A DNA stretch of 64,000 nt from Candidatus Altimarinota bacterium (lineage in GTDB: Bacteria > Patescibacteriota > Gracilibacteria > BD1-5 > UBA2023). The stretch spans positions 4,104 to 68,103 of the forward strand of contig JANOIH010000004.1 in assembly GCA_031407385.1 (NCBI GenBank), given 5' to 3'. The notes under the pieces are model-generated. The model saw nothing but the letters and a program-made list of their open reading frames with translations. It was not told the DNA's origin and made no database searches. Position numbers and translations under genes: made by a program. Shown here piece after piece: positions 1 to 64,000 of this stretch (the first letter of the stretch is position 1; each line of letters begins with the position of its first letter).

Positions 1-277
1 CGTGAATCCGAAGATGAAGATCGAGACCGAAGCAGATGGACTCGACGCACTCCGCTTCGCGCTCCCACTCATCGAATCTGCTGACTATAGTTCACTCGAC
101 GCGCTGAAGACAGGGATCCTCGAGGCGATCGCAACCGCAGGGAAGAAAAACGGACAGATCCTCTGGCCACTACGAGTAGCCCTCTCTGGTGAAGAGTTCT
201 CACCATGAGCGTTCGAACTCGCATATATCCTCGGTCGTGATGAATCCATCCGCAGAATACAAAAAAATCTCGCATAA
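1..277 (+). CDS. gltX: Glutamyl-tRNA synthetase, C-terminal fragment (5' end outside window)
   Basis: ...ILWPLRVALSGEEFSP-(TGA 206-208 = G)-AFELAYILGRDESIRRIQKNLA. Matches the GltX C-terminal SPG.FE motif. Real stop TAA 275-277. Confidence 0.75.
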
Positions 278-313
278 GTCCTCCTAAAGACGAATACACT
301 TACTCAAAAACAT

Positions 314-703
314 ATGCAATATATATTCCTCAAGAACATCCTCGAAACCGTCCTCGCCAACTATGTCTGCCATAACTGTCAGAACCAGACCAACGAGCAA
401 TCCCTCCAAGTCACTGGTATCAGTTCCAGTGGTGTCGATCTGCATATCCACTGTCATGTCTGTGGGAACCATGCTCAGCTTGGTGCTGAGGTCAACACGC
501 TCGCAGCCCAGATGCTCGAGAGTGAGAATGGACGCAGATACTTCGAAGAATTCCTCTCTCAGGGTGGGAAGATCGGAGCCACTCTCGCGAACAAGTCAGG
601 AGAGCAACTCACTGAGGGCAATGGAAAAATCAACGATGCTGATATCATAAAAATCCACAACGACCTGAAAAATGCGAAAAGCGTAGAAGACCTCATGAGA
701 TAG
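314..703 (+). CDS. Hypothetical protein with CxxC...CxxC zinc-ribbon
   Basis: Intact 129-aa ORF with CHNC...CHVC cysteine pairs. Stop TAG. No family assigned. Confidence 0.5.
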   Translation: MQYIFLKNILETVLANYVCHNCQNQTNEQSLQVTGISSSGVDLHIHCHVCGNHAQLGAEVNTLAAQMLESENGRRYFEEFLSQGGKIGATLANKSGEQLTEGNGKINDADIIKIHNDLKNAKSVEDLMR

Positions 704-787
704 TAGGAAATAGATGAAACAAAGGATATAGGAGATAGAATAAAAACTCCAAAAATCTTCTTGACTTCTTCTCTATTACAGCAAAAT

Positions 788-822
788 CCTCCTACCTCCT
801 ACCTCCTACCTCCTACCTCCTA
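788..822. repeat. Five perfect tandem copies of heptamer CCTCCTA abutting the ATG of the next gene
   Basis: Direct reading: cctccta x5 at 788-822. The last A is the A of ATG 822-824. Confidence 0.9.
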
Positions 823-1220
823 TGTTCTCCAAGTTCATCGCTTTCATCCTCCTCTTCGCTGGACTCTATATCGTAGCGGTGTTCGTCCTCCCGGTACAGG
901 CTGATCAGTATGGGGATACTGAACTCAATGCAAAGATCCGCAATATAAAAGACATGAGTCTCAGTTATGCATCAGGATCAGAATCTCCTGCATCACTCGC
1001 GGATAAGCTCATGATCACAGGCAAGTCTGTCATCGACGAGACCACAAAAACGGCAGATCATATCCAGTCCACTCTCACCGAGAAAACCGAACAAGCCAAA
1101 AGAGCTGCAGAGTCAGCACAGAAGGCGTATGATGCAGTAGAACAAGCCAAAAGAGATTTCCAGAACCTCACGAACTTCTCGGGAAGCACACAAGTGAGTG
1201 TAAGTGGATCAATTCGATAA
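822..1220 (+). CDS. Membrane-anchored hypothetical protein (N-terminal TM, coiled-coil-like tail)
   Basis: 132-aa ORF. N-terminus FIAFILLFAGLYIVAVFVLPV is hydrophobic. Stop TAA. Confidence 0.55.
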   Translation: MFSKFIAFILLFAGLYIVAVFVLPVQADQYGDTELNAKIRNIKDMSLSYASGSESPASLADKLMITGKSVIDETTKTADHIQSTLTEKTEQAKRAAESAQKAYDAVEQAKRDFQNLTNFSGSTQVSVSGSIR

Positions 1221-1293
1221 GATGTGTCATTTCGAGCGAGTGGATCATTCCTCAGCCTCACTCTGTATAGTGCCTGTAGTGTCTGAGGTTTCC

Positions 1294-1367
1294 GTCATCC
1301 TGGGGTCTCTGAAGCTCAGGATCTCTATAGAATCTAGATCCCGCGGCACGAGATACCACGGGATGAC
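1294..1367. repeat. Divergent GTCAT...ATGAC double-hairpin element (MITE-like)
   Basis: gtcatcctg...caggat hairpin and atcccg...cgggat hairpin, bounded by inverted GTCAT/ATGAC. Same architecture as the 103-bp family. Confidence 0.4.
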
Positions 1368-1474
1368 AGAAACAGAAGAACTATACAGATCCAGAGAAAC
1401 AAACATTACAGAGATACAGAACGATAACTGTCTCCACTATTTACTATCTCTATCCACTATCTCTATCTTTTCTT

Positions 1475-2518
1475 ATGTCCTCTTCTTTTCGTTCTGAGCG
1501 CATCTCTCGTCACCAGACTCGCAAGTCACCTATCACGAAGAGTATCCAATTCTTCATGATTGGTATTTTTGTTATAGGAATACTTCTCTACATGCTCGTG
1601 CGCAATACTGGGAATACTGAGATCAATCCCAAAACCTACCTCATCGATAAATGAGCTTCTGTCCTCTCTCTGAACTCGGGATTGAAGTGGGGAGTCCCTT
1701 CATGGAGATATACTCTCTATGTTCGGTTCTTTGCACCACGTGATATCGTGCTCCAGGCAGGAGAATATGTGGCTACACGTGGCAGTACGATCGACTCCTT
1801 CCTCACCAAGACGATCGCGACACCAGTTCATAGTGATATCACGATCACGATCCTCCCAGGATGGAATATGTACGATATCGATGCATACCTCAGCGAGAAG
1901 AATATCATAGCGACGTGAGACTTTCTTCGCGTGGCTGCAGATCGATTCCGTGAGTATCAGGGAGCTTTCCCTTGGCTCTCGGGAGTCGAGAGTCTGGAGG
2001 GTTTTCTCTACCCAGATACCTATAGGGTACTCAAAAGTGCTACCGCACACGACGTGATCATGGTGCTCCTGCGAGAGTTCGATAAGAAGATCGGAGTGAG
2101 TTATACGGCACAGTGAGCAGGTGCATACAAGAAGCTCATCCTCGCATCGATCGTCGAGCGAGAGGAGCGCATCGATGCCAATCAACCGATCGTCGCAGGG
2201 ATACTGGAGAAGCGAGTACGTGAGGGGATTGCGATGGGCGCAGATGCGACTGTCTGTGTCGGCTACGCCAAGACTCAGAAGCAGTGTACTCCGAGTTTTA
2301 TCGGGAGCATCATCGCTGAGAAAAATCCATACAATACTCGAGTCAAGCAAGGATATCCACCAACTCCGATCGCCAATGTACCACTTCCAGCATGGAACGC
2401 AGCGATATCACCAGAAGACTCCCCCTATTATTACTACCTCCATGACAATGACGGCATTATTCACTACGGACGAACGAACTCAGAACATGTAGCGAACAAA
2501 AATAAATACCTCCAATAA
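1475..2518 (+). CDS. mltG: Endolytic murein transglycosylase MltG (YceG-like)
   Basis: N-terminal TM, LEGFLYPDTY, ASIVEREE and NPYNTRVKQGYPPTPIANV...HYGRTNSEH motifs. Three in-frame TGA join four track fragments. Stop TAA. Confidence 0.85.
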
Positions 2519-2536
2519 ATCTTCACTATCTATCCT

Positions 2537-3154
2537 ATGATCACAACTATCAATACTGCTCTCTTGCCTCTGGAGAACATGGTAAAAAAATACCGAACAT
2601 ATATCGGATATGTGATTATATTATTAGCTTGTCTGGCTCCAATCTTCTTATACGGACAAGAGACACTGAAGTCGAGTGGAGAGAAGTCGATCCTCATACT
2701 CTGGATCATCCTCTGGATGCCGATATTGGCTCGTGTTCTCTGACTGCGTATCGTTGCTCAGATGCTCCCCCTGCGTAAGGAACTCGGTATCCTCATGGGA
2801 GTCCTCGCACTCGTCCATGGATTCTCTTTTATCATACCGAATCAAGCATATCTGGCTAGTGGAACTGCGTTCTGGGTAGATGGATCTCCGACATTCCTCT
2901 TGTTCGGTATACTTGCTATGTGGCTCTCGGTTCCCCTCACACTGACATCGTCTACATGGGCGATGCGTAAGATGGGCCGTCACTGGAAGACTCTCCATCG
3001 TCTCGTCTATATTGTCATCATATTCGCTGTGACTCATGTCGTGATACTGAAGTCGATGAGAGACTTCGAGATCACACCTATCATATTACTCGCGCTGTAC
3101 TTCGTATTCAAGGTGCTGGAGTGGAGAGGTTACAGCTTCGCAAAAAAAGAATAG
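2537..3154 (+). CDS. Ferric-reductase-like transmembrane protein (MsrQ/YedZ-like)
   Basis: Two fragments joined over TGA 2741-2743. Multi-TM, with the WKTLHRLVYIVIIFAVTHVV motif typical of the YedZ family. Confidence 0.6.
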
Positions 3155-3250
3155 AAAATATAAGGATATAGTCAATGTTGAAGCATCATTTTATTGACAA
3201 TAATAATATACTGAGTATATATACTCAGTTCCAACAACAGGGAGGTCAGA

Positions 3251-3394
3251 ATGATAGTATCTATTATTTTCTGTGCCTTCTTGGCATGGATGTTTGCTGA
3301 TAAGGTATTTGAGCGGCCAACCTTCTGGAAGAGGCTCGCTCTCATGGTGTTTCTTGTCATATCAGGACAAGTGGCATTCCAATATCAGTATTAG
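3251..3394 (+). CDS. Small (47 aa) membrane protein
   Basis: ATG preceded by GGAGG (3241-3245). Hydrophobic MIVSIIFCAFLAWMF. Followed by a terminator. Below the track's 60-aa cutoff. Confidence 0.4.
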   Translation: MIVSIIFCAFLAWMFADKVFERPTFWKRLALMVFLVISGQVAFQYQY

Positions 3395-3426
3395 ATCTTC
3401 GCATAAAAACGAAGATCTTTTTCTTT
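3393..3426. terminator. Bidirectional intrinsic terminator
   Basis: agatcttcg-N8-cgaagatct stem followed by a T-run. Lies between convergent genes. Confidence 0.6.
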
Positions 3427-3442
3427 TAATATGTTATAAAAA

Positions 3443-3697
3443 CTAGAACCCAATCTTCTCCATCAGTTCCCCTTTTTCATGGAGTGCTGCGATATCCGTA
3501 TATCCACCGAGACAAGTATCTCACACGAATATCTGTGGAACAGTTCGCAACCGCGACTTCGCGACGATCTCCATAAGGAGCTCATGATTATCTGTGACAT
3601 CAACCTCTTCGTACTCGGCACCGAGGGATGTGAGGAGATTCTTCGCGAGGACGCAGTATGGGCAATTGTCTTTGCTGTAGAGGGTGATTGTTTTCAC
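3443..3697 (-). CDS. Glutaredoxin (CPYC active site)
   Basis: VKTITLYSKDNCPYCVLAK...TVPQIFV-G(TGA)-DTCLGGYTDI...; 84 aa; GTG start; stop TAG. Confidence 0.75.
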
Positions 3698-3707
3698 TGT
3701 TTTTGGA

Positions 3708-4418
3708 TTATTGTTGGATCTGATCGAGTCCGAGGTGCATATTGGCGGGGAGTGCGATATCGATATATTTCGGATAGTCGAGCCTGACGGCTTGCATCGT
3801 CTCTATGAATTCTGTTACTGTAGTGGTATCCTTGATTCGAGTGTTGTATTTTTTCTCTTCTCCGACCGTACTCATCGTCTGTCCCGTGTAGTCATGCCCT
3901 GGGTAGATTCTCGTGGTATTGGGGAGTGTGTATATTTTTTGTTTGATTGACTCATAGAGTTGCTCTGCGGATCCTCACTGGAAGTCAGTCCGTCCCGTCT
4001 TGCGGATCAGGAGTGCATCACCTGTGAATATCATATCCGCAATCAAGAAACTGGTACACCCATCCGTATGTCCTGGAGTGGCGATAGCCTGGATCTGTAT
4101 TGCTCCAATAGTGAATATTTCTCCATCTTCGAGCAATATATCGGGTTTGGCAATCTGAGCTCACATTCACATCGCGATCTTGGCACCTGTTTTGGTACGT
4201 AAGAGTCCTGATCCAGTGATATGATCGGCGTGGATATGTGTATCGAGGATGTACGAGAGAGTGAGTCCGAGCTCCGAGAGCAGCTTGATATCACGATCGA
4301 TCTGATCCCGCACTGGATCGATGATGAGAGCGAGTTGCGTAGTCGCATCACCTATGATATAGGTGTATGTCGAACTCTTCTCGTCGAAGAGCTGGCGGAA
4401 GATGAGAGGAGAATCCAT
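3708..4418 (-). CDS. MBL-fold persulfide dioxygenase (ETHE1-like)
   Basis: YTYIIGD...DTHIHADHITG...ATPGHTDGC...GRTDFQ-G(TGA)-GSAEQLY...IYPGHDY. 236 aa with three in-frame TGA. Confidence 0.8.
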
Positions 4419-4424
4419 AAAAAT

Positions 4425-4769
4425 CTAGTTAAAATAGCTCGGTCTGAACGCCTCAGTGATCTTGATGATATCTGATTGGTCTCGATAGAGTTCTGCGATA
4501 CTGCCTGCTATATTGGTCGCCGTTTTACCTTGTCACTCGAGCCACGCACAGACTTGACCACTTCGCCCGCCAGTCCGACAAAATATATAGACAGGTCGAG
4601 AAAAATCAATCTCTCAAACACGAAACTCGATCGATGAGAGGGGAATCAGTTTGGCTCCTGGGATGCGTATCTGTGCCCACTCTCTCTGCTCACGGACATC
4701 GATGAGTTCGATATCTGTTGAATTCTTGAGAAGTATTTCGAGTTCTTTTGAGGATATTTCTTTATACAT
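4425..4769 (-). CDS. Rhodanese-like sulfurtransferase
   Basis: Active-site loop CRTGGRS. 114 aa with two in-frame TGA. Stop TAG. Confidence 0.8.
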
Positions 4770-4770
4770 A

Positions 4771-5196
4771 TTATTTTGAGGTCAATTTTTTATAGAAGAG
4801 CATACTCACTATCATCGAGACGAGGAATACGAGAATGTATGGATCGAGGAATACGATGCTCCCGATCGCTGGACCCGGACAGAGTCCGCCGATGCCCCAT
4901 CCGATACCGAATAGTGCTGATCCGATGATGAGCTTGGAGTCGATGATTCCTTTTTTTTCCCAAGGGAAGTGCCATCGGTCTGAGAAGTGTGGAGTTTCTT
5001 TTTTGGAGAGGAAAAAATGCCCGATCACCGATACCGTGACGGCTCCGATCATCACAAAAAGGAGCGTCGGATCCCAGCCATAGGCGATATCGAGAAATCC
5101 TCGAACTCGATCTGGCGAGGTCATATCCGAGAGTGTGAGGGCAAATCCGAAGAGGATACCCGAGATGAGGGAGACGATGTTGGTGACTGTGGACAT
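4771..5196 (-). CDS. YeeE/YedE-family sulfur-compound transporter half (DUF6691-like)
   Basis: 141-aa multi-TM ORF with GWGIGGLCPGPA motif. Stop TAA. Confidence 0.75.
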   Translation of the reverse strand: MSTVTNIVSLISGILFGFALTLSDMTSPDRVRGFLDIAYGWDPTLLFVMIGAVTVSVIGHFFLSKKETPHFSDRWHFPWEKKGIIDSKLIIGSALFGIGWGIGGLCPGPAIGSIVFLDPYILVFLVSMIVSMLFYKKLTSK

Positions 5197-5202
5197 AGTG
5201 TG

Positions 5203-5619
5203 CTAGACGATAAAATGAGTAACAAATACAGCGATCATACCGCTCGTGACGAAGACGAGAGTAGCGACGATAGAGCGGAGAGAGAGTCGACCGATACCGC
5301 AGACAGCGTGACCGCTCGTACATCAGTTTGCCATACTGGTACCGACTCCGACGAGTATCCCTGCGATGATGGCGATGATGTATGAGGGGTTCGTATTGCT
5401 GATGTGATATCCGGGTACGATGTAGCTATAGAGTGCGACACCGAGCATGAGCCCCACGAGGAAGTAGTATCTCCAGTATTCGCTTTTGGCGAGCTTGCCC
5501 AGTATTCACTTCACGATGCCAGATACACCCATCACACGCCCGAGTCCTCATGCAAAAAGAAGTGCCGAGAGTCCGATGAGGGCTCCGCCGATGAGAGCGT
5601 TGATATAGAGTGGATTCAT
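5203..5619 (-). CDS. YeeE/YedE-family sulfur-compound transporter half
   Basis: ...SMAN-G(TGA 5323-5325)[17 protein letters not shown]. 138 aa with three in-frame TGA. Confidence 0.8.
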
Positions 5620-5630
5620 AGGTAGTGGGA

Positions 5631-5927
5631 TTATTCGCAATAGATAGTAGAGAGCGATGAGAGGAGCGTGAGTATCTCTGGATTGCTGATGCGGTAGGTG
5701 ATATAGAGTCCTGACTTCTCAGATCCGAGGATTCACTCGTGTCGCATCTTGGTGAGGAACTGTGAGAGTTGGGATTGTGAGATATTGCAGGTTCTCTCGA
5801 GTTCACCGACCGTCTGCGGTCACTCCGCGAGCCGACAGAGTATGATGAGTCGCTTGGGATGTGATATGGCCTTGAGGATTTTGGATACGGTTTCTGCTTG
5901 AGTCTCGAGATCCGATAAGGTTTTCAT
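5631..5927 (-). CDS. ArsR/SmtB-family transcriptional regulator
   Basis: ILKAISHPKRLIILCRLAE-G-PQTVGELERTCNISQSQLSQFLTKMRHE-G- ; winged HTH; 98 aa. Confidence 0.8.
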
Positions 5928-5950
5928 AGTTTTTATATATATGTTTCGAC

Positions 5951-5972
5951 TATATTATGAATATATAATATA
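5951..5972. promoter_or_regulatory. Candidate operator: 8-bp inverted repeat TATATTAT-N6-ATAATATA in the divergent ArsR/ppk2 intergenic region
   Basis: Perfect inverted repeat read directly, 24 bp upstream of the ArsR start. Function is inferred. Confidence 0.35.
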
Positions 5973-6081
5973 ATGTCAAAAGATTTTTGTTCTATTTTGC
6001 AAGTGATTTTCTCAGGTTTTATTTTGTGAAAAGAGAGAAACCTATACTATAGGGACTATTATCCGACTCATCTCACCACCT

Positions 6082-7248
6082 ATGAAACTCTTCAACATCA
6101 CCGATATATTCAACAACATCATAACTATGAGTCCCGAGACACTCGAGGCGTTCCATGATGAGCTGCACACCAACTACAAGAAGCTCCGCAAAGATCTCGA
6201 CGTGGACAATCTCCGTGTCCTCGGCAATCGTATCCAGACGGTCATCGATGGCAATATCAAAAAACTCGGACACAAAGAGCAACACAAGCTCCACAAGCTC
6301 GAGACACTTGCTCGTGAGATCAGCGAGACCGTGATCGAGATCGAGACCGCGCAGAAGAACGCCATAGAACTCGTAGATCTGGAGAAGAAGTTCGACAAAA
6401 AATACAAAGCCCTCAAAGAGCTCCCAAAAGAAAAAGCGAAAACTCATGTCCTCATCGCCATGAAGAAGTCTGAGATCAACTATGAAGAAGAGATGCTCAC
6501 CCTCCAGATCGAGCTCGTGAAGCTCCAGAAGTATATCCAAGAGTCAGGGAAGAAAGTACTTATCATATTCGAGGGACGTGATGCAGCAGGGAAGGGTGGC
6601 AATATCAAGAGATTCACTGAGTCACTCAATCCTCGCTATGCGAAGGTGGTTGCCCTCATGAAGCCGAGTGAGATCGAGAAGTGACAGTGGTACTTCCAGA
6701 GATATCTCGCACACCTTCCGAACGCAGGTGAGATGGTATTTTTTGACCGATCATGGTACAACCGTGCCGGTGTCGAACCAGTGATGGGATTCGTCGGGAA
6801 GCGCGACTATGAGAAGTTTATGGATGATGTACCACTTCTGGAGAAGATGCTCGTGAAGTCCGGGATCAAGATCATCAAGTTCTACTTCTCAGTATCCAAG
6901 ACCGAACAGGCAACACGATTCCACGAACGTCGTACGAACCCACTCAAGCAGTACAAGCTCTCTCCTATCGATCAGTTCTCTCAGAAACTCTGGGATCGCT
7001 ATACTCTCGCGGAATATGAGAACTTCTCCCGGACGCACTCAGACCATGCCCCATGGACGATCATCAACAGCGATGACAAGGAGGCATCTCGTATCAACTC
7101 GATCAAGTATATCCTAAACCAGTTCGACTATCCTGAGAAGATCGATGCGAGCAAGATCGAAGTCGATGACAAGATCGTCCATACAGGACGAGAGAAGGTT
7201 CGCCTCCTCGAGAAGGATGTAGATATGGCGAAGAGTCTGTTTGAATAG
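6082..7248 (+). CDS. ppk2: Polyphosphate kinase 2 with ~150-aa coiled-coil N-terminal extension
   Basis: GRDAAGKGG Walker A, ...EIEK-G(TGA 6682-6684)-QWYFQRYLAHLPNAGEMVFFDRSWYNRAGVE. 388 aa. Confidence 0.85.
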
Positions 7249-7269
7249 TATTTGTGGTTGACAATTTAT

Positions 7270-7301
7270 AAAAAACTATATTATATATAATATAGTTTTT
7301 T
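7270..7301. terminator. Intrinsic terminator (perfect palindrome)
   Basis: aaaaaactatattatatataatatagtttttt. Confidence 0.6.
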
Positions 7302-7313
7302 ATTTCAATCATT

Positions 7314-8090
7314 ATGCCATCGTATGATAGTATCACAACTGATATTTTGACCCCTATGTTTGAGGGAAAGTATCCTAATCCTCTTGCTGTCGGTCAGCTC
7401 GCGGATTGAGTAATAAAGACCGTTGCTCAACAAGTTAGTGGAACATTACTTGTTGCAGATATTTGATGTTGAACAGATCCTATATCACCAAGAATTTTTT
7501 TAAGAAATGAGGCAAAATTTCTTTTAGTCGATAATAATCCTACAATTGAACTAGAAAAATCTCACCTCCCTGAATATGTATCATTGGCACAGGTTGATAT
7601 GAACGATGCAAAGGCCATGAATGCAGCAAAAAGAGAGTTCTTTCATACTCACAAATCTCTCGGAAAAGGTAGTTTTGACGTTGTTCTCCTGTCAAATATA
7701 CTAAATTACTTTACTGATTGAACTACTCCTTTGAAACCATGAGAGATATCTCCTGTGATGCGGAACTTTTGGGTTAACTTCGTAGAAAAAAATCTCTCAA
7801 AAAAAGGAGTAGTAATTATCCAAAACGGTGATAAGGGTGCACGGTATGAAAATTTAAAAGAAGAACAAGTAAATGATTATTTTAGTCCTGCAATGGAAAA
7901 TTTGATTACAAAAAATTTCATTGATTCGTACTATTTTTGAATAGCATTTACATGAACGTCTTCATCTAATGAAAATATATCACTTGAAGCGTCACCTTGA
8001 TTTTGTTCATTGAAGGAATACCAGGTAATTAAGAATGAATGAAAATTATTAAAAGCAGTGAATCTACGAGTATTAAGAAGAAAGTCGTAG
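7314..8090 (+). CDS. Class I SAM-dependent methyltransferase
   Basis: Motif I LLVADI-G-C-G-TDP, with both Gly encoded by TGA (7464-7466, 7470-7472). Under code 25 the ORF runs to TAG 8088-8090. The last ~50 aa are uncertain. Confidence 0.65.
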
Positions 8091-8102
8091 GATCTAGTAG
8101 CA

Positions 8103-9542
8103 TTATATCTTATCAACTATATTCCTCCCCGCCACATACCCACTCGCCCAACATATCTGTAAACTGAATCCACCAGTATACCCATCCACATTGAGCACCT
8201 CTCCTGCGAAGTAGAGATTTTTGCTGATTCTAGACTCCATAGTCTCTGGATCGATCTCATCTGTATTCACGCCTCCCGCGGTCACGAACTCATCCCCTGG
8301 TCGACGCTCGATTAGAGTTATGGGTATTCATTTTCAGAGGAGCTCTGCTATATGTTCGCGGTCTTTTTTGCTGATAGATGCCGCATATGTTTCGCGAATC
8401 AGAGGGAAGTGTTCATCAACGAATCCATCCACGAATCTTCGAGGAAGCTTATCTGCGAGGATACTCGTGATGAGCTTCTTCGGGTGTTCTTGGAACTCTC
8501 TCTTGAGGAACGTCTCCCACAGAGGTGTATCCATATCTGCGAGAGGCGCGAGATGGATGATTTTTGGACTATTGCTTCCGAGCTTCTCCCAGGCAATCCG
8601 AGATGAGTACATGAAAGACAGCGGCCCAGAGATCCCGAAGTGCGTGAGGAGGATCGGTCAAGTGAGTTCTCCTATCCTTGCTTCTGGGAATGCGAGACCC
8701 GAGAGCTCATGTGTCCACTTCTCCCGCGAGAGAAAGCTCGATAGCGATGGTCCGAGTGGTGTGATCGTATGCCCGAGTGCGCGAGCGAAGGCATAGCCAT
8801 CACCAGTAGAACCAGTATGGCTATATGCGCTCCCACCTGTCGTCACGACGACGATATCTGCGGTATAAGAGCCTTTGGGCGTAGTGATTGTATATTTCTG
8901 AGTTTTTTTTGTTTCTCATTGTTTTCTTTCCTGGTGTTCCTGTCATTTCGACCAAAATCCATCTGCTTCTGTGAAAGATGAAGCGGAGAAATCTTGCCCG
9001 ATTAGAGCAGGATTTCTCGATTCCGAAAATCACGGATACAGATTTTCTTCACTCGAAATGACAGAATCAACACCTTCCCCATAATGCAGAGTCACTCTAT
9101 CGCGATACTTCGCAAATACTCGCTCGAACACATTCACTATATCATGTCCGTCATCTGAGATGGGGAATACTCGCAGATCCTCTTGCACCTTCAGTGGGAC
9201 GCCATGCGACTCGAACCAATCATACACTTTCTGTGGTCAGAACTTGCCCATCGCCTTGCGGATGAACTCCCACCCTCGAGTATACTTGCTCGCGAGGATA
9301 TGCTTATCGGTGATACTCGTTGTCACATTGCACCGACCACCTCATGAGATGATAACTTTATTCCCTGGGGTTTTGTTTTTCTCGAAGATATGGATCTCAT
9401 ACTCCTCCCCTTGTAGGGGAGGTTGGGTGGGGTACCCCCTCTGGCTCCCCCTAGAAGAGGGAGAATCAGACAGAGACTCCAGTATCGTCGCAGCAGTCAT
9501 GAGTCCTGCAGCGCCTGCTCAGATGATAGCTATCGTTTTCAT
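8103..9542 (-). CDS. HI0933/BaiN-like NAD(P)/FAD-dependent oxidoreductase
   Basis: IAII-G(TGA 9519-9521)-AGAAGL, ISGGGRCN, TGGSAYSHTGSTGDGY, THFGISGP and TAGGVNTDE...LYFAGEVLNVDGYTGGF. 479 aa assembled from 5 track fragments. Carries two in-frame repeat insertions. Confidence 0.85.
8942..9062. repeat. GTCATTTCGA...TCGAAATGAC MITE-like element inserted in frame in the flavoprotein CDS
   Basis: 10-bp terminal inverted repeats at 8942-8951 and 9053-9062. Translates without TAA/TAG as VISSEENLYPGFSESRNPALIGQDFSASSFTEADGFWSKGQ. Confidence 0.6.
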
Positions 9543-9650
9543 GTGTGGAGTATATGGATTTTGCCCGCTTTCTAAAGTGAAAATATGAAAATCGAGTGTA
9601 TTTGTCACCTTTTTTGCATATAATCGTCCTAACACTTGTATATACACACG

Positions 9651-10217
9651 ATGGCCGAATCCCTCATACAAAAAGCAAAATCCTGAGATCTTCTCGCTTT
9701 TGGAGATCTCTATGATACTTCATACGATCGCGTGTACCGCTTTCTCTTTTACCGTACGCTCGATACCGTCGCCGCCGAAGATCTGATCTCTGACGTCTAT
9801 ATGAAGGCACTGAAGGGTATCTCACGGTTCCGCTGAGAGAGTGAGTGAGAGTGGTACTCCTGGATACTCCAGATAGCCTATACGACACTCATAGACTCCA
9901 CCCGCAGACACACCGATACCAGTCTCGACGAGCTCATCTGGGAGCCATCATATACGACAGATGTGGACGCGAGTATCGACGACCGAGACACACTCGCTCG
10001 CGTGCTCGACTACATGACCACTCTCCCCGAGCGGGATCGTGCCATCGTCATGATGCGTATCTGGGACGACCTCTCCTACGACGAGATATCGGCTATCACT
10101 GGAGAGTCAGTGTCCAACAGCAAGCAGATCGTCTCTCGCACACTCCAGAAGATATCGGCCAACGTCTCTGTCCTCTCACTCATCATATTCCTCTCTCTCC
10201 ATGCCCTCAACAAGTAA
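9651..10217 (+). CDS. ECF-type RNA polymerase sigma-70 factor
   Basis: Region 2 (FGDLYDTSYDRVYRFLFYR) and region 4 (LPERDRAIVMMRIWDDLSYDEISAITGESVSNSKQIVSR). In-frame TGAs. 188 aa. Confidence 0.8.
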
Positions 10218-11163
10218 CGACATATCCCGAGATATCACCTCACATCTCTCTCCCGAGTCACGCACTCCCGAGATGGAGGAGCTGATCCGTGTCGTCTCTA
10301 CAGTGCGGCCACAGGTACACATCGATCGCACCTATCAGAAGGAGCTCCGATCTCGTCTCATGAGCAAGACGTCCAAGAGATATATATTCTCCCTTCCTAT
10401 CTGGACAGGAGTCGTCTCGACTGTATTCGCGGCACTCATATGAGTATTCGCCCTATCGAGTATCTGGACTCCCCGTGAGGTGAGCAACGAGATCGATCCT
10501 ATCAGCTCCATGATCTCCGATACCCCTCAGACGTCCAGTACGACTGCCACACTCTCACAGAGTGAGATGCCGACAGTACGTGATATCCCATGAGAGTCGC
10601 AGAAAATCCTACACTCAGAGATCGTCACTCAGTCTACGCCCAAGTCTCTGAGTACAACAGAGACAGATATGCCCACGCCTGATATGATGATGCGCAGTAC
10701 TGAAGCTACCCCAACTGATATATCAGTTCCCATCGAGTGAGCTGCTATGATGACATCTATAGCACCATCACCTACTCTGGATACGACGCCTCTCGATACC
10801 GAGATCACGGATATGATGTCAGAGATCAGCTCGATCATCCATCCTCCGACTGTGACTATCGTGATCCCACCGTATCCTCGCCAGATGACTCTCTATGAGC
10901 AGGGTGTCGCCTTCACTCCAGCGGAGATCAGTTCCCAGACTGGTACATCACTCACTGTCCGCACCGTCGATACGATCTCTGATACCGCTCTGCTCCGCAA
11001 AAAAATCACCGCACTCACAACATGAGATCAGATCGTATGAGAAGGTCAGGTGATCTATCAGGAATTCACACGATCAGGTATCCATACTCTCGTCCCAGTC
11101 CTATCATATACTCTCACATCAGAGAAGGTGATATCGGTGAGTCTGGTGGTAGGATATGAGTAG
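10201..11163 (+). CDS. Putative anti-sigma factor (single-pass membrane protein)
   Basis: Overlaps the sigma gene by 17 nt. One TM (IFSLPIWTGVVSTVFAALI) and a Thr/Ser/Pro-rich extracytoplasmic part. Frame checked open with 5 TGA. Assignment is by position only. Confidence 0.45.
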
Positions 11164-11279
11164 GAGAATATATGCCGAGGATCCTCTTCGCTAGGAGGGG
11201 ATTTTCTTTTGACAAAAGGAGAAACTGGATAGAATAATGGCAGTACTCAGAGGACTATTTACAACACTAGCACTCCAAT

Positions 11280-12155
11280 ATGACTGATAAGATCTCTATT
11301 CGTTTTTTCGACAATCGTGAAGTGCGTGCCATCTGGGATGAGACCAATTCCAAGTGGTGGTTCAGTGTGCTCGATATCGTAGCTGTCCTCACAGATCAGG
11401 ATGACTATGCCAAGACTCGCAACTACTGGAAATACCTCAAGGCCAAACTAAAAAAAGAAGAAAATCAAGTGGTGAGTGCTACTACCCAGTTCAAAATACT
11501 TGCACCAGATGGAAAAAGTCGTCTGGCTGATATGCTCGATTACGATGGCATTATTACTCTCGGCAAGACCTTCCCTGGGACGAAGGCTAATCGGTTTATC
11601 GAGTGGTTCACCTACAGTGACGAGAGTATCGACGGCAAGAGCAAGTCAAAAGCCTATGCACTCTTCGAGAGCTCACTGATAGACAATATCGAAGTCGGAA
11701 CCATCACAGGATTGCAACAGATCCATGCCTATCTCTTCGGTGGACTCTATGGCTTCGCTGGGCAGATCAGGCAGAAAAATATCTCAAAATGAGGTTTCCA
11801 ATTCGCAGTAGCTCAGCATCTCGATACAACGCTCAGAGGGATAGCAGAGATGCCAGAGGACACATTCGAGAATATAGCACAGAAGTATATCGAGATGAAC
11901 ATTGCTCATCCATTTATGGAGGGCAATGGACGCAGTGCTCGTATCTGGCTCGATCTCATGCTGAAGAAAAATATAGAAAAATGTATCGACTGGAGCAAGA
12001 TAGGGAAGGATGAATATATGCATGCCATGATCGAGAGTCCGTCAGAGAGTAAAGAGATCATACAACTCCTCAGAGATGCCCTCACTGATGAGATCCACAG
12101 CCGTGAGATGTATATGAAGTGAATCGATTATTCGTATTATTATGAGGAGAACTAG
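11280..12155 (+). CDS. Bro-N DNA-binding domain fused to Fic (AMPylase-type) domain
   Basis: N-terminus [32 protein letters not shown] (Bro-N-like). Fic motif [15 protein letters not shown] at 11790-11792 and 12120-12122. Stop TAG 12153-12155. Confidence 0.8.
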
Positions 12156-12245
12156 GTTATAGCAAAAAGCCTAAACACTCCTCACATAGACTTCGCATAA
12201 TACTCAGTTCTCCCACCATATCATATGGTGAGGTAACCATTTTGG

Positions 12246-12270
12246 GGCTCGCTTGCGAGCCTCTTTTTTT
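12246..12270 (+). terminator. Intrinsic terminator
   Basis: ggctcgc-tt-gcgagcc followed by tcttttttt. Confidence 0.55.
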
Positions 12271-12345
12271 ATGATTCATATATTCGCGAAGAAATAGTTG
12301 GAAAAAGTGGAGAAAATCATAGAATAGGGCAAACAGTAAAAAAAA

Positions 12346-13499
12346 GGCTTAATGAACAAAAGTTGGTAGGTTTTTCATCTCAATTTACTCCTTCCAAAGA
12401 AGACTCAGTGCTAAACTGAGTCTTCTTTCTTTAGTGAGTCCACGATGAAGTTTTACCTTTGGTTTAAGATGAGAGAATATTCACTCTATTCGGTTACTCG
12501 TATTGATGATAGGATTCTTAAGTACAGAATGGTTCTTCTGTAGTGTTTGGATGAAATCCAAACACACGAAAAGCTGATCTCTACTTCTCACGAGTGAGTT
12601 ATATGCAAGATGCAATCGCGGGTGAATATACTTATCTTTGAGAGTTTTAGTGTCCAATTCTTGTTGCCTGAAGTCTGCATCATATTTTTTTCTGAACTCT
12701 GTGAGTTGTCACAAAAATGTAGATCTATCTGTATTTACCATTCCATGTGTTATCTCTTTGAGTTTTTTGTAGGATTCTATTCTGGGATATTTGAGGAGGT
12801 ATCTATCTATAGTAGCTATCTTGTGTGCTTGGCAGAGTTGTATTGGTAATCCATGGTAGTATTTGTGTATGGCAGTATCTATACCATTTCTTCCATCGAT
12901 CACTGCAAAGTGAGGATATGGATACCCGCCACGAGAGAGATAATGAAGGAGTACTTCGTAATCTTCTTTTGTTTCCTGAAGGATATGCTTGGATGCGAGT
13001 ATATCTCCAGTAATACCATCTATGGCTACAAGAAGTCACCACTGAGTATCTGAACCCTTTCGTCCGAAGAATGTGGCATCGAGGATGAGGACTGATGAAA
13101 CATATGAATCCAAAAGCGGATTGAGACGAATGTTGTGTTGCTCTTTGGATACTACTATCTTTCCTCTGAAGATAGTAGTCAGTTTTCTATGTATTGTTTT
13201 GATCGATACTCAAGCATCATTTGCAAGTTCAGCAAGGGTTTGCTTGTGGAGAGAATAAGAGAGGAAGAGTTGATGATTTTCTTGTATTTTTACCCCAGAT
13301 ACTCTTCTGGAACTCCGAAAGATATAATTACAATTCATACACTTATACCGTTGTCTTCAATCCATTTTACCAAACTTCTGAATCGATTTTCCCTGACATT
13401 TCTTACAGATTTTAATCATAAAAATAAAATAGAGAGGATAAACCTCTCTATTATGCGGAAAACTCAAGAAAAAACCTACCAGGAAATGTCCATTAAGCC
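12346..13499 (-). mobile_element. IS1595-like insertion sequence (1,154 bp)
   Basis: Imperfect ~30-bp terminal inverted repeats: ggcttaatgaac...ggtaggttttt (12346-12375) versus the reverse complement of 13470-13499. Flanked by A8/A7 runs, a possible 8-bp target duplication. Single transposase ORF. Confidence 0.75.
12385..13419 (-). CDS. DDE transposase with N-terminal zinc ribbon (IS1595/IS1-like)
   Basis: CKKCQG...RYKCMNC zinc ribbon; LDATFFGR, VIDGRNG and TSNRIE-G-IFSHLK motifs. 344 aa. Frame checked open with 5 in-frame TGA. Confidence 0.8.
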
Positions 13500-13529
13500 A
13501 CAAAAAATCCCCTTCGGAGGAAGAGGGGA
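13500..13529 (-). terminator. Intrinsic terminator of the R-M gene
   Basis: atcccct-N10-aggggat. The T-run on the minus strand is where the IS is inserted. Confidence 0.6.
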
Positions 13530-13548
13530 TATATAGATAGATGATAGA

Positions 13549-16500
13549 TTAGAGATATTTCTTCAGGATTGCCTCTTTCTGAGCTGGGATATTCGCGAGT
13601 TCTGATTCGAGTACAGAGATCTCTACATCTATCTGCTCGATCTCTGTGACTATACGCTGTTGTTCTGAGAGAAGAGGAAGTGGGATTTCAAAAGATGAAT
13701 ATTGTTGAGCATTGATATTTGGCTGAGCTGTTCCAGCTCTATTGTTCAATACCCAATTCTTATAGTAATCAGCTTTTAGTATAAAATTCAGAAAACTCGC
13801 ATCAAGAATATCTTCTTTGGTTCTAAATCGAATTAGATATCCTGCATATAATGCTTTGCCGAATTCTTCCCTATAGAAGAATGTCTTTCCTGCTGTTGCT
13901 CATGATCGTGCAAACAAAAAATCTCCATCACTTAGTATATATTTTTCTGCCACTGTTTCTGCTGTTTTCCATTCATTATTGAGCTTCCCACTATCGTTTA
14001 TATCTGTGATTCTGATATATCGATAATCTTTTTCTGGATTTCATTCTGTGGCACTTTCATTGGCTCCATACATTGGTTCGTGACATACCACACCAAGTTT
14101 GCAAAGATTATATTGTCCATAATAGCCATTAGCCCTCTTAACGATATCAGACTTATGTACTCCTAATTTCTCCTTGTTCTTAGCCTCTTTCTTCTCTAGT
14201 ATCTCCATCTCATCGATGATCTGTTGTTGTGTATCGAGAGATGGGAGTGGGATTTTGATATTTGATAAATCCTCACCATATACATGAGGCTGTGCCTGTC
14301 ATCTCTGCAATCCATATACCTCTGACTGAACTGTTTTCAGAAAAAGAGATATCAACTTTGTTGATATTATCGACTCATCTTTCGACTGTACTGTATTGCA
14401 ATCTGATGCAAAAATAGGAGTCGTGAAATAGTTCACAAAACCTGCATATGCACCTGATGCACTTATTGTGATAATATCACCTGTTCGATTGGACTCATTA
14501 TGAAAATAAGCTTCTTGTTGTCCTCATGCAATGACAGGAATAATTCAATCTTTGATTTTATCCTTTGTTATTGAAGTTCATTTCCATATCTTAGCGACTT
14601 CTCCGAGGGAGACTAATTTATTACTTTTCCAGATATCCTCATATTTAACTTTTTTTTTTACGGAAAGTGATATCGTTTTCTCAAACTCAGCTCGATCGAG
14701 CGTGAGCATATCGACGAGACTAACATGAGATATATACTGCTCTAGACTCGCAACTATAGGTCGATCATGGCGACCTGAGAATGCATCGAGGATATATGTA
14801 TTGACTCGCTCAGGACTCTCTACATCGGCAGGATCGAATAGGAGTGTACACTCATCGATCGTCTTGCCACGACGGATCGGATGGATACCCTCATCTCACT
14901 TGCGGTTCGAGAACTCATATCCGAGGAAATTTTTCTCATCTTGCTTGTCTCCGCTCTTCACAAGGACGATCTCTTGTCCGTATGCGAGGATATAGTAGAG
15001 TATCTTCTCTCGTTCAAGAGTGATGACCTGAGCGAGCCAGTCCTTTGGATTTTTGGATCTTATCTTTTTCTGGTAGTCGGTGTATATTTCATGGCTCTGC
15101 ATAGCCTCACTCGGCTCTCCAGATATGAGGCTGATATAGTCATCGAGCGATATCGTCTGCCAGACATGAGAGACATATTTCGAAATCCCATTTTCGAGGA
15201 CAGTATTATTTGTGAAGTTTGTCTTGATATTGATATCCTTATGATTCTGGAAAAAGTTCTTAATTCCAGTTTCGATACTTTCAAAATCATAGTTGCTCCG
15301 TCTCCTCAAGAATAATATCACTGTATTCGTCCCTGTTGCCATGAATGTCCCACTCCCGAGCTCGACGATCGCGACGAACTCAAAATACTTAAGAAGTATC
15401 TCACGAGTCTTGGTATATATGCCACCATTGGATAATATACTCGATGGGAGGATGATCGCAGCGATACCTCACTCTGCGAGGAGCTGCTTGGTCCGCTCGA
15501 TGAAGAGACTCTCTATCTGTGAGCTCTGATCCGTGAGGGCATCATAGAGGACGAAGTCTTTGTCTGCGGAGCGATTTTTCAAATTCCCTTTGCAAGCCGA
15601 TACGCTATACGGAGGATTGGAGAGAACAAAGTCAAATTGCCCGTTATCCTGAGTTCCTGGGATTATTTTTTTGAGCTTCTTCGAATAACTATCTGAATGC
15701 GTGAAACTATCGAGTCCGTCACCATGGATGACATTGGCGATACCATCACCATGGAGATAACACCCAACCTTGGTCGTCTTCACCAGACGATAGTCGAGCT
15801 CGACACCATAGATATACTCATACGCCCACTTGAACCCATGTCTTTGCCAGTCCTCGAGCTCTTGTCCTGCTGACCGAGGGAAATCCTTGACCTCTAGTGT
15901 CTGGATGATATTCTGGAGCTCTTCCATCGACTCAGTGAGGAAGTGTCCGCTCCCTGCAGCGTAGTCGATGATATTCGGGAGGAGCTCACCTCTGGCTCCT
16001 GACTTGAGTTTCTTCTCAGTGATCTGACGCATCGGGATACTCTTGCAGATGAATCTCGCGATCGGTACAGGGGTGAAGAATTGTCCTGCCTCTTGCTTGA
16101 GTCCTGTTGTGAGCAGGAGCTCGAAAAAGTCACCTAAAAATGGTTGTTTTTTTGCATAGCGAAACCTGTATCCCTGGAGAAGTTCGACTACTTCTTTGAG
16201 GACTTTTGCATTTTCTTCAAATGTCTCTTCATCGAATACTTCTTTGATAGCGAACTCGTTGTTCTTCTGGAGACGGATACGAGTGAATTCTCTGAGAATA
16301 TCTTGTTTGATCTTCTCATCAGTGATAGCCATACCGAACTTCCGATGGAAATCATCATCAGAAAGATCACTGATATCTTTTTCGAGAAAATCCTTCATTC
16401 CCTTCTTATAGAGGTCTGAGAGTCTCTTCTGAAATGATATCGAGTCATCTTCTCCTTCCTTCCACTGAAAATCTACTTCCTCGTCTTCGTCGGTACGATC

Positions 16501-17286
16501 TTCGTCTTTGATCTTGCAGAGAAAGAGTGTGAATATCTTATTGAATGCATTTGGCTTGTCAGATACAGCATTGTGACGGAGGATCTCGAGGAATCGATTG
16601 AAGATAAAAGAGCTATCCTCTTGTCGGATCTCTGCGAGATTGCCGAGGGAAAGTGCCTTGCTCTGGAAGTCATACGCTCGAGTCCAAGGCTCGAATATAC
16701 CATTCTGCTTGGAAAACTTGTTCCATCTATTGTAGAGATCCTCGGTATTGCTCGCCATCTGCCGATAGTCCTCTTCTACCTTGATGATCTCATTACGATA
16801 TTGTATTTCTTTGCCGTCGAACTGTGACGCATAGAGTACGAGGAACTCTGCACTACGATCTTGCTGAAGATATGAGAGGAGTTGTCCTCACTTTTTCTGA
16901 GTATTGAGCCATTCTTTATCGAACTCTCGTCCCCAGGTTTTGCACTCGATCATGAGATATGCCTGACCATCTCGACGGACAAGGATATCGAGCCATCCTC
17001 CTGCTGCACCATGTCCGACAGTGAATTTTTTCTCTAGAACGATATCTTCGGGACGATATCCCTTCTCAAGCAAACGATTCACGCACTCGAGTACAACCCA
17101 GTTCTCTTCTTGGGAAAAGTTGCGAGTCGTATCTCGTTCTGACTTGATCCGTTTGTTATAATCGATAGTTTCTTTTTCAAAATCTACTTCAATAGTATAA
17201 TTATCAAAAGATGTGAACTTCTTCACAAAAATCCCCGTAGTATTCTCTTTCGGTGTGAAACCAAGCTGTATGACGAATTTTTTCAT
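13549..17286 (-). CDS. Single-polypeptide restriction-modification-specificity enzyme (Type IIB/IIG, AloI/CjeI-like architecture), 1,245 aa
   Basis: One frame free of TAA/TAG for 3,738 nt, with 9 TGA. N-terminal PD-(D/E)xK-like GGWLDILV...LMIECK. gamma-N6A methyltransferase motifs FFTPVPIA, IIDYAAGSGHFL and LSNPPYS. C-terminal HsdS-like part has two TRDs and two conserved helices (LPSLDTQQQIIDEM, LPLLSEQQRIVTEIE). Confidence 0.8.
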
Positions 17287-17368
17287 ATAATGGAGTATAT
17301 GAATATGCTACAATAGTTCAAAAGAAAATGTATTCCGAAGTATACAACAATATGTATAATCTGTATAC

Positions 17369-17404
17369 AAAAAAATCTCCCTCTATTTCTAGAGAGAGAT
17401 TTTC
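17369..17404 (-). terminator. Intrinsic terminator downstream of the tRNA pair
   Basis: Minus-strand reading: gaaaatctctctctagaaatagagggagattttttt. Confidence 0.5.
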
Positions 17405-17420
17405 GCATATAGAGTATATA

Positions 17421-17496
17421 TGGTGGGCCCACCTGGACTTGAACCAGGGACCAATCGGTTATGAGCCGACTGCTCTAACCACTGAGCTATAGGCCC
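17421..17496 (-). tRNA. tRNA with CAU anticodon, most similar to tRNA-Ile2 (lysidine type); could be elongator Met
   Basis: Cloverleaf GGGCCTA/TGGGCCC, anticodon loop CTCATAA, encoded CCA. D and T arms resemble E. coli ileX. Confidence 0.85.
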
Positions 17497-17517
17497 GTTT
17501 TTTGAAGATCTGAAACA

Positions 17518-17610
17518 TGGCGGTGGATGAGGGATTCGAACCCTCGCGGCACCTTGCGGCACCCTACAGGTTTAGCAAACCCGCCTCTTCAGCCACTTGA
17601 GTAACCCACC
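17518..17610 (-). tRNA. tRNA-Ser (GCU)
   Basis: Anticodon loop TTGCTAA, long variable arm, encoded CCA. Confidence 0.85.
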
Positions 17611-17656
17611 GTGTGCGCGGATTATAGAAATAATCCGCGAAAATGCAAAAGAATTT

Positions 17657-19528
17657 TTACTGAACTACAACCACTACCTTCGGCTCCTTCCCTGCCTCAT
17701 GCAACATCACATCACATGCCTTGCGCTCGAGGTATTGGGAGAAGGCCATAGCATCCTTGAATCCTGAGAGATCCTTGAGTACTGAGTGTACACACTCATC
17801 GAGAGACTTCTCGAGTCCTGGCACAGTGGCGACTGGGGGAAGACCAACGGTATCGTACTTGATATGATAGCCGGTTGTCTTCTTCGAGATACCGATGACG
17901 AGGACTCCCTGAGAGGAGATCTGGTAGCGATCATGGAGCTCTTGCTCCTGAGTATAGCCGACCATACGACCATCGATGGTGATGAGCTTCTTCGAGACGT
18001 ACTGATCCGTCTCGCGCATCTCAGTCGCGGTGAACTCGAGGAGTTTTCCGTTACGCAGGATTGGGACGTTTGCTTTTGCGTAGCCGAGGTCATACGCGTT
18101 CCGTGCGTTCCCACGCAGCATATGAGGGAATCCATAGACAGGTACGTAATACTCTGGCTGGAGCATGGTGATCATCTTCTTGGTATCCTCTTCCTTCGCA
18201 TGTCCACCCGCGTGGATCTCGGACTCCTTGTAGTGGTGGATGCGTGGACCCTGCTGTGTGATGAGGTCGAAGAGTCCCTGTACGGCACGCTCGTTCCCCG
18301 GGATCACAGATGATGAGAATATGATCGCATCGTTCGGCTTCAGAGTCGTATCCTTGGATTCACCCGTGACGATACGCATGAGAGCCGCATAGCGCTCACC
18401 CTGCGCACCTGTACAACAGATAGTCACTTCGTTGTCTGGGAGCTTGGCCGCCTGTTCCATACTGATGATCGTCCCTGGTTGCGGTCGGACGTATCCGAGC
18501 TTGATGGCGATATCTATATAGTTGTTCATCGAGCGACCGAGAAGGACAACCTTGCGGTTGTACTTCTCAGAGGTCGAGATGATGAGCATAACACGATCGA
18601 TGATAGAAGAAAAGGTTGCCGTGATCACGCGACCTGGTGACTTCTCAAAAATCTCTTCGATCGAGTGGATAACTGCAGACTCCGAGATAGAAGAACCGAG
18701 GAGATGCGCATTCGTCGAGTCAGAGAAGAGTCCACGGACTCCACGCTTCCCGAGGGCTTCGATCCACTCATAGTTCGTCGATGGACGATTCGGGAGTGGA
18801 GTCTTATCGAACTTCCAGTCACCAGTATGGACGAATCGACCTACTGGCGTCTCGATGAGGAGACCGACTGAGTCAGGGATCGAGTGATCCACGACGAATG
18901 GAGTCACTTGGAAGTGCTTGCCCATCTGGACTGGACGATAGCGGACATACTCGGAGAGGTTCGTGAGAGTTGCCTTCATATCTCCTTGCTTCATCTTGAT
19001 GAGCTCGTATGCCATCGCGGTCGCATGGATCGGAGTATTGCGTCCGAGTTGTTCCATGAGGTAGTAGATCGCACCGATATGATCGATATGACCGTGGGTG
19101 ATACAGGTTCCCACGATCTTCTTCCCACGACAGTAGGTGAGATCTGGGATCGAACAGTTGATACCGTACTGGTACTGATCAGCGAACTGGAGACCCATAT
19201 CGATGATGAGCATCTCATCTTCGTATTCGAATCCCATACAGTTCAGACCGACTTGCTCAGTTCCACCGAACGGGATCACACGAAGTGTCCCCTTCTCGAG
19301 TGGCTTCGCTCGCTCCTCTGGGATATGGAGGAACTTCCTGAGTGCCTGAGTTGGCGTGAGGAATGGATATGACCTCTTCGGTCGGAAGCTATCCTCGAAG
19401 ACAAAAGAGTCACCAGGACGAAGGTTAGGGTTGATGTTTTTTCATGAGTCAAAGAAATTCCGGAATCCCGGTTTTCTCTCTCATTGTGGAGCAGTTCCAC
19501 TATTACTCTGGAAGCGTTTGTTACGCAT
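17657..19528 (-). CDS. rnj: Ribonuclease J (active MBL/beta-CASP enzyme)
   Basis: LRVIPFGG, CITHGHIDHIGAIYYL and beta-CASP/C-terminal domains. The 83-aa basic N-terminal extension is readable across two TGA. ATG 19526-19528. Confidence 0.9.
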
Positions 19529-19743
19529 AGGTTATATTGGTTATAGTATTATTAAAAGTTTGATTGTTTTTTGGTTTCTTTTGCTTCTTTCTTTGTATGA
19601 GTTTTATAATTCTGCTCTTACTTGTTTCTTGTCGAAGAGAGTGAACTCAGCGGGGTTTGGGGGAAGGAACTGTTTGGGTCGGATGAGAAAAAGAAAAAAG
19701 ATGAGCGAAGCGTTCCGAGTTTTTCTTCCCCCAATGCTTTTGA

Positions 19744-19763
19744 TACTTTTGGCACCAAAAGTA
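19744..19763. repeat. Hairpin repeat TACTTTTGG-NN-CCAAAAGTA (copy 1 of 3)
   Basis: Near-identical hairpins at 19744-19763, 41021-41040 and 62659-62679, each inside a larger mosaic intergenic repeat. Confidence 0.6.
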
Positions 19764-19825
19764 TGGAGAATGGTGTTAGAAATTAGCAAAACATGGATTG
19801 CTTCGTACCTCGCGGGTGACGGCGA

Positions 19826-21187
19826 CTATCTCTCGATCACGATCGGCATGACGACAGGAGTGCGACCAGTGAGGAGATAACAGTACTTGGTGATCTCGCG
19901 GCGCAGTGCCTGGACGAGAGTTCCACGATCCGTCTTCGGATTCTCAGTAATGATCTTCTCATAGGTGAGGCGGATCCCCTTCAGGATCTCCTTGTGTACC
20001 GCCATCATCTCATGTGAGTGGACGAATCCTCGTGAGTCGATAAATATGTGTCCAGCAATAGTGCGGGCACGCATATCTTCTTCGAGGGTGAATATGAGAA
20101 CTCCACTCTCAGAGAGCTGCTCACGATCACCGAGAGTATATCCGGCAACCACTCCGATCGAGTTCTTATCGAGAAAAAATGTATCGAATGTGAACTTCAG
20201 ACTATGACGAGTCATATCTGCTCCACGCAATGAGAGGATCTCTCCAGCCTCGATACGATCAGCACCGAGAGTATATCCGTCTGGTGTGCGGGCAAAAACA
20301 ATCGCTGAATCAGAGATCGTCCCTGAGAGAGGAAGATGAGAGAATACGATCTCTGTCGTTCCTGACTGGAGTGTGAGAGCACCTGCAGACTCGAAGGAAA
20401 GTGTCCCGAGTGTACGGCTACTCGTCCCATCAGCAAAGAGCTCAAAGAATCGGCACTGATCAAGAAACTCTGTGTCTGTTATGCTATTGCGGAACTTCGC
20501 GATAATATCACGAGTCGCATATATAGGAGGAAATCCGATGCCAGGCAGGATCGTCTGGAATGGACGAACATCGATACTGCCGTCCATGAGGATCCATGCC
20601 GAGAGTCGAGATGACTCTGATGCCACGAGCCGCATATCAGGGAATGTGACATACTCTTGGCCGAATCGGTTCATCGTACCAAACCCTGAACCCACGAGCA
20701 CTGTCGTATCATCACGAGTGATGAGGATCAGTGGATCGAGGGTCTCGACTGGAGAGAGTACTGTAAGACGAGTGACAGACATATCGTCTTCGCGAGGAAG
20801 AAAAGAAGACTTCATCCCGTCGATGAGACGACGAAGTGCCGGAGTCGTCGGTGCCTCTGGGGCAGTAGTTGCTCGCTGAACTGGGCGCTCGGCTCGCTCG
20901 ATCTGGGGCCTCGGTGCGCGCATCTCGGGACGAGGTGCATCGACAGGAGGACGAGGAGTAAAGACACGTGGTTCACGTGCTTCTACAGGACGTGAAACCT
21001 GAGGACGAGGTGCAGGTGTGCGCACAGGCGGACGTGCTGTACCAGGTGCATCGAGATCTCAGAAGTCATCAGTTCGCATCACACGAGCACTAGGCTCATC
21101 GGTGGGAGTAGTGGGAGTATGTGGAGTCCGAGAGTTCGAAGTCGCACCAAAAGCTATATCATGGCTATCGCCAAAAATATGATCCAT
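19826..21187 (-). CDS. RNase J paralog lacking the HxHxDH metal site (probable pseudo-enzyme) with Pro/Arg-rich N-terminus
   Basis: C-terminal part aligns to RNase J (SRGFVHSHEMM...TGRTPVVMPIVIE). The position of ITHGHxDHIG reads ILMDGSIDVRPF. Start uncertain: ATG 21185-21187, alternatives 21079 or GTG 21025. Confidence 0.7.
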
Positions 21188-21413
21188 AAAAAAGAAAAAT
21201 ATAAGGAGAAACAGTTTCCTCGGAGTGAGGACATATTTCCAGAATGTAAAATATCTATAAGAGATCACTCCACGTACCTTGGGAGGAATTCGAGATATAT
21301 ATGAGGAATCCTCACAACTCACTATCTTCTCTAAGAAAACACTGAGCTAGGGGGATATGGTGCACCTATAATATACCCACTTGTACCGTTCAACTTTTCG
21401 ATGAGTATATCGA

Positions 21414-22109
21414 TTAATTCAGAGAATACAAATATTTTTGCAGGGAAACGGATAGTTTGGTAGTATCCCACAGGTATGCAGGCACCTTACCAAGAGAGAA
21501 ATCTGTATCCACAAAAGATCCTGATGGGAAAACTATCGTCTGAAAGAAGAGATACTTTGCGCGCATGACATCATCTCGCATCGCTCGTTCCTCGAATACT
21601 CGGTTATGGAACATATAGAAGACGAATGACTCAGCAAAGTCCTCATACTGATTCGAGGCAGCATAGCCTGAGACGAAGTTTCTCTGTTTTTGTCAGGCGA
21701 GCTTCGTCGTAGTATCGCTCCAGCTGATAGCGTAGAATCGTCATGATGGATCCGTCCTCGCATCACCCGTGAGCACATATATATCTATGAAGTGTGCGAG
21801 CTCATGCGCAAAGAGCTGGAGGAACTCACTATCGCGAATAACTCATGCCGAGAGTGATATGGAACGCTTCTGCATACGTCCACGTGGCTCTACGAGTGCG
21901 GCATCGATGAGGATATCGAGCGGTGCGCGAGCCGATGAGAGGAGAGCCGATGACATGAGGATACGCTCGATCATCTTCTCGCGAGAGAGTGACTGCTGTG
22001 TCTGTGGAGAGCTCGATAGAGATACCCCCTGAACTCAGAGTGCAAAAACCGAAGACGAAGATCAGAGCATACAGATACAAGAGATGAATATCCAAAAAAT
22101 ACGTCGCAT
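21414..22109 (-). CDS. Secreted/membrane-anchored HExxH metallopeptidase-like protein
   Basis: N-terminus MRRIFWIFISCICML, motif FAHELAHFID...EDFAESF. 231 aa. Frame checked open with 6 in-frame TGA. Confidence 0.6.
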
Positions 22110-22119
22110 ATTATGCTAT

Positions 22120-22545
22120 CTAGGTTCCGAGATTATAGATAAAGTTCACGAGAATATCTACCAGTGGGAATGCTGTGAGGAGGAGGATGAGACCGATGAT
22201 TGCATATATAGCTGTGTTTTTGGCTGACTTGAGCTTCTCGTCATCACCTGCAGAGGTCGTATAGCGAATACCTGAGAATACGATCGCACCGATGGCAAAA
22301 AGCGCACCGAATGAGAGAACTCTCTCTGCGATCTTCACGATCAATTCCTTGACTCATTCTTTATTGGCTCATGATCCGAGTCCTACGGCGAGTTGTTTAT
22401 CGATTGATGTCTTTGAACATTTTTCCAAAAATTGACTAGCCGGGAGTCCTCATGTAGGATTACAATCAGGTTCTACTGCAAAAGTCGGCACGAGTGCCGT
22501 GAGAGCAAAAAGGGATACAAAGATGAAGAGGAGGAATCGAGACAT
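22120..22545 (-). CDS. T4SS-pilin-like small membrane protein (TrbC/VirB2-like), paralog 1
   Basis: Signal peptide MSRFLLFIFVSLFALTALVP, two TMs flanking TSAGDDEKLKSAK. 141 aa. Confidence 0.6.
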
Positions 22546-22549
22546 AATA

Positions 22550-22903
22550 TTATAGTGAGATGCGAGAAACAACAGATACGAAGGCGTATGATACTGCGAT
22601 ACAGACGAGACCAATAGCTGTGAAGGTGACGCTCTTCCATGCACGCTTCATCTTGGTCTCATCACCATCGGCAGTGAAGAGCTCATATGCGATATAGAGT
22701 GACCCGCCGATCACGACGATCGGGAGGACGACCTTCAGGAGGACTCACTGGATGAGAGAGAGTACTGCTATGAGTGTCATATCCTGGGTTGTCACTATGG
22801 TTCCATCAGGATACGTGCCAAACTGTGGCGCTACTGCAAAAGCAGATACAGTCGACAGTACACTCGCAAGCAATGTGAAGATGATATGTGTAACTATTTT
22901 CAT
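22550..22903 (-). CDS. T4SS-pilin-like small membrane protein, paralog 2
   Basis: Signal peptide plus two TMs flanking TADGDETKMKRA. 117 aa. Confidence 0.6.
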
Positions 22904-22915
22904 AATGGACATGGA

Positions 22916-23272
22916 TTAGAGTTCGATCTTGGTGATGATCTCGACGATCGAGTATGCGAGTCCTGCGACGACGAGACCGACGAACGCATAGATAACAGTG
23001 TATCGGGCCTTCTTCATCTTCTCATCATCTCCTGTGGAGAGGACAAACTTGATACCTCCCCACGTGATCGCCATGACAGCAAGTATGCCAGTCAGGAGGA
23101 TGAAGTACTGAATAATAGCCGCAATGGTGGCTCCTGGAGTAATAAGGGTATCTGTATATGGAAGTAAACTCTGTATCTTAGTATTTTCAAATCATGCTGG
23201 CATGACTTCAATAGCATATACAGATCCCACGGATAGTAGAGCACATATACAGATGAGAAGAAGTTTCTTCAT
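22916..23272 (-). CDS. T4SS-pilin-like small membrane protein, paralog 3
   Basis: Signal peptide plus two TMs flanking STGDDEKMKKA. 118 aa. Confidence 0.6.
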
Positions 23273-23280
23273 AAAAAAGT

Positions 23281-23691
23281 TTAGAAAAATTTGGCAATAA
23301 GATTCACTATACTATAGGAGAGAAAGGCGATAATCATAGCAATGATGTTCCACTTGATGATAGTCTTCGCCTTGGTGGTCTTCTCAGAGTCTCCAGCTGA
23401 GAATATATAGAAGTATCCCGCCACGAGCAGTGATATCACGGCGATCACCGGGACGATGAAGAGGAGAACATCAGCGATACTGCCAAGTAATATCTTGAAT
23501 ACTTCTATTCACCCTGTACCTGGGGCAAGTTTCCCACCATGACTTCCCCCCATAGGATCCATATTACCGAGATCAAGCTCAAAGGTTGGACAGGTAATAT
23601 TCACCTTACTAGTACATGGGGTCGCTGCAGCAAAAACTCCAGAAGTCCCAGAAAAGAGCAATATCAGGATGAGGGAAAAGATACGAAGCAT
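23281..23691 (-). CDS. T4SS-pilin-like small membrane protein, paralog 4
   Basis: Signal peptide plus two TMs flanking SAGDSEKTTKAK. 136 aa. Confidence 0.6.
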
Positions 23692-23831
23692 AAGCGAAAC
23701 GAATAATATAGAGCTATCTTATCTGAAAACTCATAAAAAAGCAAAAAAATAAGGAAACTTGCAAAATAGTGATTTTTTTATATCATAGTGTCGATCAAAA
23801 ATAATACATCTCCCTAATCTCACAACCATAT

Positions 23832-24035
23832 ATGACTATCCTCATCGTGATACTCGCACTCATCATCATCGTCGTCGTTGGCCTCCAGTCTAAGTGAGCT
23901 GGACTCTCTATCATACCTGGTTCTGGTGACTTCGGTAAGTTCGAGCGCCGTGGCGGAGAGAAGGTTCTCCACACAGCAACTATCGTCCTCGTGGTAGCAT
24001 TCGTCGTGCTCTCTCTCGTCTCATACCTTATATAA
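23832..24035 (+). CDS. secG: Preprotein translocase subunit SecG
   Basis: MTILIVILALIIIVVVGLQSK-G(TGA)-AGLS...FGKFERRGGEKVLHTATIVLVVAF. 67 aa. Confidence 0.75.
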
Positions 24036-24114
24036 GGATGATCTCGTCCCTAGTATACCCATGGATATCTCTCTCGTGTTCTCTCGAACTGAGAGCGCGT
24101 CCCTTGTCTCTATT

Positions 24115-26253
24115 ATGCGTAATACTCTCTCTCCTTCACATATTCGCAAGCCTGTACTTATTGGTATTGCGGTTGTTTTCTCTCTACTGCTCTTGCACCT
24201 CATCGGTGCCTATAGTTATATGGGATGACACTATGTAGGACTCCCTGGTGGGAGTACGAGTATCGCCATGATCGCGGATGCTCCAGATATGATGCAGCCA
24301 CTCTCTTATGGCAAGAACCCAACCGATGAGATGATCTATCGGTTCCTCTATCGTGGGCTCATCAGGTACAGTCCTGAGGATAATACTGCCCGAGGAGATC
24401 TCGCTCAGTGTGATATATCCCGTATAGAGAAGATCGTATGTACCCTCGGAAAGGGTAACCTCTGGTCAGATAATACACAGATCAGGGAAGAAGACGTCAT
24501 CGCGACATTTCGGGCTTTTACACTCACGGGATCGGATCAGAGTCTCAGGACTACGTTCCGAGATACTCGCGTCGAGAGAGTGGGAGATACTATCGTCTTC
24601 TCCAATCCTGACCGAGATCCCAAGGTACTCCAGCTCCTGACGTATCCGATCCTCCGCTCAGATATGATCGACCAGGTACGCACACTCAGGTTCTCGACAG
24701 GGAGTTATATCACGTCTGGGCAATATATGTTCTCAGAACAGACCAAGGATGCAGAATACGGGAACGATCGCATCACTCTCATACGCAATCCCAATACTTC
24801 GGGCAATAAGGCATGGTTCGATAAGATCCACTTCAAGTTCTTCGCGAGCGCATCCGCTATAGAGAACGCTGAAGATACACTTGGTATCATCATCCCTCCC
24901 GCGCGGAACGAACAACTCACTCTCTCAGAGAGGTTTCGTCCATATGCATATAGTACCTACGAATACTTCTCAGTATTTTTCCAGACGGATCGTGTGTCGA
25001 AGAGTCTGCGCAATACACTCCACTGGCAGATCGGAACCTCTCTCTCAGGAGCGATCGATACCAGTCATAGAGCAGTGAGCAATATATTCGCAGGAGGAGA
25101 TCCGATACTTCCTCGGGGCAATATCGGGAACTTCACCGACACGATGAAGAAAAACGGATATATGAAACGTGATGACTGGGTACGATCGATCGACGAGATC
25201 CCTACGACACTCACGGGAAATATAGTGTATGATAAACCTCGATTTTTTACGAATAAAGAGAATAGTAATGTTCTCTTCGCCGAGAGCGCGAGCGGAGGGA
25301 TCCTATTGTCTGGGGCTTTTGACGCATCGGTATCGAGTGTTATCATCAACGGATACCAGCTCAAGGAGTTCCCTGTCGGGAATAAGAAGTTCAGTTATCG
25401 AGTCTCCGTGGAAGATGGTACCATACAGGAAGGCAAGAACACCTACCTCCTCGAAGGCAAGATCGGCACCACGACAACATCCACAGGTGAGATCCTCACT
25501 CTCTACTATACCACTGACAAGGAGAAGCTTGCTACATACAAAAAAGAAGTCGATAGCGAATATACTGCTCGCGACAATACGCCTGCACTTGTAGCTGAGA
25601 GAGAACGCGCGAAAGAAGAGAAGAAAAAAACTGCACTTGCACTCGATCCACTCTACTACTATGATAAGGATGGCAAACCCTTCAGACTGAAGGTTGCATA
25701 TATCACAGGACCTCAGTCCACCGAGGCATATGCTCTCGCGATCGAGAAGACACTGAAGAATCTCTCTATCATGACTGATCTCACTCCTCTCGATCCGAAG
25801 GCACTCCAAGGCATGATCACCACTGGTAAAAAAGACTACGATATCCTCATCGCAGGAGTCAGTGCCGGAGAGACGATCTCTGGTATCGGTCAACTCTTCG
25901 CATCCAGTCAGGCTGGAAAGGGAGTCAACTTCTCGAATATAGAGAGTGAGAAACTGGATACCCTCTTCGCGACACTCCGCAGTGCCACGACTCCAACAGA
26001 TATAGAGAAGATACATCAGGGCATCCTGACCATCATGGAGACGGAGAGCTTCTTCCTACCGATATCGAGTCCAGTCCATGCGTTCTATACAGACCGCAAC
26101 CTGAAGTGAATCCGCGATATAAGTGTGATCGCAGGCCCTATGGCGATATACGATATCATCGAGTTCGCGAGTATCCGAGATGCATATATGTTCAACTCTG
26201 CTGGCAAGTCTTTTGCTGGATTCTGGGGTTGGATCGGCTGATTGTTATTCTAA
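24115..26253 (+). CDS. Extracellular solute-binding protein, family 5 (peptide/nickel type), membrane anchored
   Basis: 613-aa core ORF extended 5' to ATG 24115 (TM anchor) and 3' across TGA 26107-26109 to TAA 26251-26253. The family call rests on overall resemblance only. Confidence 0.6.
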
Positions 26254-26281
26254 CTACCTCCCTTCGCACTACGCCACTATC

Positions 26282-27382
26282 ATGAAAGAATCTATCGTCC
26301 TGAATGCTTGGGAACTCATAACACGATACCACTCACTAAAGAAGCTGAACTTTTTACCGTCTTTTGTCGGGATGCTCTGGCTCTTCATGATCCTCATCTA
26401 TCAGATCACGTTCACATACGTCTATGTATTCAAGAAAAAAGATGAGGTCCTCTCAGTACTCGCGAAGTTCGCCCATACAGACTACTTCACCGAAGTTATC
26501 ATAACTATGATTGCGATATTCATACTCTATATGATACTCGAACCGATAGCCAACGGTGGGATCATCCAGATGATCGACACTTATCGCAAAACGAACTGAG
26601 AACGAGCACACCGTGCGGTACAAGGATTCTTCGATGGACTCAGACACTTCCTCCCTATATTCGAAGTGCACAACATCACTGGAGTGTTCCGTCCTCTCTC
26701 GATCATCACGTTCTATATACTGCTTCTTCGACTTTTTGGCATACAGTATGCCTCATCCATCAGTATCGTCATGGGTGTATATCTCGTATTCTCCTTCTTT
26801 TTGAACATGTGTTTCGCGTATGCGAAGTTTTTTATCATATTCGAGCATCAGACGGCAATAGTTGCCCTCGGTAAGTCTACTGGTATGGCACTCCGCCATA
26901 TCTCCATCACGGGCAAGCTCTACTTCACGATGATACTGCTCTACCTCCGCACGATCGTGATCGCTCTCATATTCCTCGTGATCCCATTCGCGATATCTGC
27001 CATCATCGCGTTCTTTACCATCGTCTCGGTGAAGATATTTTTCTTGGTCATATTCGCCATCATCACACTCGTCCTCTTTATATTCATCGTACACTTGAAC
27101 TCGACACTGGAGATATTTGTCGAGGCGACATGGTACGAGGCATATCAGCTCTGCAAAAAAGAAGACAGTGAGATGTGAGACGACGCTCAACATGATGATC
27201 ACGGAAGTCATGATAGCCATGGTGGTCACGATACGCATACGGCCCATGCCAGTCATGGACATGACGATCATGGCCCTACTCACGATACGCATAAAGCTCA
27301 TGCAAGTACTCCGACACATACTGCCCCTACTCCACATGACACACATACGAGTCATCCTGCCCATGCTCCTGCCCACCACTAG
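26282..27382 (+). CDS. Multi-pass membrane protein with 68-aa His-rich C-terminal tail
   Basis: Fragments joined over TGA 26597-26599 and 27176-27178. Tail GDDAQHDDHGSHDSHGGHDTHTAHASHGHDDHGPTHDTH...HPAHAPAHH ends at TAG 27380-27382. Confidence 0.6.
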
Positions 27383-27424
27383 TCTCTATCTCCTCTCGTT
27401 TGTTTTGCTTCTTTGTTTCTGTTT

Positions 27425-27527
27425 GTCATTCCGCAGCTTGCGGAGGAATCCCTTTCAAGCTCATCTTAAGAGATATTGATTCTTTCTTTCTCATAAGTGG
27501 AAGAAAAAGGGATCTCTACGAGATGAC
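27425..27527. repeat. 103-bp GTCAT...ATGAC double-hairpin MITE-like element (copy A1)
   Basis: Nearly identical to 45306-45408 and similar to 34566-34674. Internal hairpins tccgca-gct-tgcgga and atctc-tac-gagat. Confidence 0.75.
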
Positions 27528-27981
27528 AAAAAAAAGAAGCCCTGAAGTTTTTACCTTTTACATTCTACTTTTCACTACTTTGTCTTCTGCAGATCTCATC
27601 ATCGAATACTCATCCAATCCTCCGAACAAGGGGATACTCGATCATGCGAATATTCGCTATAGAGAGACGAACCGTGTCTGTGCTGATGTGGTAGAGGTAT
27701 CACTCATCATACGAGACGATATACTCACAGAGTTCATGTTCGATGGATATATGTCGATCGTTGCTACTGCCTGTGTGTCGATAACTGGCGAGCTATTGGA
27801 ATGACAGAAAACTGAAGATATTCTCAAGCTCAATGAGTCATTCATCCATGAGCATATCGGAACAGATATATCGCCACGCCGTCGCTATGCCTCACTCATC
27901 GGACTCCTCGCAATCAAAAATGCCATCCACGAATATAGCCAAGATGGGAAAAAGGAGGATTTTAGTGATATCGTGGTGTAG
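27523..27981 (+). CDS. SufU/IscU-like scaffold homolog with degenerate Cys ligands
   Basis: LIIEYSSNPPNKGIL...NRVCADVVEV...FDGYMSIVATACVS. The in-frame ATG lies inside the MITE end; alternative TTG start at 27580. One in-frame TGA. Confidence 0.55.
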
Positions 27982-28021
27982 AAATATTTGATAAAATATA
28001 TCTTTTTCATATAAAATACAT

Positions 28022-28711
28022 ATGAATGAACAAAAATCTACTGAAGCATCATATGATATTCGCATGAATCGATGATCTTTCTGATTGGAATTAAATCTTC
28101 GTATACGAGGACTAATATTTCGTACACTTATAGAAAAATATCTCGACTCTATTCCTAAACTTCCTGATTGAGTTGTGGTTGATCTCTGATCAAATGCTGG
28201 CTACAAAATACCAAGTCTTCTCAGGGCTTTCCCTGAAAGGAAAATTATATGAATAGATAACCACTCTCCTTCAATCCAGAAATGAAAAGTTCTTTTTGCT
28301 GGAAATAGCAAAGTACAAATGAGAGTATGAAATGCTATGAAGCTCCAGGATAGCGTAGTAGAAAAAGTATCACTTATATTTACTTCTCAGATGCTCCATC
28401 ATTTTGATTTTGCAGAAAGAATGATGATTCTTAAGGAAACTATTAAAACTCTTCTACCGGGAGGCATATTGCTTGTCTCAGATACTTTTATAGATAAGGA
28501 TTCTATTCTGGGGAATCTACTGAAAACAGGATATAAGCATATAGCAAAATCTGATGCATATCATAATATACCACCGGAACAAATGAAATCAGAATGAGAA
28601 GAAATAGGTTATGATTTTATCTCAAGGCATGATACTACGTCATTTAAAAAAGTAGGATTTTATCCTTCAAGTTTGTTTGTTTTTCAAAAACCACTAGAAC
28701 AACCTATGTAA
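28022..28711 (+). CDS. Class I SAM-dependent methyltransferase
   Basis: VVVDL-G(TGA)-SNAGY motif I. 229 aa with 9 in-frame TGA and no TAA/TAG (checked). Confidence 0.7.
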
Positions 28712-29987
28712 TCTCCTTCATCTTCTCAACCAACCTCTCTATATCCTCTCTCGTATTGTAGAGATAAAGGCTCACTCGGAGTGATCCTCATATCCCGAGA
28801 GTAGTATGGAGTACATCGGTACAGTGATGACCCGATCTGACACAGATATCTGCATCAGCGAGCTGCTCAGCGATATCGTTCGGATGATGAGCGTCAAAAG
28901 CGAATGAAAATACTCCGAGGCGATTCTCAGGGTTTTTTGAACCGAGGAGTCGTATCGATGATGGGAGGGCGGAGAAGAGCTCCAGAGCATACGCTGTGAG
29001 TTCTTGCTCATATTTTTCTATAGTCGCAAATCCCCCGATAGAGTCGATATAGTCGAGAGCCGCGAGGAGTGAGACAGCTCCTGCGATATGTGGAGTGCCT
29101 GGCTCATGACGGAACGGGAGACCAGCAGGCATATATCACTCAGTTGTGACAGAGTTGATCGCACCCCCACCGCAGAACGCTGGATCCATCTTTTGCAATA
29201 GATCCTTGCGACCATAGAAAAACCCAATCCCAGTATCACTCATCACCTTGTGTCCAGTTGCTACGAAGAAGTCGATCCCATATTGCACGACATCCGTCTC
29301 CATATGTGGGAATCGCTGTGATCCATCGAGGATGAAGATAGGTCTCGTGAGCTCCTTTGTAAAGGAGCTGTCACGGAGTGACTGAGGATTTTTTTCAGCA
29401 ACCAAATCCCCCCTGCCCCCCTTTACAAAGGGGGTATCCAAACCATCAAACATCCCCTTCACCCGATCCAAATTCAACACCTCTCCTGTCACATTCGATG
29501 CTCCTGTGATCGAGAGGACTTTAGCATGAGGTAACTTGGCCTCCAGTGAGTCATAGTCAAGAGTCCCATCTGGATGGAGCTCAACCCAATCGATGAGAAT
29601 CCCGTACTCAGTGGCGATGATCTGCCAGGGGACGATATTGGCATGATGCTCGACTTTTGAGAGGAGAACCGTGTCCCCTTTTGTGAGATATCCTGACTTC
29701 ACGAGACCCTGAGCAATCAGGTTGAACGCGTAGGTCGCGTTGTAGGTGAATACGATCTCTGCTGGACTCGCATGGAGTTTGCTTGCTACAGCCGCCTTGG
29801 CTCGGTCATAGAGCAATGAGCTCTGTGTGGAGAGATCATATGCTCACCTATGTATATTGGCATAGTCAGTCGCAAAAAAATGCGATATTGCATCGATGAC
29901 TTGTTGCGGCTTTTGTGCAGTGGACGCAGAGTCGAGGTAGACAAGCTCGGGATGAGTGGTGAATATGGGGAAGTCAGATCGGAACAT
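28704..29987 (-). CDS. sufS: Cysteine desulfurase (SufS/class V aminotransferase)
   Basis: YLDSASTAQKP, ANIHR-G(TGA 29844-29846)-AYDLS, ATGHK, HEPGTPHIAG and RSGHHC. 427 aa. Contains a ~37-aa hairpin-repeat insertion. Confidence 0.85.
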
Positions 29988-30022
29988 AGAGTATGAAAGG
30001 TGAAGTTAGAAGATGGAGAGGA

Positions 30023-31462
30023 TTATCTCCACCACGTATCTCATGTGGGCTGAGTCTCGTCTTGACTGCCTGTATGCGTCTCTCTATCTCTCTGGATCTC
30101 TTCGATATAGTGACTCGCCTCGAGGGAAAAGTCAGCTGTCGGATCGCTATCGCGTACCTGTGTGAACAGAGAGAGTGCTGTCAGAGTATCGCCAGTCTCC
30201 AGAGTCGCGATCCCCTTCTCGAGGAGGACGATAGGTGAAGTGGCGACAGATGACGAGAGTGTATCGAGGTATGCGCGAGCATCGTCTGTCTTCCCGACGA
30301 GGCGCATACTCGTGAGCGCAAGGGCTGCTATAGTAGACGAATCCTTGTACCTGGTTTGTGCATTGCTAGCCCAGACGTAGGCCTTCAGATTCTCACCGTT
30401 CTGCAGAGCGAGTGAGATCGCAACAGCGGTGTCATCTTCGGTAGCATCGGGCTCTGCGATGAGATAGGCGAGCACACGCATCATGCCTGGTACGTCTGAG
30501 AGTCTGGAGTAGCTATAGGCGAGCCGACGTTCGATGGCGGTCTTCGGTGTATATCCTGCGAATATCGCATTGTTATAGTAGAGATTCGCTGTGGAGTAGT
30601 CATGTTCTGCGAATGCGATCTCTCCGAGCCTCAGGATAGTCTCAGCATCTGTAGGTGACTTCTCCAGATAGGCGAGGAGATTCTTCTTGGATTCCGTGGA
30701 GTTCCCGAGCTCATAGAGGGAGAATCCGAGAAGCTTCTCTACTCACTCATAGTCAGGACGGGCCACGAGGATCTCGCGAGCGAGGATCGCACTCGCACGG
30801 TAGGCACCATACTCATAGAGCTTCGCTGCTGTGGTGAAGTTACGATACTGATAGTCTGGCGATATCTTCGCCGCGTCACGGATGCCAGACTGGAGTGACT
30901 TCACTTGGGTACTCGTACCAGAATATGCCTCGATGGAGACGATACAGTTGTGTATCCCTGTATGACAGGTATCGAGTATCACGTAATAGTCGTGCGTACC
31001 TGTCGCGGTCGGTATACGTGAGAGTTCTCCGATACGATCGAACTGTGACTCATCAGAGAAGAGTGAGGTGAGCATCTCCTTCTGTTCACTCTCCGTGAGC
31101 TCATCGATAGGAGTACGCACGTAGGCTGCATAGGCATTTTTCCAGTCTCGCTTCTGTGCATAGGCATGGCCGATCTTCTTCTGTATGACGACATCCTCTG
31201 GGAGCTTCTCAGCCACTGCGAGGTAGTATGCGAGGGCTTCATCGGGATTGTTCTTGAGGGTGAAGTAGTCCCCTTTTCGTATAGAGTCGAGTTCCTTGCG
31301 TCTATCGCGGATGAGTGCGATCCGCTCCGCATCGGTGAGTTCTTTGGCGTACTTCTCTCAGGAAGCGAGCACTCATGAGTCCGCACTCCCAGGGAGAGTG
31401 ATACTCGTACACGCCGTGAGGAAGAGAAGTGGTACACAGATGAGGAGGATATATCGATACAT
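30023..31462 (-). CDS. TPR-repeat lipoprotein
   Basis: Lipobox LLFLTAC followed by TPR-like repeats. 479 aa joined across 5 TGA. Stop TAA 30023-30025. Confidence 0.7.
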
Positions 31463-31554
31463 GCGCACCATGATACACAACGAGTGGATTCACACAAGGG
31501 GAAAAGTGAGAAAATATTGACGACATCATCACTTCTCGTATACTCACGCCCATT

Positions 31555-32898
31555 ATGTTCAATCTAAGTGACTACACATACTCGCTTCCTAGCGAACTCA
31601 TCGCCGAGACGGCGATCCATCCACACCATGATGCACGACTCATGGTGATCGACCGAGCAAGTGGACACCTAGAGGCAGAGTCGACTTTCTGGCATCTGGA
31701 TGAGTTTCTCGGAGAGGATCGGGTGATATTTCTGAACAACTCCCGAGTACTGCGTGCCCGTATCGCACTCTCAGCTACCCTGTACACGAGTCCAAGTTGA
31801 GAGTCCAAGATACTGAGCGAAGGAGAGATATTTTACCTCAAAACGAATACACCAGATACCTTCGAGGCACTCGTCAGGCCGGGCAACAAGTTCAAGATCG
31901 GGACAATATTTGAGATCTGAGAATATAAAATAGAGGTTATCGGGATCACGGATTCTGGTAGAATCCTCAAAATTAATAATTCACAATTAATAATTAATAA
32001 TTTACTTGCTACTCACGGTGCCCTCCCGCTCCCTCCATATATCGAGTACAGTAGAGAAAAGGAAGCTGACTACCAGACGAGTTTTGCTGAGAAAGATGGC
32101 TCAGTGGCCGCACCGACTGCATCTTTGCACTTCACGAGCGAACTCATGGAGAAGATAGAGAATCAGAAAGAATACATCACTCTCCATGTGGGACTTGGGA
32201 CTTTTAAGGGGATCGACACCACCGATATCCGAGAATATGCGATCCACTCGGAAGTGGTCGAGGTTCCTACGGAGATATTCGCGACTATCGCCGAACTGAA
32301 GCAGTCATGAAAACGTATCGTCGCCGTCGGAACCACCGCATGTCGTACACTGGAGTCGCTTCCATCACTCTGGCGGGCACTCGATACAGATATGAAAAAT
32401 ACTATTGATGCGAATATTCGCGATTATTGGGATGCCCTGATTGGAGACTTGGAAGAAAATACCTGGATACAGGATATTATTCCAAGTAAAACCAATACTT
32501 CTTTTTCAGATTCAGAGATTTCTCAAAAACAAGAAATTCCCGAGATTATCCGTAAAGAAGAATGATTTACTGATAAGATCGCATGCAGAAAAATTTTTTC
32601 TAACGATGAAGTTCCGAGATTATCTGCAAACTGCAAAGCAGATGCTGATAAGATCGCATGCAAGGCTCGCAGTTTTTCAGAAATCTCCTTTTCTACTTCT
32701 ATCTATATCACTCCAGGATACATATTCCGCGTCGTGGATGATCTGATCACCAACTTCCATATCCCAGAGTCGTCACTGCTCGTCCTCGTGAGTGCGTTCC
32801 TCGGATACGAAGCAACGATGGAGATCTATGAGCAGGCGATATCAGGCAGATATCGATTCTATAGTTTCGGCGATGGGATGTATATACGATGAAAATAA
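31555..32898 (+). CDS. queA: S-adenosylmethionine:tRNA ribosyltransferase-isomerase
   Basis: [43 protein letters not shown] and [11 protein letters not shown]. 447 aa with 5 in-frame TGA. Carries a 58-codon repeat insertion. Confidence 0.9.
32515..32687. repeat. Inverted-repeat-bounded element inserted in frame in queA
   Basis: gagatttctcaaaaac (32515-32530) versus gtttttcagaaatctc (32672-32687). Internal direct repeat ctgataagatcgcatgca x2. Confidence 0.55.
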
Positions 32899-32977
32899 AG
32901 CGAAACGCAAGCATCTTTATTTGCAGATTGTTCCCCTTTCTATAAAATAGACACGCTCGACTCTTAATAACTCTCCT

Positions 32978-33625
32978 ATGATAAAGATCCTCCTCGCAAC
33001 ATCACTGTTGTTCGTGCTCGCTTCTTGCGGTATGTCAGACACACCGACTCCCCCTATTACAGATACGACACCGATCCAGACAACAACCATGACCAAGAAC
33101 TACGAGACCACTCTCGAGACTGCGTCATCGAAGATCAAGTGATCTGATGAGTTCCGATCATGTATGGATATGAACGTGAATATGTGTATCCAGAACGCTG
33201 GGATGCAACTCGCACAGAAGAACAAGTCTGCAGAGTTCTGTAAGGAACTCACTTCTCCCGACCAACAGGAGAGCTGTACCTTCGCAGTCACTATGATGAA
33301 TGCTCAGGAGAAAAAAGATAAATCCCTCTGTGATACCCTCTCTGACACCTATAAGAAGCAGTGTACTATGAGTATGATCCGCAGCGAAGCCTCAGAGAAA
33401 AAAGATATCGTCATCTGTGAGCAGATCCCACAGAGTAGCTCTGGAGCTATAGTCGGCATGAGAGATACAGGACGCGATGACTGCAAGATGAACGTCATCA
33501 TGATGGATACGACAGCTACAGCGAAGTCATGTGATGCTATCGACGATACCCAGATCCAGAAGATGTGTACTACCATGATGGGAAGTCGCAATAGTCTCCC
33601 TCCTTCACCAACTCTTCCTCGATAA
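32978..33625 (+). CDS. Cys-rich lipoprotein
   Basis: Lipobox LASC. 12 further Cys in a 215-aa Met/Thr/Asp-rich protein. One in-frame TGA. Confidence 0.6.
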
Positions 33626-33644
33626 CACCAGATAATCTCCTATT

Positions 33645-34529
33645 ATGTCACATATCATCCGTAAGTGTATCATACCAGCAGCAGGATTCGGGACTCGGTT
33701 CCTCCCTGCGACCAAGGCCCAACCCAAAGAGATGCTCCCCATCGTCGATAAGCCAGTCATACAGTATCTCGTCGAGGAAGCAGTAGCTGCAGGTATCACT
33801 GATATCATGATCGTGACTGGTCGTGGCAAACAGGCGATCGAGAACCATTTTGATGCTTCGTTCGAACTCGAGAAGACTCTCGTAGAAAAAGGAAAAATCA
33901 AAGAACTCGAGCTCGTAGAAAAGGTATCAAGTCTTGCCAATATCGCCTATGTCCGTCAACCACTCCCTCGTGGAGATGGAGATGCTCTCCTACATGCTCG
34001 TTCATGGATCGGAGATGAGCCATGCCTCGTCCTCTTCGGTGATGATCTGATCAAGTGAGAGGTCGGTGGTGCAGCGCAGCTCGTGTCTGCTTTTGCCACG
34101 TATGGTTCCCCTGTTATCGCTCTAGAGAAGGTGGCAGATAAGCGTGTGAGCTCATACGGTATCATCGAGAGTGTGACCTCTGATGGCCGAGTGCACCAGG
34201 TGAGCAAGTTCCTAGAGAAGCCGACGGCCGAGGAGACTACCTCACGCCTCGGTGTCATCGGGAAGTATATCATCACACCGGAGGTGTTCGAGTATCTGGA
34301 GAAGGGTGGCACAAGTGCATCCAAGGATGGAGAGATCAGATTGGCTGATGCCTTCGCCGAGATGGTCCAAGATGGCAAAAAAGTCTATGGACTCGAGATG
34401 GAGTGAGATCGCTACGATACAGGTGATAAGTTCGGATTCTTGAAGGCAACCATCGACTACGCCCTCGACCGTGAGGACCTCGGCGAGCAGATGAGAGAAT
34501 TCTTGAAGAAAAGAGTGAGTGGGTTTTAG
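33645..34529 (+). CDS. galU: UTP--glucose-1-phosphate uridylyltransferase
   Basis: [35 protein letters not shown]...; 294 aa; two in-frame TGA; stop TAG. Confidence 0.9.
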
Positions 34530-34565
34530 TGGCTCATGGTTTTTCCATGTATCTGTATCTTCTTT

Positions 34566-34674
34566 GTTATTCCGCAGTGAAAAGAAGGAATCCCTTTCAA
34601 ACTCATCTTACGAGATATTGACTCTTTCTTTCTCATAAGTGAAATAGATAGGGATCCCGAGTACTCGGGATGAC
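34566..34674. repeat. GTTAT...ATGAC double-hairpin MITE-like element (copy A2, diverged)
   Basis: Shares ggaatccctttcaaactcatctta-gagatattga-tctttctttctcataag with copies A1 and A3. Confidence 0.7.
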
Positions 34675-34727
34675 AAACAAAAAAGTAAAGAATATAAGTA
34701 TTAGATTCTGTAAAATATTTGTTATCT

Positions 34728-35090
34728 ATGGCACAATCTCGTCGTTCCATCTGAGATGCCTGAGAGGATATCGCAGCACGATATCTCAGTGAGAAGTGAC
34801 TCCAGATCGTGGAGAGGAATTATCAGATCAAGTGAGGAGAGATCGACATTATCGCAAGAGATGGCGATTTTTTTGTTTTTATAGAGGTGCGCTATCGTCG
34901 AGATGAGTCACATGGACACCCGCTCGATACCTTCGGCGTGATGAAGAGACGCACACTGAAGCGAACTGCCTTCATGTACGTGCATAAATACAAAATCGAC
35001 CCGGATATGATGCGGATCGATTTTGTGGGGATCATGCCGAAGTCCGAATGAGGACATAAGGTATGGTGGGTACGGGGGGTGGGAGTGTAA
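34728..35090 (+). CDS. yraN: YraN-family (UPF0102) endonuclease
   Basis: G-D-A-G-EDIAARYL...NYQIK-G-GEIDIIARDG...FIEVRYR. 120 aa with 5 in-frame TGA. Confidence 0.8.
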
Positions 35091-35092
35091 GA

Positions 35093-38000
35093 CTAGTGAC
35101 CACCGGAATCAGAAGAGTCAGATCCATGTGAATCTGGATCACCGAGTCCTCAGCTATCATCAATCTGCGAAGCTCCTCCAGGATTTGAGCCATCAGAATC
35201 TGGATTAGGATCTCCTTTTTTTGGTCAAATTTTTCCTCATGTTTTCTTTGGTGGAACAAAATTTGGTGGAGTTTTATCTAATCTGATTTTTTCTGCTTTT
35301 CCCGTCACTTCTGCACGTATATCTGTTGCATGCTTTGTTGATAATGTTGTAGTACTACCACCACTTTTCCAACTCTGGTAGTCTGATTCAGTATTGGTGC
35401 GCTCAGTATCAGCACTAAAGATACCATATGGATCAATACCCATTTTTTTCATCTCCTGGAAATATTCACTATTATCGATCAAGCTTGTAGCAAATTGCTT
35501 CTTTTGCTCTGGTGTTGTCCCTCCTCACTTATCTGTACGAGCACCGATCTGTTCTTGGAAATAATGAATAATCTCCCTCCTATATGCGAGATATTGCGCT
35601 CTCTGAAGAGTCACATCTCCATCAAAATACTTCTCATCGCGTAGTGCATCCATAGTTTTGATTACATATGCCCATATTTTCTCTTTACTCTCTTGATCCA
35701 TAGGCTTTCATCATCCACTATAACCAGAGAATTTTATCTTATTAAGCATGGAATTCATACTATTAAGACCATTTTCTCATCGAGCCAAGAGAATATTCTG
35801 ATATCCATGTTCGTCAAACCAGTCCTTACCGAAGTCGCTTCCAGGAATACTAGGATTCTTGAGCATCTCTGAATGTCACTCGGTCAACTTGTCTTGATAT
35901 CACTTCACTGTGACATTCTTATTTCATGCACGTTTGACCAACCAGCCATTTTGTCCTTGTAACATATCATGGAGTCATCTTCCTTGGTTGGCCTGCCAGA
36001 ACTTCATCATCGCTGTTGCTGGAGTCTCTCATTTATACTTTCCATCAGTAATTTTTTTATCTTCTGGACCATTGAGCATGCGATCACAGATACTATCGAA
36101 CTCACTGACAGCATTAGCAGATACTCGTCCTTGCTTGGCGAGATCATGGAGAGCAAGACGTACAGTATTACGATAGAGAGTATTAGATTCTTCGTTACGT
36201 AAGAAGCTGAATGCATGAAAACTCATCCCTCATCAAGCATATCACTTGAGTTTCTGGAGTGCAGTGTGTGAAGCATGTCGTGAATATCATCCACATGCCC
36301 AGATAAATGGCATAGCTTGAAATTCTGGGGATTTGATCTTACCAGCTACTGCTTCCATAGCCCCCATAGCCTTGTATATCTCATGTGTATTAAAATATCA
36401 TACTCATTTATTAAGGCGTCATTGAGCGCTTACCATCTGAGTCTGGTCCTTTCATTTTTTATGCGCGTTGTCAAATCCCTCGAATTTCCAAGTCTTCTCA
36501 AATCCTCCAGGTCATCCAATTGCCTTCACCACACCAGCAGCATAGGGATAATCACTCCAGTTCCCATCAATAATCTTCGTCAATGCATGCATGAGCTGTT
36601 CTTCTGTTGGCTCGTTTTCATGATCATCCATACTTCCCATCTCTTCTATAGCTTTTTTATAAGCCTTTTTTCTCCAGAAATTCAAATTTCCGATCTTAGA
36701 TGTAATGATGAACCCATCAAGGAATGCAAAATATCCAGGATCTGCAGTTTCAATATTATGTTGTGTAACTTTTGACTGATAATGCTTCACATCCTCGGCG
36801 TAGAAGTGACCATAATTCTTCAGCATATAGTTCATTGCGGCAACAACTTCTTCTGGACGACCATCGCGGTTATGTGCGATATGGATAGCTTTCAATCGAC
36901 CTGCAGGGCCAGGTATACCAAAGAGCTTATCCTCAATTTTCTGAACAATCTCCTTACTTCCATTGGTAATATCAGCATAGATCTGAGCGCCAACAGATGT
37001 CTCATCGAGCTTGAGAAACTTGGCAGTTCCCATGGCGAATCTCGCCGCATCGAGCTTGGCTCACTTCTCTAAGGTATGTTCGATACCGTGATACACCATC
37101 TCAAGTCATTTCCATATACTGGCAGGGTTCTGCCACTTCATCATACGACCAAAAAAGCTCCCTGTCATATGCGCATGTTCATGGTGATCTCCATGGAGAT
37201 CATGACTCGCTTCAGGAACGATGAGATCTTTGGTTGTTGCCTCAAGTTCTTGTTCCTGGAGATACCTTAGGAATGCCGGATAACTCATCGTACGCCATTT
37301 ATAGAGTTTCTTGAGTTTCTTATCAGCTCAGTGCTTCTTGGCATATGCCTTGATCTCTTCTATAGTATTCCCATTCTCATCGAACTCACCGAATCTGACA
37401 ATACCTCACTTTATGTACTCCATGCGGATATGTCCTCACTTTTTAGATTCGAAACATGTGATCTTTTTCTCTATCTCATGACCATGATCATCCTTTTCTT
37501 TGACGATGAGCTGTCCATCGTTGAGTTCTCAGGCAGTACCAAGTCCGAATTCTTTGAGCTGATCCGTCATCTCCTTATCTGTATCAACCTTGCCGATACG
37601 AGTGAATCCTGGAGTCTCAGAGAGTACGGCATATACATCAGATATCTTCTGATTGCGTAGTATATACCCATTACCTGCCATGAAGCTAACCGTGTCACCT
37701 ACGATCTCTCGTACTTGCCAGATTTCATTACTTTCTTTTTTTCCTGTTCCGATCTCAGTCGATGGTGCGATGAACGATGTCCCAGGCTCAAATCCAAATC
37801 CTCGTCATGTATCATCTATTACATTGAGCTTGGTCGCAATATTGGCTGCCGTAACAGGCTCTGCATCGATAGTTGGCCGTGCGTCATAAAACTTAGTGCC
37901 GTTACTATTCTCGGCAACCTCCTGATCTTCTTCAAGAAGTGAATTAAACTCAGTACTCGTCATCATTGATGCTCACTTCATCTTCTTCAGGGAAGCTGCG

Positions 38001-39376
38001 AGATCATCATACGAGAGGCTGAAGTGCTGAGAGCTCCTCAGGGCGCCCCCATCGACAGGAAGTCACTCTAGTTCCACTCCATAACCATGATTGTCTCCTA
38101 CCTCAATAGGATTTCCATCTGCATCTCGTACCTTTTTGATACGCATGAATTGTGCCCCTCACTTACTATCTTGGAATCGTATAACTGGATTCGATGTTTT
38201 GAGGAGATCGATATTCTCTATGCTCGTTCCTCCATCTGCAGTTCTCAGTCCGGTAGTGAGTGAGTCGATGAATCCTTCATACCGATCCCATGTATCATCA
38301 TACTCTTCTCATCTTTTGCGCGCTTCTGCCTGTTTTTGTCTTTTGATATTTCCGAGAATATCAGTTCATCTAGGATCTATAGATTCTGGCGCATCTATGA
38401 CAATCGTTCGAAATATTTCTTGCGAGAGTTTTCTACGAGCAGTATCGTTCGCGATAATGGTACCGATTTTTGTAGCATCAAAATCTGAGGCCGCTATCAT
38501 ATATGTCGTACTCGCCTCAAGTCCACGGATAAAAGAGTCCTGCTGATCTGGCATAAGGCTCGTGTATCATTTTCCCATCTCTTTTTCAGCAAATAACCTC
38601 AGGAAGTCTGGTGGTATCAATCCTGTGTCGTTCGCATGCTTGATAGTGATACTTGCTCACAGTGCTGACAGAACTTCTTTCTTGCGATCATTTGAGGCTC
38701 CTTGATACACCCCCAAGATAAAGTCGATATCAGAGCCATCTGGCACTTGATTAAATTCATGATAATTTTTATGGATCCCCCTGAATCGTGACTTCTGTTC
38801 AGGAGTGGTAAGATACATATTCTTATCATAAAATATCTGTTCAAAATCTCTTTTTTCTGAGGGATTCTCTCACTGAAGACCGGGAAATGTCTTATAAACT
38901 AATTTTCTCATGAGATGAGTACGTGAAGCATAGTTCTTGAGTTCATCTTCATCGAGATCACTCAGACTCGTGCTGAGGATAGTGCTCCAGTCAGCTCGTT
39001 GTGTTCTGATATTCGGGAAGAGTTCAAGTGCACGATCATGGGTCCGTTTTCTCATAAAAACAAGATCTATTGCCATTCGTAAGATCCTCTCTCCGATAAT
39101 ATTATCTCATGAATTCGTCGCAATATCCGCCTCTTTGATAGTATCCCACTCTGTTGAATTTTCACGACGAAGATCATTCATGTGAGTGCGGACTTTGTTA
39201 TGATATTCATCTCGCTTTGCCTTATAGGTATCAAATTTTTCTGGCTGAATTGGTTGACCAAATTCTCGAAAAATACCTTCCTTAAGAAGGTTTTCCACTG
39301 TATTTCCTGTTTTCTTTTTTTTCAGTACTTCAGATGACTCTGGAGATCATTCTGCTGCACTATTTAGTCCTGTCAT
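35093..39376 (-). CDS. Giant orphan protein (1,427 aa), no recognisable domain
   Basis: Every codon of the frame checked: 38 TGA and no TAA/TAG over 4,284 nt. ATG 39374-39376 (alternative 39401-39403), stop TAG 35093-35095. Joins 7 same-frame track fragments. Confidence 0.75.
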
Positions 39377-39481
39377 AATTGGTAGAGTTACTTTCCCTTG
39401 CATAATAGCAGAAAATACGAAAAAACACAAATAAAAAATCCATCTTTTAGATGAATTTTTTGAGATTCTTTTTTGAATGAA

Positions 39482-39558
39482 TGGTGCCAATGAGTGGGCT
39501 CGAACCACCGACCTCGGCGTTATGAGTGCCGTGCTCTAACCAGCTGAGCTACATTGGC
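39482..39558 (-). tRNA. tRNA-Met (CAU), elongator type
   Basis: Acceptor GCCAATG/CATTGGC fully paired, loop CTCATAA, GGTTAGAGCAC as in elongator Met, encoded CCA. Confidence 0.85.
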
Positions 39559-39643
39559 GAATATCTGATTATTTTGAGGACTTTCCTCCTGTTTTCTGTA
39601 CCGTAAACTATTACTTTTTAGTTTTTAACTACTATCTACCTGA

Positions 39644-39724
39644 TGGTTGCGGACGAGTGAATCGAACACCAGTTACGACCTTCGGATTATGAGCCTCATG
39701 AGACTCGCTAGACTATACTCCGCG
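39644..39724 (-). pseudogene. Degenerate duplicate of the initiator tRNA (tRNA-fMet-like)
   Basis: Shares CGCGGAGTA...GGCTCATAATCCGAAGGTCGTA...TTCGATTCA...TCCGCAACCA with the neighbouring tRNA-fMet. The D arm, anticodon stem and acceptor no longer pair. Confidence 0.5.
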
Positions 39725-39747
39725 ATACAGGCACTTCAGAAACTATA

Positions 39748-39822
39748 TGGTTGCGGAGGTATGAATCGAACATACGACCTTCGGATTATGAGCCCGACGA
39801 GCTACCACTGCTCTACTCCGCG
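39748..39822 (-). tRNA. Initiator tRNA-fMet (CAU)
   Basis: C1:A72 mismatch, GAGC/GCTC D stem, TCGGGCTCATAATCCGA anticodon arm. Close to E. coli tRNA-fMet. Encoded CCA. Confidence 0.85.
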
Positions 39823-39849
39823 ATATATTCTAGAAAAGTTGTGCGGTGA

Positions 39850-40842
39850 TTATATAGAAAACTCATGAGAGTCAATACCTTTTTTGATTTCTGTGATCAG
39901 ATTTTGTGTACGAGGTACCTGACATGTCTGATCCTGCTGATACCTGATGAGCTCTGAGAGTGCTACTGATATGGGTTTCTGAGCGTTGAGCCTGAGATGC
40001 AGGTCACGATACGACTCATCTGCATGAGCAAACGAGAGGAAGTCGTCACTCTGCGCATCATGATATCCTCCGATCTCCTTATACATATCCCAGAACGCGA
40101 GCCGACCACGCACGAGCGCTGCCATCGCGCTCACTTCCCCGCGCGCGATCACCCACTCACTCGCATCGATACATGCATGCCACGTCGCGATATCTACCCA
40201 CGGCATCAGATGATATCCAGATGGGAGAACTATATCTGCATGACCCCACACAAGCACCTCAACGTTATCAGGAATTGGATCAAATATGAGTGAATTCGCG
40301 AGAGTATCTGAGTATACAAAGATTGAGATCCAGTTTTTGTCGCTATCGAGTCCGTATTGGCGAGCGATATCTGTGCGTGACATGCAGGGTGGATAGGCTG
40401 GAATCAGTCCAGCTCATGCAGGAAGTGGCGATGGTATGACTTCGATGATCTGTCGATATGGTGTCGAACTGATATGTTCTCTCCCATGATGCAGAACCCA
40501 TAGAGGATCGAACGAGAGATAGTCGATACGCAGTACGAGTGAGTGCTCTGTGAAAAACTCTAACCCCGGAATAACTGCATGAAAGAGAGAAAAGGCAAGC
40601 TGAGAGAGTCTCTTGGTACCAAAGTCGGCAATCGGATCGACACTATATCTCCCGAGGATATCATGATTCTGAGAGACGAATCCAAGCACCAGATCGACAT
40701 GGTCTGTCCAGATGGCGAACTCATAGAGACCCGGATACTCACGCTCGATCCCGGCTATGAGCTCCGAGCAGAATCCCATATCGCCAGAGTTGTCGATCAC
40801 TGAGAGCAATATATCGATCGTAGTTGGATGGTTATGATTCAT
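39850..40842 (-). CDS. earP: EF-P arginine rhamnosyltransferase EarP-like (DUF2331)
   Basis: N-terminus IDILLSVIDNSGDMGFCSEL (EarP has VVDNYGDIGV); C-terminal ARGEVSAMAALVRGRLAFWDMY. Two fragments joined over TGA 40414-40416. 330 aa. Confidence 0.7.
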
Positions 40843-41020
40843 ATGGTTTTACGATTCTAGATGAAAATCATGTAATGGGAGACGGAGGGGAACAAACTGT
40901 CCAAAAATTTTACCATCAAAAATAAGAAATAGAGAAAATTTTCGAGCGATGATGAAAACAGTGAAAGTGGTAAGCGGAGCGAACTCTGAGTGAGTTTTTG
41001 TTCCCCTCGGGACTTTTGTT

Positions 41021-41040
41021 ACTTTTGGTCACAAAAGTAA
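41021..41040. repeat. Hairpin repeat TACTTTTGG-NN-ACAAAAGTA (copy 2 of 3)
   Basis: tacttttggtcacaaaagta, embedded in the mosaic repeat region 40865-41165. Confidence 0.6.
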
Positions 41041-41209
41041 AGAGCAACTGGCTCTGAGAAGGAATGGAAGATCCTGAAATACATTCAGAACCTGTCCAGA
41101 GGAAAGCGTGGGAACGAGAAAGACACTGGATTCCTATATACACAGGAATGACAGAGACTCATCTGTACTTTTCTTTGCAATTGTATCTATTTTTCATAAT
41201 ATACAAGCT

Positions 41210-41788
41210 ATGTACTGATATATCGCAGGGAGCATCCTCGCCATCGATGGCATCACCGTCACACTCCTCGCCACAGGCACGGGGATCGGTTTCGACATAC
41301 TCGTATCACCGACAGTTCTGACGAGCCTCCACGGCCGAGAAACACTCGAACTCTGGATCCACCATCATATCACGGACGCTGGACAGACTCTGTTCGGATT
41401 CTCGACGCCAAGTGAGCGTGGTCTCTTCAGACAATTGCTAAAAGTAAACGGCATCGGTGGCAAGTCAGCTCTTGCACTCCTCGGACTGGGCGAAGAGAAT
41501 CTCGTACGAGCGATCCAATTCGAGGATGATACACTCCTCTCCAGTGTCCCAGGTATCGGGAAGAAGACAGCACAGAAGATCATCGTCGATCTGAAGGGAT
41601 CTATCGACCTGACGAGGAAGACAGCAGGTGAGAAAACCCCCAAGAATACCACAGATATCACCCTCATCACGTCTCTTATCGGCATGGGCTATGACAAGTC
41701 TCGTGTCGAGGAAGTAGTTGGCGATATCGACACTACTCTCTCCATCGAGATCCGCACAGTAGAAGCGATACGCAGACTCGCGAAGTAA
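41210..41788 (+). CDS. ruvA: Holliday junction DNA helicase RuvA
   Basis: MY-G-YIAGSI...GIGFDILVS...LFGFSTPSERGLFRQLLKVNGIGGKSALALL...VPGIGKKTAQKIIVDLK. 192 aa. Confidence 0.85.
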
Positions 41789-41789
41789 T

Positions 41790-42518
41790 ATGCAAAAATA
41801 CCAGAAACAATTCGACACTCTCATCTGAGTCAAAACTGAACCCAACACTCATGAATTGGGTCTTTTCGCACGGGCAGAGCTCTATATCGCCAAGCTCGCA
41901 TGGATACCAGGGATCGAGATGGTTGCCGTGGTAAACTCTCTGTCGATGTATGCCACGCATGAGGACTCAGATATCGATCTTTTTATTATAACAAAAGCAG
42001 ATACGCTCTGGCTCGTGAGACTTCTGGTGACTCTCACTTTCTGGAGACATGGCGTGTGGCGACATGGTGAGGATATCGCTGGGAACTTCTGCCTCTCGTT
42101 CTTCGTGACAACAGATGCGATGGATATGAGTCATATCGCTCTAGAACAAGATATCTATCTGTATAACTGGATATACTATCTCAAGCCCATCTTCACACGC
42201 GGTGACATCTATGAGAGGTTCTTGCAAGCGAACAGCTGGATCCACATGGATGAAAAGCAGAAACAGGAGAATAAGAGATTTGAGATTCAGGATATATCAT
42301 CTGTCATGGTAGCAAAAAATTCCTATTACCTGTTATCTATTAGTTATTACCTGAACTATCTTATTCGCTTCTTCTGGCTACCAAAGACTCTCAGAAGCCA
42401 TGCACGACTTGGGCGTCCAGAGTGAGTGATCATCTCAGATGACATGCTGAAGTTTCATGATCAGGACAGGAGAAAACAAATCCGCGATACAATTCTCGAA
42501 AAAGATTTTGACAAATAG
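41790..42518 (+). CDS. Nucleotidyltransferase-domain-like hypothetical protein
   Basis: VVNSLSMYATHEDSDIDLFIITK motif. 242 aa across two TGA. Stop TAG 42516-42518. Confidence 0.5.
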
Positions 42519-42553
42519 ACTCACTTCCCTATACTCTGCTCTACCACACATCC

Positions 42554-42641
42554 GGAGGGATGGCAGAGTGGTTGATTGCAGCAGTCTTGAAAACTGCCGT
42601 GCCGCAAGGTACCCAGAGTTCGAATCTCTGTCCCTCCGCCA
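42554..42641 (+). tRNA. tRNA-Ser (UGA anticodon)
   Basis: Anticodon loop CTTGAAA, long variable arm, encoded CCA. Confidence 0.85.
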
Positions 42642-42686
42642 TTTGATAATACAAGCTGTCTTAAGAAATTAAGGCAGTTTTTTGAT

Positions 42687-42743
42687 GGAGGACTGCCTCT
42701 CTACCGCAAGGTAGCAGAGTAAGAATCTCAGTCCCGCGTGGCA
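42687..42743 (+). other. Degenerate copy of the 3' half of tRNA-Ser
   Basis: ...ccgcaaggta-cagagt-aGAATCTC-GTCCC... is about 70 percent similar to 42598-42641, 46 bp downstream of the intact tRNA. Confidence 0.35.
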
Positions 42744-42753
42744 TTTGATTCAC

Positions 42754-42789
42754 AAAAAATCCCATCCGCCTAAACGGATGGGATTTTTT
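42754..42789. terminator. Bidirectional intrinsic terminator
   Basis: aaaaaatcccatccg-cctaaa-cggatgggatttttt. Confidence 0.6.
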
Positions 42790-42791
42790 CT

Positions 42792-43400
42792 TTAATGTTG
42801 TGTCACCATGAAGTAATACGAGCTCCCGAGTGTCGTATCAGAGATTGTTCCCTTGTAACTCGCCTTCATATTCTGGAGGTTTGCGAGAGAGACAACCCCA
42901 TCAGATCCGATGTCGCTCCCTGTCAGATAGTTCCCGTTGGTGAGTACACTCATACGAGCGCCGAGAAGTGAATACTTATTCCCATCCTCTATCGCAGTGA
43001 AACTACTATAGAGATATGATCCGCTGCGTGTACATGGTCCTATGGGTAGTGTTAACTTGAGAGGATCTCTCATCGGCTTATTAAAAAGAAGCTCTCGGAG
43101 ATCGACGAATTGTTGATCTTTATTTTGAGCAATACTTGGTCGCTCGAAGAATACTTCGTCAGCACAATAGCCAAAAGCACCGACACTTGCATCATTGCTT
43201 GGCAGCATATCATGATCTTTGTAGTAGAGATCCACTACACGATCATAGTGTGAGAGGTCAGTGAATCGGGCAACATCTCGTGATCGATTCAGATATGGTC
43301 ACCCCATATAAAAAGCACCCGCAGCAAGAATCCCTATCATTGCAATTACGAGCATTATTTCAATAAGTGTAAATGCTTTAGCGGAGAATGTGTATTGCAT
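42792..43400 (-). CDS. Type IV pilin-like protein (prepilin N-terminal motif)
   Basis: MQYTFSAKAFTLIEIMLVIAMIGILAAGAF. 202 aa with one in-frame TGA. Confidence 0.75.
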
Positions 43401-43495
43401 AAGAGAAGTATAAGTAAATATATCTAGAGTATAGTCAACTTCCCTAAAAATCAAAAAGATCTTCGATTATACGAAAATCTTTTTGATCAGATGAG

Positions 43496-43987
43496 TTAGC
43501 GTGCCATGATATAGCCTATACCATAATTTTTCTGAAACAAACCATAATTATCCATATTTTGAGAACCTGACTGAAAACTCGAAAGTACTCATCCCGTATT
43601 ACCGTTACCCTGATTTTCCATAACTGCAGAGAATACAACAGAGTATGAACCACGTGTCAGTCATGTACCAGCACCATAAGAATTTGCTACACCACAGTGT
43701 GTTTTGTTCTTATCAACTGGTGTTGATCAGCCCATATATATACCCAGAGCGGCATTACTGACACAAGCATTGGTGGTGCCAGACATCACGAGATCATAAC
43801 TCCCTTTATCTAGAAAGAGGGCAGAAGCTGCCGTCATAATCTGTCCAACGTGAGATACACGAGCAGTATCACGAGACCTAGAGAGGTATCCAGAGATAGC
43901 TGGGAAGAGAGCGGCAGCGAGTACACCGATGATCGCGATCACGATCATGAGTTCGACGAGGGTAAATCCACGAGTAGTAAGCTTCAT
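43496..43987 (-). CDS. Type IV pilin-like protein
   Basis: MKLTTRGFTLVELMIVIAIIGVLAAALFPA. 163 aa with 3 in-frame TGA. Confidence 0.75.
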
Positions 43988-44126
43988 AGAATAAAGGTAA
44001 GAGTAGTAAGATAGCTAGAGTATACTACCCTGAGTAACTTCTCCAAATCAAAAAATACAGACTTATTGTTATCGATACGTATAACTAAAAATCCCAGTTT
44101 TCACTGGGATTCTGAAGAAGGAATAA

Positions 44127-44630
44127 TTATCTTGCGACCACGTAACCACCTGTAGCAGTAGTTACTCCTGGTGGATTTTTTACAAATGATCCTACAGTAT
44201 CCAATAATGCTGCTGGAGTTCCTTGATAACTAGTAATAACACCCGTATTAGCTGTACCCTTATTCTCAAGTACTGCAGATATCGCAATAGCCTGAGCACC
44301 ACCGATAGTCCCACTACCAGCACCATATGCTCCAACTTCTGTGGCACAATGTGTTGCAGCTCCATTTGTTGGAGTCTTACCACCCATATACTTATTCAGC
44401 TGACCACTATTTACACATGTTCCGTTAATTGCACCATTATAGGTTTCATTATCTTGAAAGAATGTAGAAGAAGCTGTAATGAGTTGTCCAACGTGAGATA
44501 CACGAGCAGTATCACGAGACCTGGAGAGGTATCCAGACATAGCTGGGAAGAGTGCAGCAGCGAGTACACCGATGATCGCGATAACGATCATGAGTTCGAC
44601 GAGGGTAAAACCACGAGTGGTAAGTTTCAT
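44127..44630 (-). CDS. Type IV pilin-like protein (paralog; first ~50 aa nearly identical to 43496-43987)
   Basis: MKLTTRGFTLVELMIVIAIIGVLAAALFPAMSGYLSRSRDTARVSHVGQ. Start taken at the Met 11 codons inside the track ORF. Confidence 0.75.
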   Translation of the reverse strand: MKLTTRGFTLVELMIVIAIIGVLAAALFPAMSGYLSRSRDTARVSHVGQLITASSTFFQDNETYNGAINGTCVNSGQLNKYMGGKTPTNGAATHCATEVGAYGAGSGTIGGAQAIAISAVLENKGTANTGVITSYQGTPAALLDTVGSFVKNPPGVTTATGGYVVAR

Positions 44631-44975
44631 AGAAGAATGAATGAAGAAATAAAACATCGGCATTATATACTCTAGGACTGCTTTACCAAATCAAAGAATA
44701 CAGACTTTTGTATATTCGTATGTATAGATACCAGAAGTAGATATAACACATTATTCACTCGATATCCCAGAGAAAGCTTGTCTGAGACAAGAACGTATGT
44801 TGTATATTTTACTCGAGAAATAAAATATGAATTGTCTATTTTTTCTTCTCATAGCCACGGAAGTTCGATATTTTCTATGATTTTGATATCTATAATAGCT
44901 AGATCTCTATACTCCCATGATCATATATATACAAAAACTCCCGTTCTTGCGAACGAGAGTCTTATAATAATCAGA

Positions 44976-45059
44976 TGGTGCCCGAGGGGGGACTTGAACC
45001 CCCACACCTTTCGGCATACGCACCTCAAGCGTACATGTCTACCATTCCATCACCCGGGC
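44976..45059 (-). tRNA. tRNA-Leu (GAG)
   Basis: Anticodon arm TACGC-TTGAGGT-GCGTA, long variable arm, CCA. Confidence 0.85.
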
Positions 45060-45067
45060 GGATTATC

Positions 45068-45144
45068 TGGTGCACCCAGTAGGGGTCGAACCTACAACCA
45101 ACGGTTTCGAAGACCGCTACTCTATCCAATTGAGCTATGGGTGC
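45068..45144 (-). tRNA. tRNA-Arg (UCG)
   Basis: Anticodon arm GCGGT-CTTCGAA-ACCGT, CCA. Confidence 0.85.
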
Positions 45145-45305
45145 ATGTTGCCTACTTCTGGAGCAAGTGAGGCGGATTATAGAGAGGAAGTGAGAAAACG
45201 CAAACTTTTTTTAGAGATTTTGATATGTTCTCTATTTTTGTTGTATTCCACTGGGTTTGCATTGCATCTTTCAGAGTATTCATATTGTGAACTCGCCCTC
45301 CTTTT

Positions 45306-45408
45306 GTCATTCCGCAGCTTGCGGAGGAATCCCTTTCAAACTCATCTTAAGCGATATTGATTCTTTCTTTCTCATAAGCGTAAGGAAAAGGGATCTCTAC
45401 GAGATGAC
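45306..45408. repeat. 103-bp GTCAT...ATGAC double-hairpin MITE-like element (copy A3)
   Basis: About 95 percent identical to 27425-27527. Confidence 0.75.
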
Positions 45409-45522
45409 AAAAAAGGAACCAAGAATACAACAGAAACGTTGGATTCCTACCTACGCAGGAATGACAGAGCAAAGAAACAAAAAAATCCCCCCGAATAAAC
45501 GGATGGGATTTTTGCGAAGCGA

Positions 45523-46644
45523 TTATGCCTCGAGTGCCTCAGCTGGGATCTCTACGATCTCAGATGGCACGTAGTTCGGGTCGAGTGCCTTGAGTGAGAG
45601 ACCGATACGCTTTCCGATAGAATCGAAGGTGATAATACGAGCCTTCATCATCTCACCGGTGCGGACTTTTCCTTCGATACCTTCGAGCATATCTGCTGGG
45701 ATCTCAGAGAGGTGGATGAGACCTGAGATACCACCGTCGAGTTCGAGGAATATACCGAACTGAGAGAGACGGAGGATCGGAGCCTCGACGATATCACCAA
45801 CCTGATACTTATCAGCGAGGACTTGCCAAGGGTTTGCCTTGAGTCTCTTGATAGAGAGGGAGATCTTCTCTCCTTCGATACCGATGATCTGTACTGTTAC
45901 CTTATCACCGAGCTTCGCGTGCTTGTGTGGGTTGTTCACGTGACCCCAATCGATCTCAGAGACGTGTACGAGACCCTCGACACCGTGGAAGGTGATGAAG
46001 AGACCGTATGTGAGGATACCAGAGACGACACCCTCGACGACATCACCGACCTTGATAGTCTGGAGAGCCTGTGAGCGCTGTTCTTCGATCGCTGCCTTCT
46101 CAGAGAAGATGATCTTCTTCCCTCCTTGGTCGACGTTGATAACGCGAACTTGGAATGGCTTTCCGACGAGCTTGTTGAGTTGTTCGAGGATCTTCTCTGC
46201 GTTGGCGTTCTCCACACGTGGATAGTGAACTGGAGTGAGCTGAGATACTGGGATGAAACCCTTGATCCCGTCGAGATCGATAAGAAGACCTCCCTTGTTC
46301 GCTTCGTTCGGTACGACCGTGATGATCTCCTTTGTGTCGAAGTTCGAGTGGAGCTTCTCGATGAGCTTGACCTGAGAAGCCTTGCGAAGCGAGAGGTGGA
46401 TGAGACCTGAGTGAGCATCATCACCGATGATGATACTCTCGATACGATCACCTGGAGCAATAGTAGTCGTGTCTTCAGTAGACGACTGCATGTGGTTACC
46501 AGTGATGATACCAGTGAACTGACCTTCGAGATCCACGAGGATCATCTTCTGGTTCGATACGACAACTGTACCTGCAACAACCTTACCTACATTGTAGGAT
46601 TGGATTGGAGCAGCCGTTGCGAGATCTTTTGCAAAATCTGACAT
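45523..46644 (-). CDS. rpsA: 30S ribosomal protein S1 (four S1 domains)
   Basis: Intact 373-aa ORF with repeated G.V.G.V..I...G.FV S1 motifs. Stop TAA. Confidence 0.8.
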   Translation of the reverse strand: MSDFAKDLATAAPIQSYNVGKVVAGTVVVSNQKMILVDLEGQFTGIITGNHMQSSTEDTTTIAPGDRIESIIIGDDAHSGLIHLSLRKASQVKLIEKLHSNFDTKEIITVVPNEANKGGLLIDLDGIKGFIPVSQLTPVHYPRVENANAEKILEQLNKLVGKPFQVRVINVDQGGKKIIFSEKAAIEEQRSQALQTIKVGDVVEGVVSGILTYGLFITFHGVEGLVHVSEIDWGHVNNPHKHAKLGDKVTVQIIGIEGEKISLSIKRLKANPWQVLADKYQVGDIVEAPILRLSQFGIFLELDGGISGLIHLSEIPADMLEGIEGKVRTGEMMKARIITFDSIGKRIGLSLKALDPNYVPSEIVEIPAEALEA

Positions 46645-46698
46645 AGATAAAAAATTAAGAAGTAAACATTACAAAATAAAAGAATTGTAATTGTAGTA

Positions 46699-46776
46699 TG
46701 GGGCGGCTAAAGGGGCTCGAACCCTCGACCTTCGGATTCACAGTCCGACGCTCTAACCAACTGAGCTATAGCCGCC
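46699..46776 (-). tRNA. tRNA-His (GUG) with G-1
   Basis: Anticodon arm TCGGA-CTGTGAA-TCCGA, extra 5' G, CCA. Confidence 0.85.
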
Positions 46777-47180
46777 ATATTTCTAGGAGCCCCGGCAGTA
46801 TAGAGAAAAAGTACAGTTTTGCAAAATTTTTTTGTGTTTTTGTAAAAGTTGACTAAGATAGGCCGTCTATAGGGGAAAATAGGCTCGTAAAATAGTCGAA
46901 CTCTTCCCATAGGTATGCGGAAACCATCATATATCATGTGAGGTGACGCATACGGAGATCCTGAGCACTATGTGTGTACATCGATACATACAACACCAAC
47001 GTCAAGGCTAAATCCTTGCATCCGGTTGGTACATTGTGCTATGATTCTTCTAGTTGGCGCCCGTCTCATGGAGAGAGATCCTACTGGATCGATCACAGAG
47101 ACACTCGACCTATATCGCAGCAGCTCTTTATACAGCAACGTAAAACGATATCTCTCGAGCTTTATCCATAAAGTATATTC

Positions 47181-48428
47181 ATGTATTCATTTTCTCTCTC
47201 AGTCGAAACGTTCACGGTCAAGAATCAGATCCATGAACAGGTATTCTCTCTCCTTGGCAATGCAGGTAAAACCCTCTTCGCCACAGAGTCATATCTCTAC
47301 ACTGAGCTCCGCTCTCCTTGGTATCAGAAGGCTCTCGCCACTTTCGCTGATATCTGGAACACTCCATACAAAAAAGTACTCACATATATAGGTATCATCC
47401 TCGCATCCACTCTGATGGCGCCTCCGGCAACATCATTTGCGAACTCTGTTCAACCAACTACATTCATCGTCACCGCGTATTACTCTCCACTTCCAGGGCA
47501 ATCTTTTTACCTCAAGGGCAACTTCGAGGCTGAGAAGAGACTCAATGGAAATGGGACACACGGTGCCAGTGGCAAGCCTGTATTCGCAGGCATGATTGCG
47601 GCTCCGAAGTCTTACAACTTTGGGACGCAGATTTTTTTTGAGGGGATGGGAGTCGGAACAGTATCAGATAGAGGTGGTGCGATCGTCGAAGCATGGGATC
47701 GTGGTCAGGCATACGACCGTATCGATATCTGGATGGGATCTGGAGAGTCTGGGCTCCGCCGTGCGATGGCATGGGGACGTCGAGAAGTGAAGGGAACTAT
47801 CATCACGACAGAAGACACGAGCAATATGAATACCATAGATATCTATGGTATCGACAACGGTCGGGTGAATCTCTCACTCTATCCATCAGTCAGATCCAGT
47901 GGAAACGGAGGAATATCATCCGACGTCCTCTCTGCCTTCGCAGATCTCGGATATATAGTAATGGGCGGGGACGTGAAGAAAATGATCACAACGTTCCAAC
48001 TGGATCACGCGATCATCGCAAGTGCGGCTGATGAGAGTGCTGGTAACTACGGACCCAAGACCAAGGCAGCACTCAAAGATGCTCATGACAAGTTTAACGC
48101 AATCCAGTCTGATGAACTCAAGGCCATAGAAAAAGCTCGCCAAGAGATGCTCGATGAGCGAACTGCCTGGGAGACTCGCTACAAGCAAGCGCAGAACTCA
48201 GTTCTCTCACTCTCGACGATCAAGAAGGGAGAGAACAGTTCCAAGGTACTCACTCTCCAGTCTGTCCTCTCAAGCGAGGGATTCTACAAGGGAGTGAAGA
48301 ACGGGCAGATGAAGTCGTCTACTATCCTCGCCCTCCGCAAGTATCAGAAGGCTCGTGGACTCACACAAACTGGAGTCATCGATACTTCGACACGAGAGGC
48401 TCTCATCGTCGATATGCTCGAGGCATAA
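47181..48428 (+). CDS. 3D-domain cell-wall protein with two peptidoglycan-binding (PG_binding_1-like) repeats
   Basis: TAYYSPLPGQ...NGNGTHGASGKPVFAGMIAAP...VSDRGGAI (3D domain). C-terminal LQSVLSSEGFYKGVKNGQM...ALRKYQKARGL. Confidence 0.75.
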   Translation: MYSFSLSVETFTVKNQIHEQVFSLLGNAGKTLFATESYLYTELRSPWYQKALATFADIWNTPYKKVLTYIGIILASTLMAPPATSFANSVQPTTFIVTAYYSPLPGQSFYLKGNFEAEKRLNGNGTHGASGKPVFAGMIAAPKSYNFGTQIFFEGMGVGTVSDRGGAIVEAWDRGQAYDRIDIWMGSGESGLRRAMAWGRREVKGTIITTEDTSNMNTIDIYGIDNGRVNLSLYPSVRSSGNGGISSDVLSAFADLGYIVMGGDVKKMITTFQLDHAIIASAADESAGNYGPKTKAALKDAHDKFNAIQSDELKAIEKARQEMLDERTAWETRYKQAQNSVLSLSTIKKGENSSKVLTLQSVLSSEGFYKGVKNGQMKSSTILALRKYQKARGLTQTGVIDTSTREALIVDMLEA

Positions 48429-48440
48429 TCCAATCCATAC

Positions 48441-48473
48441 AAAAAAACACCAGAAATTCTCTGGTGTTTTTTT
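48441..48473. terminator. Bidirectional intrinsic terminator
   Basis: aaaaaaacaccag-aaattct-ctggtgttttttt. Confidence 0.65.
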
Positions 48474-48475
48474 CA

Positions 48476-48685
48476 TTATTTCTGCTTTGGTCTCATACGG
48501 TTCGAGACTCAGATGAGTGCATCTGCAGCCCGAACTCTATTCTCATATATAACTCACCCTGGAGAGTTCATTCGTTTTACAGAATCAGACAATCTCCATA
48601 AAACAGGCATTTCCAATCTATTACTTTCATATGGATTTGAAAGTTCCTTTGGATCAATATTTGGAAGCTGTTCTGTGTGAGACAT
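48476..48685 (-). CDS. Small hypothetical protein (69 aa)
   Basis: ATG..TAA frame open with 2 TGA. No motif recognised. Confidence 0.3.
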
Positions 48686-48793
48686 ATAATTGAAGATATA
48701 TTAGAATGTAATAATAATATATTCTATCTGATATGTCAACTTTTTCTCTCACTTTCCGTTGTTTTCATACATAAGAATCATATACTCTCTCTC

Positions 48794-49393
48794 ATGCTAC
48801 AATCACTCCTCACACTCGATACCTCTCTCCTCCTCTGGGCACGCACACTCGTCGGACCCGAGTACTCCACTCTCATCCAGATCGTATGAGAGTCGGTCGT
48901 CGTCGCAGGAGCGCTGACACTCCTCAGTATCTGGCTTATGGGCGTCGCAAGGTGAGATAACGAGTACAAAAAAAATGCACTGCGAATATTTATGACGATC
49001 GTTGGAGTTTTTGTCATATACAGTGTGGTGAATCTCGGCATCCCTCAGTGGAGAGACAGCCCGATCACGGTCGCAGGCGGGATCACGCCGCTCATCCCAC
49101 ACCCGATCGACAACTCGTTCCCTTCTGGACATGCGCTCTTCTCAGCGGCACTCCTCGTGGGACTACAGAGATACTATAGGAAGTCATGGCTCATCGTCCT
49201 GATCGCCGTCCTCGCGATATTCACCACCACAGCACGCGTGATCGGTGGAGTGCACTATGTCGGAGATATCCTCGGTGGATTCCTCTTCGGTGGGATCGGA
49301 GCCATATACCTGGAGAAGCTAGTACAAAGTGAGCTCATGGAAAAATACGTCTATCCAGTCTGTATCAGGATCGCCAGTTGGATGCGGCTCTAA
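48794..49393 (+). CDS. PAP2-family phosphatase (undecaprenyl-diphosphatase-like)
   Basis: FPSGHALFS and ARVIGGVHYVGDIL motifs. N-terminus extended over two TGA. 199 aa. Confidence 0.75.
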
Positions 49394-49537
49394 AAACTTG
49401 CATTCTACAAAATAATCATATAATAGGCGTAAGTGAAACAAAGACCTGCCCATTGGGCGAGTCTTTTTTTTGACCAGAGTTGCCTCTTGTTTCTAGAAGT
49501 TCCATCCATCCAACTAATATCTAACCTACTATAATAT

Positions 49538-50647
49538 ATGTTCGACATATCCAAGATCGAAGCCGCCATCAACGTGATCGCCGCTGAGAAAAAAATCCCA
49601 AAAGAAAAGCTCGTCGAGATCATCGAGCATGCGATCAAAACAGCATACAAAAAAGACTACGCCAGCAAAGACGCCAATGTGAATGTAAAACTCGACATGG
49701 CAAGTGGTAAGTTCGATATCTCTATCGAGAAGACGATCGTCGCTGAAGTGACAGATCCAAGTATCGAGATCAGCTACGAAGATATCGGTGGTGATGAATC
49801 AGGATTTGCTCTCGGTGATACTGTCGAGATAGACGTCACTGATGAGGTCACCTCCTCAGAAGGATTCGGTCGTATCGCTTCTCAGGCAGCGAAGCAAGTC
49901 ATCGTCCAGAAGATCGGCGAGACTGAGAAGGAGAAGCTCTACCACCTCTTCAAGGACAAGGAAGATACGATCGTGAGTATGCGTGTGGAGCTCGTGGAGA
50001 AGAACCGTGTGGTTTTTGACTACAATGGGAACCAGGTCGTCCTCCCGAAGAGTGAGCAAAACCCGAAGGATAAATATATCCCAGGACAGCGTATGTACCT
50101 CTACGTCCGTAGTTGTGAGATCGATCCAGTCACTGGTCCTCGTGTGAATCTCTCTCGTAAGGATAAGGAACTCGTGGTGAAGCTCTTCGAGAACGGAACT
50201 CCAGAGCTCGAAGATGGTGTCGTCGAGATCGTCTCACTCGCTCGTATGCCAGGTGTAAAAACAAAAATCATCGTCGCCTCAGATGACGAAGATGTCGATC
50301 CAGCTGGATGTCTCATCGGACCCAAGGGTATGCGTGTCCGTACTATTGTCGATGAGCTCTTCGGTGAGAAGATCGATATCCTCAACTATACGACCAACCA
50401 AGAGGAGATGGTACGCCGAGCCCTCGTCCCTGGTATTGTAGAAAAAATCGAAATCGACGAAGAGAATAACATCATCCGCGCAACTGTGAAGGATGAGGAG
50501 AAGGCAAAGGTCCTGGGACGTGGTGGAACCAATATCAACATCGCCGGTGAACTCCTCGGATATCGTATCTCTCTCACGACTATAGAGGGTGAGAAGGTAG
50601 AGCCTACAGAAGCAGCAAGAGAAGTCGCTCTAACGCCTGCAATATAA
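49538..50647 (+). CDS. nusA: Transcription termination/antitermination factor NusA
   Basis: Intact 369-aa ORF with N-terminal, S1 and KH domains (GPKGMRVRTIVDEL, LGRGGTNINIAGELLG). Confidence 0.9.
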   Translation: MFDISKIEAAINVIAAEKKIPKEKLVEIIEHAIKTAYKKDYASKDANVNVKLDMASGKFDISIEKTIVAEVTDPSIEISYEDIGGDESGFALGDTVEIDVTDEVTSSEGFGRIASQAAKQVIVQKIGETEKEKLYHLFKDKEDTIVSMRVELVEKNRVVFDYNGNQVVLPKSEQNPKDKYIPGQRMYLYVRSCEIDPVTGPRVNLSRKDKELVVKLFENGTPELEDGVVEIVSLARMPGVKTKIIVASDDEDVDPAGCLIGPKGMRVRTIVDELFGEKIDILNYTTNQEEMVRRALVPGIVEKIEIDEENNIIRATVKDEEKAKVLGRGGTNINIAGELLGYRISLTTIEGEKVEPTEAAREVALTPAI

Positions 50648-50663
50648 TCCAGAACATCACAAC

Positions 50664-50694
50664 AGTCCTCCTAGATACTCGGGAGGACTTTTTT
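50664..50694 (+). terminator. Intrinsic terminator after nusA
   Basis: agtcctcc-tagatactc-gggaggact followed by tttttt. Confidence 0.6.
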
Positions 50695-50767
50695 GGTATA
50701 CAAAATATCCCAATATTTGACAGAACTCACACACTTATGATATGCTGATCTTATATAACTCTATCTC

Positions 50768-52063
50768 ATGAGGCAATCATTGATACATATCATTCGCAAA
50801 CCACTCTACCAGTGACTCTTGATCCTGAGTTGCATGGCTATCGGAGTATCATCTCTGGTGGCATGATTCGACATATCGTTGGATGGTATATTCGGTACAA
50901 TTCAAGCTCCTGGTACTTTCATAACATCTGGCAATGCTGGTCAGATCATCATCTCATCATGAGGAGCAACATGTGATCCCAATATAGGACTCTGTTATGA
51001 TAGCGTCACTCAGTCATTCTCTGGTTGAGTTTTTGCAGAAACGGTTGGATGGGTACAGTTCGGTGTCACTGGTCATCCTGTCACAGCGATCCTCCCAACA
51101 GATATCAATAGTCTCGCACCATGGACTCTCACGGGGTACGCCTGGAGTGACAATGCCGGATGGATCACACTCGGTTGTCTGGGTGACTGTAGTTACAGTG
51201 GAGTTGCCTATGTACCTAATAGTACCGTGAGCTTCACTGGTACTGCGTGGAGTGATACTCTAGGATATATAGAACTCACCTCGGGAACTGCCGACTTCAC
51301 CAACAAGGTAAAAGTGATCGGTAGTACCGCTGGAGGCAGTGCATGGAGTGTGAACTATGATATCGGAAGTACGTATGATACGGTGAAATTGGCACCATTC
51401 CTCTCTCAGGTTCGCAAGAATATAGCACTCCTAACACGGAATACTGGGACGGCCGCAGTCAATACAACTACCACTACAACCAAAGAATTCGGGAATATCA
51501 GATACTATAAGCTCACAGGCCAGACACTCAGAGTTATCGATGGAGCCTTCAGTACTGTAGATAGTATCATCGTCGAGTGAGGAGATATCGAGATAGAGGA
51601 TGACGTAGTAAAAGAAAGTACAAGATCACCCAGATCTATCATCGCAATCCAGAATAGCAGTGGGAGTGGTGGCAATATTTTTGTAAACAATAGTGTCAAA
51701 AATATATATAGTTCTCTCATCGCTGAATGATCGGTCTACTCTGGAGAAGATGCTACAACTCTCTATAACGATACGAGAGCCAAGATCGCCAATCTCCCGA
51801 AGACTCAACTCTATATCTATGGGAACGTCATATCTCGCAATACGATCGGATGAGCACTCACAGATACTCCGAGTTGTCCATATACGGTTGCGAATTGTAC
51901 CTATGATCTCGCAATCCGCTATGATCTCAACTACTTCAGATCATACGATAGACAAGTCATCAACAAGTCTGATACAACTGGATATGATGCATACTCAGTG
52001 ATCATCGAACGAGATCCGCGAAGCATAATCGATCCACCTCCAGGTATGAAAAATCTCCAATAA
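50768..52063 (+). CDS. Membrane-anchored surface protein with G.AWSD..GWI.L repeats
   Basis: TM LLILSCMAIGVSSLVAGF; repeats GYAWSDNAGWITL and GTAWSDTLGYIEL. 431 aa. Frame checked open with 8 in-frame TGA. Confidence 0.65.
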
Positions 52064-52102
52064 CACTATCTCATCCTCTTCGTCTTCCTAACCCTCCCTC
52101 CT

Positions 52103-53965
52103 ATGTCTCGCAACTCCTTCATCTGAGTCTCACTCATGGCGATGATCGCCATGAGTACTCTCGTCACGACGATATCAGCAGCTCCACCGATCAATCCTAT
52201 CGATCAAAGCCCGAATGTTCAAGGATTATTCGCTACCTATTTCCAGAATATGATCAACACACCCTGTGCTCTTGGATCTGTGATCTCAGGATTCTCATCT
52301 AGTGCAACTGATTATGGCAAGAATACGTGTGTATCTATCGTAACTACTCTCACAAACACGTATCCGACGCTCTTCGATATCACTTGGCTCAAAAATGGAG
52401 CCAATATCTCCTATATTGGAGGCAATGTGGGTATCGGAATAGCGAATCCTACAGCCAATCTCGAAGTTGCTGGTCAGATAAAGGTCACTGGAGGTGTGCC
52501 AGGGTTAGGCAAGTTCCTCACCTCAGATGCAACTGGTCTCGCGAGTTGGACAACATTCACGAGCGGATTGCCAGCAACAGCACTCTTTGGTCAGACTCTC
52601 AGATATGATGGTCTCTCTTGGGTTGCCAATAGTAATATATATGACAATGGATTCAACATCGGTATCGGTACGCTCTCCCCTCTCTACAAGCTCGAAGTCA
52701 ATGGTAAGATATGATCTCACACCACACTCTCCACAGACAACGATAATACAGTGACTACCAAGAACTATGTCGATGCGAGACTCGCAAGTCTCTGTACGAG
52801 TCTAGGTGGTACATGGAACAACGCCACAGACATATGTACTCCTGCAGTGACCTATAGTTGGCAATTGGGAACAACATATGGAGCATGTAGTGTTACTTGT
52901 GGTGGTGGGACACAGAGTGCACCAGCAGTATGCAAGCAGAGCAATGGAACTATAGTTGCTGATGCTCTCTGTGCTGGAGCCAAGCCTGCAGCTATGAGTC
53001 AGAGCTGTAACACACAGGCATGTATACCAGTAGTCAATGGAGGATGGTCAGTATGGGGAGGAGGATCATGTAGTGCGAGTTGTGGAGGGGGTACTATGAC
53101 ACAGACTCGTACTTGTAATAATCCTGCACCATCAGGTGGTGGGGCTAATTGCGGAGGATCATCAACACAGTCTATTAGCTGCAATACTCAAGCATGTGTC
53201 GTAGCAGTCAATGGATCATGTGGAGGATCAGCCAATACTTGTGGAGCTGGTAGTCCATCTGCATACTCAGCTGGAAGCTGTGGAGGATCTCAGACATGGA
53301 GTTGTCTCGGTTCAGGAGGAGGAACAAATGCTACAAGTTGTAGCATTGCCAATGCTGCATGTGCACTTGCTTCGTGTACCTATCCAGGTGGAACTGAATA
53401 CTGGGGTTCATGTGGCGTATCCATATGAGCGACTACTATTGCTCATGGAGGAAGTGCATGACCATTTACGAATACAGCCTGAGGATATGTGGGAAGTATT
53501 TCTTACTGATGTAATAATGGTACGTTTACTGTAGCGAGTCAATCTTGTAGTCCGGCTCCTGTGAATGGTTCATGTGGTGGTGGGGCCAATACTTGTGGGG
53601 CTGGTAGTCCATCTGGATACTCAGCTGGTTCGTGTGGAGGATCTCAGACATGGAACTGTCTCGGCTCAGGAGGAGGGAGTAGTGCTAATTGTAGTATTGC
53701 CAATACTGCATGTATCAACTATACTTATACGGCCTTCTCTGCTGCATCTGGGCAGGCATGTAGTGCGAGCCATCCTGGATATATAGAGGTAGCAATATGA
53801 TGTAGACGTGATGCAAATGGTGTATTCGACGGGTATGATCCATGGCCTATGCCAAATTGTCCATGAGCAGCAGATATGGCTGGTACACGGTTCCGACATT
53901 GTAAAGATCCCGATGTACCTGGCAGTTGGGATCAGTCCTTTGATGGAAATTGGATAGTATTTTAG
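52103..53965 (+). CDS. Secreted protein: tail-fibre-like NVGIG repeats, two thrombospondin type-1 repeats, two Cys/Gly-rich repeats
   Basis: 620 aa across 9 in-frame TGA. TSR consensus GGWSVWGGGSCSASCGGGTMTQTRTCNNPAPSGGGANCGGSSTQSISCNTQAC. Stop TAG 53963-53965. Confidence 0.7.
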
Positions 53966-53980
53966 AATACCCTAGAGTGC

Positions 53981-54015
53981 AAAAAATCCGTCCCGAATAC
54001 TCGGGACGGATTTTT
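53981..54015 (+). terminator. Intrinsic terminator
   Basis: aaaaaatccgtcccg-aatac-tcgggacggattttt. Confidence 0.65.
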
Positions 54016-54195
54016 AATATGATACACTAATTGACCTTGCATTCAACTCCCTCGATCACATTATTATCGATAGAGGGTGCATTAATCATGAGTCATACCT
54101 CTGTGATTCGAACGATACGATATCACCCACCTTCGAGAATCAGTTCACCACCTGGCAAGTGAGCAGAGAACACGCTAGATAAAAAGAAGACTCAG

Positions 54196-54312
54196 GTCTT
54201 AGGGCCTGGTAGAACCAATATCAACATCGCCGGTGAACTCCTCGGTTATCGTATCTCTCTCACGACGATCGAAGGGAGTCAGGTCGATCCAACAGAAGTC
54301 GTTGCAGAATAA
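54196..54312 (+). pseudogene. Orphan duplicate of the nusA 3' end (last ~38 codons)
   Basis: 54212-54266 matches nusA 50526-50580 at 54 of 55 positions. Reads ...GPGRTNINIAGELLGYRISLTTIEGSQVDPTEVVAE-stop. No upstream nusA body. Confidence 0.75.
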
Positions 54313-54424
54313 TGGACATGCCACGTATGGCATGTCTGACGTTCCAAAAATCCCCTCAGAATAATTCTGAGGGGATTTTGTATGGATGAAAGGTTATTCA
54401 AGTCTACCTATATAGAAACAAATA

Positions 54425-54808
54425 TTAAATAAGTCCTGGTGCAATATCTAAGATATCACCCTCCTCAATTTTTCTTCCTGCTGGAACTTCGTATATTGAA
54501 ACCATATTTCAATCTTCCGTATTTTGTTGAATGAGTAACTGTAATCTTCCGTCAATATTTGTAAGTTTCATTGCCGTGGCTGATATATCATTATATCCGA
54601 TGGCATTATCAATAAGATTTCGATTATCTCAGTATACATCTGCAAGAAAATCTAAATTTAGAAATTTAGAAACTTTCTGATCTGATCAGCTAATCCAATT
54701 ATCCATAATGGCATTGCGAAAACTCTTGTTTCCTATAATGTTATCCTTGAATTTCATACGATTCACAGTTGTTCAGTCATGGATAGCTTGTATGATATCC
54801 GCTGCCAT
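54425..54808 (-). CDS. Hypothetical protein (127 aa)
   Basis: ATG..TAA frame open with 5 TGA. Overlapped at its 5' end by a second 69-aa frame (54733-54942). Confidence 0.4.
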
Positions 54809-55025
54809 CTGCTTTCATAAGGTATCTTTTGTATCTTGGATACTAGTTCAAGAGCAGGTGTGTCTTGTTGTAGTCAGCTGGTTTTAAGTTGTTCTTTAGC
54901 ACGTTCATACATTGAGGGTTCAAATTTTGGAGATTCTGACATATTGGTAAAAAATAAGTGATAAAGTAAAAATATCTTATCATATGTTGCCCCCACCCCG
55001 TCAAATCCTGAACATCTTTTGTCAC

Positions 55026-55058
55026 AAAAATCCCCAACTTTTTACGGTTGGGGATTTT
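55026..55058. terminator. Intrinsic terminator of the adhesin gene
   Basis: aaaaatccccaac-tttttac-ggttggggatttt. Confidence 0.6.
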
Positions 55059-55073
55059 CTTATACTAGAACTT

Positions 55074-58000
55074 CTACAGACTCATGATATACTTCATAAC
55101 TTCGACACTTTTCTCGATCTTCACACGCTCACGCTGCATGATGCGGATGATGTAGGCGAGAGCGCGAGATTCACGAGATGGGACGTTGAGAGTCTGGAGA
55201 GTAGTGGCATCAGAGTAGGCACCTTGGAGTGCTTCTGATTTTTGCGGAGCTAAGAGTATCAGAGAGCGAGTGATATTCTGTATGAGCTGACGTCCTGACT
55301 GTCGTATCATCTGGGCTCGATCAACAGATGATACTTGATCAGCCTGGGCTGATACGACTGCATCATGGATCGGAGCAAACAGGGAGATATATGAGTTGAG
55401 GAGGTATCCAACTGGCAGAGTCGTACCTGAGAGAGTTCGCTTCGAGAGGAAGAGTTCTGATACAAGTCCTGGAGTTGTATTAGTAGGAGAATTGGTATTT
55501 ACTGTATTCGGGAGATTCACCGTTGGGAATGATTGTGATCCTCCTCCGCCACCTCCTGGACCAGCTACTGGAATGGTCGAGATAACTGGTGGATGTGGAT
55601 CGATCACTGTGATCATCACAGTTACTGGAACTGTAGTAGATATGCCATCAGTCACCGTATAGGTGAAGTTGTCTGATCCAACATATCCGAGAGCTGGAGT
55701 ATAGACGAGGAGTCCTGTCGATGAGAGAATACCAGTCCCATACAGAGCTGGTGTCACGAGTGTGAAGGTGAGTCCGACACTATCGACATCAGTTGCGGTG
55801 AGTGAGCGAGTCAGTGAGTTATTGGTCTCGAGGTATCCAGTCAGTGAGCCTCCAGAGAGGGTCGTTCCTGAAGAGATCACCATGTTCCCTGTGACACTCG
55901 AACTCGATGGGAGAGAGACTGGAGTATCGTTCACACAAGTGACATCACTGATCGTCACCGTGGTGACTGCCGAGAGTGCGAGAGCCGTATCTCGTGCCTG
56001 GTAGGTAAATGTTACAGGGCTTACAGTACATGCATTCGCGGTAGGAGTAAATACCACTCCAGTTCCGACAACCGCGACACTTCCCCCTGATGCAGGTTGA
56101 GTGAGTGATGTGATCGAGAGGGGGTTATTTTCTACATCCGTGTCATTGGCAAGGACTGTGATCATAAGTGGTGTGTCCTCCGTTGCGGAGACAGACTCTC
56201 CAGTTGCAACTGGGGCATCGTTCACACAGGTGAGAGAGACAGAGATTGTTCCCGTATTGGAGAGCCCTCCGAGTGGATCTGTGATACGATAGTCCACTGA
56301 GTCAGCACCACAGGCGTTCGCGGTTGGAGTATAGACGAGGTTATTTCCTGAAGCGGTGACGGATCCGTTAGAACCATTGGTAAAGGTCGAGAGCGTGAGA
56401 ACTCCTCCTTCGACATCCGTGTCATTGATGACTGGTGAGATGATGAGTGTCGTATCTTCAGTTCCGGTAGTAGTATCGTTATTGGCGACTGGGAGATCGT
56501 TCATAGCGGTGATCGAGATACTTCCTGTGACGACGAGTGAGTCATTGACTCCGTCAGAGACATGGAAGGTGAAGGTATCTGAACCGTTCGTATTCGCAGT
56601 TGGCGTATATGTGAAGGCACCTGTTGATGAGAGAGTGAGTATTCCTTGTGTTACGTTGGTATCAAGGATATATGTGAGTGGAGTTCACTCGATATCTGAC
56701 CCCGTGAGGACATCCGCAAGTGGGGTATCTTCGGAGGTAGTGAAGGCTCCTGAATATGCTGTTGGAGGAGTATTATAGTTGTTTGGTTGGACTGTGATAT
56801 CTACAGTACTCGTGAGAGAGAAGAGGACCCCATCAGAGACATGGAAGGTAAAACTCTCAGCTCCCGTATATCCAACTGGTGGTGTATATGAGAATACACT
56901 TCCTGTGATGACCAGTGATCCAGTTGCAACAGGAGTATCGATGATATAGCTAAGTATATCTCCATCGATATCTGTCGCTGAGAGTGTCCCCGTGAGGACA
57001 TGTCCACTATCCGTCTCGATATTGCCTGTGACATTGTATGTTGATCCTGTGGATGTCGGAGCATCATTGACACAGGTGACAGTCATAGTCACGATACCCG
57101 TATTCGACAGAGATCCTGAGAGATCCGATATACTGTATGAGAACGTATCTATTCCACAATAGTTCGCGACTGGAGTATACGTCAGGAGATTCCCTGAGGC
57201 ACTAACACTTCCGGATGCAGCTTGTGAAAAAGCAACAAGACTCATGCTGTCTCCGAGATCTGGATCAGTGTCATTACCAAGTGGGGTTGTGTCGAGTGTT
57301 CCATCTTCTCCTACCGTGAAGCTATCTGCGATTGCTGTTGGAGCATCGTTCACAGCGGTTATCGTGAGAATTACGGTCTCGGTACTCGAGTTCAGGACAC
57401 CATCTGTGACATGGAAGGTAAAACTATCTGAACCGTTATAGTTCGCATCTGGCGTATAGGTAAAGATCCCTGTTGATCCGAGTGAGAGTGTACCGTTCGA
57501 TACATCTGCATCGAGGACAAAAGTCACTGGTGTCAGATCTGGGTCAGATCCGGAGAGAGTGGTATTGATCGCGACATCTTCTGTCGTGAGGAACGATCCT
57601 GAGTCAGCGACTGGAGCCTGATTCGTAGTAGATACAGTGATATTGACGACTCCAGTATTGGAGATATTCCCATCTTGATCGATGATCGAGTACTGTATTG
57701 TATCTGGCCCGAGGTAGAGAGAGTTCGGCGTATAGCGGATCTGATTCGCTACGATAGAAGCAGTCCCGCTCGTTGGAGCGGTGAATCCTGTGATCGTGAG
57801 CGTCTGTGCTCCATATGGTTGATCTGCATCGGTATCATTGGCGATGACGTCTATATCTGCAGTCGTATCCATCTGCACATTGACCGTGTCATCTGTCGCA
57901 ACTGGGACATCCTGTACAGCCGTGACGGTGAAGGACATCGTGGCTCCTGATGAGTCCACGATACCATCATTGGCGACGAAGTTGAAGCTATCTGAACCAT

Positions 58001-60329
58001 TGTAGTTTGCGTTCGGAGTATATGTGAATCCTGATCCTACGATCGAGAGTGTTCCGTTGGTTGGGAGAGTCGTTGCAGAGAACGAGAGGGTATCTCCATT
58101 GATATCTGATCATGAGAATACATCCATAACAGCCATATCCTCAGAGACAGAGAAACTACCAGAAGACACCTCAGGAGCAAAGTTAGAACCTGGGGCGACG
58201 GTGATATATACAGTTCCTGTATTCGAAGTAGCACCTGACTGATCGGTGATCGTATACATGAAGCTATCAGCTCCCATGTAAGCAATCGATGGAGTATATT
58301 CGAACTGAGTACCATTGACTGCGAGAGTACCATTGGATGGCAGAATAATACCAGTGATACTAAAAGTCTGAGACTCATACCCACTATCTATATCTGTATC
58401 ATTCGCGAGGACATCGAATGTTGCCATGACACCTCCTGTTGCGTTCATATTATCATCGATCGCGACTGGAGTATCGTTGGTACAAGTAGTAGTCACCGTT
58501 GCTGTAACTGGATCTGAGTATCGGAGAAATTGGTCAAATGCTCTCCAGTCAAACGCATCTACTCCACAGAAGTCTGGATTCGGCGTATATTCCACGAGAC
58601 CTGAGACTCCATCGACTGTTATTGTTCCATTGGTTGGATCGGTGAACTTCTCGAAATAGACAGTATCTCATGATGAGTCTGTCGCCATCATCGTACCGGA
58701 GAACATCATATCTTCTGATCCAGTGAGAAAGAGTGGAGCTGTAACAGGTGGCTGATTCTGTGTCGTGATATCCGCGGTACAGATATTATCTCCGATATTG
58801 TTCGTAGCAGTGAGGATATAGTTGTTCACACTATCGTTGAGTGGTGGATAGTATACTCCTGATCAGACAGCTGATACAGAGGTATCCATACTACCACCTG
58901 TTGCTGTTGGTTCGGTGAGGATGGTCGAGAGTGTATTGGTGACATTCCATGAGAGTGTGACAGACTCACCATTGGCGATACTTCCAGCAGAAGTATTGAA
59001 GCTACACACAGGTGGACGGAGAATATTAGGAGCATTGTTCCAGAATACGATCTTTGCACTATATGCATTGACATTGGTTGGCCAAGCGACCGTTGTATTG
59101 TTGGTATCGACATACTGTGGACAGACTCCACCTGGACACGCCTTATTCACAGCACTGGCTCCAGTATTGACGAGGAGATGAGCTTCATTGGTTCGTGGAT
59201 TGAGTACTCCAGTACTGATATAGTTCTTATAACCGAAGTGAGTAAAAGTAACGGCGCTCGTATCCAAACTAAGGATATCATCCTTATTATAGGTCGTCAT
59301 ACCTCCTGAAGCAGTCTGGATCTCTACGATTGGAAGAATTGCCTTATACGTATTGAGATATGTATTTGCTGAGACTGTAGCAAGTGTGCCGACCGCATCG
59401 AACTGATCATGAGTCGATATCATCGGATGATCTGGATGCCAAGTGAGGATCGTATTCGAGTCGATCGTATTGTTTTCAGCGCTTCCGAGGGTTGTCGATA
59501 TGATAGAGATCGCAGACTCCTGTGGATTGTAGAATGTATTACTGTTGATAGTGTTCGTATCCGTATCAGTGAGTACTATAGACTTGTTTCCGCCTGAGAA
59601 GATATTGCCCGTGATAGCATTACCAGATGATGTAGCACCAAGAGCAACCCCAAGAGTTGAACCAGTGAGATTGGATACGAAGTAGTTCTCGACTATAGAG
59701 GTATTGTAGGCTCATTCTACTGAGATACCTGCATTGATCGTATTTTTGAACGTGTTGTGTGTGATAGATACATCCGTATTGGCACCCAGGAGGATACCAG
59801 TACCACCAGAGGTAAAATCCGAATCCTGGATGATGATATTCGTTCCACCGAGTGAGAGATCTACTTGGGTAAGAGTTGTACTTGGGAATGTGATACCTGA
59901 GAGAGTCACGTATGAAGCTCCTGAGAGGAATGATATATTGGTCGCTCCGGTAGACCCAAGTACTGGCTTATTGTTCGCGGTACAACTACTATATGAACCC
60001 ACGACGATCTGAGATCCTGAGATACCAGAGTCATCTATAGCGAGTGGATCCGTCCACGTCTCTCCACACTTCAGGAGGATCTGATCTCCAGGGAGGAAGG
60101 CCTGCGCACTCACATGTGTGAGCGACTGCCATGGAGTCCCGAGAGTGAGTCCATTGTTCGCATCACTTCCGAGTGTCGCATCCACATAATAATTAGTATT
60201 ATTCGCGAACGTGATCTCTGTGAGTGGAGAGAAGAGTTGGAGAGTGAGAGAGACGAGCGTTATCAGAGCGACAGCTCGTGATGGTGATGACTTTTGTAAC
60301 ATAGGGAGAGAAGTAAAATACTCTCTCAT
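55074..60329 (-). CDS. Giant surface adhesin (~1,751 aa): signal peptide, right-handed beta-helix, ~11 cadherin/VCBS-like repeats
   Basis: Five same-frame track ORFs joined over TGA at 56685, 58110, 58668, 58863 and 59712; gaps checked free of TAA/TAG. Repeats of NDAP.A..D......ED....I.VL.NDTD.D. Stop TAG 55074-55076. Start ATG 60329 or 60302. Confidence 0.8.
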
Positions 60330-60451
60330 TTGATCACAATTATCACATACAAGCAAAATATTCGCCTTGCCGAGCAAGAGAAATATTTTGTTATAATTGA
60401 ATTGCGGCCTTCATCACTTGCTTTTGATCTCGCTTTCTATATCATACTCTT

Positions 60452-61558
60452 ATGACAAGTGTCAAAAAGAAAAAAATCCTCATCATGACCGCGACTGGGA
60501 AGTCCAATCTCGGAGATGAACTCATCCTTCGGGAGGAGATCCGATTTTTGCGTAGCCGTTATGGCGACGTCACTATCACTGTGTGTACGTATAACCAGAA
60601 GACCAACCTGATAGCAGATCAGACCGGGATCAAGTTCATCTCCTACTTTCCGAATCATCTCTTGACGAGACCATTTCAGAACATCTGGTATTTTTTCGTG
60701 AATATTTTTACCATCTACCGCTCAGATATCGTCATCATCGGTGGTGGTGGGATCGTATTCGATAACGAACCTGGAGTATCCTTCAACAACCTTATCCGTC
60801 AGTGGTACTTCCGCACCAAGATCGCCCGTATAGCAGGATCGCTCCTTCTCTTCTGGGGGATATCGCTGGAAGTGACGATGATATCGAGCAAGCTCGCACT
60901 GAAGTCCCTCTTTGTACCTGGAGATTTTATCCTCGTGCGAGACACTCGTAGCAAGGAACTCCTCGAGGCCCTCGAGGTACCAAGTGTCGTGATACATGAT
61001 ATAGTATTCCTCTATGAGAACGAGGGACTGAAGGCTCTCCCAGGGGTCAAGAAAAAACGTGTCGGAATCTCTGTACGTGGAGGGTTCCTCGAAGGGACAG
61101 AAGAGGCTATCCCACAGATCTATGACTACCTCGTCGCGGATGGATACGAACCGATATTCCTCGTGTTCTCGACCGAGTGAAGTATCGAGCAGAACGATAG
61201 TCTCTATATCAAGAAGCTCATGTCCGGACGCACGTACAACGTGACCAAGACCATCGACCAGACACTGAACGTGTTTCCTTTTCTCTATGCGAGTATCGCG
61301 ATGCGGTTCCATGCCTGAGTCCTCTCATGCGTCCATGAGACCCCTTGTATCCATATGTCGTATGGACCGAAGACGGATGAGCTCGTGAACCTCCTGGAGG
61401 CTGAGCACCTCACGATACGGCCGAACGAACTTTCTCTTGCTATTTTCCAGAAGATGTGGCAGAATCTCACTACCCGCTATGATGATGAGTCTGATCGACT
61501 CAAGCAGAGGAACTCCTATATCAAAAAAGAGCTCCGTCATAGTCTCGAAACTCTCTAA
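60452..61558 (+). CDS. Polysaccharide pyruvyl transferase family protein
   Basis: GKSNLGDELI and DIVIIGGGGIVFD motifs. 368 aa over TGA 61178-61180 and 61316-61318. Confidence 0.65.
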
Positions 61559-61570
61559 CTCTCATACTAT

Positions 61571-62110
61571 ATGGACTGGAAGACACTCACAGCAAAAGCA
61601 CAACCATGGATCGATAAAACGAAGCCATGGATCGATAAAACGAAGCCACTCGTCGAAAAGGCAAAAACCTATGGATCGAGTGCTGTCTCTCTGGTCGCGA
61701 AGCAGATCGAAGCGACTCCGATGTTCCTCACGACCGAAGAGGCATATACCAACCACATCACCGCACGACGCTCTATCCTGATCGCCTATGATAGCCGAGA
61801 TCCTCTGAGTGAGTCCATCCGCCTCATGATGCCGATCTGGGCAACACAGGCATGGACGGATGCAGCAGAACTGAAGTATATCGAGATATCAGGCAACGAG
61901 GAACTCGCCCGTAACCTCCACATAGTCGGTCCACTCGAGATGCGTATCTCCTACATCGGTGATGAGTATGCCCGTCTGCATACTGAGACTGAGGTATCGA
62001 ACTGGTGGAAGGCACGATGTTATCGCAAAAATACTGAAACGGTCGCACAAGAACCCGAAGAAGCAACTCAGACCGATCCACTCGCATGAGTCCAACCTAC
62101 GAAGAAGTAA
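61571..62110 (+). CDS. Hypothetical protein with tandem PWIDKTK duplication
   Basis: 172-aa ORF extended over TGA 62087-62089 to TAA 62108-62110. Confidence 0.5.
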
Positions 62111-62147
62111 GATATAGTATACTTTTTACTTGTAACTCTCATACTCT

Positions 62148-62357
62148 ATGACTATCACTCCCCTCGAACTCCTCTACATCGCACTCACGATCGCAACCAT
62201 ATCACTCACCATCCCACTCTCGATGATCCTCTGGCGGACCTATCGGATGATGGACCGTGTCGAGGATATCCTCGCCTTCGTAGACCGTATCGTCGGTTAT
62301 GGGAAGGAGATCGAGAAGATCCCGATGGCGATCATCGAGAAGATCATGGGGAAGTAA
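62148..62357 (+). CDS. Small membrane protein (69 aa)
   Basis: TM LELLYIALTIATISLTIPLSMILW. Stop TAA. Followed by a terminator. Confidence 0.5.
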   Translation: MTITPLELLYIALTIATISLTIPLSMILWRTYRMMDRVEDILAFVDRIVGYGKEIEKIPMAIIEKIMGK

Positions 62358-62360
62358 TTC

Positions 62361-62396
62361 AAAAATCCCTCCTGAACACTCGGGAGGGATTTTTTT
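62361..62396 (+). terminator. Intrinsic terminator
   Basis: aaaaatccctcc-tgaacac-tcgggagggattttttt. Confidence 0.65.
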
Positions 62397-62658
62397 GATT
62401 TTTCGGAGCTTTGCCTCTGATTTCTTTTTTGCTTCTTTCTTTTTGTGAATTTCGTAGTACCAATTGCTTCTTCCGTTATGTTGAATTTTGACTATCTGTC
62501 AGCGAATATTTTCGTAAAAATTCCGAACGTTTCTTAGTCTTTGGAATTTTAGAAAATGAGCTGGAAACAGATAGCAAAATGAGGCATGGAAGATCTGGAA
62601 GGCTTTTTTGGAGATTATCTGGCGAGAAACGAGCCCGATAAGATCCTATGCAGAGCTG

Positions 62659-62679
62659 TTACTTTTTGCCAAAAAGTAA
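62659..62679. repeat. Hairpin repeat TTACTTTTTG-CCAAAAAGTAA (copy 3 of 3)
   Basis: Lies inside mosaic repeat region 62400-62800, which also shares ggattgcttc and cctcgcgggtg-cgg segments with 19790-19825. Confidence 0.55.
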
Positions 62680-62803
62680 GGGGAATGGGTTCTAGGAACC
62701 TGGATTGCTTCACCCCAAGGGTACTTCTCCCCCAGGAGGACTTCCATACTTCGCAAGGGGCGCAGCTTCGCAAAGGGGCGCGACCTCGCGGGTGGCGGGA
62801 TCT

Positions 62804-63232
62804 TTATTTTTGCTTCAGACTCGTATCGATAGACTGGAGTGTCCTCTCCATACGTTCGAAATTAGATCGATAGTTCGTCGCCTCAGTATACTTGGAGAAC
62901 TCTGCCTGAACCTGATGTATATATGGCTCGATGCGTGATCCGATAAGTGGCAGATCGATGAGGAGTGAGAGTGTCCAACCGATGAGCGCGATGACGATAG
63001 TGACACCCACGAGCGCACCGAACCCACGTGCGACCCCGGCGACGAAGTTGGGCCAGAGCATCTTCCATGGGGATCTGATATACTCCATGAACTCATCGAG
63101 ACCAGTGGACTCGATCGCATCGATGAGTCACTCGATCTTGAGGATCTCTGATTGACTGAGAGACTCGATCGTCCTCTCTTTTTTGGTACGCATTTTCTTG
63201 ATCTGTGTTTGTTCAGTGACACTTTTTTCCAT
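62804..63232 (-). CDS. Small membrane protein (possibly DUF5665-like)
   Basis: WPNFVAGVARGFGALVGVTIVIALIGW. 142 aa over TGA 63128-63130. The DUF assignment is from memory only. Confidence 0.5.
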
Positions 63233-63340
63233 ATATATTGGGATTATATAGTGATTCTATACAAAGGGGTGAAAATCGCAAATGAGAAAATATTTGCAAA
63301 TAATAGAAAACTCCTATAATTATGCATAGAAAAAGTACTG

Positions 63341-64000
63341 TTGATTTCCAACGTTCTACTTTATACTTTATACTCTTTACTCTTCCTTCCTTTGGACCCC
63401 AATCAAATATTAATTTTTATAGGACTTATTATACTTTCAGCTTTCTTTTCAGGCACAGAGATTGCATTTTTGAATATATCCAAACATACAGTTCAGGGAC
63501 TCTTACGAGATAAACGGTTCGGTGCAAAGTCACTCGAAATTGTAAAATCTGATATGGATAAGCTCCTTATTACTGTGATGATCGGGAATAATCTCGTCAA
63601 TGTTGGAGCATCTGCTCTGGGGACACTTGCGAGTCTCTCCCTAGCAAAATCCCTCTCACTTCCTGATGAGTATGGAATACTGATAGCAACAGGAGCCGTT
63701 ACGATGATAATCTTATTATTCGGTGATATCACACCGAAGACTATATTTGCTCGTTATAGTGCCCCGATTGCACTCGTCGTTGCTCCGATATATAGAGTCC
63801 TGATTCCTCTATTTTGGCCACTTTCCTTCTTTCTCAACATATTTGTGAAGTTTGTAGCAAATCTGCTTGGCAATGGCGACTATGTGACGAAGATTACGGC
63901 ATCTGAAGTTGAAGCTTTTATCGATATGTCTCATGAAGGTGGTGCGGTGGAGGAGGACGAGCGTCGCCAGATCAAGAATCTCCTCTCTCTCCCAGATATG
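63341..64000 (+). CDS. CNNM/DUF21-family (hemolysin/CorC-like) membrane protein, 3' end outside window
   Basis: LSAFFSGTEIAF...VMIGNNLVNV...FGDITPKT...GAVEEDERRQIKNLL. No in-frame ATG; putative TTG start at 63341. Confidence 0.7.
   Translation, partial: MISNVLLYTLYSLLFLPLDPNQILIFIGLIILSAFFSGTEIAFLNISKHTVQGLLRDKRFGAKSLEIVKSDMDKLLITVMIGNNLVNVGASALGTLASLSLAKSLSLPDEYGILIATGAVTMIILLFGDITPKTIFARYSAPIALVVAPIYRVLIPLFWPLSFFLNIFVKFVANLLGNGDYVTKITASEVEAFIDMSHEGGAVEEDERRQIKNLLSLPDM

Follow-up and report, generated by a model that had tools for sequence, protein, structure and literature searches.

Thrombospondin Type-1 Repeats in a Putative Surface-fibre Protein of a Code-25 Patescibacterium

RESULTS

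Gene Locus and Genetic Code

The locus lies within the window, by which we mean the whole 64,000-nucleotide stretch of DNA that was analysed, and comprises nusA, a conserved partner gene and, 39 bp downstream of the partner, the gene that carries the thrombospondin type-1 repeats (TSRs) (Table 1). The reading frame of the TSR gene is unbroken only when TGA is translated as sense, and it contains eight in-frame TGA codons, at aa 8, 204, 442, 453, 460, 469, 566, and 588. The stretch 52856-53197, to which the sequence-only reading had assigned two TSR modules, corresponds to aa 252-365 and has no in-frame TGA. Across the whole window, the content of ORFs of ≥150 aa rises from 13.4k to 49.3k aa once TGA is sense. 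In two SAM methyltransferases TGA falls on the motif-I glycines, and because reading it as Gly outscores reading it as Trp in both (26.1 versus 17.1 and 37.1 versus 25.0 bits), translation as Gly (code 25) is supported; with the rise in ORF content, these scores show that the initial choice of translation table 25 was right. In the loci L009 and L062, the conserved glycine of the NGGW motif inside the TSRs is itself encoded by TGA. Database copies of the proteins of the source contig have TGA stored as Trp, and P0151 has W at all seven of its TGA sites.

Table 1. Features of the TSR locus, with positions in the window
Feature	Position	Strand	Description
nusA	49538..50647	+	Housekeeping anchor of the locus
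Upstream partner gene, conserved	50768..52063	+	431 aa, N-terminal TM segment, no known domain
TSR gene, whole	52103..53965	+	620-aa secreted modular protein (predicted), code 25, TAG stop at 53963-53965
Sec-type signal peptide	52103..52180	+	MSRNSFIGVSLMAMIAMSTLVTTISA; read from sequence, cleavage site inferred
N-terminal base domain	52181..52417	+	2 Cys, ...YFQNM..PC...GF...TC...
Tail-fibre-like repeat	52418..52711	+	One unit of ~95 aa, bounded by NVGIG...LEV.G motifs at 52418-52486 and 52646-52711
Linker	52748..52837	+	TVTTKNYVDARL helix plus small 2-Cys hairpin
TSR module 1	52853..53023	+	aa 251-307, long-loop ADAMTS-type, 6 Cys, CSVTCGGG, 1 Trp, no Arg ladder
TSR module 2	53039..53197	+	aa 313-365, thrombospondin/properdin type, WSVW, CSASCGGG, QTRTC, 6 Cys
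Cys/Gly-rich repeat 1	53207..53362	+	6 Cys, ~52 aa, VNGSCGG.ANTC.AGS.S.YSAGSCGGSQTW.C.G.GGG....CSIANAAC
Mid domain	53363..53548	+	4 Cys, ...IAHGGS...GCNNGTF...
Cys/Gly-rich repeat 2	53561..53713	+	6 Cys
C-terminal tip, variable	53714..53962	+	4 Cys, net charge -4

The start codon of the TSR gene is backed by the conserved N termini of its orthologues. The length of 620 aa, the signal-peptide-like N terminus, the two NVGIG...LEV.G motifs and the two Cys/Gly-rich repeats are all present as originally described, and the protein contains 36 cysteines, with an even number in every module. The NusA of the host shares 77% identity with its counterpart in a Candidatus Gracilibacteria metagenome-assembled genome, and from these sequence data the host is identified as a code-25 Patescibacterium related to Gracilibacteria. 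It is a tiny bacterium and probably cell-attached; code-25 Gracilibacteria have been inferred to be host-dependent (PMC11452946).

Identity and Predicted Fold of the Two Repeats

Pfam membership was taken as a score above the curated gathering cut-off, within the clan of PF00090, PF19030, and PF19028. On the table-25 translation, module 1 scores 39.1 bits against PF19030 (TSP1_ADAMTS, cut-off 23.8, E 9e-10) and module 2 scores 31.6 bits against PF00090 (TSP_1, cut-off 21.6, E 1.8e-7), both above the cut-off. The top matches of a phmmer search against solved structures in the PDB are human thrombospondin-1 TSR2-3 (7yyk, 3r6b, 1lsl) and properdin, with E values of 3e-19 to 5e-18. An AlphaFold2 model of aa 246-368 has a mean pLDDT of 83.3 (88-96 in module 1), and the Foldseek matches to it in the PDB at E ≤ 0.001 are exclusively TSR-containing proteins, with a probability of 1.00. 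Single-domain superpositions give an r.m.s.d. of 2.2-3.1 Å over 53-59 columns, with 56% identity to TSR1 of ADAMTS13. Both modules are thus predicted to adopt the elongated, three-strand antiparallel TSR fold. Each has six cysteines in group-1 spacing together with CSx[ST]CGGG, and aligns Cys-for-Cys with the repeats of thrombospondin-1 and properdin.

The agreement of module 2 with the TSR consensus had been described as almost perfect. The W-x-x-W motif, CSx[ST]CGxG and the six-Cys spacing are indeed there, but the third Trp is absent, and strand B (Q-T-R-T-C) offers one Arg in place of R-x-R. Module 1 has a single Trp and no Arg in strand B, such that the full Cys-Trp-Arg layered core (WxxWxxW plus RxRxR) is absent from both. 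With reduced Trp and Arg ladders and a near-absence of charge in both repeats (one charged residue in TSR2), the canonical character of the pair was overstated. The reduced core nevertheless leaves family membership intact, because some accepted members are also reduced; the layered core is a typical feature of TSRs and not a strictly defining one. Profile scores, solved-structure matches, and predicted fold together identify both modules as genuine thrombospondin type-1 repeats. The sequons for C-mannosylation (WxxW) and O-fucosylation (Cxx[ST]CG) are present in both; bacteria are not known to possess enzymes for C-mannosylation or POFUT2-type O-fucosylation.

Other Modules of the Protein

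The N-terminal leader, which reads as neither a lipoprotein nor a prepilin leader, is kept in four orthologues and is 58-69% conserved in L001, L002, and L083. Because this leader is conserved and the Cys count of each module is even, an extracellular location of the protein is inferred. The base domain that follows has no match in Pfam or NCBIfam and is 35-44% identical to the Peptidase_S74 fibre proteins encoded at the equivalent genomic position in L084 and L086. The next unit matches the PHROG family phrog_9942 "tail fiber protein" (E 2.6e-7) and is 55-67% identical to units that stand in tandem in large bacterial proteins, a subset of them with PF13884 or collagen repeats. The PHROG match, the repeat units found in PF13884 proteins and the base-sharing S74 proteins beside the same partner suggest that the N-terminal part is a fibre base. 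Within the TSR protein a Pfam search gives no match to PF13884 at E ≤ 10, whereas the protein in the same slot of L084 scores 61.4 bits; that the TSR variants are devoid of the S74 domain counts against the fibre reading, in which trimer formation is putative.

A second AlphaFold2 model, of aa 205-441, has a pLDDT of 61 overall and 83-89 in blocks 3-5. The linker contains a helix at residues 19-29 of this model, and the Cys/Gly-rich repeat, with a pLDDT of <50, is uninformative. The first Cys/Gly-rich repeat has no Pfam match, and its interpretation as a diverged TSR was ruled out by an hhalign probability of 0.5%. The mid domain is found at 68% in L002 and is absent from L001 and L083, and the prepilin-TSR proteins P0111 and P0116 contain segments resembling it. 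The C-terminal tip is 48% identical in L083 and is replaced by an unrelated domain in L002. A search with aa 421-620 returned seven matches outside the L083 orthologue, mostly via the Cys/Gly-rich repeat, one of which (P0213) may reach weakly into the tip. NCBIfam gives no match for either the TSR protein or its 431-aa partner. No LPXTG motif, SLH domain, lipobox, prepilin leader, or C-terminal TM segment is recognizable in the 620-aa protein, and the prepilin motif (PF07963, G-F-T-L-I-E) that is present in L062, P0111, and P0116 is absent from it. With no recognizable anchor, the protein could simply be released.

Synteny and Module Shuffling

The gene order nusA, 431-aa partner gene, TSR gene is common to L001, L002, and L083, with NusA identities of 96% in L001 and about 86% in L083. 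The partner gene is syntenic in these three and also in L084 and L086, more distant relatives in which the slot beside the partner homologue holds a protein that shares the base and ends in Peptidase_S74. The partner family consists of ~62 hypothetical proteins, and its sole named member is from Candidatus Gracilibacteria.

The sequence-only reading had placed the TSR gene within an inserted island. This placement does not stand: the GC content (0.470) is normal against the window mean (0.456), no integrase was seen near the gene, the closest tRNA is no nearer than 46.7 kb, and the gene order is shared with three related contigs. A genomic island or mobile cargo was rejected on composition, boundary, and presence in relatives alike. 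Directly downstream of the TSR gene begins a strain-specific segment of 8.8 kb (53966-62795) that the relative L083 lacks.

A phage or prophage tail-fibre gene, as opposed to a cellular one, would fit the PHROG match, the Peptidase_S74 proteins in the equivalent slot of relatives, and the finding of TSR modules on 28 IMG/VR viral contigs. We consider this very improbable, as the locus is flanked by housekeeping genes, with nusA on the upstream side and, in L083, CNNM, yidC, and rnpA on the downstream side, phage genes are absent, and the synteny holds across relatives whose partner proteins are down to 40-46% identical. The base and fibre part, moreover, have no close relative in the viral contigs, and the absence of an integrase and a flanking tRNA also argues against a phage origin.

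The orthologues shuffle whole modules, and four architectures are seen. The window protein is arranged as TSR1-TSR2-CG-mid-CG-tipA, where CG is the Cys/Gly-rich repeat; L001 has TSR1-TSR2-CG-tipA-like, L083 has TSR1-TSR2-TSR3-tipA, and L002 has TSR1-CG-TSR2-CG-mid-tipB. Conservation falls from 72-93% identity in the TSRs (75-93% for module 1 and 72-89% for module 2) to a tip that is 48% identical or replaced, against 96% for NusA. These properties bear on whether the protein instead has a non-adhesive role outside the cell, for instance as a structural part of the envelope or surface layer or as a secreted effector, in which the TSRs would be stable spacers of a generic kind. Such a role would be consistent with the failure of Pfam and NCBIfam to reveal an anchor motif or ligand-binding domain and with a related Gracilibacterium in which TSRs belong to an SLH protein of the type usual for surface layers; disulfide-rich repeats would also lend extracellular stability. 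It is unlikely, however, given that a variable tip, module shuffling, and divergence faster than that of the neighbouring housekeeping gene are traits of an interaction interface, and that the base is homologous to tail-fibre-like proteins.

TSRs across Prokaryotes

GTDB species genomes were scanned with patterns derived from a six-sequence alignment (A2) of bacterial TSRs, and 139 TSR loci were confirmed. Among the best 80 of the 139, 28 are from CPR bacteria, 10 from Myxococcota, 8 from Bdellovibrionota, and 4 from DPANN archaea, these being raw counts and not per-genome rates. Secretion leaders stand at the start of 70 of these 80 ORFs, and in related genomes TSRs are joined to an SLH domain (L054) and to a prepilin N_methyl segment (L062). 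On this sequence evidence, secreted proteins that contain TSRs are found widely among symbiotic and predatory prokaryotes. One of the loci (L039) belongs to a cultured organism, Desulfatibacillum alkenivorans DSM 16219, and codes for a 620-aa protein in which a signal-peptide-like N terminus precedes about seven TSR motifs. A literature search brought up no publication that deals with type-1 repeats in prokaryotes, CPR included, and its single match in the PVC superphylum concerns thrombospondin type-3, not type-1, repeats.

As about 52 columns cannot resolve deep branching, relationships were assessed by nearest-neighbour analysis. Over these alignable columns, and with a caveat of ascertainment, the two modules of the window protein have only prokaryotic sequences as their 12 nearest neighbours, and the closest relatives of module 1 are prokaryotic modules that are 59-67% identical. 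The 65-67% identity of module 2 to SCO-spondin repeats of oyster and the published view of TSP1 as an animal-derived domain (PMC3417536) might have raised the suspicion that the TSRs stem from eukaryotic contamination or a chimeric assembly, or that they were acquired very recently from a eukaryote. This explanation is effectively refuted: the same ORF combines a bacterial leader with eight in-frame TGA codons read as Gly, syntenic orthologues are present in two or more further metagenome samples, prokaryotic nearest neighbours are 67-76% identical, the base composition is normal, and other Gracilibacteria encode a conserved TSR glycine by TGA.

DISCUSSION

The domain order is signal peptide, base, tail-fibre-like unit, linker, TSR1, TSR2, 6-Cys repeat, mid domain, 6-Cys repeat, tip. 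In the account we favour and hold to be reasonably probable, genuine TSRs from a prokaryotic pool form part of a Sec-secreted surface fibre in which a stalk of TSRs and 6-Cys repeats carries a tip that determines binding specificity. The extracellular fibre would be anchored to the cell by its base, the 431-aa partner, or both. The stalk would consist of the TSRs and 6-Cys repeats, small and rigid units that are stapled by disulfides and almost without charge, and the fast-evolving C-terminal tip may confer specificity for the surface of a host or prey cell. The TSRs themselves would be drawn from an established prokaryotic extracellular pool and not from a recent eukaryotic import. From the sequence, a surface fibre or adhesin with the TSRs as conserved stalk modules is the most likely role, and its context makes an extracellular adhesive function plausible. 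In the related predator Vampirococcus, adhesion-domain proteins build up a fibrous cell surface (PMC8080830).

That the TSRs are the most conserved modules and the tip the most variable is no less compatible with a stalk role than with binding of a ligand by the TSRs. The high conservation of the TSRs could equally mean, however, that they themselves bind a conserved ligand. In that case they would be the adhesive part, attaching to a glycan or protein of the host surface as in Plasmodium TRAP and CSP or in thrombospondin-1, with the remainder of the protein serving as scaffold. Eukaryotic precedents for TSR binding exist in thrombospondin-1, properdin, and TRAP, identities of 72-93% are what would be expected of a constrained binding surface, module 1 contains the CSVTCG hexapeptide, and relatives have TSRs fused directly to pilins and SLH anchors. 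The cationic Trp-Arg groove for binding sulfated glycans is, on the other hand, largely missing, with one charged residue in TSR2 and no ladder Arg in TSR1 as against 9-13 charged residues per repeat in human thrombospondin-1, and it is the C-terminal tip, not the TSRs, that varies among the orthologues. We regard adhesion by the TSRs themselves as possible but not likely, and prefer the stalk with a binding tip.

Beyond type IV pili, little is known of how ultrasmall episymbiotic bacteria recognize and hold their hosts. The present locus is a concrete candidate for host attachment, being a conserved two-gene unit in which distal fibre modules are swapped between strains. The survey indicates that the "animal" TSR fold is routine outside the cells of CPR bacteria, DPANN archaea, and predatory bacteria, with prokaryotic fusions to pilins, SLH anchors, and fibre bases. 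A broader suggestion, which we offer tentatively and regard as rather doubtful, is that TSRs are a shared extracellular toolkit of attached and predatory prokaryotes (CPR, DPANN, Bdellovibrionota, Myxococcota, Omnitrophota), borne in this Gracilibacteria-like lineage on a host-recognition organelle with exchangeable heads that is related to phage tail fibres and is paired with the conserved membrane partner encoded beside nusA. Were this true, the history of the TSR would not simply be that of an animal invention that later spread, and the domain could fold and function without C-mannosylation or O-fucosylation. For structural biology, the locus supplies minimal examples of TSRs, which have almost no charge and a reduced Trp-Arg core and would be produced in the absence of the glycosylation enzymes of eukaryotes. 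As automatic annotation already captures bacterial TSP1 domains, the value of these findings lies in context and leads and not in a new class of element.

Comparison with Known Systems

Module 2 corresponds column-for-column to TSR3 of thrombospondin-1 (PF00090; thrombospondin-1 and properdin structures 1lsl, 3r6b, 7yyk, and 6rus), with NGGW..W, CSxSCGGG, xRxC, NNPxPxxGG, and the six group-1 cysteines in common. It differs from the repeats of thrombospondin-1 and properdin in lacking the third Trp and in having one ladder Arg (Q-T-R) and a single charged residue, and its context is tail-fibre-like whereas that of thrombospondin-1 is matricellular. Module 1 fits the full 55-position profile of the C-terminal TSRs of ADAMTS proteins (PF19030), including the long C3-C4 loop and the KP...Q.CN...C tail. 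Unlike ADAMTS, it has no strand-B Arg and stands without a metalloprotease, disintegrin, or spacer context.

Apicomplexan TRAP and CSP likewise display extracellular TSRs in an organism that attaches to another cell, which makes a functional analogy plausible. TRAP structures (4hql, 4hqo) are among the Foldseek matches, weakly (E about 0.05-0.08), and the window protein differs from TRAP and CSP in having no vWA domain, TM segment, cytoplasmic tail, or basic heparan-sulfate-binding patch.

Bacterial "thrombospondin type-1 domain-containing proteins", a name that NCBI and JGI annotations already use, such as P0045 of Myxococcota and P0093 of Labilithrix, belong to the same family and share the CSxSCGGGTQ...SCNTQAC consensus, and P0001, a fragment of the L002 orthologue, carries the JGI label "Thrombospondin type 1 domain". 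Most of the annotated bacterial proteins consist simply of a signal or lipoprotein leader followed by an array of TSRs, whereas in the window protein, encoded in code 25 within a conserved two-gene locus, two TSR subtypes are joined to 6-Cys repeats, to a variable tip, and to a base that is tail-fibre-like. With the tail-fibre-like Peptidase_S74 (PF13884) proteins it has the N-terminal base and the NVGIG...KLEV.G repeat in common, and at the distal end, in place of the S74 domain, it bears the array of TSRs, 6-Cys repeats, and tip.

Results

The two thrombospondin type-1 repeats (TSRs) that a sequence-only reading had placed at 52856-53197 correspond to aa 252-365 of a plus-strand ORF. When the standard bacterial code is applied the TSR region falls into fragments; with TGA as a sense codon the gene is a continuous ORF of 620 codons containing eight in-frame TGA, and ORFs of 150 aa or longer then total 49.3k residues across the window instead of 13.4k. 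To discriminate between glycine (code 25) and tryptophan (code 4), we compared Pfam scores for two SAM-dependent methyltransferases of the window in which TGA falls on motif-I glycines. Both score better with glycine (26.1 and 37.1 bits) than with tryptophan (17.1 and 25.0 bits), which justifies the table-25 translation of the earlier reading. The window NusA and its counterpart in a Candidatus Gracilibacteria MAG (L054) share 77% identity. A public collection holds the proteins of the window contig with TGA as tryptophan; its entry P0151 has W at 7 of the 7 TGA sites of the gene directly upstream of the TSR gene (the partner). Two other database proteins, P0001 and P0002, represent longer code-25 genes cut short by code-11 translation. 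Counting the domains of code-25 lineages in such mistranslated collections will give biased statistics.

Features of the window discussed in the text; domains of the TSR protein are in N- to C-terminal order
Feature	Position	Strand	Description
ORF	35093-39403	-	1436 aa, 38 in-frame TGA, Lys/Glu-rich; by eye no obvious family
Pilin-like genes	42792-44663	-	three consecutive, N-termini like those of type IV pilins, e.g. MKLTTRGFTLVELMIVIAIIGVLAA; 8-10 kb upstream of TSR locus
Segment collinear with L083	49514-53902		
nusA	49538-50647		upstream of partner and TSR gene
Partner	50768-52063	+	431 aa, N-terminal TM segment, no known domain
TSR gene	52103-53965	+	620 aa
Leader			Sec-type; no lipobox or prepilin motif
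Base			79 aa
Tail-fibre-like repeat			one ~95-aa unit bounded by two NVGIG...LEV.G motifs
Linker			helical, with 2-Cys hairpin
TSR1	aa 251-307		
TSR2	aa 313-365		
CG repeat 1	53207-53362		52 aa, 6 Cys, Gly-rich
Mid			4 Cys
CG repeat 2	53561-53713		6 Cys
Tip			83 aa, acidic, 4 Cys
Strain-variable region	53966-62795		~8.8 kb
Giant adhesin	55074-60329	-	1751 aa; beta-helix, Big_9, cadherin-like; downstream of TSR gene
Polysaccharide pyruvyl transferase-like gene	about 60.4-61.5 kb	+	by eye

The assignment of both modules to the TSR domain is secure, with the fold itself predicted. TSR1 matches the full PF19030 TSP1_ADAMTS profile (39.1 bits against a Pfam cut-off of 23.8) and TSR2 matches PF00090 TSP_1 (31.6 against 21.6), while the top sequence matches among solved structures are human thrombospondin-1 (TSP-1) TSR2-3 and properdin (E 3e-19 to 5e-18). 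An AlphaFold2 model of aa 246-368, based on an alignment of 19 rows, has a mean pLDDT of 83.3 (88-96 in TSR1, 61-88 in TSR2). In a Foldseek search of the PDB, all matches of the model at E <= 0.001 are proteins with TSRs (TSP-1, properdin, UNC5; probability 1.00); next come ADAMTS13, complement C6 and semaphorin-5A. Single repeats superpose with an rmsd of 2.2-3.1 Å over 53-59 columns. Profile and predicted fold thus bear out the two TSRs. TSR2 can be aligned nearly column for column with TSR3 of TSP-1 and retains W-x-x-W, but its "almost perfect" consensus was overstated, as the third Trp is absent and strand B reads Q-T-R-T-C, with one Arg, instead of R-x-R. TSR1 has a single Trp and no Arg in strand B.

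The secretion leader, the NVGIG...LEV.G repeats and the two Cys/Gly-rich (CG) repeats described earlier are all present in the code-25 ORF. Every module contains an even number of Cys (36 in total), compatible with disulfide formation. The ~95-aa unit matches a PHROG tail-fibre family (E 2.6e-7) and is 55-67% identical to tandem units of large bacterial proteins, some of which end in Peptidase_S74 (S74), the tail-fibre chaperone domain PF13884. The CG repeat (~51 aa, consensus VNGSCGG.ANTC.AGS.SGYSAGSCGGSQTW.C.G..GG...CS.ANAAC) has zero matches in Pfam or NCBIfam and is a candidate new extracellular domain family. It occurs in L054 (3614-6619) and in the database proteins P0100, P0111, P0113 and P0116, which have prepilin-type N-termini, often long arrays, and TSRs alongside. 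A diverged TSR was ruled out as its identity (hhalign probability 0.5%).

The TSR gene was also said to lie within an inserted island, and its surroundings do not support this. The GC content at 52-54 kb is normal (0.470; window, 0.456), neither a tRNA nor an integrase flanks the gene in the window, and the order nusA-partner-TSR gene is common to three related metagenome contigs, L001 (nusA 96%, partner 77%, TSR protein 72% identical to the window), L002 (partner 71%, TSR protein 66%) and L083. The latter reads mgsA, nusA, partner (77%), TSR protein, CNNM, DUF5665, yidC, rnpA, and its collinearity with the window therefore places the TSR gene in a conserved pair anchored at nusA. Strain-specific DNA starts just past the TSR gene: the variable region, which holds the giant adhesin and the pyruvyl transferase-like gene, has no counterpart in L083, and the DUF5665-CNNM block beyond it is inverted with respect to that contig. 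A prophage origin is contradicted by the housekeeping synteny and by a base without close relatives in viral contigs.

The partner is one of about 62 hypothetical proteins (P0151-P0212) that form a family without known domain, whose sole named member is from Candidatus Gracilibacteria; besides its TM segment it has repeated G.AWSD..GWI.L motifs and a Thr-rich stretch. It consistently adjoins fibre-base proteins with either TSRs or S74 at the distal end. At the more distant locus L084 (partner 46%) the product of the next gene, 331 aa long, shares the N-terminal base and the NVGIG motif but carries S74 (61.4 bits) at the place of the window TSRs; at L086 (partner 41%) the partner has as its neighbour a 574-aa S74 protein that shares this base too. 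The close orthologues differ by gain, loss or rearrangement of entire modules, with breakpoints at module boundaries: the window has TSR1-TSR2-CG-mid-CG-tipA, L001 TSR1-TSR2-CG-tipA-like (where the contig ends), L083 TSR1-TSR2-TSR3-tipA, and L002 TSR1-CG-TSR2-CG-mid-tipB. With NusA of L001 as yardstick (96%), the TSRs are the domains closest to those of the window protein (72-93% identity) and the tip is the most divergent, at 48% in L083 and exchanged for an unrelated domain in L002.

A survey of one genome per GTDB species, using the TSR pair as query and two peptide patterns from bacterial TSRs, yielded 139 confirmed loci. Of the best 80, 28 are from CPR/Patescibacteria (among them five Gracilibacteria and three Peribacteria); the rest are 10 Myxococcota, 8 Bdellovibrionota/Oligoflexia, 4 DPANN archaea, 2 Omnitrophota, 3 Planctomycetota, 3 Acidobacteriota and others; on these raw counts, not normalised to genome numbers and from loci retrieved with bacterial patterns, the prokaryotic pool appears weighted towards cell-attached lineages. 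Signal or lipoprotein-type leaders precede 70 of the 80 TSR-bearing ORFs and prepilin leaders two. Within the Gracilibacteria, TSRs lie behind SLH domains in L054 (SLH 46.8 bits, TSP1_ADAMTS 81.3 bits), behind a prepilin N_methyl motif in L062 (39.3 bits), and in small secreted proteins with the CG repeat in L017 and L027. The pilin-like genes of the window are of interest because related genomes fuse TSRs to prepilin leaders. In the Gracilibacteria L009 (5155-6537) and L062 (4927-6696), the conserved Gly of NGGW, the start of canonical TSRs, is encoded by TGA, and TSRs have therefore long been resident in code-25 genomes; gene prediction with code 11 or code 4 truncates or mistranslates such repeats.

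In 5 of the 80 loci (L054, L006, L023, L043, L050), drawn from several CPR lineages, nusA lies within 6 kb of the TSR gene. The window (49538-53965) and its relatives share this proximity, and L084 is likewise nusA-adjacent. By a rough estimate this is commoner than chance in genomes of ~1 Mb. The one cultured isolate among the best 80 of 139 is the sulfate reducer Desulfatibacillum alkenivorans DSM 16219 (L039, NZ_FQZU01000010.1 90038-102562), whose 620-aa protein, with a signal-peptide-like N-terminus and about seven TSR motifs, is a possible experimental handle on prokaryotic TSRs.

With loci retrieved by bacterial patterns, each window module has only prokaryotic modules among its 12 nearest neighbours (59-67% identity for TSR1, 69-76% for TSR2); the best eukaryotic matches are a prasinophyte alga (59%) and oyster SCO-spondin (65%), respectively. 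Likewise, the nearest neighbour is prokaryotic and from another locus for 150 of the 153 prokaryotic modules so retrieved. These results, the in-frame TGA codons and the orthologues contradict contamination or recent transfer. TSR modules also occur on 28 IMG/VR viral contigs (L088-L115), some 150-380 kb long, including the giant-virus MAG GVMAG-S-3300010158-109.

Discussion

Bacterial TSP1-domain proteins are already labelled by automatic annotation: P0001, a fragment of the L002 orthologue, is a "Thrombospondin type 1 domain" protein at JGI, and Myxococcota proteins carry the name "thrombospondin type-1 domain-containing protein" at NCBI. The window protein is a further surface protein of this known kind, and it is the context that is informative, a fibre locus with exchangeable heads. 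According to a review, the TSP1 domain is of animal origin and reached apicomplexans by lateral transfer (PMC3417536); in the searchable literature, no paper dealing with type-1 repeats of CPR or other prokaryotes came to light.

We propose that the window protein forms a cell-surface fibre. The base, perhaps with the membrane-anchored partner, would fix it to the envelope, the TSRs and CG repeats would build a rigid, protease-resistant, uncharged stalk, and the variable tip would determine which host or prey surface is recognised. In the main rival reading, the TSRs themselves might bind ligand, as TRAP or TSP-1 do, which their high conservation would allow; they lack the basic groove, which counts against the classical sulfated-glycan binding mode. 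Both are almost without charge, TSR2 having one charged residue whereas human TSP-1 repeats have 9-13 each. For the proposed fibre, a putative role in adhesion is plausible. Host dependence and attachment via surface appendages have been inferred for code-25 Gracilibacteria (PMC11452946), and in Vampirococcus, a related predator, large adhesion-domain proteins form a fibrous surface (PMC8080830), a lifestyle that would fit a surface fibre of this kind.
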